Shown here: positions 1 through 64,000 of the stretch, in pieces | Layout of the letters: the number at the start of each line of letters is the position of its first letter | Position numbering within the stretch: position 1 is the first letter of the stretch | From: Penicillus capitatus | Lineage: Eukaryota; Plantae; Chlorophyta | Direction of reading: 5' to 3' | Assembly (NCBI GenBank): GCA_965649825.1 | Contig: OZ287695.1 | Location: forward strand, 1,973,288-2,037,287 | Length of the DNA: 64,000 nt | Made by a program: the position numbers and the translations under genes | Notes under the pieces: model-generated | Seen by the model: only the letters and a program-made list of their open reading frames with translations | The model's database searches: none | What the model was told of the DNA's origin: nothing

Positions 1-1297
1 ACCCTCTTGTACACGAGTGCGCCGGGGAGCACGTTCGGCGTCTGAGCATCTTGCTCTCTCGTGGTCCGAGCACGATTGACCGGTTCAACGGCACCTGTAG
101 CCGTTCTTCGGTGATTCTCGGTAGATAATCGACTTTTTCGGTGCAGCGGCATATCTTCTCATGCGCGATCTCATTGGCCGCCCTTTTGTCGGCTTTCGGT
201 CCTGTGAGTGGCATTTGACCCGTCGCCTCTGATGCTGATAGATCTGTCGTGGGATGCGCGGAGATCTTATTGTCGATCATCGCGCGCATGCACAGTAGTA
301 GATCGTAGCCGTGCCTCGGTAGTACGAGGCAACTCATGGAGAATTGTTGGTCGGAGGATTGCGCCAGGGCTGCCTGGAAGTCGCATCGTCCGGTGACCTT
401 CGCGGTCTCTCCATGGGCCAACAGCAGACGGGTCTCGTCTGGCCTGACCTTCACTCCCAGTTCTTTCGCTCGTGCCGGGGATACAATGGAGGACTCGGCG
501 CCAAAATCAACTAAAGCGTTAATATGGCGTGGATATCCCAAATGGCTCGGGGAGATGAGACCCAGTTTTAAAACTCTCCTGGTCTTGGTGACCGCTCTAA
601 CGGTGTGTGCGAACTGCACATCCTGTTCCGTTGGGTCTTCTTCTGTCTCGCTAATGGTCTCGCAGACGTGTGCTTCGTTTCCTTTCGGCAGAGACTTCTC
701 TGCGGCGAAGGCACGACGCCCATTCCATTCCTCGACTGGCCTGCTGCTCTTCGTGGCCTTGTCGATGCATTGCTCGAATTGTTGATCTTTTGTAAGAACT
801 TCAGCATGTTGAGCGCCTCTCGTCTAGAGGTTCTGCAGATTTCCCTGGCTCCGATCATGACGCTTCCAGCGTTAGAGATCGCTGAAAAGTTGATCGAGCC
901 GTCGTTGCCGATCACTCTTCCGTCGGCGGCAAAGTTGACCAATGGCGTCGTCGCCACATCGGGGTCAATGGGATCATGATCTGCGTCCGTTCGCGTCAAC
1001 ATGCTCGACTCCCAGAAGCTAGCGTTCTTGAGGACAGTGGTCATGTCCTCAGTTTTGAGGCGCAGAACCTCGTCGGCAAAAATAGTGCAAACTATGGCCG
1101 CGGGTCCGGCAAAAGGCCTCATTGAATGCTGCCTGCGTTCGAAAGCGCGGTCCGACTCGCTCGAGGACCCGCTGTATCAGATCGAAGGCAGGCGATCTGG
1201 GCTCCACACTTTGAACCACGTACTTAATCCGAGGGCGGTAATCGTCCTCGACGAAGGCTGCCGAGTTGAGAAGGGACGTGAACTCCTCACAGTCCAT
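1..1297 (-). pseudogene. Frameshifted gag-protease of the LTR element
   Basis: Three frames must be joined (1297-~1120, ~1120-~790, ~790-1); protease motif reads DFG (508-500) instead of DTG/DSG. Confidence 0.6.
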
Positions 1298-1325
1298 CTT
1301 CGAAAGTCGCCGCTCCGAAACCAAT

Positions 1326-1558
1326 TGACATGGGCAAGTACGTGACGGTGGTAGACGCAACAAAGTTTCTTACAAAGATAATCAATGTGACAATAATCCC
1401 CTTTTTATAGTGTTGGGTTTCATAGGTGCTGAGTAGGTGCCGGGTAGGTTCTGGGTAGGTTCTGATGTGGCCATTATGAGCTGTTTGGCCATCAGTGCCT
1501 CTTACGATGATGAGGCATTTATTGGACCATCATCCTTCAGCTCTTCATCATCATGACA
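1326..1558 (-). repeat. Putative 5' LTR (~233 bp)
   Basis: Minus strand TGTCATG...CATGTCA termini, internal TATAAAAAGGGG, followed by a 2-nt spacer and the PBS; the partner LTR is not in the window. Confidence 0.5.
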
Positions 1559-3163
1559 CCGCTTAGCTAAAGAGGTCTATGCGCAAATGATGCCCGCAAG
1601 CATGGTTCAACGCCCGAACCTTTACAAGAAACGTCTAGATTCTCTCTTTTCCCGAGGCCTGTCATCCAGAAGGCACCACGAGTTACATGCTAATGGACTG
1701 CTCTTTTTCTTACTTGTAGACGGATCTGAACACAGACGTGCGGGTGTCCACCAGCTCTCCTGCGATGGCGTCGTATGAGAGAGTGTAGATAATAGAACTC
1801 ACAGGGTTTTCACGAGTTCCCGCTGACTTTAGAAACCTCAAAATAGAGAGAGCACAACATTCAGCCAGTCGCAATTCGACAGCGGAAGAACTCGACGTAG
1901 TCATGTCATAGTGTACTGGCCTCTGCCGGATCTATACCTCGGCGGTCTTTTATTCTCAGTCGGAGAGTCCAACGCAGCACCCACGATTGGATGATGGATG
2001 ATCACCTCGGATGCTCGATCCTTCAAGAGAAACAGAATCGAGCTCGATGCACACGCCTGGACTTCATGCTTACATCGAGGAAATGGTCTTCTCAGGCATC
2101 TCTGCAGTCGCAGCGCATCCAATGAGGTAGAACTTCTGACAGGTCAAGCAATAGCCGTCGATGGTGTCGGCTGATAGGAAAGAAACTTCGGGGTTGATGA
2201 GGGATAGCAATCGAAGATCATCGAGGACGTGCATAGAGTGACATCGCCCATCGTAAGACGTTCATTTGAGAAGCGAATGAGATAAGTCTTCTGACCTTCT
2301 GTCGTCCTCATCTTCTGCCACACCACATGTGTTCCGTTCACTGCATCGAATAAGAATACGATCGCTTGAGAAGTCGATCTCTGTTAACCTGTGGGCCAGA
2401 ACGTATAGAATACCCAAAGTCCCTGATGAAATGTACGACAAAAAGTATAGCAGAACTGGCAAATGCGGCGCCTACCTATTCACGAGCATCCTCCCAGATC
2501 AGATAAACAAGAAGCTCCTCTGCTCCCCAGCGCATGATCGGAAACAGGTCTATCGACTCAGCGTCCGACACTTCGACACAAACACATAGTCTTCTGACAT
2601 CGCCACTGATCTCTCTGGGTGCGGGAGTCTCCACTCAGATACTGTTGGCAACCGCCACTCGTCAACCCTAACTGCAGCGGCATCAAAACGTCCTCTCGCG
2701 CGTCCTTCGGCTCACTCGAGTTTGCGAACTCTCCTGCGGTTTCTGCTCTTTCTGCGGTTTCTGTGCCTTGTACGAACGTTGCTCTCGCGATGGCTTCTTC
2801 CGATTCTGTGGCGTCCTCTCCGTCTCTGGCTCCGTCTCTCGCCTACTCTCCCTCCCTGGCTGAGTCCGTGGCATCCTCGCCTTCAATGGCTCCGACACCA
2901 GTGCCCCCGGTCCTTCCGAGGAACGTCTAGAAGCGGATGGTGAACAAGGCGTCCCGTCAAACAGAAACGAAGAGGCACAGCCCGAAGCAAGAGAAGAACA
3001 CATTCGACCGCACGGCCACACCGACTTCGTCGTTTTCGACCCGAGTGATCTCGCGGCTGCTGGTCCATCGGACGCATCAATTGACGGAGGCCGATCCAGT
3101 CCGCCCGACGACGAGAATCCCAGCGACCCAGCCGGCGACGACCCCGAGGAAGGCCACACCTCC

Positions 3164-4446
3164 CGCTCGGATGCACCCGGAACCGGGCCACGGTGATGTG
3201 ACGTGTTCGGTGTAACAGGTTACACTGCTCGCGCGGCTCGCGCGGTTACACCTAGGTGTAACCTGTTACACCGAACACGCCCCGCCGACGACTTCGGCCG
3301 AAGACCTTCGGGGAACGCCACGGACGGTCGCCGGCCGTTTGCACGCCTCTCGGCGACCACCGCGGGCCTCTGTGGATGTCCGCGGCGTTCCTTTCGCTCG
3401 GATGCACCCGGAACCGGGCCACGGTGATGTGACGTGTTCGGTGTAACAGGTTACACTGCTCGCGCGGCTCGCGCGGTTACACCTAGGTGTAACCTGTTAC
3501 ACCGAACACGCCCCGCCGACGACTTCGGCCGAAGACCTTCGGGGAACGCCACGGACGGTCGACGGCCGCCTGCACGCCTCTCGGCGACCACCGCGGGCCT
3601 CTGTGGATGTCCGCGGCGTTCCTTTCGCTCGGATGCACCCGGAACCGGGCCACGGTGATGTGACGTGTTCGGTGTAACAGGTTACACTGCTCGCGCGGCT
3701 CGCGCGGTTACACCTAGGTGTAACCTGTTACACCGAACACGCCCCGCCGACGACTTCGGCCGAAGACCTTCGGGGAACGCCACGGACGGTCGACGGCCGC
3801 TTGCACGCCTCTCGGCGACCACCGCGGGCCTCTGTGGATGTCCGCGGCGTTCCTTTCGCTCGGATGCACCCGGAACCGGGCCACGGTGATGTGACGTGTT
3901 CGGTGTAACAGGTTACACTGCTCGCGCGGCTCGCGCGGTTACACCTAGGTGTAACCTGTTACACCGAACACGCCCCGCCGACGACTTCGGCCGAAGACCT
4001 TCGGGGAACGCCGCGGACGGTCGACGGCCGCTTGCACGCCTCTCGGCGACCACCGCGGGCCTCTGTGGATGTCCGCGGCGTTCCTTTCGCTCGGATGCAC
4101 CCGGAACCGGGCCACGGTGATGTGACGTGTTCGGTGTAACAGGTTACACTGCTCGCGCGGCTCGCGCGGTTACACCTAGGTGTAACCTGTTACACCGAAC
4201 ACGCCCCGCCGACGACTTCGGCCGAAGACCTTCGGGGAACGCCGCGGACGGTCGACGGCCGCTTGCACGCCTCTCGGCGACCACCGCGGGCCTCTGTGGA
4301 TGTCCGCGGCGTTCCTTTCGCTCGGATGCACCCGGAACCGGGCCACGGTGATGTGACGTGTTCGGTGTAACAGGTTACACTGCTCGCGCGGCTCGCGCGG
4401 TTACACCTAGGTGTAACCTGTTACACCGAACACGCCCCGCCGACGA
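3164..4446. repeat. 231-bp tandem repeat array, block 1 (5 units + 128 bp)
   Basis: Unit starts (cgctcggatgcacc) at 3164, 3395, 3626, 3857, 4088, 4319; units differ only at a few variable positions near one site. Confidence 0.97.
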
Positions 4447-4628
4447 GAGAGAAGTTCATTAAACCAGGAGGGGCGTCGCCTGTGGCATGTTGCCCTAGGT
4501 CTCCTGGGGTAGTACAATGTCCCATACTGTTTTGCTTTCAAACAAGGGGTATGAACTTGATGTCCTTTCGAGTCCTATCGGTGTTTGTTGTTTGTTGTTT
4601 TTGCAGGTGCTTGAGGGTGTCTTTCGCT

Positions 4629-7600
4629 CTATGGTTGTGGTCCTCGTTCGAGAGCTTGATATATTATCTTGCAGTATTCGTCGAGTCTGTAGTACAGATT
4701 GGCTTCTTGAACAAATGTTCCTAGGTCTTCGATTGTGACTTGTTCGTGTAAAAATATCTGTTGTCGTTGTTGTTTTAGTGCTTCACATCGGAACATGTGA
4801 TCTCGGGTTTCTGAGTGCTTGCCACATAGTCTGCAACTTATGTCTTCTTTTTCGTGTCCTCTTCTTTGTAGATATTCTCGTGTCGGTGAGTGTCCCGATA
4901 GTATTTGGTTTATGCGGGATACTGCTGGTCGCTTCCAGTCTGTTGACGAGAACCATGGTTTCATTCTGGTGTGACGGGTCCATCCTGTGCGTTTTAAGTC
5001 TTGAGATTTATCTGCTGTCTTCCATAATCTGTCCGTACGGTCTTCGATGTATTTTTGTATGATGTCCTTGTATCCTTCGTCTTCTATTAGGCATTTGACT
5101 TCTCGGTCTTCCTTTCTGGTATGGTGTCTGGGTTGTTGTTCTTCGTGCGTCTTATTTGGTATGCGTCTGAGTTCGGCTCGGAGGAGGTTGATCGGGGTGC
5201 AGTGTGCTTCGGCAGTCGCTGGCTTGTGTGGTTCTTCTTGTCTTCTGAGTGTTGTCGGTGCAGTTTTGAGTAGGGTCCAGAGTGTGAGGTCGCTGGGAGG
5301 TGTTATATGTGCGAGGGCAGTGGCTGTTTCGGCGGAGGTGGTGCGGTTGAGTCCTGTAATTGCGAGGCTTGCCAGTCTTGCGATGCGGTCTAATCTTCTA
5401 CTGTCGCTTTGACTGTTTAAGCGGGTGATCCATATTTCTGCTCCATATTGTATGATGGGTTGGATGCAAGATTGATACAGGGTTCTGATTATGATCGGCG
5501 CCGTTCCCCAGAATGTTCTTGAAAGTCTTCTGATGGTATTCAGTCGGTGTCCGGCCTTAGTTGTCAGCTTGTTCATGTGGCTGGTAAATGTCATGCGGCT
5601 GTCAAAGATGATTCCGAGGTATTTCATTTCTTCGACTGGGTTGATCGTCGTTCCCTTTATCACGAGTGTCGGGCTCGTTTGGTCTCTGTTTCTCTGGAAT
5701 ATGACGAGCTGGGTTTTATCAATATTGAGCTTCATGTGGTTATTGTCACACCACTGCTCAAAGCCGTTTAGTGCTCGCTGTATGTCCGCTGTGTTGTTGT
5801 CCCGTTGTAACGTTTGATAAAGTAGTACGTCATCCGCATACATTTGTACATGGACGTTCTCTGGGATGTGTACTGGTATATCAGCTGCGTAGAGTGCGTA
5901 TAGTATGGGGCTCAAAGGTGATCCCTGGGGTAGTCCTCGGCTTGGTGTATAGTGATGTCGCTGTTCTTGTATGATTATGTGATTGGTTCGGTTTTCGAGG
6001 AGAGATTGAATTATATGTATTTTGTCTCGGGGCATGTGCCATTTCTTCAGCTTCGATTGTAAGATCTGCGGGCTGACTCTGTCGTATGCACTAGAGAGGT
6101 CCAGACTGATCCCCATTGTCCTCTGTCGAGTATTTAGTGATGTCCAGATCGTGTGGGTGTAGTGCCAAAGTGGGTGTCTTGTGCTTCTCCCCTTGCGAAA
6201 TCCGTGCTGGCTTTCTGGGAGTATGTGATTCGTCTCTGCCCATAGACTGACTTCGTGGGCGATCATGCCTTCGAGGATCTTGGACATCGTTGGCAGTAGT
6301 GTGATCGGGCGGTAGTGTGCAGGTTCTTCTCCTGATTTGCCCGGTTTGAGTATGTTGCAGATTATTCCTTTCTTCCACTGGCTTGGGTAGTGCCCGGTTC
6401 GGGCGATGGCGTTGTATATTCTTGCCAGCGGGTTAGCCAGGACCATCGCGTTCGCTCGTAGTGCGATGAAAGGTATGTCATCGTGTCCCGGTGCTGTTTG
6501 TCTGCGTTTTCTTAAGAGCTCAAATGCTACTTGTGTTCTGGTTGTGAAGTCTCGTTCTTGGTCTGGCCCTTGTTGCTGGGTGTTGTCTGGGCTGTCCACG
6601 GGGCTTCTCGGGCGGGAGTGTCTTGTGTGATTATCGTCTGTGTTTTCGTTTATGTCTTCTGGGAAATAGTGCTCCGCCAGTGCATTTGCGATCAGTTCCG
6701 GTTCCGTCTGGAATTGTCCTCTGATTTTCAGTCGTGTGATGGCTGTTCTCTTCTTCTTTCCCTCTAGTCTTCTAAGGGCTTCCCAGCAGGTGTCCAGAGT
6801 CGTTTCTTCAGTGAATTTCTGGAAGGATTGTAGTTTCTTTGTTTGTATCATTCTTTTCCACTCCGCTTTCTTTTCCTCATGTTGTGGTGTGTTCTTGGGT
6901 GTGTTTTTCAGCTCAGAATATTTCGCTCGGGCTTCAGTATCGAACCATGTTTTGCGGTATGGACTGGGTTTTGATTGCGGTACGCAGAGTCGCATGGTGG
7001 CTTGTATGGCGTTTGTGAGGAGGAGTACTTGTCTATCGATTTCGTCTGGGGTTTCAAGGTCCGAGGGTTGTATCGCCTGGATGAACATGTTGAGTATTTC
7101 TTTGAACTCCTTCCAGTCAGTTTGTCTCCAATTCCACGTTGCCTTCTCCTGGAGCTCTTGTCGTCCGGTGTGTATCTCAAATGTGATCAAGTTATGGTCA
7201 CTGGACGGAATTACTTCTGGTAGGACTCTCCATTGTTGTATTCTTTCGGCGATTGGCATGGATGCAGCTGTAATGTCGAGCCATTGCTCGCAGTCGCTGC
7301 CTCGTTGGAAAGTCGGGGCGCTATCTGGCTCGTTGATGATATCGAGGTTTCTCGTTATCAATACTTCTTCTACTGTGTTTCCTTCAGGATTGCTCTGACT
7401 TCGGCCCCACCATCTGGAGTGGGCGTTGGCGTCTCCTCCCGTGAGTATTGTGACATTGTTCCGTTTCGCTTGTTCTATGGATTCTTCCCAGTCTTCGATC
7501 CCTTTCAGGGTAACTGGTTGCAAGTAAAATGAGTTGAGGCGTATCTTGTGTGCTCCTTGGTTTAGTTCTATTGTGGTCGATCTGGTGGCTTGGGTCTCGG

Positions 7601-7865
7601 TCGGTCGGTGTGGCACTGTTTTCCTGATGAGAATGCCAGCTCCACTATCATCTTCTGCGTGTTGGTAGTGCCAGTCGTATCCGAACGGTAGTTGTTTTCC
7701 TCTTCTTAGGCTTTGGGGTGGGTCGCTGATTAATACTGCATCTATCTTGTGCTCGTCTAGGTGAATTTTGAGTTCCTCCCAGGCTGCTGGTGAGCTTGCT
7801 AGGTTTATTTGTCCTACACTGTATTTGTCCTTTGTGGGTGTTCGCGGTGGGGCGTGCTCTTTCAT
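4629..7865 (-). CDS. LINE ORF2: APE endonuclease, reverse transcriptase, C-terminal CCHC (1078 aa)
   Basis: QINLAS, GDANAH, WLDIT, SDH (APE); YRPITLL, QHGFR, DLSSAYD, GLPQGSPLSP, YADD, YLG (RT); CRLC...HMFRC; no RNase H seen. Confidence 0.96.
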   Translation of the reverse strand: MKEHAPPRTPTKDKYSVGQINLASSPAAWEELKIHLDEHKIDAVLISDPPQSLRRGKQLPFGYDWHYQHAEDDSGAGILIRKTVPHRPTETQATRSTTIELNQGAHKIRLNSFYLQPVTLKGIEDWEESIEQAKRNNVTILTGGDANAHSRWWGRSQSNPEGNTVEEVLITRNLDIINEPDSAPTFQRGSDCEQWLDITAASMPIAERIQQWRVLPEVIPSSDHNLITFEIHTGRQELQEKATWNWRQTDWKEFKEILNMFIQAIQPSDLETPDEIDRQVLLLTNAIQATMRLCVPQSKPSPYRKTWFDTEARAKYSELKNTPKNTPQHEEKKAEWKRMIQTKKLQSFQKFTEETTLDTCWEALRRLEGKKKRTAITRLKIRGQFQTEPELIANALAEHYFPEDINENTDDNHTRHSRPRSPVDSPDNTQQQGPDQERDFTTRTQVAFELLRKRRQTAPGHDDIPFIALRANAMVLANPLARIYNAIARTGHYPSQWKKGIICNILKPGKSGEEPAHYRPITLLPTMSKILEGMIAHEVSLWAETNHILPESQHGFRKGRSTRHPLWHYTHTIWTSLNTRQRTMGISLDLSSAYDRVSPQILQSKLKKWHMPRDKIHIIQSLLENRTNHIIIQEQRHHYTPSRGLPQGSPLSPILYALYAADIPVHIPENVHVQMYADDVLLYQTLQRDNNTADIQRALNGFEQWCDNNHMKLNIDKTQLVIFQRNRDQTSPTLVIKGTTINPVEEMKYLGIIFDSRMTFTSHMNKLTTKAGHRLNTIRRLSRTFWGTAPIIIRTLYQSCIQPIIQYGAEIWITRLNSQSDSRRLDRIARLASLAITGLNRTTSAETATALAHITPPSDLTLWTLLKTAPTTLRRQEEPHKPATAEAHCTPINLLRAELRRIPNKTHEEQQPRHHTRKEDREVKCLIEDEGYKDIIQKYIEDRTDRLWKTADKSQDLKRTGWTRHTRMKPWFSSTDWKRPAVSRINQILSGHSPTREYLQRRGHEKEDISCRLCGKHSETRDHMFRCEALKQQRQQIFLHEQVTIEDLGTFVQEANLYYRLDEYCKIIYQALERGPQP

Positions 7866-9763
7866 TGTTGCTTCTGTTCTTGTTCTTGTCTTTCGCGCTG
7901 TTTGCGGATGCGTTCGCTTCTTCTGGGGCCTGGTGTCTGCGTTTCCGGGCTGGGCCGGTCGTGGTGTTGTTGACTAGTTGTTGGTGGGTGGTCTTGTCTC
8001 CATCCCGACAGGTCTTCTAGTCCTTGCTGGATTTCTTCTGAGAGAGCTATGAACGGGTTTTCGGACTCAATGGTTGCAGCCTCTTGTCGTCTTGGTTCTT
8101 CATTGTGTGCTGGCGGCGCCGTTGGCGAGGTGCCTGGTCTTGCTTCTGTGCGGTGTTCGTTTCGTGAAGGTTCCGTGTGTCCTGCTGTCTTTTGCGTTAC
8201 TTGGGTGCCTCCATGTGGGGGAAGCGAGAGGCTTCGTAGCCATTCTGCGTGAGCAGTGTTTGCAGTTGCTCCTGGAGAGGAAGTCCTCGGGGTCTGGTCA
8301 GTGGTCGTGCCAAGATTCGGCTTATCCGGGGTAGCTTCTGTAGTTGATTGATTCTCTTCGGCCGTCAGATCGATGGGCGTCGGGGTCTCCATCCGGCGTC
8401 GCGAAATGCTTGGTTCGGGAGGCTGTTCCGCTTCTCTGCTGGGAGTAATCATTTCGTCTGCCTCTTCCCGTTCTCTTTCTTCTGTGTTTCTTTTGGCTCC
8501 TCTGTTCGTCGAGTCGACTTCCATGGTGCGGTTGCTTGTTTTCCATTTTTCTTGTTGTGCGAATTCTCTGACATAGCAGGGGTATCCCACATATATTCCG
8601 GTCTTCTGAGCCATACGGGTGATGATTTCTGGTGGGCCAACCAATCTTCCGGTGGAGGTGGGTTCAGGAGCACTGCCGTCCACTTTTCTGTGGAATCGCA
8701 CAAAAGTAAGAGTCGCCGTTTGTAACGTTTCTGGCTGTACTCCCAGCCATGTCGCATTTTCCGGGTCTTTTAGTTTCTCCACGACCGCTCTATGTGATAG
8801 GAAGCGGTCTACTCCCTCGACTACCACGCTGGGGACCGATGTGTCTTGATGGCTGGGTTTGGGCTGCCAGCAGCCCAGCATGTGGAGGTCTATCTCAGGG
8901 AAATAGTTGTCCCTGAGATAGGTCATCACGTTTTGGTCTAATTGTAGCAGCATATCTCCAGAGGTGAGCCCCCTCAGGTATTGCACCTGTCCGCCGTGGT
9001 TCTTGGCCCAAGTCGTTAGGGCGTCCTTCATCATGTTGTAGGTGGGGCGCTTGATCGAAGCCGCTTCGATGACGGGCGAGATGAAGACTTGTCTGGCCAT
9101 GTTCTGGTCCTCCGGTGAGCTACGTTTCCACATCTCGCTCATGATTCTTCTTCTTGCTTGTTGCTCTGGGGTTTGTGTTTCGTATGCTGGCTTGGGTCTT
9201 TGCTGTCTTGAGATCATTGTCCAGGGTATTTGTTCTGATGGACTGCTCGGGAAGTAATTGGATTTGGCCACTTCGGCGTACGACACTGTTCTGGTCGTCT
9301 GCTGCATTTGCTGTGCGGTCGACTGGACTCCGGTAGTCGTTCGTTGTTGTTGTTGTAGGAGAGAGGGCAGGGTCGGTTGATAGAGGGGGTTCGCCTGGAC
9401 TGTTGTCGGCCTTACGGTTTGTTGCGCTTCGCGGGACATGTCGCTCTGGCCAATGCCGTAGCCGCCCTCCATGGCTTCGATTAGGTAGAGGGCCGTTTTT
9501 AGGGCGTGGTGGTCGACTCCAGCTTGCTCGAGGGTTGAGAGACACCCATGTATGCGCCTCATCGTCGTCCTGTAAAACCCTCGCTTGTCCGATCTACCGA
9601 GTTTTTCGTCCGCGTCCGTTTGGTCTGCCCAGTCCGAGGCCGTCATCGGCCGTCCAAAGCGCGTCGTTTGCGTCGGTTGTTGAGCGTTTTCGGTCGGGGT
9701 CTCGTTTTGCGCTGCCGCCGCAAAACTCCCGCTGCCTCCAGGTGGAGGTGTAGATGATTGCAT
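7862..9763 (-). CDS. LINE ORF1 (633 aa from first ATG), Gag-like/RRM-like nucleic-acid-binding protein
   Basis: Long ORF upstream of ORF2 with ATGA stop/start overlap; segment PSVVVEGVD...CYVREF resembles R1/I/Jockey ORF1; no CCHC knuckle. Confidence 0.85.
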   Translation of the reverse strand: MQSSTPPPGGSGSFAAAAQNETPTENAQQPTQTTRFGRPMTASDWADQTDADEKLGRSDKRGFYRTTMRRIHGCLSTLEQAGVDHHALKTALYLIEAMEGGYGIGQSDMSREAQQTVRPTTVQANPLYQPTLPSLLQQQQRTTTGVQSTAQQMQQTTRTVSYAEVAKSNYFPSSPSEQIPWTMISRQQRPKPAYETQTPEQQARRRIMSEMWKRSSPEDQNMARQVFISPVIEAASIKRPTYNMMKDALTTWAKNHGGQVQYLRGLTSGDMLLQLDQNVMTYLRDNYFPEIDLHMLGCWQPKPSHQDTSVPSVVVEGVDRFLSHRAVVEKLKDPENATWLGVQPETLQTATLTFVRFHRKVDGSAPEPTSTGRLVGPPEIITRMAQKTGIYVGYPCYVREFAQQEKWKTSNRTMEVDSTNRGAKRNTEEREREEADEMITPSREAEQPPEPSISRRRMETPTPIDLTAEENQSTTEATPDKPNLGTTTDQTPRTSSPGATANTAHAEWLRSLSLPPHGGTQVTQKTAGHTEPSRNEHRTEARPGTSPTAPPAHNEEPRRQEAATIESENPFIALSEEIQQGLEDLSGWRQDHPPTTSQQHHDRPSPETQTPGPRRSERIRKQRERQEQEQKQQ

Positions 9764-9779
9764 TATCGAGAAGGTGCCC

Positions 9780-10253
9780 CCCCGCCGACGACTTCGGCCG
9801 AAGACCTTCGGGGAACGCCACGGACGGTCGACGGCCGTTTGCACGCCTCTCGGCGACCACCGCGGGCCTCTGTGGATGTCCGCGGCGTTCCTTTCGCTCG
9901 GATGCACCCGGAACCGGGCCACGGTGATGTGACGTGTTCGGTGTAACAGGTTACACTGCTCGCGCGGCTCGCGCGGTTACACCTAGGTGTAACCTGTTAC
10001 ACCGAACACGCCCCGCCGACGACTTCGGCCGAAGACCTTCGGGGAACGCCGCGGACGGTCGACGGCCGCTTGCACGCCTCTCGGCGACCACCGCGGGCCT
10101 CTGTGGATGTCCGCGGCGTTCCTTTCGCTCGGATGCACCCGGAACCGGGCCACGGTGATGTGACGTGTTCGGTGTAACAGGTTACACTGCTCGCGCGGCT
10201 CGCGCGGTTACACCTAGGTGTAACCTGTTACACCGAACACGCCCCGCCGACGA
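9780..10253. repeat. 231-bp array, block 2 (exactly 2 units + 12-bp duplication)
   Basis: 474 bp = 2x231 + 12. Confidence 0.97.
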
Positions 10254-10435
10254 GAGAGAAGTTCATTAAACCAGGAGGGGCGTCGCCTGTGGCATGTTGC
10301 CCTAGGTCTCCTGGGGTAGTACAATGTCCCATACTGTTTTGCTTTCAAACAAGGGGTATGAACTTGATGTCCTTTCGAGTCCTATCGGTGTTTGTTGTTT
10401 GTTGTTTTTGCAGGTGCTTGAGGGTGTCTTTCGCT

Positions 10436-13400
10436 CTATGGTTGTGGTCCTCGTTCGAGAGCTTGATATATTATCTTGCAGTATTCGTCGAGTCTGTAGT
10501 ACAGATTGGCTTCTTGAACAAATGTTCCTAGGTCTTCGATTGTGACTTGTTCGTGTAAAAATATCTGTTGTCGTTGTTGTTTTAGTGCTTCACATCGGAA
10601 CATGTGATCTCGGGTTTCTGAGTGCTTGCCACATAGTCTGCAACTTATGTCTTCTTTTTCGTGTCCTCTTCTTTGTAGATATTCTCGTGTCGGTGAGTGT
10701 CCCGATAGTATTTGGTTTATGCGGGATACTGCTGGTCGCTTCCAGTCTGTTGACGAGAACCATGGTTTCATTCTGGTGTGACGGGTCCATCCTGTGCGTT
10801 TTAAGTCTTGAGATTTATCTGCTGTCTTCCATAATCTGTCCGTACGGTCTTCGATGTATTTTTGTATGATGTCCTTGTATCCTTCGTCTTCTATTAGGCA
10901 TTTGACTTCTCGGTCTTCCTTTCTGGTATGGTGTCTGGGTTGTTGTTCTTCGTGCGTCTTATTTGGTATGCGTCTGAGTTCGGCTCGGAGGAGGTTGATC
11001 GGGGTGCAGTGTGCTTCGGCAGTCGCTGGCTTGTGTGGTTCTTCTTGTCTTCTGAGTGTTGTCGGTGCAGTTTTGAGTAGGGTCCAGAGTGTGAGGTCGC
11101 TGGGAGGTGTTATATGTGCGAGGGCAGTGGCTGTTTCGGCGGAGGTGGTGCGGTTGAGTCCTGTAATTGCGAGGCTTGCCAGTCTTGCGATGCGGTCTAA
11201 TCTTCTACTGTCGCTTTGACTGTTTAAGCGGGTGATCCATATTTCTGCTCCATATTGTATGATGGGTTGGATGCAAGATTGATACAGGGTTCTGATTATG
11301 ATCGGCGCCGTTCCCCAGAATGTTCTTGAAAGTCTTCTGATGGTATTCAGTCGGTGTCCGGCCTTAGTTGTCAGCTTGTTCATGTGGCTGGTAAATGTCA
11401 TGCGGCTGTCAAAGATGATTCCGAGGTATTTCATTTCTTCGACTGGGTTGATCGTCGTTCCCTTTATCACGAGTGTCGGGCTCGTTTGGTCTCTGTTTCT
11501 CTGGAATATGACGAGCTGGGTTTTATCAATATTGAGCTTCATGTGGTTATTGTCACACCACTGCTCAAAGCCGTTTAGTGCTCGCTGTATGTCCGCTGTG
11601 TTGTTGTCCCGTTGTAACGTTTGATAAAGTAGTACGTCATCCGCATACATTTGTACATGGACGTTCTCTGGGATGTGTACTGGTATATCAGCTGCGTAGA
11701 GTGCGTATAGTATGGGGCTCAAAGGTGATCCCTGGGGTAGTCCTCGGCTTGGTGTATAGTGATGTCGCTGTTCTTGTATGATTATGTGATTGGTTCGGTT
11801 TTCGAGGAGAGATTGAATTATATGTATTTTGTCTCGGGGCATGTGCCATTTCTTCAGCTTCGATTGTAAGATCTGCGGGCTGACTCTGTCGTATGCACTA
11901 GAGAGGTCCAGACTGATCCCCATTGTCCTCTGTCGAGTATTTAGTGATGTCCAGATCGTGTGGGTGTAGTGCCAAAGTGGGTGTCTTGTGCTTCTCCCCT
12001 TGCGAAATCCGTGCTGGCTTTCTGGGAGTATGTGATTCGTCTCTGCCCATAGACTGACTTCGTGGGCGATCATGCCTTCGAGGATCTTGGACATCGTTGG
12101 CAGTAGTGTGATCGGGCGGTAGTGTGCAGGTTCTTCTCCTGATTTGCCCGGTTTGAGTATGTTGCAGATTATTCCTTTCTTCCACTGGCTTGGGTAGTGC
12201 CCGGTTCGGGCGATGGCGTTGTATATTCTTGCCAGCGGGTTAGCCAGGACCATCGCGTTCGCTCGTAGTGCGATGAAAGGTATGTCATCGTGTCCCGGTG
12301 CTGTTTGTCTGCGTTTTCTTAAGAGCTCAAATGCTACTTGTGTTCTGGTTGTGAAGTCTCGTTCTTGGTCTGGCCCTTGTTGCTGGGTGTTGTCTGGGCT
12401 GTCCACGGGGCTTCTCGGGCGGGAGTGTCTTGTGTGATTATCGTCTGTGTTTTCGTTTATGTCTTCTGGGAAATAGTGCTCCGCCAGTGCATTTGCGATC
12501 AGTTCCGGTTCCGTCTGGAATTGTCCTCTGATTTTCAGTCGTGTGATGGCTGTTCTCTTCTTCTTTCCCTCTAGTCTTCTAAGGGCTTCCCAGCAGGTGT
12601 CCAGAGTCGTTTCTTCAGTGAATTTCTGGAAGGATTGTAGTTTCTTTGTTTGTATCATTCTTTTCCACTCCGCTTTCTTTTCCTCATGTTGTGGTGTGTT
12701 CTTGGGTGTGTTTTTCAGCTCAGAATATTTCGCTCGGGCTTCAGTATCGAACCATGTTTTGCGGTATGGACTGGGTTTTGATTGCGGTACGCAGAGTCGC
12801 ATGGTGGCTTGTATGGCGTTTGTGAGGAGGAGTACTTGTCTATCGATTTCGTCTGGGGTTTCAAGGTCCGAGGGTTGTATCGCCTGGATGAACATGTTGA
12901 GTATTTCTTTGAACTCCTTCCAGTCAGTTTGTCTCCAATTCCACGTTGCCTTCTCCTGGAGCTCTTGTCGTCCGGTGTGTATCTCAAATGTGATCAAGTT
13001 ATGGTCACTGGACGGAATTACTTCTGGTAGGACTCTCCATTGTTGTATTCTTTCGGCGATTGGCATGGATGCAGCTGTAATGTCGAGCCATTGCTCGCAG
13101 TCGCTGCCTCGTTGGAAAGTCGGGGCGCTATCTGGCTCGTTGATGATATCGAGGTTTCTCGTTATCAATACTTCTTCTACTGTGTTTCCTTCAGGATTGC
13201 TCTGACTTCGGCCCCACCATCTGGAGTGGGCGTTGGCGTCTCCTCCCGTGAGTATTGTGACATTGTTCCGTTTCGCTTGTTCTATGGATTCTTCCCAGTC
13301 TTCGATCCCTTTCAGGGTAACTGGTTGCAAGTAAAATGAGTTGAGGCGTATCTTGTGTGCTCCTTGGTTTAGTTCTATTGTGGTCGATCTGGTGGCTTGG

Positions 13401-13672
13401 GTCTCGGTCGGTCGGTGTGGCACTGTTTTCCTGATGAGAATGCCAGCTCCACTATCATCTTCTGCGTGTTGGTAGTGCCAGTCGTATCCGAACGGTAGTT
13501 GTTTTCCTCTTCTTAGGCTTTGGGGTGGGTCGCTGATTAATACTGCATCTATCTTGTGCTCGTCTAGGTGAATTTTGAGTTCCTCCCAGGCTGCTGGTGA
13601 GCTTGCTAGGTTTATTTGTCCTACACTGTATTTGTCCTTTGTGGGTGTTCGCGGTGGGGCGTGCTCTTTCAT
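10436..13672 (-). CDS. LINE ORF2, copy 2 (APE-RT-CCHC, 1078 aa)
   Basis: Translation in the ORF track appears identical to copy 1. Confidence 0.96.
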   Translation of the reverse strand: MKEHAPPRTPTKDKYSVGQINLASSPAAWEELKIHLDEHKIDAVLISDPPQSLRRGKQLPFGYDWHYQHAEDDSGAGILIRKTVPHRPTETQATRSTTIELNQGAHKIRLNSFYLQPVTLKGIEDWEESIEQAKRNNVTILTGGDANAHSRWWGRSQSNPEGNTVEEVLITRNLDIINEPDSAPTFQRGSDCEQWLDITAASMPIAERIQQWRVLPEVIPSSDHNLITFEIHTGRQELQEKATWNWRQTDWKEFKEILNMFIQAIQPSDLETPDEIDRQVLLLTNAIQATMRLCVPQSKPSPYRKTWFDTEARAKYSELKNTPKNTPQHEEKKAEWKRMIQTKKLQSFQKFTEETTLDTCWEALRRLEGKKKRTAITRLKIRGQFQTEPELIANALAEHYFPEDINENTDDNHTRHSRPRSPVDSPDNTQQQGPDQERDFTTRTQVAFELLRKRRQTAPGHDDIPFIALRANAMVLANPLARIYNAIARTGHYPSQWKKGIICNILKPGKSGEEPAHYRPITLLPTMSKILEGMIAHEVSLWAETNHILPESQHGFRKGRSTRHPLWHYTHTIWTSLNTRQRTMGISLDLSSAYDRVSPQILQSKLKKWHMPRDKIHIIQSLLENRTNHIIIQEQRHHYTPSRGLPQGSPLSPILYALYAADIPVHIPENVHVQMYADDVLLYQTLQRDNNTADIQRALNGFEQWCDNNHMKLNIDKTQLVIFQRNRDQTSPTLVIKGTTINPVEEMKYLGIIFDSRMTFTSHMNKLTTKAGHRLNTIRRLSRTFWGTAPIIIRTLYQSCIQPIIQYGAEIWITRLNSQSDSRRLDRIARLASLAITGLNRTTSAETATALAHITPPSDLTLWTLLKTAPTTLRRQEEPHKPATAEAHCTPINLLRAELRRIPNKTHEEQQPRHHTRKEDREVKCLIEDEGYKDIIQKYIEDRTDRLWKTADKSQDLKRTGWTRHTRMKPWFSSTDWKRPAVSRINQILSGHSPTREYLQRRGHEKEDISCRLCGKHSETRDHMFRCEALKQQRQQIFLHEQVTIEDLGTFVQEANLYYRLDEYCKIIYQALERGPQP

Positions 13673-15570
13673 TGTTGCTTCTGTTCTTGTTCTTGTCTTT
13701 CGCGCTGTTTGCGGATGCGTTCGCTTCTTCTGGGGCCTGGTGTCTGCGTTTCCGGGCTGGGCCGGTCGTGGTGTTGTTGACTAGTTGTTGGTGGGTGGTC
13801 TTGTCTCCATCCCGACAGGTCTTCTAGTCCTTGCTGGATTTCTTCTGAGAGAGCTATGAACGGGTTTTCGGACTCAATGGTTGCAGCCTCTTGTCGTCTT
13901 GGTTCTTCATTGTGTGCTGCCGGCGCCGTTGGCGAGGTGCCTGGTCTTGCTTCTGTGCGGTGTTCGTTTCGTGAAGGTTCCGTGTGTCCTGCTGTCTTTT
14001 GCGTTACTTGGGTGCCTCCATGTGGGGGAAGCGAGAGGCTTCGTAGCCATTCTGCGTGAGCAGTGTTTGCAGTTGCTCCTGGAGAGGAAGTCCTCGGGGT
14101 CTGGTCAGTGGTCGTGCCAAGATTCGGCTTATCCGGGGTAGCTTCTGTAGTTGATTGATTCTCTTCGGCCGTCAGATCGATGGGCGTCGGGGTCTCCATC
14201 CGGCGTCGCGAGATGCTTGGTTCGGGAGGCTGTTCCGCTTCTCTGCTGGGAGTAATCATTTCGTCTGCCTCTTCCCGTTCTCTTTCTTCTGTGTTTCTTT
14301 TGGCTCCTCTGTTCGTCGAGTCGACTTCCATGGTGCGGTTGCTTGTTTTCCATTTTTCTTGTTGTGCGAATTCTCTGACATAGCAGGGGTATCCCACATA
14401 TATTCCGGTCTTCTGAGCCATACGGGTGATGATTTCTGGTGGGCCAACCAATCTTCCGGTGGAGGTGGGTTCAGGAGCACTGCCGTCCACTTTTCTGTGG
14501 AATCGCACAAAAGTAAGAGTCGCCGTTTGTAACGTTTCTGGCTGTACTCCCAGCCATGTCGCATTTTCCGGGTCTTTTAGTTTCTCCACGACCGCTCTAT
14601 GTGATAGGAAGCGGTCTACTCCCTCGACTACCACGCTGGGGACCGATGTGTCTTGATGGCTGGGTTTGGGCTGCCAGCAGCCCAGCATGTGGAGGTCTAT
14701 CTCAGGGAAATAGTTGTCCCTGAGATAGGTCATCACGTTTTGGTCTAATTGTAGCAGCATATCTCCAGAGGTGAGCCCCCTCAGGTATTGCACCTGTCCG
14801 CCGTGGTTCTTGGCCCAAGTCGTTAGGGCGTCCTTCATCATGTTGTAGGTGGGGCGCTTGATCGAAGCCGCTTCGATGACGGGCGAGATGAAGACTTGTC
14901 TGGCCATGTTCTGGTCCTCCGGTGAGCTACGTTTCCACATCTCGCTCATGATTCTTCTTCTTGCTTGTTGCTCTGGGGTTTGTGTTTCGTATGCTGGCTT
15001 GGGTCTTTGCTGTCTTGAGATCATTGTCCAGGGTATTTGTTCTGATGGACTGCTCGGGAAGTAATTGGATTTGGCCACTTCGGCGTACGACACTGTTCTG
15101 GTCGTCTGCTGCATTTGCTGTGCGGTCGACTGGACTCCGGTAGTCGTTCGTTGTTGTTGTTGTAGGAGAGAGGGCAGGGTCGGTTGATAGAGGGGGTTCG
15201 CCTGGACTGTTGTCGGCCTTACGGTTTGTTGCGCTTCGCGGGACATGTCGCTCTGGCCAATGCCGTAGCCGCCCTCCATGGCTTCGATTAGGTAGAGGGC
15301 CGTTTTTAGGGCGTGGTGGTCGACTCCAGCTTGCTCGAGGGTTGAGAGACACCCATGTATGCGCCTCATCGTCGTCCTGTAAAACCCTCGCTTGTCCGAT
15401 CTACCGAGTTTTTCGTCCGCGTCCGTTTGGTCTGCCCAGTCCGAGGCCGTCATCGGCCGTCCAAAGCGCGTCGTTTGCGTCGGTTGTTGAGCGTTTTCGG
15501 TCGGGGTCTCGTTTTGCGCTGCCGCCGCAAAACTCCCGCTGCCTCCAGGTGGAGGTGTAGATGATTGCAT
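13669..15570 (-). CDS. LINE ORF1, copy 2 (633 aa)
   Basis: As copy 1, with one visible amino-acid change (APPAH vs APAAH). Confidence 0.85.
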   Translation of the reverse strand: MQSSTPPPGGSGSFAAAAQNETPTENAQQPTQTTRFGRPMTASDWADQTDADEKLGRSDKRGFYRTTMRRIHGCLSTLEQAGVDHHALKTALYLIEAMEGGYGIGQSDMSREAQQTVRPTTVQANPLYQPTLPSLLQQQQRTTTGVQSTAQQMQQTTRTVSYAEVAKSNYFPSSPSEQIPWTMISRQQRPKPAYETQTPEQQARRRIMSEMWKRSSPEDQNMARQVFISPVIEAASIKRPTYNMMKDALTTWAKNHGGQVQYLRGLTSGDMLLQLDQNVMTYLRDNYFPEIDLHMLGCWQPKPSHQDTSVPSVVVEGVDRFLSHRAVVEKLKDPENATWLGVQPETLQTATLTFVRFHRKVDGSAPEPTSTGRLVGPPEIITRMAQKTGIYVGYPCYVREFAQQEKWKTSNRTMEVDSTNRGAKRNTEEREREEADEMITPSREAEQPPEPSISRRRMETPTPIDLTAEENQSTTEATPDKPNLGTTTDQTPRTSSPGATANTAHAEWLRSLSLPPHGGTQVTQKTAGHTEPSRNEHRTEARPGTSPTAPAAHNEEPRRQEAATIESENPFIALSEEIQQGLEDLSGWRQDHPPTTSQQHHDRPSPETQTPGPRRSERIRKQRERQEQEQKQQ

Positions 15571-15587
15571 TATCGAGAAGGTGCCCC

Positions 15588-16616
15588 CCCCGCCGACGAC
15601 TTCGGCCGAAGACCTTCGGGGAACGCCACGGACGGTCGACGGCCGTTTGCACGCCTCTCGGCGACCACCGCGGGCCTCTGTGGATGTCCGCGGCGTTCCT
15701 TTCGCTCGGATGCACCCGGAACCGGGCCACGGTGATGTGACGTGTTCGGTGTAACAGGTTACACTGCTCGCGCGGCTCGCGCGGTTACACCTAGGTGTAA
15801 CCTGTTACACCGAACACGCCCCGCCGACGACTTCGGCCGAAGACCTTCGGGGAACGCCGCGGACGGTCGACGGCCGCTTGCACGCCTCTCGGCGACCACC
15901 GCGGGCCTCTGTGGATGTCCGCGGCGTTCCTTTCGCTCGGATGCACCCGGAACCGGGCCACGGTGATGTGACGTGTTCGGTGTAACAGGTTACACTGCTC
16001 GCGCGGCTCGCGCGGTTACACCTAGGTGTAACCTGTTACACCGAACACGCCCCGCCGACGACTTCGGCCGAAGACCTTCGGGGAACGCCGCGGACGGTCG
16101 ACGGCCGCTTGCACGCCTCTCGGCGACCACCGCGGGCCTCTGTGGATGTCCGCGGCGTTCCTTTCGCTCGGATGCACCCGGAACCGGGCCACGGTGATGT
16201 GACGTGTTCGGTGTAACAGGTTACACTGCTCGCGCGGCTCGCGCGGTTACACCTAGGTGTAACCTGTTACACCGAACACGCCCCGCCGACGACTTCGGCC
16301 GAAGACCTTCGGGGAACGCCGCGGACGGTCGACGGCCGCTTGCACGCCTCTCGGCGACCACCGCGGGCCTCTGTGGATGTCCGCGGCGTTCCTTTCGCTC
16401 GGATGCACCCGGAACCGGGCCACGGTGATGTGACGTGTTCGGTGTAACAGGTTACACTGCTCGCGCGGCTCGCGCGGTTACACCTAGGTGTAACCTGTTA
16501 CACCGAACACGCCCCGCCGACGACTTCGGCCGAAGACCTTCGGGGAACGCCACGGACGGTCGCCGGCCGCTTGCACGCCTCTCGGCGACCACCGCGGGCC
16601 TCTGTGGATGTCCGCG
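15588..16616. repeat. 231-bp array, block 3 (4 units + 105 bp)
   Basis: Periodicity 231; ends at ...ggatgtccgcg (16616). Confidence 0.97.
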
Positions 16617-18532
16617 TCTTGCGCGGACCATCCCGTTTTACATTATCTTGATGGTGCGATTGTGGGGGCCGGACTCTAAGGGAACTGGATGTACGAACGT
16701 CAGGCTTGCTGACAACGTCGGAGAGCTATGGCATGCAGGTGCAGTCGAAGAAGATCGAATCCGGGAAATCGGAGGTGGAGTTCCTGGGGTACGAACTAAG
16801 ATCCGGCGGAAGCGTGAGTGCGGAGAGGTACCTGCGGGAACGCAGAAGGAAGGTGGGCGGTGCGATCGAGACAAAGAGAGAGCTCCAGAGTTTATTGGGG
16901 ACTCTCAACGTGGCCCGAAACTTCATTCCATGACTAAGCGAAAGAACTGCGGCGTTGCAGGAGCTCTTGACGAACATGACGAGCAATGAGATGTGTAAAG
17001 AGGAGAAAGAACAGGCCTGCGTGCTAGCGGAAAAGGCCTGGGAGGAAGTATTGGAGACATGCGTCGCGGTGCAGATGGCCATACCGGAAAACCCTCGGTC
17101 CGAGCTCTCCACTTACTGGTCAACAGAGGCAGTAGGGTATGTGTTATTTATCAATGGAGAGGGAGGGCGTCGGGTCGTGGACGTCAATTCGACCAGATTC
17201 GCCGGTCAAGTGGCGGTGAGCAGCTTCCTAGGTGATATGCGTGGAATTGTGCGGGGTTCGAAAAAGACCCGGCATATCGTTTGGACCGCCCCGGTCGAAA
17301 TCTGTTGCGATAACCAAGGCACAGTGTCCCGGCTGCGGAAGGGACAGGTCATGGGCGACGATGTCCGGTGCTCCCGACTCATCGCCTGGTTGCTCGGAAG
17401 TTTCCCGCAGGCACAATTCGAATGTGTCCCTGGAGCGAGGAACCAAATTGCCGATCGCCCCAGTAGAAGCAAGAGTCGACAGAAGGGCGAGGAAGAGGCT
17501 GTCGGAGTTGTTTCGGTCGGTCAACGACCTCCGGACAGCGTAGTCCGACGGCGGTTGGAGCAGGCGCACCGAGGCCACTGGCATGCGGAAAGGACCCGGT
17601 GCCATTTGAAGCGAGATGGGCCCGCCTGGCCTGGTGCGAGGAAGGAGGTGTTGCGGTACGTGAAACAGCGCCCCGATTGCCAACACTTTCGCGGCCTAGA
17701 GCATCGAGAACCTTGGGCGGGAACGGCGACGACTCGCCCGAACGATGTAGCCTTCGGGGACTTTCTGGGACCACTTACGTTAAGCCGGGACCGGGGAAAG
17801 CGGGTTGTCTGGTACTGATCGACGGTTTTAGCCGCTTCACGCATTTACACTTGGCGAAGACCCCCCCCCCACCGAAAATGCGGTCTTGCGGGGTTTGCGG
17901 CGATGGGAGAAAACCTTGGCGTGGAGACATGGGCACACACGAATCCTCATGGCGGATAGAGGGGCTGCATTCACCGGAGGAAGGGTACGAGCATTCTGCC
18001 ACGAGCGAGGGATCCGGCGACAATGGTCGGCGAGTCACGCTCCTTGGAGTAACGGGGCAGCCGAGCGCCAAGTTGGAAATGCGAAGAGCAGATTGGCCAG
18101 GACACTGTGGAAGTCTACCGCAGACATCTCGCTGCATACGTTGGAGAAAATTTTGAACGGAGGAAATTGCGAGGCGACGGGTTTTGCACCAACGGAACTT
18201 CGCTGGGGACGACGTCGGGATGGATCCCTAATGACCAGGGCCGAATGGACCAGGCCACAAGTTTGGCAAGACAGAGACGGGCTGTTAGAAGACAGAAGGA
18301 AAGGGAATCCTTCCTGCAGCGGCTTCCGAACAGACCGCCGTTGCAGAAAGGACAATGGGTACCAGCTTACGAACCTCGTAAGAAGCGACATGCTCTTCAC
18401 TCGCCGTGGACGGGGCCACACCTTACCGCTGAGCAGCAGGGGTCTCGGCTATGGATATTGCAAAAGAATGGAACATCCCGGAGGATAGGTCCCTTTCACG
18501 TGGAGCACCAGCGTTTGTTTCACGCACCTTGA
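16617..18532 (+). pseudogene. 5'-truncated, degenerate Gypsy pol (RT C-half, RNase H, integrase)
   Basis: HYLDGAIVG (decayed YxDD), VEFLGYE, LQSLLGTLN, CCDN, NQIADRPSR, H...H...C integrase Zn, GDFLGP, LIDGFSRF, MADRG, SNGAAER, WTGPH; stops and frameshifts. Confidence 0.88.
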
Positions 18533-18539
18533 CATTTTT

Positions 18540-19645
18540 CTTTCGGGGTTGGCGGGAACCGTGGCGTCGCCTAGCGATGGGACTTTGTCTTGTGGACGGA
18601 GGGTTCACCTTGGCAGGGGGTGCTGAGCGCATGGTTCATAACGTTGGGGTCTACGATACTCGACGAAGCTCCGAAGACGGAAGCGTTAACCTAGTAGCCA
18701 TTCACCCAGCGGACATTCCCTCGGCAGGCCCTCAGGAGCAATCCATAGACAACGAAGTCCGACCAACCCCCCTAGTCGTCTACGAAGGTCCACCGAATCA
18801 ACCAGAAGGCAACACCCGCCTCTCCTCTGCCTCCTATCCCACCACGACCCTTTCTTCTTTTCCTCCTCTCCTCTCGTCCATCTATCCCACCACGCCCCTT
18901 CTGCTACTCCATACAGCACCCAATTTTCCCAGTCCGCCCCTTCATGTTTTCCGTCCCCTCCTGTCCACCTGCCATCCCTCCACGACCCTATCTGTTTTCC
19001 TTCCGCTCCCCCATACCTGCCATTCCGCCCCGAACCTGTTTCCTTTCCGGGGAATGTGTAAGTTTGTCTTTCCCCTAAGCTTTCTCATGTATTGTATTTG
19101 AGTAGGTTTTCATTCTTGATTGGGGCCAATAAAGGAGCTTGGCCTTCCCTTCTTTATTGCTGTTGGGGATAAAGAAAAATTAAAAAGAAAAAAACACTTT
19201 TCTCTTAGTACGTCCCACACTTTTTCCGTGTAGGCAAAAAACAAAAAAGAACAAAAAACCAAAAAAGGGGACTGACATCGTTCTGTATTTTTTTGATTGT
19301 CCATAGTGCCATCCACCCTCGCTTTGTTGTGGTTTGGCTTTGTTCAATGGTTTTACTCTAGCCGTTTGTTGTATTGCTATTTCACTCCATCTGCTGTTTT
19401 CTGTTTTTGTGATTTGCTCTTTGATGTTTGCATTGCATTGTGTTTCTGTCTTCGTTTTCCTGTATTTTTTTATGTTCTGGTCCCTTTTTTGGCTCCGGAC
19501 CCCTCATTGCATGTCCGCGAAGCGCGCCAGATCTGAGTACCCGCTCCTTTAGAGACAATTTGGTCAACTCACCCACGGAGACTTGTACACCAAACCAAAT
19601 CGCTGACGCTCTGCCCAGGTTGCACAGATTACACATAACCAACAA
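18540..19645 (+). mobile_element. Putative 3' UTR/3' LTR of the degenerate Gypsy
   Basis: PPT-like TTGGCGGGAACCG followed by TG at ~18561; C-rich then A/T-tract region; boundaries uncertain, no partner LTR. Confidence 0.35.
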
Positions 19646-19742
19646 GTAAGCATCTTATTCATTTGGACTCTCAGTCTGATCCTTTGACATGGCAGACAAG
19701 TGATCGCTGCTAACGGGAAATCATACGACGGGCGCGCCGCGG

Positions 19743-19937
19743 TCAGCGCGAACGCGCAGCGTCGGACGGAAGAGACAGGGCCTGAGTGAATGCAAACACT
19801 ACAGGTTGAGGCGTACAGTCAGCTAAATAGTCCTCGGTCCCCGCGAACCGCCGTCCCATCAGGAAGCGGACAGCGTGTCCGGTCCGCGGGGCCGCAACCG
19901 TAAACGCGTACCCGTCAGCTGCAGCTATCAAGAGCAT
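19743..19937 (-). pseudogene. Possible integrase-core fragment
   Basis: LLIAAADGYAF...TEDYLADCTPQ resembles the LVAVDxFS...ISDNGPQF pattern. Confidence 0.3.
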
Positions 19938-22900
19938 AGAGGTGGCAATGGATCATTTCTGACGATCGTCTGTGGCTGGAAAGAGTGTCTTTCTCTGTTC
20001 CTTTTCCTATTGATCTCTGCTCTGGGAGAATCATAGACATTGGTGGCAGACAGTCTACTGCTAGATTTACACTTTTTGGAGGTTTTGCTGAACTCTGGAG
20101 GATATCGCTGGAAGAGAGGAATGTTCGATGAGAACAATGCAGATCATCAACGATGTCAGTTTAAGCACTTCTGCGAGTGTGTCGACATATTGCGACAATC
20201 AGAAACTATTAGAGGACACCAAAGTCATCGCCTATGCGGCGAGGAAGTGTCTGCATTATCAGACTGGAGATGTGAGTTTTTTCTATCATCGTGAGATCGA
20301 TCTCCAAGAGTCACTTCAACGTAACCGTTTCTCTATTGCTCTGGAAATCACGTCCATGACAGAGCACGACAGCAAGCATCGAGAAGACGTCGGCGCACGT
20401 GTTCCTGATGGAATGGATCAGTTTGCAAAAGACGCTGTCGGATCTCAGAATATGACCCCGGATGCTTCCTTTAGATGGAGACATATGATGTGCTCAAAAT
20501 CGGACAGCAGTGTATGTTAAGCAATATGTTAACAGATTGTTGTCATCATCATGCTTGGCTTTTGCCTGCGAACGCGTTTCGTTTGTTACCGGAGACGTTG
20601 GAAAGTCATAATTACCGGACTCGACTAAGCAGGTCCTGTCTTGATGCGATCGAAGAGATGGAGAGTTCGTGTGCTCATCCTTTACGGATTCGGAAACAAA
20701 TGAATTGCTTTCGGGCCTGTGCGTTAAGGGCCTTTTGTTCTCAAAGGCCCGTCACTCTCAGCGGATTACTTCAGCCGACCGGACATTAGGCACAGTCGTG
20801 TTGACGTGTCTCCAGTGGACATGCAGCTGCTACCATCATCGCGAACGTGTGGCGTCGCAGACTGGAAACGGACAGTTATTCGCTGCGGTTTGCCTTGTAA
20901 GGGATGTTGGTGACTACGATCGAAGTGCTACATCTCAAACCACAAGGGTGGCAATGACTGAGTGCATACCATGAAGCGTAAAATAGCTGAACAGAAGAGA
21001 AATCCTTAAAAGCGTCTGATCGTTCGACTCAGAAAAGATTCACAAGCATTACGCTGATGGATCCGAACCTCTCTCAACGTGGTTGGTCACAATTGGAGAG
21101 ATGGATGTTAAGTACTTGCTGATTGTTACAAGACCATTCACAGTCATCCAAGAGTGTATCGACGGCGAAAACGCGAACCCAAACTAGAGGTAAGATCTCA
21201 CAGACAAACATCCCTCCGCGAAAACGGCTCTTGCCACCCACGGCAGCCAGAACAACACGTAAGAGAACAAACGTCTTGAAGCTGTTCTTCCATGCGTTCG
21301 GCAAATTGGTCTTGCCGAAAGAAGAAACAGAGGCATCATCGCGGGGAAGCCGCCAAGACCATCAAACAGTCCACAGTACTCATGCGCCGTCAGTCCATCG
21401 CGTTCCGAATCAAAGCAGTTAGACCTCGTATAAGTGCCCCATCATCAGCAAGATCAGTCTGAGACGCTTGCGCCACAAATATCCGTCTGGATGCTCACCT
21501 TCCTCCGTGTCTCGCGGCGTAGCGCATCGAGTCATGGAGCTCCATCGATACTCCCAGCGTCCGTAGAAGCGCCCTCCTCTTTCGAAGCATTCACCCACAC
21601 AGCGAAAACTCTGTCTCCAAACTGGAATGCCTTCTTCCCTTCGAGCTTTATCAGTATTCATTTCATGGTCACGTCTTCCTGAAAACACCTGTCACCTTCT
21701 TGTTCGGAGTGGCCTCGAAGCTGTCTCTCTCTGCGCGATCACTCGGAACAGCCTCCCGCTCCCGTTCATGGCAAGAGATCGCATGCGCACGTCGGAATGT
21801 CAAAGTAAAGACGCGCGCAGACATTCGCACCGCCACGTGTCGTCTGACTCTCGCAGTGGACGGTCGATGAACAACTCCCTAGGAAGAAGTGTTTGTACGC
21901 ACTCATGGCCCAGGACGCCGAATGTCGAGACCCGTGCGACAACGGTGTGGGTCTTGCACAAGAGCTCTCGTGGGCCGAAGCAGCGGACGGGGAATCGACA
22001 ATGGCCCCGACCCAGCGTTCCGTGTTTGGCATGGACCGTGGATGATGTGACAGTGCGCGTAGCGGACACACTGTCAGCTGCTGTGTCGTTGGCTTCGCCG
22101 CTTCCATTCCTCGGCCTCGAACACACAGCACAGCCTCTGTTTCGCTCATGCTCCCTCTGGCTAACCGGCATCCATTGTTGAACAGGCCGCTCGTTGGACT
22201 CTTTCTTTCGACACAGGCAGTTTCCTTTTTCATCTCTTTTTTTTCTCGCGCAGATTTCTGTAAACGAATGCACTAACAGTAACGTCTCTCCACGTCAAGA
22301 CGCACGATCGTTGGAAGACCCAATCCCATCACTGTCGTCTATCCCGAACCTGCAACTGCAGCAGCAGCGTATAATGATGCAGAAGAGAGCATGAGAGGTG
22401 TGTCGATAGGTAAAGTCTTCTCGTTGGCTATGGAGTTGTGTGCATCTATACCTCCTCCTCCACATAGGAACGTTTTTGGCAGCTCTTTAGGGGTACATCG
22501 AAGTGCACGGCCCTGCAAAGCCTTCCTCCTAAGGAGAGAAGGAATTGGACACGAAAACGCGCCTTGGTTGTTCCCGTCATCGTCTACTGAGCCGAGATCG
22601 GCACCGTGTCAAGAATTGCCGACGATTTTATTCTGGAAACCGTCTTCAAAATTTGAGCCCTGCAGCCTCGCTGCCTCTGCGCCGACGATAGACGCCATCC
22701 ATCCATTCCTGTATCGGAGAAAGATGAGCGGCCAGTACCTCGGCCACGACAAGTCCCCGTTGTCACGGAGACTTTAGCCATTCACCTCTGGCGGTAAGAT
22801 TAGCCAGTCGTCGGAGAGGATAACGTCGCTAGCAAATCGCACTCCCCACTTGACTGTGTGATGCAGTGGTTTTGGGCAACATCTCGATGGAGATTTGACA

Positions 22901-24764
22901 AAGGACTTGAACGGAGTATCGATCAACGCTTCCAGCTGCAGAAACTTTCTCGATTTTCATTGAAAGATCGGAGGAATGACGCAACAGTGATATCGGATTG
23001 GCTGAGCGCACTGAGAAGAGCAGAACAACTGCTGTGATCCGTGCCGCAGAACGGAAGCACTCTTTTCTTGTCAAGACAATAAGAGTACGTCAAAGACACA
23101 GACGCAGTTCAGCCGCTCTTGCTCTCGGCGCCTTCTTCGAGCGGCGAAGAACGTCGATGTCGGGCATGCACAGGAACCGCTCTCTTCTAAGGCTGAACAA
23201 TACGGTTCAGCTCACTAGATTGTTCGTTTATTCCTTCAGGGACCGATGCGCGTCTAGTGTTTGCGATCATTTGATTGCCGCCGTCGGAGACACGCAGGAG
23301 ATTCAGGCGCGTGTTCGAGGATGCGAGGGCGGTGCCCCTGGAGACAGTTCATGAAGGACACGTGTCGGACGCAGTCGATGGTGCATTCTGTCCTGATCAT
23401 CAATCTCCGACCGCGGGGCTTTGACGGTCTGCATCACAGCCAGTCCTTGTCACATTCACAAGCTTTGTTTCTGCATGTGAAGACTCTGCTTTCGAGATCC
23501 TTATTCGGGGGTGGGTTCGTTTAAGGGCGTTCATTTGCTTCGGCTATGGTAGAGTTGCCCTGCGCCCATTGGGAACCTGGGCAGCTGTCTCGAATTCGGG
23601 AACGGTGTTTTCAAACTCATAGTAATCGAAGCACAGCTGTTGCAAGTTCAGTTGGCTACAGAACAGCTCGAATGGTAACTTAGCCAGGGGGAAGTGGTAA
23701 GAGGACGGTCACTGCACAGGTGTAAATAGAGAGAAGAACGGTTCCTTTGTTTTAGCCAAGGCGGGAAAAGGCACTACCACTTCCGAGCAAAAAAGCTACC
23801 GTGCATTGTCCGACGGAGGCGTCCGAGGAAAAGGCAGCTGACTACCAGTGATTATCTGTCTGGCGGCCTTCTCTTGAGATGCAGTGGCAAACAACTCAGA
23901 CCTCCGCTTTGCTAAATACTCATGCCTTCTGCGCTGGATGCCAAACCGCTCACCGCAGAAAGATCCCTGGAAGAGAATGGTTCCATCGGAATGATCCATG
24001 ATGAAATAGAGGAAAGGATGCTCAACATTGAAGTGAGCAATTTCAATTTCATTTCTGCGTGCAACGATGACTTTTTTCCGGCGTTCAAGTTTACGGCAGG
24101 ACGTCGATTCCATCTTCGTTCCCTAAAGTTCAAGCTTCAGACAACGAGACGCATGTGCGATTGCCGCAGGCACCGCTTCATCAACGTGGATGTTGGCTTT
24201 CTGCGTACCTGCGGAAATCTTGATTGCATCTCTAGACATGCTGGAGAAATCAGATGCATGATCAAGAACCGTCTGTAGTCCTGGTGTTTTCAGTAACCCG
24301 GCGAGCACATCCAGTTCCGTCTCGCTTATCCATGGAATCATTTTCACTTCAGCTACTTTGATCGACTTGAACCCGTCAGTGAAGAGACCAGAAAGGTATT
24401 CTGGAAGCATTTGTTCTGCATTCTTCCATCCATCACTTTCGTTTGGAAGAAGAATGAACAGTTTAAACTGCGGATCTCTGTAGGGGATCTCGAGAAGACG
24501 TCAGCCGAGCTCCGGCACTTCCTTGGTGAAAACGTCCTCAAAACTCTGCTTTAATGCGGACCGGTCGTATTCCTCTCCACTAACGCCCCGAAACGTAAGA
24601 CGGCGACGGTTTGATATTATTCTATGCCATCTCCCTTGGAAACGCAAAGAGCTGATCATCATCATCAGCGTTTCATCAGAAGAGTCTCCTGGTCTCGAAA
24701 GCGTCACAGCATGTCCCACTCCTATTTCGCCCATCGCCTTCTTCACCTCTTCCTCGATGGATGC

Positions 24765-24915
24765 TGTGAGCGACAGACGCTCGCGACAGAGACGGATGGG
24801 ACATAATGATAGAAGATAAATTGTCGCGAAAAACGACAGAGCGTCCCTTTTAAAAAAGTTTCGATAGGGTTTTGTGTTTCGCCGCGATTTTCGCGTTCGC
24901 AGTGAAAATAGCACA
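24765..24915 (+). repeat. 5' LTR (151 bp)
   Basis: TGTGAGCG...ATAGCACA, identical to 29385-29535. Confidence 0.95.
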
Positions 24916-27900
24916 TGGTTTCGGAGCGAGTTGTAACTGTAGTGGCCACTCTAGTGGCCACTACCCTCGGGAGACTCTTCGTCGGTTGGCTCTGGGAGCC
25001 GGCCGATAGTCCTAAAGGCGGCGACGAAGACTACTGCCCGGTCGATGAGGACGAAGAATTTATGTCGTCTCGTTGGGCGAACGCAAAATGGCTGCTTTGG
25101 GTGTTTAGCGCTTTGACGGTTATGACTAGCCTCTCCATCGGAGGCGCACTGCTTGTTATATGGAGATGGAGACGGAAAGATTTATCTTCCGAGCCGGCGA
25201 CCTGTAATCGTGAAGATGGAGTCGCGCTTGCACTATCGCAGCCATGGCCTTATGATTCAGAGCGCCGCGTCGGTAGGAACCGACGATTGAGCGAATGGAC
25301 AGTCCGAACACATCGGCAGACTATCGCGAAGCTGGAATTTGAGATAGTGGACCCATTTCAACGGGTTAGAGCCTTGACAGCGCATTTCGATGAGACGACG
25401 CCATTTGGCGACTCAGTGACCGCCGATATTCGTTCGGTCTGTGTGGCATATACAGGAGGTGGCCCCTTACCTCCTAACACAAAGGGAGCAAGAGCTGACG
25501 TTGCATCGCGCGGTGAGGAGATGTGGAAGGCTGTAGCCGCGCGCTTGGAGCGTCTGCATGGGGGAGTGGAGGACGTGCCAGACCGCGTGCAATACTTGGT
25601 TGAGTTGCGCCGCGGGGAGACCGAATCGGCCTTGGCCTTTGTCAACCGTTGCAGAGTCGTCTATTTCGGACAGTGTGAAGGAGTGAGCATGAGGCGCGCC
25701 ATGAATGTGGTGATGGCGAAGCTCGAACCAGAGTTCGTAAGCTACCTCAGGAACAACGCGGATTACAATCTCCTCGATTTCGAAGAACTACAAGCTTTAG
25801 CAACTCGATACCACACGTGGAGTAATGTGAAGAGACCAAGATCAGGTCACAGGCATCACATCGGGCACATCGGACAGGAGGAAGATTCCGTGGTCGATCC
25901 GTACAACGCAGATCTGGTCGATCCCGAAGATCCAGCGTATCAAGAACGCGAGGGCGAAGTTGTGAACATGACGAAGAAGATGGACGATACTGCCGGCAAA
26001 GCAAAGCAGTTTCACGGACATTGTTTTAGATGCGGAAAATACGGACATCGTAAACGCGATTGTAAGGAGAAGAGTGGTTCTGAGTATACCATGCCTTCGA
26101 CGCATACGGCGACTAATGCGGCGATGATGAAGAGTTCTGCCGTTGAAGAGGGGCTCCCACTCTTGCATCTCACCGTCAATCTTGGTCAAACCCGGGATAC
26201 TCAAAGGAAGACGCGGATGCTGGTCGATACTGGCGCTGCTCGCAGTGTGATACCTTTGCGCTTGGTTCGAAAGCAAGGGTGGCCCGTCGATCCCTCCGGA
26301 GCAAAGTCTCTCCAAGCCTTCAATGGTCAAGTGGAGAGGACATCGGGTGTGACGGACTTATGGACTACGATCGGCCGTGAGACTAGAAAGGTGCAATTTG
26401 AAGTCTCATCCTCAGCATCGCAGCCTTTGATTGGGAAACCAACTCTCACTGCATTTGGTGCCATCATTGACTGTGTATCCGATGCATTACGCATTGAGAA
26501 TGGGGAACTTATTCCATGCTCTGCGGTTAAGAGTCAAGTCGACGTGGAATCCGAAGATCGACAAAGACGACCTGACAAAAATGATCTGGTGATACGGGAA
26601 GATGAGACTAGGACGGCAAAGCCATTCCGACGGGAAAACGCTGTTTTCTTACCCCTCGGCCGATCGTTAGTGCTCAAGCCGATGGACATGACGACAGTGC
26701 AGTTGCCATATAGTGTCATGAACGGAGAGGTGCTCCTATCGGGTTCCGGAAATCTGCCGGCCGGAATAGCCGTCATCGGAGCCACGAGACAGCGAGGGGT
26801 ACCTTTGAAAGTTCATTTCATCAATCTTTCAAGCGAACCCCAGCAACTGGGAGCAAAGAACGGAGCCGTCGGCTTTCTAGTCCCCCAAGAGACGTCAGTG
26901 TTCCTACACCGAGTGTCAGGAGAGATAGTTCCCATTGAACGCAATCGCCCAGCAAAGCGGGCGGTTATTGCCACCTGTACGGTCATGGAAGAGCTGCAGA
27001 AGAAGTTTCCGGAGGTGCTTCGCGACGGCGTCGGATTGACGACCCACTATGCAGTCACAGATGCAGGATTGCGCGAAAATGTCGATTGGAGCCGACTTAA
27101 GCTGAGATTTCATTCGCAAGCAGAGTGTGACAAAATGCGACCGATGGTAAGAGATCTCCTTGACCTAGACGTTATCGAGACGGTCAAGACCCGGCCAACA
27201 GTTGTCACCCCGATGATCATAGTGACGTCCCCAAACGGGAAGTCCCGTTTGGTCCATGATTTTCGTCTATTGAATGCAGCTTCGCTCGCACTACAAGCCA
27301 ACGCTTTAGACAGAATGAAGACAATCGAATCAATACCTGAACGAGGGGTTTGGAGTACAATTGACCTGGCGAAGGGATATATGCAGATACCTCTCGATGA
27401 GTCAATTCGACAGTATTTCGGTTTCGAGCTGCAAGGTCAATGGTACAGATTTAAGCGAGTACCGTTCGGTTGGATTCATTCGGGGACGCATTTTACGACG
27501 GCTCTCAACATGACGATGGCCGAAATAGCTCCAAAGTTGCCTCCGGATGCAGTGATTCGAGCCTATGTTGACGACATATTACTGGGTACCCAGACCGAGG
27601 AATCTCATGATACTGCGTTGGGGGTGATTTTTCAGGCCTTATCGGCTCACGGATGGTGTTGCAACCCGCAGAAAATCCGTTTAAAACGTCCGGCTGTCGA
27701 GTTCCTCGGGATTGAGATCGGGCGCGACGGCATCCGACCATCCTCGGGCCTCATTAAAAAGCTCTCAGACCTCTGTATACCGAACAATACAAAAGAGTTG
27801 CGGGTCGTGTTTGGTCTGTTGAACCAACTGGTCAGATTCCAAGGTCATCAGCATGCCATCGTCGCCCCGCTGCGACAGTATCAAGGAAAGCCTCCGGATG

Positions 27901-29426
27901 CCTTCAGAACAGAAGAGTTTCGCAAAGTGTGGAATGAAGTAATAGAGAGGACCCAGACTGAGTGGCATGTGCTTAGCTTCCCCCAAAAGAATGGGAAGTG
28001 GACCGTGATTTCTGATGCTAGCTCAACGGGGTATGGGGCTGTTCTTTTATCGGATGACAAACCTGTGGCGATGTTCAGCAAGTCTTCGTCAAAGACTTGG
28101 GCACATTCCAGCGAGGCAGAAATCGACGCTATCTTGCTAGCCCTCCGTGCGTTTGAGGGCTACATCGCACACTGCCCCGTCGAGGTATACACCGACAACT
28201 GGGCAGCCTTTCGCGCCATGTCTCCTGACAATTGCAGCCCGATTGTCCTCCGCAGACTGGATCAGATTTTGCAGTTTAACCCGAGTGTCAAGTTCATCCC
28301 AGGCGTTGAGAACACTGCTGCGGACCTTCTGTCACGATCCACCTATCTCCAACGAAGGATACACGCGATCGATTCCCCCGAGGTCCCGACGGAAAAGATA
28401 CCGACATTGACACTAGAGCGCAGAAGGTTCATTGAGGACGTACACAACCGAGGCCATGTAGGACCCGCCGCAGTCGCGGATGAGCTTCGCCGGCGAGGGA
28501 AGTCATACAAGGGAATGTTCAAGGACATTAGGACTATTCTCAAGTCTTGTGATGCTTGCCAGAAGTGGCAGAAGCGAGTCCCACAGGAGTCATTTGGTTC
28601 CGTTGAAGCCATTCGCCCCGCTCAAGTCGTGGGGATCGATTTTATGGGACCGTTCCCGGCACAAAGCCGAAGCGCTGGAGGATACGTCGGGGTGGCGATT
28701 GACGGATTAACCCGTTTCGTAGAAACAGTGAATGTGCCGGACACTAGCATCCGATCCGTGATGAAGCTCGTTCGACATTGGATCAATCGACATTCGACTC
28801 CGGAAACGATCATATCAGATGCTGGAGCCGCGCTGCGTTCGAGCGAATTCAATAATTTCTGTGGCAGAAATCAGATTCGACATGTGATGGCCGCCCCTCA
28901 TCACCAAGCTTCGAACGGACTAGTGGAACGTGCGATCCAGACCATTCTACGTAGGATAAGGAGAATGATGAGCACGAGCAACTCGCCCTGGCGCCGTTCG
29001 ATTTCCGAAGCTGTGGGTATATACAACACTACAAAACATTCCGTGACTGGATATAGGCCGAAAGAGCTTATGTTCGGATTGGGACAGTCGGAAGGGGATC
29101 CGGGTATGGCATTGGATAAAGCCCGACAACAAGCTGTGGTTCGTACGCGACAACAGAGGGCATATCGAAATAGCCGTCGACAAGGGAGGCGCCAGATGCC
29201 GTTAGAGATCGGATCCGAGGTGTTGATTTACCTTCACAAGGGACGTCGCAAACTGGATCCCTGGTGGAGCGGTCCGCACGTCATCACCGCTCGCCTCTCC
29301 TCCCGACGATACTTGGTTTCTAAGAATGGAAGAAGCCAAGTAGTGCATGGCGACGACTTAGTGAAGTATTGGCGCAGGGAAGCGTGTGAGCGACAGACGC
29401 TCGCGACAGAGACGGATGGGACATAA
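24915..29426 (+). CDS. Single-frame Gag-Pol polyprotein (1503 aa)
   Basis: CFRCGKYGHRKRDC; LVDTGA; YVDD; VISDAS/EAEIDA/YTDN/ADLLSR; HNRGH..CDAC; GIDF/ISDAG/LVER; WSGPH. Confidence 0.96.
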   Translation: MVSERVVTVVATLVATTLGRLFVGWLWEPADSPKGGDEDYCPVDEDEEFMSSRWANAKWLLWVFSALTVMTSLSIGGALLVIWRWRRKDLSSEPATCNREDGVALALSQPWPYDSERRVGRNRRLSEWTVRTHRQTIAKLEFEIVDPFQRVRALTAHFDETTPFGDSVTADIRSVCVAYTGGGPLPPNTKGARADVASRGEEMWKAVAARLERLHGGVEDVPDRVQYLVELRRGETESALAFVNRCRVVYFGQCEGVSMRRAMNVVMAKLEPEFVSYLRNNADYNLLDFEELQALATRYHTWSNVKRPRSGHRHHIGHIGQEEDSVVDPYNADLVDPEDPAYQEREGEVVNMTKKMDDTAGKAKQFHGHCFRCGKYGHRKRDCKEKSGSEYTMPSTHTATNAAMMKSSAVEEGLPLLHLTVNLGQTRDTQRKTRMLVDTGAARSVIPLRLVRKQGWPVDPSGAKSLQAFNGQVERTSGVTDLWTTIGRETRKVQFEVSSSASQPLIGKPTLTAFGAIIDCVSDALRIENGELIPCSAVKSQVDVESEDRQRRPDKNDLVIREDETRTAKPFRRENAVFLPLGRSLVLKPMDMTTVQLPYSVMNGEVLLSGSGNLPAGIAVIGATRQRGVPLKVHFINLSSEPQQLGAKNGAVGFLVPQETSVFLHRVSGEIVPIERNRPAKRAVIATCTVMEELQKKFPEVLRDGVGLTTHYAVTDAGLRENVDWSRLKLRFHSQAECDKMRPMVRDLLDLDVIETVKTRPTVVTPMIIVTSPNGKSRLVHDFRLLNAASLALQANALDRMKTIESIPERGVWSTIDLAKGYMQIPLDESIRQYFGFELQGQWYRFKRVPFGWIHSGTHFTTALNMTMAEIAPKLPPDAVIRAYVDDILLGTQTEESHDTALGVIFQALSAHGWCCNPQKIRLKRPAVEFLGIEIGRDGIRPSSGLIKKLSDLCIPNNTKELRVVFGLLNQLVRFQGHQHAIVAPLRQYQGKPPDAFRTEEFRKVWNEVIERTQTEWHVLSFPQKNGKWTVISDASSTGYGAVLLSDDKPVAMFSKSSSKTWAHSSEAEIDAILLALRAFEGYIAHCPVEVYTDNWAAFRAMSPDNCSPIVLRRLDQILQFNPSVKFIPGVENTAADLLSRSTYLQRRIHAIDSPEVPTEKIPTLTLERRRFIEDVHNRGHVGPAAVADELRRRGKSYKGMFKDIRTILKSCDACQKWQKRVPQESFGSVEAIRPAQVVGIDFMGPFPAQSRSAGGYVGVAIDGLTRFVETVNVPDTSIRSVMKLVRHWINRHSTPETIISDAGAALRSSEFNNFCGRNQIRHVMAAPHHQASNGLVERAIQTILRRIRRMMSTSNSPWRRSISEAVGIYNTTKHSVTGYRPKELMFGLGQSEGDPGMALDKARQQAVVRTRQQRAYRNSRRQGRRQMPLEIGSEVLIYLHKGRRKLDPWWSGPHVITARLSSRRYLVSKNGRSQVVHGDDLVKYWRREACERQTLATETDGT

Positions 29427-29535
29427 TGATAGAAGATAAATTGTCGCGAAAAACGACAGAGCGTCCCTTTTAAAAAAGTTTCGATAGGGTTTTGTGTTTC
29501 GCCGCGATTTTCGCGTTCGCAGTGAAAATAGCACA
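29385..29535 (+). repeat. 3' LTR (151 bp)
   Basis: Identical to the 5' LTR. Confidence 0.95.
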
Positions 29536-30814
29536 GATGCCTTTCCATCCTGGAGGTTCACCCTTGTGATATTCTGGGAACCGACTGCCCGCACGAAGTC
29601 CTTTTCCAACGGAACCGATTCGTCGACATACATGTGACTGGTCATGCTGATGTCGACGTCATACGCGGGTGACTCGTCACGAAATGAATAGCCTTTTACC
29701 TTCCGCCCGTTGAGCCTTGCGGACAATTCGCGAAATGTCATTCTCTTTTACAGGCATACCGCCGTTGCTGCGGTTAATGGACTTTTAGACTTACTGGTAA
29801 ACATAAAGTGGCGTCCAGTGCGTCTTTCGTCTCTCCTGCGGCTCCTTCGCGAATCAAACAGAATGTCGCAGCCGCGGCAAGCGGAGAGAAGACGATGCTC
29901 TCTGTAGGATGCTCTTCGCGCCATTTCAGTAACAATTTCTGACCGAGTGCGTTCACTGCCGCAGATGTCATGACCCGAATCCCTTCTCAAAAGATGGTTG
30001 TCCTCGGCGATGGTCTTCGCTAAACGAGCATCTACAAGGCAGCGTCTCTCTAAGGAATGTGATCATCTCCTCCGCCGATTAGACTCCCGATGATACGTCG
30101 AGACGTCATTCTAAGAACCAACAGAGAATTGTTCACTCGGCATCCGCTTCTTGATCGCACGCCTCGGTGACTTTCTCAGATCTCTGTGCTTCGACGAGTC
30201 AGATGTAAACAACTGAGCACCTCCAGTGCGTCAATAAGCATTTCTCTGAGAGTGTCGGGATCGGTACAGTCAGCACTCAAGACTTGCTTAAACATTTGTA
30301 TCCACCTCTGAGTATCTCGACTGGTTTAACGATGTCCTCGCTGTGCACTCAAGCATATTATGGTCTTTCACCAAACGCGTTGCAAGTTCTAGGTTCCACT
30401 GTAAACTTCAACATGAGACTTAATTGGTCATTAAAGAGGCAAAGAACTGGAAACCTGAATAAAGGGAAAAGGACAAAAACTTTTTAAACTGTCAACAATT
30501 CTAAGGCCACTCGGTATCGGACCTCCAATTCGGCAAGCACATCTGTCATCCGAGAATCTACTACGGGACAGACATCGATTGCGAGAACACAGGGAAGGTC
30601 TCAAGAGGAAGGGCCGCGAAGGCGCAATGATTCAGTGAAGCTTTTGTGTGTCCCATTCTTCATGAAGTGACCGAAGATGTCTTTATGCACCAAGAAAGAG
30701 GACACTAGACAGAACAAGCAAGGTCACACCAATGACAGCGGTTGGTTTTTCATTAACAGATTATGACATCTGTGCAACATCGCCTGCACAAGGAACAGTT
30801 CTGGGGGTGTTCGG

Positions 30815-32640
30815 TGTCGCCAAGATCTGGCTTGGCGATGTGACTGTTTCGTTTTTCTGAGTAAGCCTTTTTGCGTTCTGCGTTACGTGCGTGTGTAAGC
30901 GAAATCCATCCTGGATAACGACGAAGCGCAACCGTCTTCGCGTGCAGTTGTTCCGTACCCGCCTTTGTACCAAGACACGCCATATCTGTCGGCGCTAGCG
31001 TTCTTCAGACAAGCGGAACGTGGGAGCTCTGACGTGACCGAGTCCATTGCGCAGGACGGTACCCAAGTCGAAGACCGACTGGTCCATCTTGTGGAGGCAG
31101 GACCAACCGACGCAGAAGCCGACGAAGAAGCACCACGAAGGGAATTATCCCAAGAGCGACAAGTGGTTTCGGAGCGTTAATACGTTCCTCAGTTGGGGCT
31201 CCGTCTTCGTGACGTTGCGCGACTGCTCTGTGCATTGCGCTCTCCTAAGTGGAGAACGAGTCCTGTCTAGGCAACTAGACGCACCAAGGAAAGCCCCAGG
31301 GACGGCAGTTGAGGGACGAGTCAAGCACGAACAGAATGGACAATGGAGCGAGGTCGAGAGGAGTGTTATATCTACGAGACATACGAGAACGTCGCGAGCA
31401 TGCTCGCGCATATGGGTCAAGACGATGGCCTCAGCCCTAGCCTTGCGGGAACACCGGTGCTGGCAGGCTCGGTGCTGGCGGGCATCTGCAACGAGCAGCC
31501 TCATGTGCAGTATGTGGTGGCGCACGGGGATATAGCTGATTTCCTAAGTTATGTTTGTCCGCGACTGCAAGAAAGACGAGACCTGCTAGGGACGACGGGA
31601 CGGTTGCGCGAAGAACGAGAGCGGCTGCGCCAGCGGGTGGCGACCGTCGAGGCTGAAAAGGAACAGCTGCAACAGCAGCTGCGGCGTGAACAGCGAAGGG
31701 TATCCGAGGCAACGGCAGAAAACGATCGGCTGTCAGGCGACAACACGAAGCTGCGACATGACATTTCCAAGGCAGAACGAGGCATCGTCGAGGCACGACG
31801 AGAGGCAAACGAGGCACGCGTAGCAGCCTCCTCTCTACAGAAGAAGCTCGCAGAGACAGAGACGGCCTACGAAGAGGCCAAGAAACATTTTATTATGGCA
31901 CCTGATTTGGTGCCTTGTCTTCGGTCGCTGACCACAGAGGTGAAGGCACTACAGGAGGAAGTCCGGGCAAGTGGAGAAAAGACAACTGAAGCGGTGGTGA
32001 GGAGGCCACCAGATGAGCAACGGAATGGGAAGACTTTACGCCAGATGAGGAGAGTGCTGCACGACATCGGACGGTTCCCGCGACGGCGACGAAGGGCGAA
32101 GGCAGCCGACGCAGCAGATGATGGCAGGGGTGCCATCAGGCGCGGTCGGATTTGCTATAGCTGCCGCTGCAAGGGGCACCTGGCGAAGAACTGTCCGCGG
32201 GTGCGGACAGACACGGTTGCGTCAGCAGAGCCGACGGTATCGGATACGCAGTCGAGATCCGACGTGGCGGAAGAGTTGAATACAGCAACAGCGTACTCAG
32301 GGCTCAACATCTTGTCCTTTTTTCGGCGGAATTTCACCTCTGGTATCGACTGAATGTTAGTGAATTGTTTGTGGGGGCTTGCTTGAACTGTTTTCGGAGT
32401 TGGCGGGAAGCGTGGTGTCGGCAAGATTGCGATGTACTGATGCGACTGTCTTGGACAGGAGGGGTGCACCGTGCTTTGGGGCACTCGGGGTCTTGTCATT
32501 GGGGGGTTTGGGCCAGAAAGGGGCCTTGTTCTATGGTCCTGGAGCGGTGCTGAGTCACCTGCCCAGGCATGTCACGTCACCACATGGGTATTTGAATGGA
32601 CAATCCGCACCTGTTTTCACCTTGCTCCAAACATTTGTAA
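30815..32640 (+). mobile_element. Non-autonomous or deleted LTR element: LTR-PBS-gag-PPT-like, no pol
   Basis: TGTCGC...GCGACA (30815-31161), AG spacer, PBS TGGTTTCGGAGCG (31164-31176), gag ORF, then TTCGGAGTTGGCGGGAAGCGTGG resembling 18541-18563. Confidence 0.6.
31343..32353 (+). CDS. Gag-like protein: coiled coil + CCHC zinc knuckle (336 aa)
   Basis: Long E/R/Q heptad-like stretch; CYSCRCKGHLAKNC. Confidence 0.75.
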   Translation: MERGREECYIYETYENVASMLAHMGQDDGLSPSLAGTPVLAGSVLAGICNEQPHVQYVVAHGDIADFLSYVCPRLQERRDLLGTTGRLREERERLRQRVATVEAEKEQLQQQLRREQRRVSEATAENDRLSGDNTKLRHDISKAERGIVEARREANEARVAASSLQKKLAETETAYEEAKKHFIMAPDLVPCLRSLTTEVKALQEEVRASGEKTTEAVVRRPPDEQRNGKTLRQMRRVLHDIGRFPRRRRRAKAADAADDGRGAIRRGRICYSCRCKGHLAKNCPRVRTDTVASAEPTVSDTQSRSDVAEELNTATAYSGLNILSFFRRNFTSGID

Positions 32641-35049
32641 TTTAAGTCTTCCGCTGAATCTTTCGTCCGGCCCGATCGCCGACATTCGGTACATTCGATG
32701 GTTCAGAGGAAGGGGAGACAGGAAAGAACTGGCCATTCTGTCTGCACACGATAACGTGAAATCGTCGTCTTTTGTCCGTCACTCATCTATCACTCACTCC
32801 ATTGATGCGACTGATGCCATTCGCATAGACCTGGGATTCCTGCTGATTTCACTTGGCAATCGATCTGAGATATAGTGTATGGCGATCGGACAAAGATACG
32901 CTTAACAGTTACAAAGGCTAAATAGCTTCTTCGGAGAGGCAGTCTGTCCATTCATTCACATCCATGTCTTGTTCTTCTGACATCGCCAGTTCTCTAAGTG
33001 CGACAGATAGACTTCACATACGACAGTGCAATTGGCAGGATCGCGAGGGTTCGTTAGGGAACTTGTTCTGTGTGAACCCGTTCTCTGTCGGTTTCGAAAC
33101 GCAAATGCATCTCCGTCGTCCTCCCTTCCTCGAACAATGTTTCGAAAGACATTTGGCCGAGTCGGGATTTATGATCGGCGAATCTTCCAGAGAAGTAGCC
33201 ATAGCTTTTAGCAGTGCTGCACGTTCTTGTCGACGGATGTGTATACCTTGTGCGACGAGTTGTCGTTCCGTGCGAAAGCAAGATGTACATATAGTTCGTT
33301 CTTCATCGAAGGGCGATGAGTAAAAAGACCTCTCTCTCGAACTGCATCGAATCCAGGGTATAGTCCTAGTGCTCCCAGAGAAAGCACACTGCATGATGCC
33401 AAGCGTTAATAACACGAGAAAGCATCCCCACCTGTCAAGATGATAGCGTCCGGAAGCGGACAGTACGTGTGAGATGCTGAAGAATCTTCCGTGAGTGAGC
33501 GGTGTTGTCAAAACAGCCGCGGCAACGAAAAGCAATCCAAAACCAGTGCCTCCTCGTCGAAGCTGTAGTCGTTGGCAGCAGCAAACTTCGATGCGGGTAG
33601 ACCTGGGCGTACGTCGAGTTCTCCCAGGCAGCCTCTTCCTCGCAAAAGGGCGGAGAATGTACAGAAGAAAGCCTTCGTTGAATACGCCTTCCTGTGCAGC
33701 GTCCTCTCGCGATGGCTGCCGGTCCGAGAACTGCAACGTCGACTGCCGACGACAGCAGACTCCGTTTGTCCTCTTCGCCGTCGCCGCACGCATCCTATCG
33801 GCCGGAGATAGACGTCCGGCCGCTCTTAGCTGCGATCTTTACTTGATCGCGATCGTCAACGCCGTCTGTCATACGGCGGGCATCCGACGTACTTCTCTCG
33901 CAGAACCATCACGGCGAGATCCGAATTCCTCGACACTCTGTTCTACAAACTCCGCCCCATCTCTACAGTTTTGGGCAAATGCGAGTCGTCGATGGCTTAG
34001 CAGACAGAAAAGGTCGCGCAGCCGATGCAAAAAAGCGACCGACTTCATTGGCCGGAGCGAACAGCGACTTCCGACACACTCGACGCCGCGCGAACGCGAA
34101 CTGAAACCGCGGCTCCATGGCCGTCTGGTTGTCGCAGAAGGTCGGCCGTTCTGTTCAGCCTGTCATGTTCGAGAGAGTTAGGGCAACCGACAACTCCAGA
34201 ACCGATTCGCGTTACACCGTCACAAGCGCTCTCTCGACGGCGTTCGCGACGGAAACGTCCGAAACAGACTGCCGCCTCGACGTAGAGTCCTTGCCGCTTC
34301 CGCCAAGAAGAACGCCTGTCTCGTCTCTCTGCTCAGGCGACGCCGAACTGGCTCGCGCGGTTCGCTGTTCGCGGATTTGCGTCGGAACGGCTGCGGGAAA
34401 CGCATGCGAGTTACACCTAGAGGCAAATATTCTGACAAACTGTGGACAGCTTCACCTGTAAAACACATTGCAAAGCTTCTGAAAACGCTCTCCCGTTCGC
34501 GTCTCGCGTCCCGACGACAGCATTCTGCTCTTCTGGCATCCTGGCGGCCAGTCTTCTGTCCGGCAACGCATGCAGGCGCCGCCAAACGGTCTCTGTTCCG
34601 ATCCTCCGCTCGCCAGCCGCGGAGCACAACCGAGGCGGCCTATAAAGGTCCTGTCGGAGGTCCTTCCGCACTCGAGTTTCCGAGTTCTTGCGGTTTGCTT
34701 TCTCTGAGCATTTCGACGGCAACGGCGACGACTACAGCGACGATGGCAGACTCACACATGGTCACGGAGGACGACTATGGATACCCAGGAAGACCGTGAG
34801 TCCTGCCGTCATGCTTGACGCGCCACGCGCCGCAGAACTCTTTCGTCGGCCGCACGGACACGCTTTCCATGCAATGCATGCGTCCGGCCTGCGACCCTTG
34901 GGTCCGCCCTACGTGATCCCGAAAACCCGGCTGCTGTTCTGTTCTTCAGGTTTCTGCGCTTTTTGGACTGTCTTCTCTGGCCGATATCGGCAATGCTACT
35001 CACAACATTAACGTTCTGTGTGTGGCCTAGGTTTGCACAGGTTTCGCTC

Positions 35050-35290
35050 CCGGAGGTCCTGGGAAACAGACCTCCCAGGGCCTTCCGCAACATGGAGCCG
35101 GGCGAGCGTGAGCAGTTGTTTGGGCCTTTAAGGCCCAAACAACTGCTCAGAGGGGCGTCGAGCTGCAGCGGCAGCAGGCCCCTCCTGTTCGGTTTGGACC
35201 TCAGCGGGTCCAAACCGAACAGCCTCGCCGAGGACGGCGAGCCAGGGTTCTCTCTTCTTCCGAGAGGAGAGAGCGCCTGGCTCAGGACCA
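35050..35290. other. Cluster of 5-6 adjacent hairpins
   Basis: 19-bp perfect stem 35109-35127/35131-35149; 16-bp perfect stem 35185-35200/35207-35222; 7-bp stems; branched stem 35151-35183. Confidence 0.85.
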
Positions 35291-35369
35291 GCCTGGCATG
35301 GACATGGGGGTCGGAGAGGTAAGATCTTCTCCAGCCAGAATCACCATCTATTGATGTTTGTGTTCGCAG

Positions 35370-36215
35370 GCACACGAACAGCCTACTCCGTGCAATCCGC
35401 CCCCTTGTCCTCCTCAGCCGTCCCAGCCACCTGTCACTCCTCCTCCGCCTTCCCAGGCGCCTCGGCAGCCACCGGCATCCTCCCAGCCGCCTCCTCCGCA
35501 GCCTACGATCTCACAGCCGCCTCCTCCGCAGCCTACGATCTCACAGCCGCCTCCGCAGCCACCGGCATCCTCCCAGCATCCTCCGCAGCGTCAACAGCCT
35601 CCGGCCTCTCCTCAGCCGTCTCAGCATCCTGTGTCCCTCCATGCCTCCATGGAATGGCACCCCTGTCCTCCTCCACAGCAGACCGTATCCCCTCCCACTT
35701 CCCAGCCGGACATGACCATGCCCCATCCCCCACACCAAAATCTCCATTCTCCTCTCTTCCCGCCTCGCCCGCAGGTTTTCTGCATCCCTGCGTCCCCTCC
35801 ACCTGTCATCAAACAACGCCCCTTCCTGTTCTCTGTCCCCGCTTGTCCGCCTCCCTTTCCGGCCCCAACCTCATTGTTTTCTCTAACCTGCCCACCTCCC
35901 ATTCCCCCAAGGCCCTTTATCTTTTCTGTGCGTCCACCCGGTATCCCACCCCGTCCTTACTTCCTCTCTGGCGAGTGCATTCCTCTGGGTACTGCCATCC
36001 CGGAGCGTCTGTTTTTTCTCTCGGGCGAATGCGTAAGTCAATTATCTTTCCTACTCTCTTCCATGGTTGTTTTTCTTGTAGATTGCCATCCAGAATTGGT
36101 CACAATGAGTGACCTGGTCCATTCCTCTGCCGAAGCTGTTTTAGAGGCAGAAAAAAGTAAAAAGAAAACAAAAATTTTTCGTTTTTCACACAAGTCACAC
36201 TTTCTTTATGTGTGA
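35370..36215 (+). CDS. Possible Pro/Gln/Ser-rich low-complexity exon
   Basis: Preceded by a 51-nt GTAAGA...TTCGCAG intron-like segment (35319-35369); internal PPPQP repeats; product unknown. Confidence 0.3.
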   Translation, partial: AHEQPTPCNPPPCPPQPSQPPVTPPPPSQAPRQPPASSQPPPPQPTISQPPPPQPTISQPPPQPPASSQHPPQRQQPPASPQPSQHPVSLHASMEWHPCPPPQQTVSPPTSQPDMTMPHPPHQNLHSPLFPPRPQVFCIPASPPPVIKQRPFLFSVPACPPPFPAPTSLFSLTCPPPIPPRPFIFSVRPPGIPPRPYFLSGECIPLGTAIPERLFFLSGECVSQLSFLLSSMVVFLVDCHPELVTMSDLVHSSAEAVLEAEKSKKKTKIFRFSHKSHFLYV

Positions 36216-36392
36216 CATTTTTTACAAAAAAAAAATAAAAAAATAAAAAAAAAATAATGATGTCACACTCTGGAAAGTGTGACATAAAAATCAAAAAAAA
36301 AACAAATAGTTTCATGGGGCTGTTTTCTCTTTATGCTGTTTTCCGGCCATCAACCTTCGCTTTGTTGTGATTGGCCGTGTTTTTTGACTATT

Positions 36393-36725
36393 TTGCTGCC
36401 CGGAGGCTGGCTACCATGTTTTCTGGATTATCTTGCTGCCCGGAGGCTGGCTACCATGTTTTCTGGATTATCTTGCTGCCCGGAGGCTGGCTACCATGTT
36501 TTCTGGATTATCTTGCTGCCCGGAGGCTGGCCACACTGTCCTACTCTCTGTTGCTGCGTGGAGGCTGCATGCATTGTCCTACCCTATCTTGCTGCCTGGA
36601 GGCTGGCTGCCATGTTTTCTGGATTGTTCTGCTGCGTGGAGGCTGCATGCATTGTCCTACTCGATCTTGCTGCCTGGAGGCTGCATGCATTGTCCGATCT
36701 GCCGTTTTTTACCTGGAGGCTGCCG
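36393..36725. repeat. ~40-bp minisatellite (3 perfect units, then diverged units)
   Basis: TTGCTGCCCGGAGGCTGGCTACCATGTTTTCTGGATTATC at 36393, 36433, 36473; core TGCTGCNNGGAGGCTG persists in later units. Confidence 0.92.
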
Positions 36726-39439
36726 TGTTCAACTTGCACGTGCTGCTACAAGACATTCCTTTTCTCTGCTCGATGTTCCGTTGCGAGGCAAGGCCAGTGG
36801 AATGTTGCATCCGGAAGTCTGCACTAACGAATTGCTTCTTGGATCGTTGAATGGATGACATGAAGAGAGTGAGTCACTCTTTGTTGGTTATTCAAATTCC
36901 TAACTCCTCTGTCGTTCCAGTGTGCTCATGAGAAGCAAACCAGTTTGCCATGACTCAGTCCAATTGGAAGCCAAGAACCATTCACCCTTCGGATTCTTGC
37001 GGGAATTCGGACTTCTTTCTGAGCTGTCGACGAATTGACAGCGGCAGAATCAGTGGCTGCAAGCATTCAGTGTGACAGAGACAGCACATCGACTGCACAA
37101 TCTGTCGAGAGAATGTCAAGCCTCACCCTGGCCAGCATCGAAGAGACATGATCTTTGCAACAAGGACCCTGTTCTGCTGTCACAGTCTGCTGTCAAAGCG
37201 ATCCCAGTGTAGAATCATTCAACGCGTCTTGAAGGTAAGAATTGCCGTTCTCTCCATGTGATCATGCCAAACCGTTCACAGATGGTACCAAGTGACAGAG
37301 GAAGGAGTTCAAGGCATTGCAGATGAAGCACTTTTTACATCATCGTGTTCTGTCAACAAAAATTCTAGACCATGAAGGTAAAGGAAGTCAAGATCCCTGC
37401 TCTGAAACAGCTTGGATCGTTCTTTGCTTCTCCAGGATACGAAAATGAAAACAGATCTGCCGCAAATGCGATTGAGATGGATCAGGAGCAGACAGTCCTA
37501 GAGTTTGAAGATTCAGGACGATGCAAGGAAGCTGCATTTGAAGCATCGAACTCAGTCTCTTGGACGACATGGACACCTGGTGCACTGGCGACAAGCTGCA
37601 TCGCTTGTGAGAGTCGTCACGCATCCTTCAAAGAGGAAGCACTTCTTCGGCTTGAAGATGTCCCAGTCTAGCATCTGAGGTGAATTGAATGCGCATCCAG
37701 AGAAGTCTGTTGAGAATTGCCACGAACCTCGATGCAGTAAGTAAGGTCAATGAAACAACTTTCGCTGCAAATGCAGATCCACAGGGCTGTGAAAGAAGGA
37801 AGGTTGTGGCAAGAAGATGAAATCTCTTCCAAGAAAAGAGGTTCCTCACGCACTGCAGCTGGGCAAATCGCGGGGTCCACTTTCCGATGAAAAGTCAAGA
37901 ATCGTCTCTGGAAATTCCCGGCGATCTGAACCTGTGGAAAGAAGCCAGCAGAATGCATGTGTTGCCTGCGAATGCACAACCCACGACTGATTGCACTATC
38001 ATTCACGTTCGAGGTCAGACTTACTTGTGCTCACGATGCCCATGCGATCGTGATCCGCAGACAGGCAGAAAACAGATGCATCCTGGTGGACACTGGTGGC
38101 CAGTCGACTGAAAGACGGACTGTCACCGCAGAGTCAGAATGTCTTCCTCCAAGCCACGGAAGACCGTGGACCCAATCACATTGTCTGGCGAACCCAAGGC
38201 TTCTTCACCACGTGCATCACTCAGTACCCGATTCCAAGAAAGAGTGCCACCCCAGTGAAGCAGTCAGTGACCGCGAGCAGTGCTGGACTGGAACTGCTGG
38301 GTCGATCACATGTCGCTCTTCTTTCTCTCGGCAGCGGAGAGCGACAATCACCCCTCGAATATTCAAGCGTCACGTTAGTCCGTTTTGTGCACTCTTTCAC
38401 GCTGGACACTCTCATTGTCCATGCAGAGACGAGACGAAGCAGTCTCTGCCGATAGAGTGTGTCCTGGACGACATCGACCGAGGAAGAGGCCGAAGGCGGA
38501 CGGGGATCCCTATCGAGCAAGGAGGGACCGAGCACCTCTGCATGCGTAGAGCTTCTCCGCATGTTCGAGACTGTACAACATCTTGAGTGTGAAGTGAGTG
38601 ACAGATCCATGATCTGAACCGATCTCTCTCACCTGATCAGTGACGGATGAGTGACATCGTGTCGAAACACTGGTTGAACGCAAGGAAGAATCGCCGGGAT
38701 AAAAACGACGGAGCCCGGCCTACAGACTCCTTTCTCATGCTCGAGTACGCATTACTGCTGATTTTGCTGTGGCTAGACTTCCCTCCTAGGATGGAGCATG
38801 GGATCATCATCATGAACTCGACAGAGACAGAGACACTCTTCCATCTTCCACAAGGGGGATCGAGCAGACGGACGAGGCCTGGACTCGACTGCCCGGCCAG
38901 ATAGTCCCGGAAGAACACGAGCATGTCAGAGTGCCAGACCGGAGAGAGAAGTCAGCAGGAGAGTTCACTGCTGGAGGATTGGTTCATTGGAACGTGCTCT
39001 TCAATGGGCACCATGCCTTACATTGCTTTGCATGTGCTGTTCCAGAAACTCTCTTCTCTGTCGAGCATTTCGTTCCAGGTGATGCCTCATCGAGAGGACA
39101 GCTCAAGGTTGTTCACCCTGACGACCGCATAGATGAAGATCAGTCCTGGACTTCCGTTTGACATATGCACCGTTAGTTGCTCTTTGACGATTGATGAAAT
39201 CCCAAGCACCTGTGTGGTTCTAGAATAGCCGAGATGGAGACAGCTTGGCACAAACCCAGTCGAACTGGAAGCGAAGATCCCTTGGAGAAGTCATGAGAGT
39301 TCAGAGTTCAGAGTTCAGGCCGTGCTGGATGACAACGAATGAGCAGCATGGAATCCGCCTCAGCCAACTACAGATGGGCGATCAGGCAGAAGCATCCGCG
39401 ACACACGCCGAAGGAAGAGTACAAGGGCCGGTGACTTGA

Positions 39440-40200
39440 CATTGGCGAAGAAACCTTCATTCAATCACGATTCCTGCTCTGGCGCACACGCAACCTTCGC
39501 TGTCGAAGCGATTGAAGCATTGAGCCAGTCATCATATCCTCAAGGTAAGCCCTACTCGGCTTTACAAACAGTCATGATCAAGTCCATGCAGAGATTGCGC
39601 CACCGACAAGACAACATTGCGATTTTGCAGTACAGGGCGAGCGATAAACCGGTGGGATTTGGTCGCCAGCCAATGCGTATCGCCACAAGAAATCAAGATG
39701 TCCGATAAGAATGCCTTTATTTTCTGGAGAGACACGACAGTCCTTCCAGGATGAAACTGGATAACCTCAAGGCCTCAATCCATTCAGTAAGGTGCATGGA
39801 GACGCCGTCCTTCCGAAGTAGCCGATGAAGCCCTCGAATGACACCGACCGGACTCGTCCCACTGCGGATACATTGTGTTGTCTCCTCCAGAATAGAGAGA
39901 CAGGCGAAGGATGGAGCCTCTCTGCAATCCGGAGACGCTGCAGTTGTTCAGAATCCCTTCTGTTGACCCAGACAGCCCACATCAAAAAGCCAGGAGAACT
40001 GCGTCTAAGAAGACCCGGTCTTAGAGATAGCATTTCTGCATCTGCAGCTGGAGTCTTGAAAACGACTTCCCTGTTGAACTGACATCCTCGAGCCTCTTGA
40101 GAGACAGATGCCTTTGAGGAGAAGGCAGAACTTTGATCCAGACAAGAGTCCATCGAGATCGAAGCGAGGCGAATCGTCGTGATGATGCTCTAATGCAGAT
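39440..40200 (+). pseudogene. Possible highly decayed non-LTR RT remnant
   Basis: Faint ordered motifs NIAIL...PMRIATRNQDV (cf. RPIxLxNxDxK), RPGLRDSIS (cf. GLRQGDxLS), RRDDAL (cf. YADD). Confidence 0.2.
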
Positions 40201-42189
40201 CCGCCAACGGTCCCTGGAATGTCACGTTCTCTGGGCCACCACTACCAAGACAAACCGAGAGAACATACGGCAACCAAGCCACCCATTCGCTCTTCCAGCC
40301 CCGTGGAGACCGGAATGAGATCGAGCTTGGGGTGGGCCACGGTGTCCATGTGATCATGTTCTCCAGGCAGCAGATGCAATCGTGTCTGTCGAAGCATGCT
40401 GGAGCTCGTTCAACTGGAAGGGCGGGACGCGTCGCAATACAGCCTGAGGGTCTCCTCCAGCTGTCAACGCACTGCGGACAGAATCACAGTCTGTGTTGCA
40501 ATTGCAGGACTTTTCTCTCTGACAGGGATTCTACTGGAAAGAGGGATAGCAGTCAAACAAAGCAACTGCGAATGACACACAGTCATGGACTGAGAGTATG
40601 CAACCGACAATACTCTGGTCTCCCGTCGGAGCAAGAACCTCCACTTGAGGGATGCGACTGACAGGTTAGTCCATCCACTGACACTCTTTTGCATCCAAAC
40701 GGCCTTTCAGTCTATCCATAGACAAGCTTGAGAAGAGTCTGCTGGTGAAGCGTTCAGTGGAAACGCGGCTGGCTGAAGCTCCTTGGCCAAGCATACAGCC
40801 AGCCGACCAGCCACAGTCTCGAGCACTCTTCTCTGGACCTTCCTCTACACACACCAAGGCAAAAACTGCCATGAACTCTGAATCTGATAGAGACAGTGAT
40901 CTGCGTCATTCGCCGCAGAAGCCTGTGAACAAACCCACTGACAAGAGTGAGATCACCCGCCTCCGTTCTGAGTGAGATATCTGATTGACTTATAGATCTA
41001 GGATAGCTACCTTGCAAAGCGCTTAGAGAAGCCGGCGTTTCAGTCAACAGCATGAAACATGGAGAAGCATGACTCCGAGACATCCAGGGCACCGAGATCA
41101 CTGCATCCATCAGCTGCAACAACATCACTTCCACACCCCGAGGCAGCGGCGTCGCACCACCCCTCGCGGCACCACCGGGTAGGGCCTTGACGACCTGCCC
41201 GCCTTTCGGGGTCGCGCACATGAGGCAGGCGGGTGTGGACTGCCGACGAAAGGGGGTAGGCGTGAATCTCAGACACCCAGGACCGTCTTTTCTTTCAGTT
41301 TTCTTAGTATATCTCCTTCCTCCTGGGTGTCTCTTGTGTTCTCCCCTGCTTTCTGTGCCAGTGTCTTTTTTTGTTTCCCTCTGTTTGTTGCTTACCTGTT
41401 TCTTCTGTGTTTTATTTACATTTTGACTTTTTTCTTCTTTGTTTGTCTGTGTGCACTTCTTCAACTGTAATTGTTGTTTTTTCTTACTGTAGCTGTTTAT
41501 GCGCTGCGTTTTGAAATTCGCCTTTTCCTCTTCTAGTGTGACTCTGTTACCTCCTGTTGTGCATGTTTTGCTTATTTTTCTGCATGCAAAGTGTTGTTTC
41601 CTGTGTTGTTTTCTTTTCACCTATCTGTTCTTTCATGTCATTTTGGTCCCACCTGCATGTCCGCGCTGCGCGCCGTCTCATTGAGATTCGCGACCTTCCT
41701 CCGACTAGTTGACCATCAGTTGCATCGCGTGCTCCTCGCGCACCTTGATCGGATCTGGTGTCAGTGCTCGTTCAGGGTAACAACCTCCCGCGCCGCACTG
41801 TGAGGCGCCGCTCGCCGACCGTAAGTCCCTCTAGCGCACATTCACAGTCTCTCACTCTTGCTTTGCAGACTATGTGGCGGGGTGGGCAACTCCTCTCTTG
41901 TGGGCATCACCATTCTCACAGTTTCTGACAAGACATCACTCTTTTCTAAAGAGTGACATTTGCAAGCATTATCTCAACAGTTGATCACTATTTCTGTTTC
42001 ACCTTGTGCGTGAGAAGAGAAGATTTAGAGTTTTAAACACTCAGTTGACGATACCTGAACCTAATTCTAAGTACTACAGACAACTGCATGACATCATCGT
42101 ATGCGTTCGCGATTCATCGAAAGAAAACGGCAAAATATTACATCTGTTGACTCTCGTTTATCAAACAAAGAAGCGAGTGATCCATAAGT

Positions 42190-44877
42190 TCATTTTCTAT
42201 CTCTAAACAATGCAAACCTGAGTCCAGCAAAGGTCAGTAAGTGCAAGACCAATAGGTAGCCGACCAAAATCATCAATGTCGCATGGAAAGGCCTATCAAT
42301 GCCAAAGAACTGCAGAATCTGATCCGTGCGAACCACGCAGTTTGGATCAGAATCAGCGACCATATCACTGAACAGCTCTGCTTGACGCGGATTGAGATTT
42401 GGCAGTCCAGCGCGAATGGCACCTTCCACGTATGGTGAGATCGCTTGAGTACCTGTCCATCGACTTCTATGCCAGGGAAGACGCAATGCTTGAAGACATA
42501 CCGTCAGTGCAGGCGAAATCCCTGTCTTGGAATTCGATTTTGGTAATGGCATTCCAAGTGTATCCCATGACCGACAGCCACTTCAACCAAGAGACCCAGC
42601 CGAACGTGATCTGTTCAAAAGGAATGAGAAAATTCGACAGCAGCAGATTCAGAGCCGTAAAGGCGCTGGCCACCATGAATGCCATATCCCGATTCGGCGT
42701 CACCGTGGCAGCAAAGTACAGAACCTGCAACCACGCATCAAGTCAGAACTGCAAACGGTTTCTCTCCGAGGCACCTGTGTGGCAATTAGAGATTCCATAA
42801 CCAGAATAACCAGATTCTGCCAGAGGGCATCCGGGTCGTTGCGAAGCCCTGTCAGGCCATAGACAACCAGAGCAAACACCGTTGCATTGGCAACACCGAA
42901 CGGCAATGTCGCCAGAGCATTCGAGCAGTAATAGGCACTAGGACGGCAGAGCTTTGCTTGGATATCGACCGAGTAGAACTGCCGATCAGATGTGAAGAGA
43001 GAGAAAGAGATGTAAGGGATGAACATATAAAACGCCGAACTGCTGAAGAGAACATTCAGTCGAGTGAAAATCGACGCCGCTCCATCAGCCAGCGCATAAA
43101 AGATGATACCAATGAACAAACCGACATAGGTAAACGTTAGCATGCGCCCGGCAACATCCACTGTACAGACGACATTGCTCGAGATCGGTCATCGAATGGC
43201 TTACCCGGATTCCGAGTGATGTTCAGGAGGCATCGCCAGTAGAGAGTGACGAACTGTGATGGCCAGCTCGTTTGGTAATGCCCTCGGGAGAAGTAGAAGA
43301 TGGAGGATTGCCGTGAGGGTGCGTTTTTCGCCAGCTGGATGACGCAGTCGGCTTTGTTGTCTTGCCCAGCTGTGAGGGTATCGTCCTCGACGTTCTCCAG
43401 TTGTATGGTCTTCCAGCCATCGTCGCCGTCGACGTCTTTTTCGTATTCTTGGCGAAATTTCTCGGCGGCGGCGTCTACGTCGGCAATACTGTTCAGACTC
43501 TGTCCATAAAACTCTTTCGGTTTGTTGAAACCGACGGAGACGAGATCCATCAACCAGTCCGAGGCGATGCCGCTAACTGCGGGATCAAAATCGTAACCCA
43601 GTTTCTGTGTGAACCAAGGGACAGCATCTCTGACGGTGCCACTGAACATCATTCTTCCATTCGAGAGAATCAATGCCTAAGACAAAGCCACAGCCGCTGA
43701 CATACGACAGAAATGGACGGCGGTGGCGGTCGCACCTGATCAAACATGTTCCAGATCCCGACACGAGGCTGATGGACAGAAGCAAGGATAGTGTATCCTT
43801 TGGTGTCTGCCAATGTCCGCATGCACTGTATGACGTTCAGGGCGTCGAAGCTATCGAGTCCAGACGTCGGCTCGTCGAGGAAAATGACGGACGGGGCTGA
43901 GACGACACCCGTGGCGATGCTCAGTCGCCGGCGCTCGCCGCCAGAGAGACCACGGAAATGAATGCCACCGTAAAGCCATCCGCCGACCGTTGTGTTATTC
44001 GCTTCGGCGAGGCCAACCATGTTCAGCACTTCCCACACGCGTTGGCGTTTCTCTTGGGTAGTGAGACGCTTTGCCGATACCAGACGGGAATAGAACGTTA
44101 AGGTCTCTAACACCGTCATCGTCGGGACAAAATTGTCTTCTTGAGGGACGTAGGAAGAACGGTGCACAAAATCATCTCGGCGAGGTTGGCCGTTCACTAA
44201 GATGCTGCCCTCCACCGTACCGACGTTCTTACGCATAGACAGAATATCCAGCAGCGTCGACTACAAGGCAAAAGATGGCCATCTGTGGCGCTCTACGGGT
44301 CAGTCTACCTTCCCTGCTCCAGATGGTCCCGTAAGAGCCATCATCTGCTGCGGCTTGGCCGTGCCGCAGACACCTATGCGTTGCTGGCTAGCAATGCCGT
44401 TGAGAGAATGGAGAAACCTTGTAGGACGACGTGCGTTTTGCCGGCACTCCGGTAAGAGCATCCAACATCGCGCCATTCTAGCTGAACGGGAGCGACCACA
44501 GTCGATAGCGAAAGCGACATGTGGCGTCGAACTGTGTCGAAACACGTTCCCTCGGCGACTGGAAGGCCGCGGGTCGCATCACCGGGACCATCTCGGGGGC
44601 ATTCCTCCCTAACGTATTGTGCGCTTCCTTGACCACACCCTCGTGCTCGCGCTGCAAAACAACCGTTGGGTCAAAAAAGAGCTGATACAGTCACTGTACT
44701 TGTGAGGCTGTCGCTGACGTGTTCTTTTCGTTTAGATGACATACGCGCAGCCACGAGTCTCGTCCAAGAGGCAGATAGAGAAGGACTCTTTGTTAGAAGC
44801 ATAACGAAAAGCCAAAAGAAAGCAAAGACATTTCCAAAGATAAAAGCAGGGATCCACGCCTCGGGAATCGTCGCCAT
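42190..44877 (-). CDS. ABCG (White-like) half transporter, multi-exon
   Basis: GPSGAGK, YVPQED, LSGGERRRLSI, FLDEPTSGLD, SVHQP, C-terminal TM domain; start tentative. Confidence 0.93.
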
Positions 44878-45362
44878 CTTTCAGACGGATTGCTTGTTTA
44901 TCAACAAAGAACTAGACGAAGCAACGAACAGACGTGAGGGATGCCGTCGACACATGACAGCGCGCTCTGTACTTTAGCAGCAGCAAAATCACGAGTGATC
45001 CTACGGGCACTTCTGACGTATACACAGGGTAGCTAAGAAGAAGCGACACTGAATACAAACACTGGCAGTGAACTATAAACACAAAAAAAGAAAGAAAAGG
45101 AGTAGACGGCGGGAAGAGTGTAGAGCCTCGTTTATAGTGGCGGCGCCGTCCAAGATCCGCCTGTCGCGTCACGTCGCGTCGATAAGGCACAGGCTGTGTC
45201 GAACACATACCAATTTAAAAGCATGAATCGACTCTTCTCTTCTTTCAATCAAAAACTGACGTCGCCTTCCGACAAAAAAGAATCACTGGCCGTTCTCCAA
45301 ATAAAGAATCTGCAGCCAAACAATTTGTCCGGTATTAAAACAATGTGTCCGCGTCGTTTTCT

Positions 45363-46758
<1,396 letters not shown>

Positions 46759-46865
46759 TGAGAGAGCACAGCGACACGAATGAACAGGATCCAAAGGCGA
46801 AGATGAAAGACCGAACGAACGTACACACGTGATGCGTGTGCGTACGAGGACGATCACAGATTTCG

Positions 46866-48210
46866 TTAGAGCGCATTAATGAGCTTGTCACATTTGAGGA
46901 TGAGAATATCGACGGCTTCGAGCAAGATCTCGTCGGGTCGATACTGCCCGACGGATTCGATGGTGAAGAGGAAATAGTCTTTCTGTTTGCGCAGCTGGAT
47001 CTTCTTCTCCCAGTCCTTCTCGCCAGACATTCTCCGAATCTGCAGAGAGTGGGTAGCCGTGGGTCAGATGATGTGACGTCTGTACTTGTTCGAGGTAGTG
47101 CTCGTGTCCACGTGTCTCTCGCACCCGTGCGACATCGATCTCCGTTCCTGGTTTCTTCTCTGTCACGAAAAGGCCTGCGAATTGCTCGGCCAGAAACTGC
47201 GCCTTCTGTCCTTGGACTTCCTGAAGTCCATACAGCATCGATCGTGCTTATGTAACGGCATTTTATGTCAGACCCTGAGGAGAACGACTTCGGGTCGCAA
47301 TCGATACCACGCTGTCGCTACCGGAGACCATTTTGCATGATCTTTACCGATGCCTTTAAAACAATGCGCCTCCAGTTGAACGACCTGCAAGCATGGTGGG
47401 TGGGCACATCGGATGCGGCCTCCGTGCGGACCTGTTGGGTACGGAGCTTGGTCAGTAGGATGTCATCGTGAACCGACTGAAATTTTGCAGGTCGGTTCTC
47501 TCGCATCAATGCCACGCTCTGGTTCGATGTAAAGCGGCAATTTGTCTCGTCTGGCATTTCGCTGCCACCAGGAAGCCACGTAAGGTCGCCCGACTTTACT
47601 GCACACCATTTATCATTGTCTTATTTCTGTCAGGAGTACCATTGGCATGCAGCAGCTGTCTTTTGTGTCTCTGGCACGTCACATCAAGCTTAAATACAAT
47701 GCAGTTGCGCTCGTTCGACGCTTCATCTTCGCGTCGCCATTCGAAGAAACGAGGATCCGCCTGAATCGGCACCAATCCCAACCGATGTGCCAGGACTTCA
47801 TCCTGCGCCATCTTCCTGTCACATGTGCCGCAAGAAGCGAACAGCACCTGTACGACACCAGTATTGTCGACAAAGTACACATGCTCGATCGCCATCGTCG
47901 GCACTTCTGAAAGCATAATGCGTCGCAGAGCGTTAGCAATGGAGGGATGCACGCCGACAAGATCAAATTCCATACGCTCGGCGTCCAGTGCCGTGATCCC
48001 AATCCGAAAAGACTCACAGAAACGCTCAAAGTCCCATGCGTGATCCAGATCCAATGCACTGAAGGAGTTGGCGGAGAATGAACTCGTAGTCTACGTCACA
48101 CCACATGACGAAAGCGCAAAAGGCGAGACGCGAACGTGAGTGTTCATTTCGGGGCCACAGATCACATACTCCATCGATTCTCGGATGCGTTGCGGCATAC
48201 GGTCGGCCAT
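46866..48210 (-). CDS. RPAC1: RNA polymerase I/III subunit AC40 (RPAC1), multi-exon
   Basis: [60 protein letters not shown]. Confidence 0.9.
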
Positions 48211-48309
48211 GACGGTCGTCGTTTTCGTTTTAAGGGCAACACATTGCGTGTCATTCAGGCCATTTCTCTGAAGGGACGTGCGAAGAGTGTAGTGTGTTCT
48301 TTGTTGTCA
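48211..48309. promoter_or_regulatory. Putative ~100-bp bidirectional promoter
   Basis: Head-to-head inferred start codons at 48210 (-) and 48310 (+). Confidence 0.5.
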
Positions 48310-50002
48310 ATGGAGCCGTCGAAGAAACGCACGGGTCAAAGCGAACTGCTTCATGAAGTGTTTCCTCCCGGGACGCGAAAGGTCGATGCCGTGTTTGAGA
48401 ACGACGCTGACGGTGGTGTGTACGCAGGTGTTTGTCATCGAAGCGCCTTCCGCGAGTCACAAGAAGACAACGCGCAAACGCTTCTTGGGACGATTTCCTC
48501 TCGTCCGTCACCTTCCCATCCGCTTCCCCTCACCGACGGCATCTGTGGATGGCAGGGTGTGCCGGACTTCACTGAAGAGACGCACGATAAGAACTGGAGA
48601 CTGAAAAACTACAAGCCCGATGGCGAAACGTCGTCCCTGGAGGAGGCATGAAGTTGTACTAACAGAGGTCTTTGCTTCAGGGGCGAACCGGGTGGATGGA
48701 TGTTGGAGGATCAACCAGAACACGCAACGCACAAAGGGACGCCCGCTTTGGCGGATGATATCCGGAACCTTGTCCTGCTGAAGATGACGGAGTACGGAAC
48801 GATGGAGGTGTATCCCATCGATGAGGCGTTTAACTTCCGCCCGACGATTCGTCACAAAGTCTATACATTGGAAGAAGCTGAAATGATGATGTCATCGAAG
48901 AGAAAGCCGAGACTCGCATCGACATTGAAAGTGCAGTTCGATGCCGCAGAGAAGGAACGTGCGAAGATGGATGTCGAAGAGTCCACTGCCAAAATGGCGG
49001 CATCGAACAAGTCGGTGTCTGAATCGGGGGAATCGGATGTGGAAATCGTGCGATCGAAGAAAGGGAGAAAGAAAACCAAAGCTGCTGTAAACAGATCGAT
49101 GCCGTCACACGATGCCATTCATGTTCTGATGGTATAGATGCCACAAGAGAGTGAGACTCGAGCAGCACGGGCCTTGCGGCCAGTTGAGGCAACAGATGCC
49201 CTTATCGAACAAATCAAACCACAAGACGTCGTGCATCAGATCTTGATGTAACAGCAACGGATGACGATTGTCTGTCTGCTCCAGGTTGAAGATTGGGAGT
49301 TCAGTGAAGACGCGCCAGATGATGATGTGCATATGGGAGAAGATTTTGAAGAGCAAGAGAAGGAACAGGTCGCGTTCTCTAGAGACATCGCTTCCCCTGT
49401 GGCTGAGTTGTTTTGGCAGATGGAGGCTGAGTATAAGAAGTACTTTGAGAGTGACTCTTCTGAAGACGAAGAGCAAGAAAAGCTCGACGAAAAGGGGAAG
49501 GAATTGAAGAAACTGATTAAGAAGGGGGCACCGGAGTACGTTCCCCCTCCGGCGAGTCCTGAAACGAAGAACAAGAGAAAGCCAGCAGAAGCAGCTCCAC
49601 AAGAAGACAAAAGCACTGTCCGTGTGAAGAAGCCCACAACGCATCCTCCTGAACCACAGAGGTCGAAAGCAGCACCTCCAGTAAGCACCATCGACAGGAT
49701 CACACGTGTGACCACCACCTTCTGTTTAGACAGTGGATGTGACGACAGGTGGTAAGGTTCCGTCGACTGCTGGTACAGGACGCTACATACCGACAGAGCT
49801 TTCGGCAGACGAAGTACGACGCGTTATGCAGACCTCTGGGAAACTGACACTCAAGACACTGATCGACCAGTTCAGGCCGTTTATGTCGACACCAGAAGAG
49901 CACAAACAGTTTTCGGGTATTGTTCGCAGCCTGGCACGATGGGAAGAGCATCAGGGCCACAAGATTCTGATGCTGCGTCCAGACCATCATCATGCGGCAT
50001 AG
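48310..50002 (+). CDS. Transcription factor IIF large subunit (RAP74/TFIIF-alpha), multi-exon
   Basis: WMLEDQ...FNFRP...YTLEEAEMMM, acidic/basic middle, C-terminal winged helix LSADEVRRVMQ...LTLKTLIDQF...ILMLR; start tentative. Confidence 0.8.
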
Positions 50003-50050
50003 AGCAATGGGTCACATCACAATGTTATGAGAGCCATTTTCTCTTTCTAG

Positions 50051-50329
50051 GCGATCGACGAGACGATGCGCGGTCCAGTTCAATCGGCTGCTGATGCCAC
50101 CAGCCAGTACATACCCACAGGACTTTCTCTGGATGAAGTGCGTCACGTTCTGCAAAGCTCTGGGAATTTGACTCTCAAGACATTGATTATGCATTTCAAG
50201 CCCTTTATATCGACACCAGAACAGCACCGACAGTTTGTAGACATTGTCCGATGCCTCACTCGGGTCAAAGAGCATCAAGGACACAAGATTCTGATGCTTC
50301 GTGCAGAGTATCGCTCGACATCATTCTAA
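50051..50329 (+). CDS. Duplicated TFIIF-alpha terminal exon (alternative last exon or relic)
   Basis: YIPTGLSLDEVRHVLQSSGNLTLKTLIMHFKPFISTPEQHRQF...HQGHKILMLR; own polypyrimidine-AG acceptor in phase 0. Confidence 0.75.
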   Translation, partial: AIDETMRGPVQSAADATSQYIPTGLSLDEVRHVLQSSGNLTLKTLIMHFKPFISTPEQHRQFVDIVRCLTRVKEHQGHKILMLRAEYRSTSF

Positions 50330-50650
50330 GACAAATCTACACGTCAGTCACATCAACCATTCTACTTGTTCCGCTTTCGTCGAGCTCATGACAAACGTCT
50401 CCTCCCGTTGCATTTTCTCAAAGTGGACTTCTTAATTAGTTCGAACTGGAAAAGAACTGACTTCTTTTCTTCAACCCCGGCTTTTCCTTTCTAATAAACC
50501 GTCTTCGCACGCGGCTCTATCTGCGTGTCTGTGATTCTACTTGTTGTTTGCGTGGATGGTCCATCCGTCCTTCAGTTCTGCACTCTGTAGACGGATTCAA
50601 TTGTAAGCGACGACGACGATAACGACGACGACGACGGCTAAGGCGCCAAC

Positions 50651-53315
50651 ATGAATATGCGTCTTCTCTATTTGCTCTGTTTCTTTGCCTGGCTCATTCT
50701 CCCTTATCAAGGTGTGCATCCATTTCTAAAGCTGTAAAACGACGTCTGTCTGTAGCACTGGGTACAACACAGCGACAAAGCTATGCACGGAAACTGCGTC
50801 AGCACACCTCTGGTTCAGTGACAGGCAGAATCGCACAAGTCTGGACAGGTCATTGCTTTTGGACGCCTCACAAGAGTGGTGATGTGACAGGCGCCTGCCA
50901 ACAATAAAAGCATCAACTATGCACAATTTGAGGTGCACTTGACAGAGCCGTCTCCATTGGACGAGGAACTGTCGTGTCAGTTGGATGCTGATGGACAGAC
51001 GTACAGACAGTGGACTCCCTGCATTTCACCAGTGAAAATCCAGCTTCTTAATGATGGGTGGTATTCCTTTCAAGTCATGGTAATCGCCCAACCCGTCAGC
51101 CAGAGCATACAAATGCGAAGATGGTGGATGTTGTGTCATGGCAGGCGGTTCAAAGCCAAGGAACAGACAATCCCGTTAATCGACGGAATTGGCTTCTGGA
51201 TCGGATGCCGCCGGACACCATAATACTGTCAGGACCAGACAATGATAAAGATGCTGCACCTCAGTTCGAATTCACTGCCCAAGATGCACGAAGTTCCATT
51301 AGCCACTACGAATGCAGATTAGATGACCATGACTGGATAAGATGCGAATCTCCTTACCTCCTTCAGGTAGAGGCAGGTCGCTGTCATGATAGGATGATGT
51401 GACAGGAGGCTGCTGTGTCAGGATTTAGACACTGGCTCGCATGTTTTCAGTGTCAAAGCGTTTGATGCAGCTGGGAATGTCGATGCCTATCCTGCGGCAT
51501 ATCGATGGACGGTTACCAGCCACTTTGCGCATGAAGGGACCAGTATGAAGTCATTGCATGAATTTGGAGGGGCTGGATCTTCTGCAGATCGACGGGATTC
51601 ATCTAACGGAGGAGTCAGTTCTCCTGCAGATACAAGCAATGGCGATGTTCTCAGTCAAACTAAGTCAAACTGGCTCATGAGTCTCTTAATTCTGATCTTC
51701 GCTTTAATTGGAATCTTTTTTCTTTCCTTTGGAATCTACAAAGTCTGTACGAACATCAAACAGAGAGCCGTGGATCAAGACGGTGATGGGGGTGGAAGTC
51801 AGTTGACGAGCTGCTTCGAATGCGAGATGATTCCCGGAATGATAGACATGAGTGGTTTCTCATCCATTATGGCTGCTTCATGGCCGGAGCATTTACGCAG
51901 ATTCAGGCACGGGATGCTATCCATCTATCCCTCCCATGTCCTGTTTTCATCGCTGGTACTGTTCTCTAGATACGAAGAGCTATGGGCTGCAACGGGAGGC
52001 TTTCCTGAAAAAGGGATCCTTGGCGAAGGCGGATTTGGAAAAGTCTATTCTGGAGTGTTAGAAGACGGCCAACCAGTCGCTGTCAAGAAACTTGAGCACA
52101 GGTAGGTGCCAACGCAGAAGTGCAATGCTGCTAGGTGCAAGTGTTTGGTGTGGGTGTGCAGTGGGCAACAGGGTGATCGTGAATTCTTTGTGGAAGTGGC
52201 AGCATTGTGTCGCGCACGACATTTCAATATCCTTCGACTGCTGGGTGTGTGCATTGAGAACAGCAATCGCGTTTGTGTATTTGAGCTTATGGACTGGGGC
52301 TCTGCACGTTCGTTGTTGGATAATGCCGATCCGAAGTTCACCTGGGAAGCTCGATTGAGAGTGGCCATCGGTGCTGCTCGTGGCCTCGCTTGTTTACACG
52401 AAAGCGTTGACCCGCCCATTGTACACAGAGACCTCAAATCGGAAAACATTCTCATGGATCAGAACGGCGAAGCACGGATATCAGATTTTGGCCTTTGTAC
52501 GCTATCCAACCATGAAGCCCGTCAGCGTCACCTCAGACACAATGTCACGATGACGGTCGGGACGATCTGTGGAACATTCGGCTACTTGGCGCCAGAGGTC
52601 ATTGGGTCAGGAAGGGTTTCGACGAAATCGGATGTCTATGCGTTTGGGGTGTTTCTGTTGGAACTCTTGACAAGACGGCGACCCATCGAAACGGCACGAG
52701 AGTCTCGAGAGCAGGATCTCGTCAAATGGACGCTGCGTCATATTGACAGAATGGACCGTATCAGAGAAGCTGTGGATCCACTTATTTCATGCGACGTACA
52801 TACATATCACACTTCTCACTCTTTTTGGCAACTGAGACGGTGTGTTCTGTGTTGCCTGCGTTTAGGTTTCTTTTGTTCAAATAACGGCCTTCGTTGAATT
52901 GGCTGCCTCGTGTTTACATTTCAGTCCTTCAAATAGACCGTCTGCTTCGGAGGCTGCTTGTCGCCTTGAGGAGCTCATGAGCTTTATAGAACAATCATGC
53001 CAGCACAAAAAAGAGAAGGAGAAAATGGATGAGCTGTGTATTGCTCCGAGGCTGTCCGCAACATCAGGGACGATTCCGACGGAGTTCCGGATTTCATGTC
53101 CGAGTGAAGGGGAGCTGACGCCTCATGCTGTGAACACCCCAATTGCAAGCACGTCTTCGGGACGCATGACTGAAATTGAACTGCTGCAGAGGCGATATCA
53201 AGACTCATCATTGGAGCTGCCATCTCCGCAGGAGCCTCAAGAAATATTCTCGCCCACGCACAGAGATCACGGCAATGCTCCTGGACCATCTTCAAATCCA
53301 GATGTCTCTTCATAA
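50651..53315 (+). CDS. Receptor-like kinase (RLK/Pelle-type): signal peptide, Ig-like ectodomain repeats, TM, Ser/Thr kinase
   Basis: [18 protein letters not shown]; [21 protein letters not shown]; [52 protein letters not shown]. Confidence 0.9.
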
Positions 53316-53702
53316 TGCACATTCTTTGTTCTTGTTGCTCGGGCCTCTGAAATCCATGAGTTACGCCATTTATCGCGATTTTTGCAACTGTGTTCATCAA
53401 GTGGCTTTTCGGTCTTTTCCGTGTGTGTTTGTTCGTTCGTTCGTGTGTTTTACCCGCATGCCATTTCTGTACAGCAACCATGGATGGCTGATATGAAGAT
53501 GCGCCCTCTTAGAGAACAATGAAGAACAAGGAGATGCTGACCGATAAAGCTAGGATCTGAAGATGTCATCTGCTCACTTAAAATGCATTAACGTGATTCT
53601 CTTCTGATACACACATACGCAATGACGCCTCCTCTGTCGAGGCAGGCAGGCAGGCACATGAGATTCCCCTCAAAAACAAAAGGTACTTTGCACGCAGCCT
53701 CT

Positions 53703-54669
53703 CTAGGCCGCATCTTCATAAGGCAAGCACATGTTGTGCTCGACATCAAGGCCGGCGCCATTCACTCCTCGCACGTTCTGGCAAATGGGAGGCCTGTTCG
53801 CAGTGGATGTGAGATTAACAGGGGTGACGCGATGCACATCACCTGCTGTATGCATCGAAGTCTTCGCACAGGTAGTACGTCAACGAGTAGGGAAGGTGCT
53901 CTTTTGGCTTGCCATTGACAATGATCCACGGCACTCCACGCGCATGCACTTCCAGATGAGCGAAAGCAGAGTACGCCGCCAGTTGAATCTCTTCGCCCTC
54001 TCTGCCCTTGGCACAGGCCATGATATCCGCCTTTTTCAAACCCACCTGAAATGCAGGGCTCATCCAGACGCCTGCAGCTGTCCGTATGCGCGATCGAACC
54101 TTTGCGCAGCAGGATTTGATGCGATAACAATAGCCGAATGACCAGTTGGAATCGCAGCTGGCATCGTAGAGAGCATCGAACCAGCGGAGCGATCGTTTTG
54201 TCGTCAGGGTTCCATCATGAGCATTTCTCACACCCTTTTCCATGCAGTAGACAAAAGGAAACCAGTCTTCGGACTTGGCGAATCTGGAGATGCCGCAGCC
54301 AATGACTTTGTTGAGGAAGCACTCGCGATCGCCATGTTGACATGTGAGAGTGAAATCTTTGTCCTCTGCCGTTCCCTCCAACTCCGCATTCCCTGTGCCA
54401 GACACTTACGCCATCCGATGTGCGGCACGCACCTGCGTAGTACATATGAATGTCCATTGCCTGCCATAGCCCCGTATCATAGTACGTCTTTAGATTTTCG
54501 ACGACGAAATCTCGGCAGTAGGGACACAGCGCCTCAACGTACACATCCACCTGTGCATCGCAGGCAGTGATGCCTGGCAAAAGAGTGTGCGACGTGCTTT
54601 GACGGTGGCAGATGTGACGTCGAGGCGGACGCCCAGGAGTGCGACGAAAAGGAGGAGAGAACGAAACAT
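53703..54669 (-). CDS. GILT-like thiol reductase, paralog 2
   Basis: Signal peptide; VDVYVEALCPYC; CQHGDRECFLN; VPWIIVNG. Confidence 0.88.
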
Positions 54670-55287
54670 AAGGCGGCAAGGCGGTCTGGAAACGACGGGT
54701 GTTGCGGGGGACCGTGCGTGTCAAATGACGGCAACATGGCGCAAATGACCCTTTTCTTACAAACCCGCGGCAATGCTCTGTAACCGATAGGCAAACAGCT
54801 ATCCATGCCGCTGGCGATTCGGCGTCCGTTGACGTGAATAAGATACAGAAGAACAGAAAGCAGACGTCTTGTTTTGCAGGCAACACATATGAGCAGATCA
54901 TCTAGCGACGCCAAAGCGCATCATACATGCAAGTCATGTGGCGGCGTGAAGATGCATTGGGCTGTGCAGCTCGTTTGTCCGATGGACAATGCAGCAGCGG
55001 TTTAGAGAGGCCGAAGCTATGAACCGTCTCGTTATCACCACGCTGGGAACGATAGAAGGTTTGGTTTTGAATGATCTTGTACCCAAGGGCTATTCGATCC
55101 GCATAGCTCCTGTTGCTAAGTTGTGCCTCCTGGAGGTGCGCGCACACCACCCGGCCAGACATCCAGAATGAATGAATGTCAACGTGTTCTACATGATAAG
55201 ATCCAGTTTTGCACATGGCTCTCAAAGCAATAAATTCGTGACAGGACATAACGGCCATTGGCCATGAAGTCAATCACATCACTAAGC

Positions 55288-56264
55288 TCACACAACGATC
55301 AGCTTTTGTTCTTCCGCATCCCGATACGTAATCGGGGTCGTCTGCGCGTAAGCATTTCCAGCTACGTGATCGGGCTCTTTGTAGCACGTTTCAGGTCTAC
55401 ATTATGTCACACGTCAAAAGAGTGAGAATGCTTGGTGGTCGAACCTGTCTTTGGGTGCTAGCTGTATGCATAGCAGTTTGTCTAACGAAGTCATCAAATC
55501 ATACATCGGCAAGCCATTGACGACCATCCACGGCACCCAACGATGTGGAGGCTTTAATGCTTGCACGGCTTTGTAGGCTGCCATTTGAATCTCTTCACCC
55601 TCTGGTCCGTCGGCGCACGCCAGCACATCCTTTGCATTCAAGCCAGTCTACACCAACAGAGTGAGCTGTCACATCATATCGTACAGAGGGACACACGTGG
55701 GCAGCGCATTCCGCTGTGAGCGCCGAGTAATCCGGCTTCTTTCGAGCGCACTGGACGGCCGCGCCTTTGCTTTCGCGATAGAGCGCAAAGCACTCTTCCG
55801 TCTCGAATGCTTTTTTCACTGCCTTCTCCGCGTTGAGTTCAATGCAATAGACAAAAGGGAACCAGTCTGCCGCTTTCTCTTTACGAGCCATTCCGCAGCC
55901 GAGAACTTTGTTCAGGTAACATTCGGGAGACCCGTGTTGGCATTTGAGTGTACCGCCCTCGAGTTTTGCGTTTCCTGTAAGGCGTTGTGATGAGCGTATA
56001 GATGGAGAGTGTCGCGTTCGAACGCGCCTGCATAGTAAATGTGAAGATTCATGGCGTCGGCGAGACCGTTTTCGAACATAGGCTTCATGCCTATCACCAA
56101 ACGTCCGCAGAAAGGGCAGAGTGCTTCCGCATAGATGTCGACCTAGAGCATGTATTCTCTCTGGATGAGGCGTTAAGAATCGTATGCTGTACGGAAAGCT
56201 TCTTCGCAGAGACAGTGACGCTGATAAGCGCCAAAACGACGAGGGATAGACGTGAACGATGCAT
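55288..56264 (-). CDS. GILT-like thiol reductase, paralog 1
   Basis: Signal peptide; VDIYAEALCPFC; CQHGSPECYLN; VPWMVVNG. Confidence 0.88.
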
Positions 56265-57158
56265 TTGGTGGAAACAGACTCCAGAGCGAACTGCCAAACG
56301 ACGATGAGCCATTTGTCGAGAACCTTTTCGCGCAGATGGGACGTGATGGGGATCGGGAGGCATACCAGTGCCGTCCTCGACCAACACGATATCGATGCCT
56401 AACATGTCAATACTGCTGGTCCCGTCACGTAGATGTGCTTTGCCTACGGGAATATCGTCCTCGTCGGGCTGAACGCTTGAAATGGCCGGCGTTCTGGAAC
56501 AGTGGCCGTGTCTAATAACATTCCAATGCTGAAGATTGAAGGATCTGAGCAACTTGCGGTTATGGCAGTTCAGTTGATAATAAGGCAGTTACTTCAGTGA
56601 GTGTCTAGTCTGGGATTTGCACTTTTGCCAGCACTTTGACGTCGCCCAGTGCATTGACTGTATTTGTGGCCATTGATCGGGATTGCGCTCAGCGTGGAGG
56701 TGAACGGCTTAAGGATGCCAGTAACTCGCTGGACGCTAGGAAAAATGCGATCTCTCCCAGATGACATCGCCATTCTTTCCCTGTGTGGAAATGCCAATCT
56801 GCCATTGCTCTTCTTCCCCTACCGTCGCTTTATGAGTGTACCGTGCACCTCAAGCAATCGCTTCTTAGCGAATAGTCTTCGTGATGGGATATCAAATCGT
56901 TGGACGGATCCGCGATACATGAAGCATGAGAGAGTGCGTCAGTGGGCGGCGTTGTCTTCTGCAATAACTTTCGATCGACTTCATCATCCTTGCAGTCGAT
57001 CAATGCACCGAATCGATCTCCCGTGCCGCGATTTGAACAACGTATCCATACCGAAGAGCGGAGTCAAGTTTAAAAGGCTTCTATTTGTCATGTTTCGATT
57101 CATTGTTTGGAAGGCGTGATTACGTGTGACTAAAAGAGAGAGAGATTGGAGACAGAAT

Positions 57159-60100
57159 CTAAACTGTCTGATGTTCATTGCCGTCGACGCGTCGACGGGA
57201 AATAGCACCAAGACGATTTCTGACAGGAATGTAGACAAAATGCGAAAGATACATGAAAACAATACGGAGTGGCGCGAGACGTGCGCCACAAGGGACACCC
57301 TTTCTGATCAGCACACTTCGAAGATAATCAGCAGATACTACGAAACAAATGATGAAGAGTAAGGCGAAGAAAACCAGGTTGAGCGTTGCGACAACCAATG
57401 TCACCAGAATACGAACAGCTGAAGAAACGTGATCGTCGCTGAAGAAGATGCTCGAAATGAAAGTCAGCGAAGATACAAGGATACATAAGCTCTCCACTTC
57501 GTTCAGATCATCAAATTCATTGCGGTAAGGACGGAATTTCGTTTGCAGATACAGAGCGACGATTAAGACGAACGCAGCCAAGACTTGCTGCAGATTGGCG
57601 CCCAATGGATAGGAAAAAACCACAACGGTCGCCAGAATAGCTTTTCGCAACATGATCAACGATTCCCAGAAGATATAGTCTTTTCGGTAAGACCTATACA
57701 TGAATCCAGAAACGTCGTAAATCCAGCCTTCCTTATAATCATCTGCGACGTTTTTAATGATGACATAACCGAGAGCGATCGGAAAAGAGAAAGTGAAAAG
57801 AATGAAGAGCGGCCATCCCAGTAATCCGAGCAACAGAGCATGGTTCCCCACATAACACTCGATGCTCGTGTCTACCGCCCAGTACTTCGAAACACTGTCA
57901 TGATTGATATTGACAGGATCATGGACTTCGATACAGCTAAAGATTTTGATGAGTGTCTTGGTGAGTGAGATGTAACTGATGTAGAAAACGACAGAAGCGC
58001 TGAGGGCAACATTTTTCAGGAGACGGTACACGTTGGTCGCTCTCGAACGGATATGGACGAGCAGCCAGAAAAGGGAAAAGACAAGGATGGCAGCGAGGGG
58101 CTGAAAAATCTCGAAGAGTGTTCGGCCGACAGAGCGCTCGACGGAACCTCCTGCTGGAAATATGCAGTCCAAAGAGCGACTGACAGCTTCAGATGTGATC
58201 CCGCTCGCAAACTCTGCAGAGCACCACAACGTCAAAACAGTCCATCACAGTGGAGATCTCTTTTTGTTTCACGCACCCGAGGTCTCGAAGAGAGCAATCA
58301 TGGTGATCGTCCACTTCACATTGACAGCAATCGCAATCGCTGTCACTTGAAGAAAATTCACCGTAATCTACAGAGGGAAGGAATGTTAGAAAGACAGACG
58401 ATGCCGCACCGTTACCTTAAAAAGTTCAATCGCTTTCCATTTTGCGAGTTCTGCATCTGTGTGACCGGGATCGTCGTTGGTATCGAGACGCGGATCGATT
58501 TCGCGATCGGGTCTGCGACTGGGTCCCGGGTCCATCATGCGTTCCGATCGGCGTCCCGTGATCATCATCTCCACCATTCTGAAGTTGACAGGAACAGAGC
58601 AGGCACTCGCATAGCTGGGACCAGATACCGAAGAAGGTAAATCATCTTCGGACAGCTGCCGTAACGAAGGACCAGAAATGAGATTCCCTCGAATACCGAT
58701 AGCTGATAAAATCAAGAGGACAAGGAAGGACAGAAGAAGCAAGACGGCGTTAGTAAAGCCCGAGAAACATTTCTCACATAGAAGTGAGTGCGATTTCCCG
58801 TATGACGTTTTACAGGATCCACACAACGGTCCTTCGTGGCCCTGCAACAACAACTTTTAGACAACGGTTCGATGACGGGATCCGATCACACCTCTCTGCA
58901 CTGTGCCTCGTTGTATGCTTCGATCTGCGTCTCGTTGAACACGCAGTCCGTTAAAGAATTTGCCACATTGTCCAGCCTCTCTTGCCGTTCTGGGTGGTCG
59001 CAAGCTCGTGACGTGAGACATCTTTGGATGTGTTCTGAGCACGGCATATGGTTCCAGTATCCTTCGTTTGGCAGGATGTAAATGAATGTGCAGTTTCCGT
59101 CTTCCGGGCACGGGTGACAGGTTTTGTCCGTTTCGGGAAGGAAACTGAACGTTGAAGAACTGCAGGAAACGCAGAGATCTCCATTTTCGTGACGCACATG
59201 GCCTATGTCACATTCCTTGACCTGCACCTCGAACTTATGGGATTCGAGGCCTTCTTCTTCGAAGTCAATACGGAGAGTGTAGTTGCCAGGCTTCGCAAAT
59301 CCAGTAATGCTGATTTCAGCGACGGGATCTGACACAAGAAACTCTTGAGAGCCTTTGAAGAGTTGATCCTCGGACGATATAGTGGCGATCACATACCGAT
59401 CATTCTTACCGATGGCAGGATGCTGGCCACGATCGTCTTCAACTCGCAGATAGATGGTCATGGGGTCTCCACTCTCATAGTTTTCTATACGGTTGTCTCC
59501 TTCGGTGTCGTTTGTACTGACATTTATGGATGCTGTCGTTCGGTGAGCGAATGAGGCAATGTCGGGTCCATACTGGCCAGCCTTGTTCCTTTGCCAAACC
59601 TTACAGTCAGTTTCGGACAAATCTTCTCCGTCTGTCTCGCCGTCTGTTACGTTGACGGTCATCTTTGCTGTGGGGTCTAGTATACAATCATCTTGAATCA
59701 TTTTGGAACTGTCGGCAAATGCAGCTCCTCCAGCGATCTCTGCTCTGTTCTGTGAGAAGACGGTATCCGACAACGTAATGAAGGTGCAGTTGGACTCAGC
59801 ATCTGAACACTGTATCGACTGATCTTTGCTTCGCACATACAGTCCCCCTAGAGAACGAACGCATCGGTTACTGACATGACGGGATGACCGAACAAGACCT
59901 CCATGATCGGCTGTGTTCTTTCGAATCGTACAGTCCTTGAGTTCCCCCCTCTGTTGTGGGATGTCCGAGAATTCAAAAAAGAGCGCTCCGCCATCTGGTG
60001 CTGTGGATTTCGAGATGTCGATATTCCTTCCTTCGAAAGTAGATTCGTACACAGCAATGGCTCCTCCGCTTGCCTGTGACGATCCGTTGTTCATTTCACA

Positions 60101-62722
60101 GTCTTCCAGTACCAAGGAGCTATCGCGTCTCGCTGAAACAAAAGCTCCACTCAATTCTGCATATCCATCTCGGAAGCTCGATCGAGCAATGTGCACAGTT
60201 GAAGTGACGATCGAAACGGCTCCCCCAAACTCGAAGCATCTGTTGCCCACAGACGTTATCTTGTCAAGCATCTGATGGTCAAGAGTCTCATCGTCAAAGG
60301 AGCTTAGATGCATGGCGCCGCCATTTGCAGCAACATTCTTCTCGAACAGAGTGCTATTCACTCGGAATGACTTGGTGTATTCCGTGTACGTCTTGTTCCC
60401 CGTCGTCTCATTGTTTCCGGCCAGCGTGTTACGTTTGTTGGCATGTGTTTTTTCTATATAAATAGCGCCGCCATCGTCACCTGCTTCATTCTCCAGGAAC
60501 GTGGAGTCCGATATCTCCACTGTGATGTTTGCCAGATGCATCGCTCCACCGTCTTCATCAGAATGACATTTTCGAAAGGTCGAGTCCTGGACCGTCAGAT
60601 TTCCATCCAGTGAGCGTAGACATCCACCGTGCCTCGCTTCGCCGCCAGTCAAATCTGAGTGAAGAATGGTGACACTGGCATTCTTCCTCGAGTACAGAAA
60701 TCCTCCGTTCTCTGCGCTGCCGTCTCGGAGCTGACAATGGAAAAGAGTGATCTCGGATTCGGTGATCGAGAATACGCCGCCATCCGTGGCAGCGGAACTG
60801 CTGTGGAATTTGACATGCTCGAAGCGTGCAGTGGATTCGAGTTCCAACGAAACTGCCCCTCCTCTATCAGCCTGACTGTTACTGAATTTTGAGTCTGTGA
60901 TGCTGACATTGCTTGAAAGTCGAATGCGGAAGGCGCCGGCATGATCACCGGCTGTGTTGTTCATAACGGTCCATCCTGTTCCAGTTACCTTGGAAAACTC
61001 CGCATACATACAGCCTCCATCATCACCCGCACTGTTCGATATCATGTTGACGTTGTTGATGTTGGCAGACGAGACATTGGTCAATCGCAAAGCGCCACCG
61101 TCCACCACAGAGTGGCACTTTTCGAAAGTGACGTCTTCGAGGAGGATCGCACTGCTGAGAGATACATACACGCATCCGCCGTCTTTGGCAGTGGCTTCTT
61201 TGAATTGAGATCGGCGTATGGTCATATTAGAACTGTCTCTGGCGGCAATAAATCCACCTCTCTCGTCGGTGTGCCCCTCTGAAAAGTTGCAATCCACGAA
61301 GGTGCCAGTCGTCTTGTCTTGCAGCACCACAGCTCCACCTCCACCTTCCGTCGCTTTCGTTCCTTCGATCATGCAATTCCGCATCGTTACACTGGAAGAT
61401 TGCTCAGCAAACACGATGGCTCCCTCTGCGCCTTCGTTCTCTTCAAATTGGCAATCCTTGATGTCGGCGGTGGCGTTCACGAGATGCAGACAGACGCTGA
61501 ACGAATGGTCTGCGGCCATAAACGAGAGAGCATTGTTCGATAGATTCGACTTTTGCAATATCAGCGTGCCCTTGTCGATGTGAAAAATCTCCACTTCGTT
61601 ACTGATTGCTGTGACGTTCGTGGCATCGATTGTCGAACCGTCGGGAGCATCAAAAACGGTCGAATAGCTGTCTTCTGCCGTCTGATGTGTGAGTTCGACC
61701 GTGACATTTCGAAGTCGATTACGCTCTTTAGACAAGATGATTCCACATCGACCGTTGCACGTGTTGTTCTTCAATTCAATGTCGATCAGTTCCAGCGCCG
61801 AGCACGCAGGAGGCCTCATTCTGAGACTGGCAGTGTCATTCAAGACGTTGCCTTCGAAAGTGACATGATGCAGTCGGATATCGCCACCATCTTTTGCACC
61901 CTCGTCGCTCCTGCATTTTGAAACGTCGATGATCGCTTTGGCTCCTCGGGATTTATTGAGTGAGCAGTTTTCGAATCTGAGATTGGCAAACAAGGCATCC
62001 TTGGACCTTCACACAAACAGACAGAGCATGAGAAAACGTCTTTTCAAGGAGGGCTCGTTTACCTGACAATAAAGACACCGTTTTCTGCATCGGCGGGACA
62101 CGTAAACGTAGCCTCTCTCTCCGCTTCGGGGTAGACACCGTTGACGAGACATGTGCTCTCGGTTACTGCACTGATCGTAACGTTGTTTCCGATTTCAATC
62201 GGGTTATTCACCAAAATGCGTTCGCTGACGTTAAGAAGGAGAACGTCGCCGTCATTCACGCAGTTGATAATGGCCTGTAAATTGTTTCCTGCTTCCACAA
62301 GGATGTCGTCGTTGACAAGCCAACTACGAGTGATGTTGCCAAGACAATCTTCCTCTCGTGCGGTCAACGAAGCGCATACGGCGTCTAGGCTCGACAAAAA
62401 CCAGAACGCTCCTTCGAGCACGTGCGGACAGCCACAATGCCCTACCTTCGTCGCGGCTTCGCGCATCAACGGGGTTGTCTCTTGATGTCTGCGTTAAACG
62501 TCGAGCATACTGACTGTGGAGTGGAAACGTCTCGAGCAAGTGGCCCGAAGCGTGGGAACGAAGGCGCTGTGTTGTGAAGGGCAGTTCTTCACGGTTTTCC
62601 GACGCGTATGCCGTCGTTTCAAGATGCGATATCTCCGCGAAGGCATCATTTTGAAGGGCGAACAAGAGTCCGAAGCCCAGAAGCACGAATAGGCGAAGAG
62701 ATGACGCCATGCGAAGCAACAT
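57159..62722 (-). CDS. Large secreted-pathway protein: Pmp-like parallel beta-helix repeats, Cys-rich linker, multi-pass TM C-terminus
   Basis: N-terminal hydrophobic leader; repeated FxxN...GGA(I/V/M/L); CVSC/CHPCP; GPLCGSC; several C-terminal hydrophobic helices; exon boundaries approximate. Confidence 0.8.
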
Positions 62723-63667
62723 GCGTTGTCAAGTGCATATGAGATATACAACACCCGGCAAATTTAAATCTCTTACGGTTGGCCGTTCGCGGGAATATAC
62801 TGCTTGAGGACATAGCACGGGGTGTTGTTTGTCATAGGCCTCTCTCTTTTGCCGCGTATGTGTGCAGCAAGGCTATCTGACTCCATAACAGCGTTCGGTG
62901 GGCTCTTGTCAGCACTCCGCGTTTCCGCGGACCGGAGCTTAAAAGAAGTACAATTTGTACCTTGAGCGGCTGACAACCTGCTTCGGAATTCCAAGACGCT
63001 GCTCGAGGCAGTAGAGTGGTAGAAATGTGATGCTCGCGTAGACTTCCCTTCGCATGTCTATGCCCATGCAACGGACGGAGAGGCTCGCAGATTCTTCTTG
63101 CCACGCGGTAAAGGTGCAGCATTCGTGTCAGAATGCACCGGAATGAACGAAAGGATCCTTGGTTAGAACTGTCTCTCTTCTATCATGAAACAATAGCCAT
63201 GTGATGGGCAACATCAAGGACTCTGCGCTCTTACCTTTTCGTGACTTCTGCGGCAGCCACTCTCACCATAACGCTCCATGACACTGTTCATGTCTCTGAA
63301 GTCGAGACGGCTTTGATGGCTGGTGCTTGTCTCACGTCGACTGTTACTTGCTGTCCGCTCATGATGCACGACTCCCCATTCACACGGCTCATTATTTTAG
63401 ATGTAGAATCGCGGTTTTATCCTTGCATTCTCTCAGGTACAGACAACAGGATGTTTAACACAGCCATCAGCAGCGAAGAGATCTGCCTCGATTCTTATTA
63501 GAAACGACAACGCTGAGATGACTTCATCGAGATACCAACAGCGCAATATTCTTAGTATGGCAAGCCGATCGTCTTTTTTGAAGCACTCTTTCGAAGGCGA
63601 CCGATTTCGCGCAATACTTTTGCGCATCAGGCATTCGAAAGAAACGACGTGGTGCACGATCCTGTGT

Positions 63668-64000
63668 TTAAGAAGAAAAGCTCTTGAGTTTGAGAAACGC
63701 CGTTAAGCCGTCTGTCAGTTTTGGAGGCCACCGGCGATACTCCGATAACCATTTCGGATCCGAATACCGCGGATCTTCAACCTTCTCCCATTCCGTCTCG
63801 GCTTCGCCCTCGCGTCCTTCTCTCCACAGAATTGCCACATATGCCGCACGCATGTCTGTAAACTCAGGATACTTCTGCAACAGACTCTGAATCAAACGCG
63901 CCGCCTCTTCTTCCTCTCCTGCGACACAAATCTAAACCAGATCAAGGCGCACAAGGCATAACCCTTCTGGTAGAGTGCGACAGCTTTGTTTGCTTTTGCA
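63668..64000 (-). CDS. 3' end of a TPR-like protein (cyanobacterial/plastid-type family), partial
   Basis: KYPEFTDMRAAYVAILW...GEAETEW...DPRY...RRWPP. Confidence 0.7.

Follow-up and report, generated by a model that had tools for sequence, protein, structure and literature searches.

The locus described here raises the question of whether a LINE has taken a satellite repeat as its specific insertion site or whether a single insertion was multiplied along with the repeat around it. In the window, the whole 64-kb stretch of DNA that was analyzed, an array of a 231-bp repeat spans positions 3164–16616. A 5.3-kb minus-strand LINE interrupts it twice, each time at the identical monomer position and with the 12-bp duplication CCCCGCCGACGA on both sides. 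Elsewhere in the 64-kb window, neither LINE nor monomer was found.

The satellite array and its monomer

The 231-bp repeat occurs in three blocks at 3164–4446, 9780–10253, and 15588–16616, with 99% matches in each as judged by TRF. The left block (plus strand, 5.6 units) starts at monomer position 116, and its final 12 nt (4435–4446) form the first copy of the target-site duplication (TSD) of LINE copy A. The plus-strand block between the LINEs measures 474 bp—two monomers of 231 bp and 12 bp—and carries the second TSD copy of A (9780–9791) as well as the first TSD copy of LINE copy B (10242–10253). The right block (plus strand, 4.5 units) opens with the second TSD copy of B (15588–15599) and ends at monomer position 105. 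Excision of each insert together with one 12-mer leaves 2762 bp, that is, 12 × 231 minus 10, with the phase kept. This agrees with the preliminary description, which had reported an array interrupted by two LINEs at the same monomer nucleotide and in the same orientation, with two units plus 12 bp between them. The 12-mer CCCCGCCGACGA is found 14 times in the window, always on the plus strand and in register, at a chance expectation of 0.01. The repeat is a satellite DNA; the window contains 12 head-to-tail units that are approximately 99% identical, and another contig (L001) has about three more.

Each monomer features perfect inverted repeats of 24 nt and 14 nt and palindromes of 20 bp and 12 bp, which bears out its earlier designation as palindromic. 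The monomer fold has an energy of −79 kcal/mol, with z = −8.5 relative to shuffles. The Rfam search of the monomer returned no family at gathering score; relaxing the cut-off to E ≤ 10 brought up hairpin-driven miRNA models exclusively (37.9 bits against a threshold of 97 bits). A small-RNA gene array (5S, snRNA, SL RNA, or tRNA) was considered as the target and rejected, the monomer containing no RNA gene recognizable by Rfam. Neither the JGI metagenome collection nor IMG/VR contains the 24-mer of the monomer. To the right of the array lies a degenerate Ty3-like pol (16617–18500, plus strand) that is cut off at the array edge. It starts just before YLDG, the remains of the YxDD motif of the RT, continues with RNase H and integrase, and belongs to neither the LINE nor the satellite.

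Anatomy and coding content of the LINE

The two inserts cover 4447–9779 (5333 bp) and 10254–15587 (5334 bp), and both carry two intact ORFs on the minus strand. LINE copy A proper spans 4447–9772 (minus strand, 5326 bp), from its 3′ end ...GAACTTCTCTC at 4447 to the conserved 5′ start TTCTCGATAATG at 9772, with ORF2 at 4629–7865 and ORF1 at 7862–9763, both on the minus strand. The gap between the TSD and the 5′ end is occupied by a filler of 7 nt (9773–9779, minus strand), which reads GGGCACC on the LINE strand. LINE copy B proper spans 10254–15579 (minus strand, 5326 bp). Its ORF2 (10436–13672, minus strand) encodes 1078 aa with an APE endonuclease, an RT, and a C-terminal CCHC motif, and its ORF1 (13669–15570, minus strand) encodes 633 aa free of known domains. 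The filler of copy B (GGGGCACC; 15580–15587, minus strand, 8 nt) equals that of copy A plus one G. The 5′ UTR has a length of 9 nt and the 3′ UTR one of approximately 182 nt; the element ends in a (TC)3 tail. ORF1 and ORF2 overlap by ATGA, which recalls the translational coupling of SART1.

ORF2 features the domains Exo_endo_phos_2 (PF14529; E = 8.9e-17) and RVT_1 (PF00078; E = 3.3e-35) and a weak match to zf-RVT (23.9 bits, under the cut-off of 27.5 bits). An apurinic-like endonuclease at the N terminus, followed by the reverse transcriptase, makes it an APE-type LINE; the lack of terminal repeats, the 12-bp TSD, the (TC)3 tail, and the variable 5′ junction are the structural marks of a LINE. 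The element is a young, coding-intact, APE-type LINE of 5326 bp. This sustains the earlier view of an APE-type LINE at a fixed monomer nucleotide, with target-primed reverse transcription (TPRT) as the mode of insertion. The endonuclease matches the TRAS1 structure across the whole domain (E = 1.2e-14) and that of R1Bm at 8e-5; among solved endonuclease structures, only those of the R1 clade were matched, and no L1 endonuclease appeared at E ≤ 1. The RT matches L1 ORF2p at approximately 1e-16, a generic match. In the endonuclease motif "QE", Asp takes the place of the catalytic Glu ("ISDPP"), whereas Glu is kept in L003, L004, TRAS1, and R1Bm. Judged from sequence, this active site carries an unusual change, and its activity is putative. 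ORF1 contains three cysteines only, with no CCHC motif and no Pfam match, and the AlphaFold model of its conserved core (mean pLDDT 46) is too poor for comparison. The earlier assignment as R1/I-like is favored indirectly by the endonuclease, whose nearest solved structures are of the R1 clade, and fails at ORF1, which lacks CCHC knuckles. The lineage displays a modular ORF1/ORF2 mosaic.

Origin of the two copies in the window

Copies A and B differ from each other by two substitutions (8113/13920 and 8405/14212), one of which alters an ORF1 residue (P551A); in addition, the homopolymer of the 5′ junction is longer by one C/G in copy B. Both 5′ junctions have the filler GGG(G)CACC of 7–8 nt in common. 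In addition, the monomers at 9780 and 15588 carry the private variants A40 and T58, and each is followed by a reference-type monomer. The region 4204–15818 is hence a higher-order tandem duplication of two units, 4204–10010 and 10011–15818 (5807 and 5808 bp), each consisting of a reference-type monomer, TSD, LINE, and an A40/T58 monomer. Because of the mere two substitutions, the common filler, and the common variants, copies A and B are probably a single insertion duplicated at the DNA level with the satellite rather than independent insertions. It follows that the window copies alone are no demonstration of site specificity, and the preliminary description's use of the two copies as evidence for it has to be given up. 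Its proposal that LINE and satellite co-propagate is upheld by the 5807-bp unit of one LINE and two monomers being present twice. As a caution, identical junctions in a tandem array can stem from unequal crossing-over and are not countable as independent insertions; the filler nucleotides at the 5′ end can serve as signatures of each event.

Relatives and their insertion sites

Relatives with 42–75% ORF2 identity occupy unrelated, non-repeat sites with TSDs of 11–14 bp. Given this habit of the family, the 12-bp duplication in the window corresponds to canonical, endonuclease-dependent TPRT. L003 is 93% identical to the window LINE over its first 1.45 kb and has the same TTCTC start; its homology begins exactly at window position 15579/9772. 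It is located in unique DNA and flanked by a separate TSD of 11–12 bp, and the DNA upstream is unrelated. The edge of the LINE is thereby set independently of the array, so that the monomers are the target and not a part of the LINE.

Two copies of a sister family, 98% identical to each other, occupy unrelated unique sites, and the fillers of these two independent insertions differ (ATTATTA and AACCAC). The 5′ UTRs of the sister elements are equally short and have no monomers. Filler lengths amount to 7–8 nt in the window, 1 nt in L003, 0 nt in L001, and 6–7 nt in L004 and L005. L002, the nearest ORF2 relative, does not lie within the monomer; together with the two sister copies in unrelated sites, this indicates that strict specificity is no trait of the family, and any specificity is confined to this lineage. 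In a search of 5.8 billion proteins from indexed assemblies, among which the contig of the window was not included, this ORF2 was recovered only from L001; the next match in the protein search is 75% identical and located outside the monomer.

A third junction on another contig

L001 carries a 3′ piece of the LINE (element position 599 to the end) that differs from window copy B by 1 nt. Its 3′ junction, TTCTCTC|TCGTCGGCGGGG, is that of the window. Its 5′ junction, GAAG|TTCTCG, has neither TSD nor filler: the array runs precisely up to the nick, and the conserved first base of the LINE follows directly. The adjacent monomer has A40 and T58 in common with the window but differs from the window's by C51 and a 1-nt deletion. 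The layout is LINE–monomers–LINE, with three monomers in between. The array carries a 27-bp duplication and indels, which points to a locus that is rearrangement-prone or imperfectly assembled. Both LINE pieces stop at element position 599, where they adjoin retroelement sequence, and the contig is short (11.6 kb), so that it may represent a collapsed or permuted path.

The L001 copy probably arose from an insertion of its own, the second at the nick used in the window, and it suggests that the LINE prefers this satellite site; its 5′ junction could also be a secondary deletion of 19–20 nt from a junction of the window type. The resolved 3′ junctions of A, B, and L001 read TTCTCTC|TCGTCGGCGGGG in three of three cases and represent approximately two events. 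The working criterion for a target-specific LINE is the same target at >20% of flanks (PMC4494074). As far as the sequences tell, any specificity is lineage-specific and resting on these approximately two events. The earlier claim of site specificity thus keeps the support of L001, whose 5′ junction at this nick differs from that in the window, and is weakened by the number of events and by close relatives at unrelated unique sites.

Proposed mechanism and alternative explanations

To account for the observed anatomy, TSDs, junctions, duplication pattern, and sites of the relatives, the LINE is proposed to enter the palindrome-rich 231-bp satellite by target-primed reverse transcription. A nick in the bottom strand would separate monomer positions 12 and 13 (plus strand CCCCGCCGACGA^CTTCGG), and the freed ...GACGA-3′ end would prime on an RNA tail ending in UC. 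Cutting of the top strand at position 231|1, at a distance of 12 nt, would yield the 12-bp duplication, and the 5′ junction would gain 7 or 8 filler nucleotides. Identical monomers would then cross over unequally and double the LINE with two monomers into the 5.8-kb higher-order repeat. Site choice would presumably be directed by the endonuclease or by homology between RNA and target. Taken jointly, entry by TPRT, duplication by unequal crossing-over, a second hit in L001, and a preference of the lineage appear moderately probable.

A rather unlikely alternative is one chance insertion without site specificity, from which A, B, and the L001 pieces all descend by unequal crossing-over or segmental duplication—the 5′ junction of L001 being, with the same modest probability, a later microhomology-mediated deletion. 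A and B are plainly duplicates at the DNA level, all copies are within 1–2 nt of one another, and the break of both L001 pieces at one element position by retroelement sequence suggests the same kind of duplication there. The rearranged L001 array, the variants A40 and T58 common to both loci, and the non-specific sister family fit in as well. However, such a deletion must take exactly one TSD copy and the filler (19–20 nt) and leave the array end at the nick and the LINE at the first base defined by L003. An indel and position 51 set the L001 monomer apart from its counterpart in the window, and a very recent event needs a near-identical source, none of which was found outside the array in the protein search. 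An assembly artefact, with one true insertion falsely doubled in a repetitive region, is very improbable: the two units are near-identical and their sole indel falls into a G run of 7 or 8 nt, a typical long-read error, but the copies are told apart by two substitutions including P551A, the 13.4-kb structure is entire and midway in the window, and LINE–monomers–LINE recurs on the separate contig L001. It is scarcely credible that the 231-bp units belong to the LINE as a monomeric 5′ UTR/promoter array of the kind known from mouse L1. The monomers do lie directly upstream of each ORF1, and the non-repeat 5′ UTR is merely 9 nt; against this stand the 12-bp duplication around each LINE, the phase restored upon its removal with one copy, the start of L003 at the same TTCTC, with a separate TSD and with unique, unrelated DNA before it, and the monomer-free, equally short 5′ UTRs of the sister elements.

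The preference may also be real without recognition of sequence by the endonuclease, which is distinctly unlikely overall. Annealing of read-through RNA to the nicked target has been proposed for R1/R2 co-transcripts; here, a transcript whose 3′ end carries downstream monomer sequence would pair with nicked monomers, a doubtful variant. Equally doubtful, the enzyme or a pre-existing lesion would act at the base of hairpins or cruciforms that have been extruded. The 12-nt TSD is the exact spacer from the inverted repeat with 24-nt arms (ending at 231) to the 12-bp palindrome (13–24), which places both nicks at palindrome edges. The strong structure of the monomer (z = −8.5), a tail without poly(A) and with a tail–target complementarity of 2 nt, and Asp in place of the catalytic Glu favor this as well, and co-transcription as an aid to target-specific integration is an established idea (PMC4494074). 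Conversely, a TSD of 12 bp is the norm of the family at unrelated, non-palindromic targets, favoring ordinary endonuclease-dependent cleavage, and with a single target type, geometry is inseparable from sequence. The location of the nicks, which lie exactly at the bases of two extrudable palindromes, and the Glu-to-Asp change lead to a speculative extension, a shade less probable again: the LINE would read DNA geometry instead of sequence, a structure-directed element specialized on and amplified with a hairpin satellite. The TSD, on the same slender chance, would be precisely the single-stranded stretch between two paired cruciforms.

If the preference of this lineage is real, a non-genic, cruciform-prone satellite is a new safe-harbor target for target-specific LINEs. 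The case would be very young, with close relatives still inserting elsewhere, and useful for the origin of target specificity. If not, the element is an ordinary LINE that was captured by a satellite higher-order repeat and multiplied with it.

Comparison with known systems

An ordinary LINE caught in a satellite higher-order repeat resembles the window in the 5807-bp unit, of which there are two with the same junctions and flanking variants. Capture alone leaves the junction type of L001 at the same nick and the lack of a dispersed source copy in the protein search unexplained.

The R1 clade comprises R1 in 28S rDNA and TRAS and SART in telomeric repeats. The window LINE shares with it an APE-type endonuclease and RT without RNase H, a single nucleotide of a tandem target as the insertion point, a short TSD, and the carriage of copies by unequal crossing-over of the host array, with variants of the 5′ junction marking separate events. 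By sequence comparison, the best solved-structure matches of its putative endonuclease are likewise TRAS1 and R1Bm. The differences are an ORF1 without a Pfam domain and without the CCHC zinc knuckles that are a hallmark of membership, a (TC)3 tail instead of poly(A), a non-genic, hairpin-rich satellite without an Rfam family as the target, and close relatives that are not site specific.

The Tx1 clade targets Tx1D piggyBac (Tx1), U2 genes (Keno), (TC)n/(TTC)n (Kibi/Koshi), Mariner-N4_AMi (Tx1-Mar), and, for some families, satellites; tandem insertions sandwiching the TSD are described, and the effect on the target ranges from a TSD to no alteration at all (PMC4494074). Like the window LINE, these are APE-type LINEs that pick other repeats—transposons, microsatellites, satellites—as targets (PMC4494074), and they carry a CCHC motif at the C terminus of ORF2. 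As for differences, Tx1 is known from animals, and the window endonuclease appears, from its matches, closer to R1-clade than to L1-group endonucleases.

YURE and Utopia are RLE-type LINEs that prefer U2 snRNA genes and a U2-derived satellite (PMC4640811). The earlier remark that the target resembles no recognized one fits the monomer itself, which has no Rfam match, and not its kind, since satellites and transposons are published LINE targets (PMC4494074, PMC4640811). YURE and Utopia feature a restriction-like endonuclease and a satellite derived from an RNA gene, in contrast to the APE-type enzyme and the monomer without RNA-gene similarity described here; common to both systems are a LINE tied to a satellite repeat, low-copy targets, and the logic of a safe harbor (PMC4640811).

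The satellite array

The array spans positions 3164–16616 and consists of three blocks of a 231-bp repeat with 99% matches each (3164–4446, 9780–10253, and 15588–16616; TRF), which are separated by two intact LINE copies on the minus strand: A (4447–9779, 5333 bp) and B (10254–15587, 5334 bp). Removal of both inserts, each with one copy of the 12-mer CCCCGCCGACGA, restores an array of 2762 bp, namely 12 × 231 − 10, with the phase kept, and the block between the inserts measures 2 × 231 + 12 bp—both as given in the preliminary description of this region. The 12-mer occurs 14 times, always on the plus strand and in register, compared with 0.01 occurrences expected from shuffles. The array starts (3164) at monomer position 116 and ends (16616) at position 105, so its length is a whole number of units less 10 bp. 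No further copies of the insert or the monomer are present in the 64-kb window.

The monomer features a perfect 24-nt and a perfect 14-nt inverted repeat as well as palindromes of 20 and 12 bp. Its fold has an energy of −79 kcal/mol (z = −8.5 versus shuffles), in agreement with its earlier characterization as palindromic. At gathering score, no Rfam family matches the monomer in a scan of the whole window; at E ≤ 10, the array yields solely hairpin-driven matches to miRNA models, far under threshold. A known small-RNA gene as the target was rejected because Rfam places no RNA gene in the monomer. Neither of the two monomer-internal ORFs (74 and 56 aa) is on record by exact look-up, and an exact scan of JGI metagenome contigs and IMG/VR with a monomer 24-mer gave 0 matches.

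A truncated Ty3-like pol borders the array on the right, and the sequence to the left is degenerate and gag-PR-like. The right edge of the array (16616) adjoins the Ty3-like RT just before the YxDD (YLDG) motif. Simple insertion of the array into the flanking Ty3-like element was rejected, since the left flank is not a continuation of the right-flank pol.

Coding content of the LINE

ORF1 (633 aa) carries neither a Pfam domain nor CCHC knuckles, and its AlphaFold2 model has a pLDDT of 46. It overlaps ORF2 by ATGA. ORF2 (1078 aa) features Exo_endo_phos_2, RVT_1, and a weak C-terminal zf-RVT/CCHC match. The 3′ UTR of approximately 182 nt ends in ...GAACTTCTCTC without poly(A). In comparisons with solved structures, the RT has a match to L1 ORF2p (~1e-16), and the endonuclease matches R1-clade endonucleases only (TRAS1, 1.2e-14; R1Bm, 8e-5). 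Because ORF1 lacks CCHC knuckles, membership in the R1 clade is not established by these sequence comparisons. At the first catalytic endonuclease motif (window 13522–13530; ORF2 residues 48–50, SDP within ISDPP), the LINE has an Asp, likewise in copy A and in L001, another contig with a near-identical LINE and monomers. In contrast, the conserved catalytic Glu is found in TRAS1 and R1Bm (QE) and in the more distant relatives on contigs L003 and L004 (SEPP/CEPP). The ORF1 frame of copy A continues without a stop codon upstream into the monomer (9763–9922), giving a 686-aa ORF from a GTG at 9922; an additional G in the 5′ filler interrupts this extension in copy B, and the open frame is probably incidental.

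Relatives and boundaries of the LINE

Protein searches revealed very few relatives, and an ORF2 profile search of JGI metagenomes yielded nothing closer than relatives of 28–30% identity. The LINE on L003 (ENA ERZ26696514, ctg303759, 9330–14640) has a 5′ end and ORF1 93–94% identical to the window LINE and a frameshifted ORF2 N-terminus. Since its first 1.45 kb are 93% identical at the nucleotide level, yet its ORF2 only 42%, the lineage is mosaic, which points to modular recombination among LINE lineages or to template switching between them. The homology begins exactly at window 15579/9772, at TTCTC, and the L003 copy is embedded in unique DNA, flanked by a separate 11–12-bp target-site duplication (TSD). 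The monomers are therefore the target and lie outside the LINE, and GGG(G)CACC, located between TSD and TTCTC in the window, is 5′ filler. The idea that the monomers form the 5′ UTR of the LINE itself was rejected on the basis of the TSD and this boundary.

L004 and L005 carry two copies of a sister family, 98% identical to each other and with an ORF2 53% identical to that of the window. Their sites are unrelated and nonrepetitive, with TSDs TTCGACACCAGT and TGTCACCTTAG, a (TTC)n tail, and fillers unlike each other (ATTATTA in one, AACCAC in the other); an empty paralogous site in L005 confirms the insertion boundaries there. The nearest ORF2 relative (L002, 75% aa identity) is an old 5′-truncated copy, the 3′ flank of which is not monomer. 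Neither monomer nor tandem array is present at the insertion site in any of these four contigs. Throughout the family, TSDs measure 11–14 bp, 5′ UTRs 6–9 nt, and fillers 0–8 nt, the latter differing among independent events; the tails are short simple repeats with frequent target microhomology. The relatives have no convincing target consensus in common, apart from a weak tendency toward a T-start or CGTC-like sequence and the tail–target microhomology. As judged by these sites, the family as a whole has no general site specificity. The 9-mer GTGTAACCG, part of the repeated GTGTAAC/GTTACAC motif of the monomer, also immediately follows the L005 TSD (L005 12561–12580); with ~0.05 such matches expected by chance (simple arithmetic), this is marginal.

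Copies A and B as a probable single insertion event

Two substitutions distinguish copy A from copy B; one of them alters ORF1 (P551A). A further difference is a single G in a run of 7 or 8 G. The filler is common to both copies, and on the 5′ side of each lies a monomer with the same two private variants, A40 and T58, followed in both cases by a reference-type monomer. Thus, a unit of 5,807/5,808 bp—reference monomer, TSD, LINE, and A40/T58 monomer—occurs twice. A and B appear to represent one insertion event, and a single unequal crossover between identical monomers would have duplicated the LINE together with the flanking monomers. As one crossover accounts for the pattern, the window alone shows co-amplification of LINE and satellite and not repeated targeting. 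Site-specific insertion had been proposed from these two LINEs: the common monomer site and 12-mer stand, but the same filler and A40/T58 pair probably reduce them to one event. The co-propagation of LINE and satellite suggested at the same time is borne out by the duplicated unit.

A probable second event and the case for site preference

L001 (11.6 kb, ENA ERZ25074695) encodes an ORF2 identical to that of the window, and a single nucleotide separates its 3′ LINE piece from copy B; the BLAST identity to the window of 99.1% is lowered by array rearrangements. The 3′ junction, proposed earlier as a mark of site-specific copies, reads TTCTCTC|TCGTCGGCGGGG here as well and is followed by about three monomers, one of them rearranged; beyond these, a further LINE piece begins with its 5′ end. 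At this 5′ junction, the array ends in ...CCGAAG, precisely where the bottom-strand nick is placed, and the LINE starts with TTCTCG at exactly the conserved first base, with neither TSD copy nor filler. The adjacent monomer is a variant distinct from that of the window (C51 and a 1-nt deletion). L001 is most simply read as a probable independent insertion at the same nick, blunt and free of filler. Alternatively, a secondary deletion may have removed exactly TSD and filler (19–20 nt).

Both LINE pieces of L001 (1–1535 and 7597–11583) break at element position 599 (CATAC|GAAAC) and adjoin retroelement sequence there—gag-PR-RT on one side and integrase on the other—without LTRs or TSD. The breaks may reflect insertion, recombination, or assembly collapse. 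L001 is also short, and because a 173-bp segment is repeated near the contig ends (332–504 = 11225–11397), it may be a collapsed or rearranged path.

Taken together, this LINE lineage probably has a true preference for the monomer site. The two apparent events at the same nucleotide and orientation would have a chance of 1 in 462 if insertion were even over 231 positions and 2 orientations (simple arithmetic), the endonuclease is similar to R1-clade endonucleases, and protein searches, a census of indexed proteins, detected no dispersed or source copy. Against it stand the small number of independent events, about two, the lack of specificity in the sister family, and the restriction of the census to indexed proteins. 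That all copies stem from one insertion spread by DNA-level amplification, as seen for A and B, is the less likely explanation in view of the distinct 5′ junction of L001, and an assembly artefact is highly improbable. The 12-nt TSD coincides exactly with the spacer that separates the large hairpin, whose last position is 231, from the 12-bp palindrome at positions 13–24; both nicks therefore lie at palindrome edges. This geometry permits structure-directed site choice but does not demonstrate it.

Further features of the window

At 24765–29535 lies a Ty3-like LTR retrotransposon (4,771 bp) that appears to be intact. Its gag-pol ORF (24915–29426, 1503 aa) comprises zinc knuckle, protease, RT, RNase H, and integrase, and its very short, 100% identical LTRs of 151 bp overlap the ORF ends. 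A gene pair on the minus strand (57159–58235 and 58886–61993) has no Pfam matches; it encodes a 1035-aa protein with many GG-containing β-helix-like repeats and a 358-aa probable multi-pass membrane protein. L003 carries a homologous pair (27–28% identity, order kept), and L004 has nucleotide similarity to part of this L003 region. Tandem repeats occur at 35451–35589 (30-bp unit × 4.6, within overlapping ORFs) and 36378–36695 (nested 38/40/78/116-bp units × 2–7). A protein kinase ORF (52106–52897; Pkinase, E 1.4e-35) has the sole ordinary cellular-type domain among ten large ORFs scanned, and the rest of the window is mostly retroelements.

Comparison with known target-specific LINEs

A literature search for Tx1L/PTR-1 found nothing relevant. 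YURE has a preference for a U2-derived satellite, the target of Tx1 is the Tx1D transposon, and satellites are targeted by some Tx1 families (PMC4640811; PMC4494074). This kind of system is already known, and the new part is at most the target.
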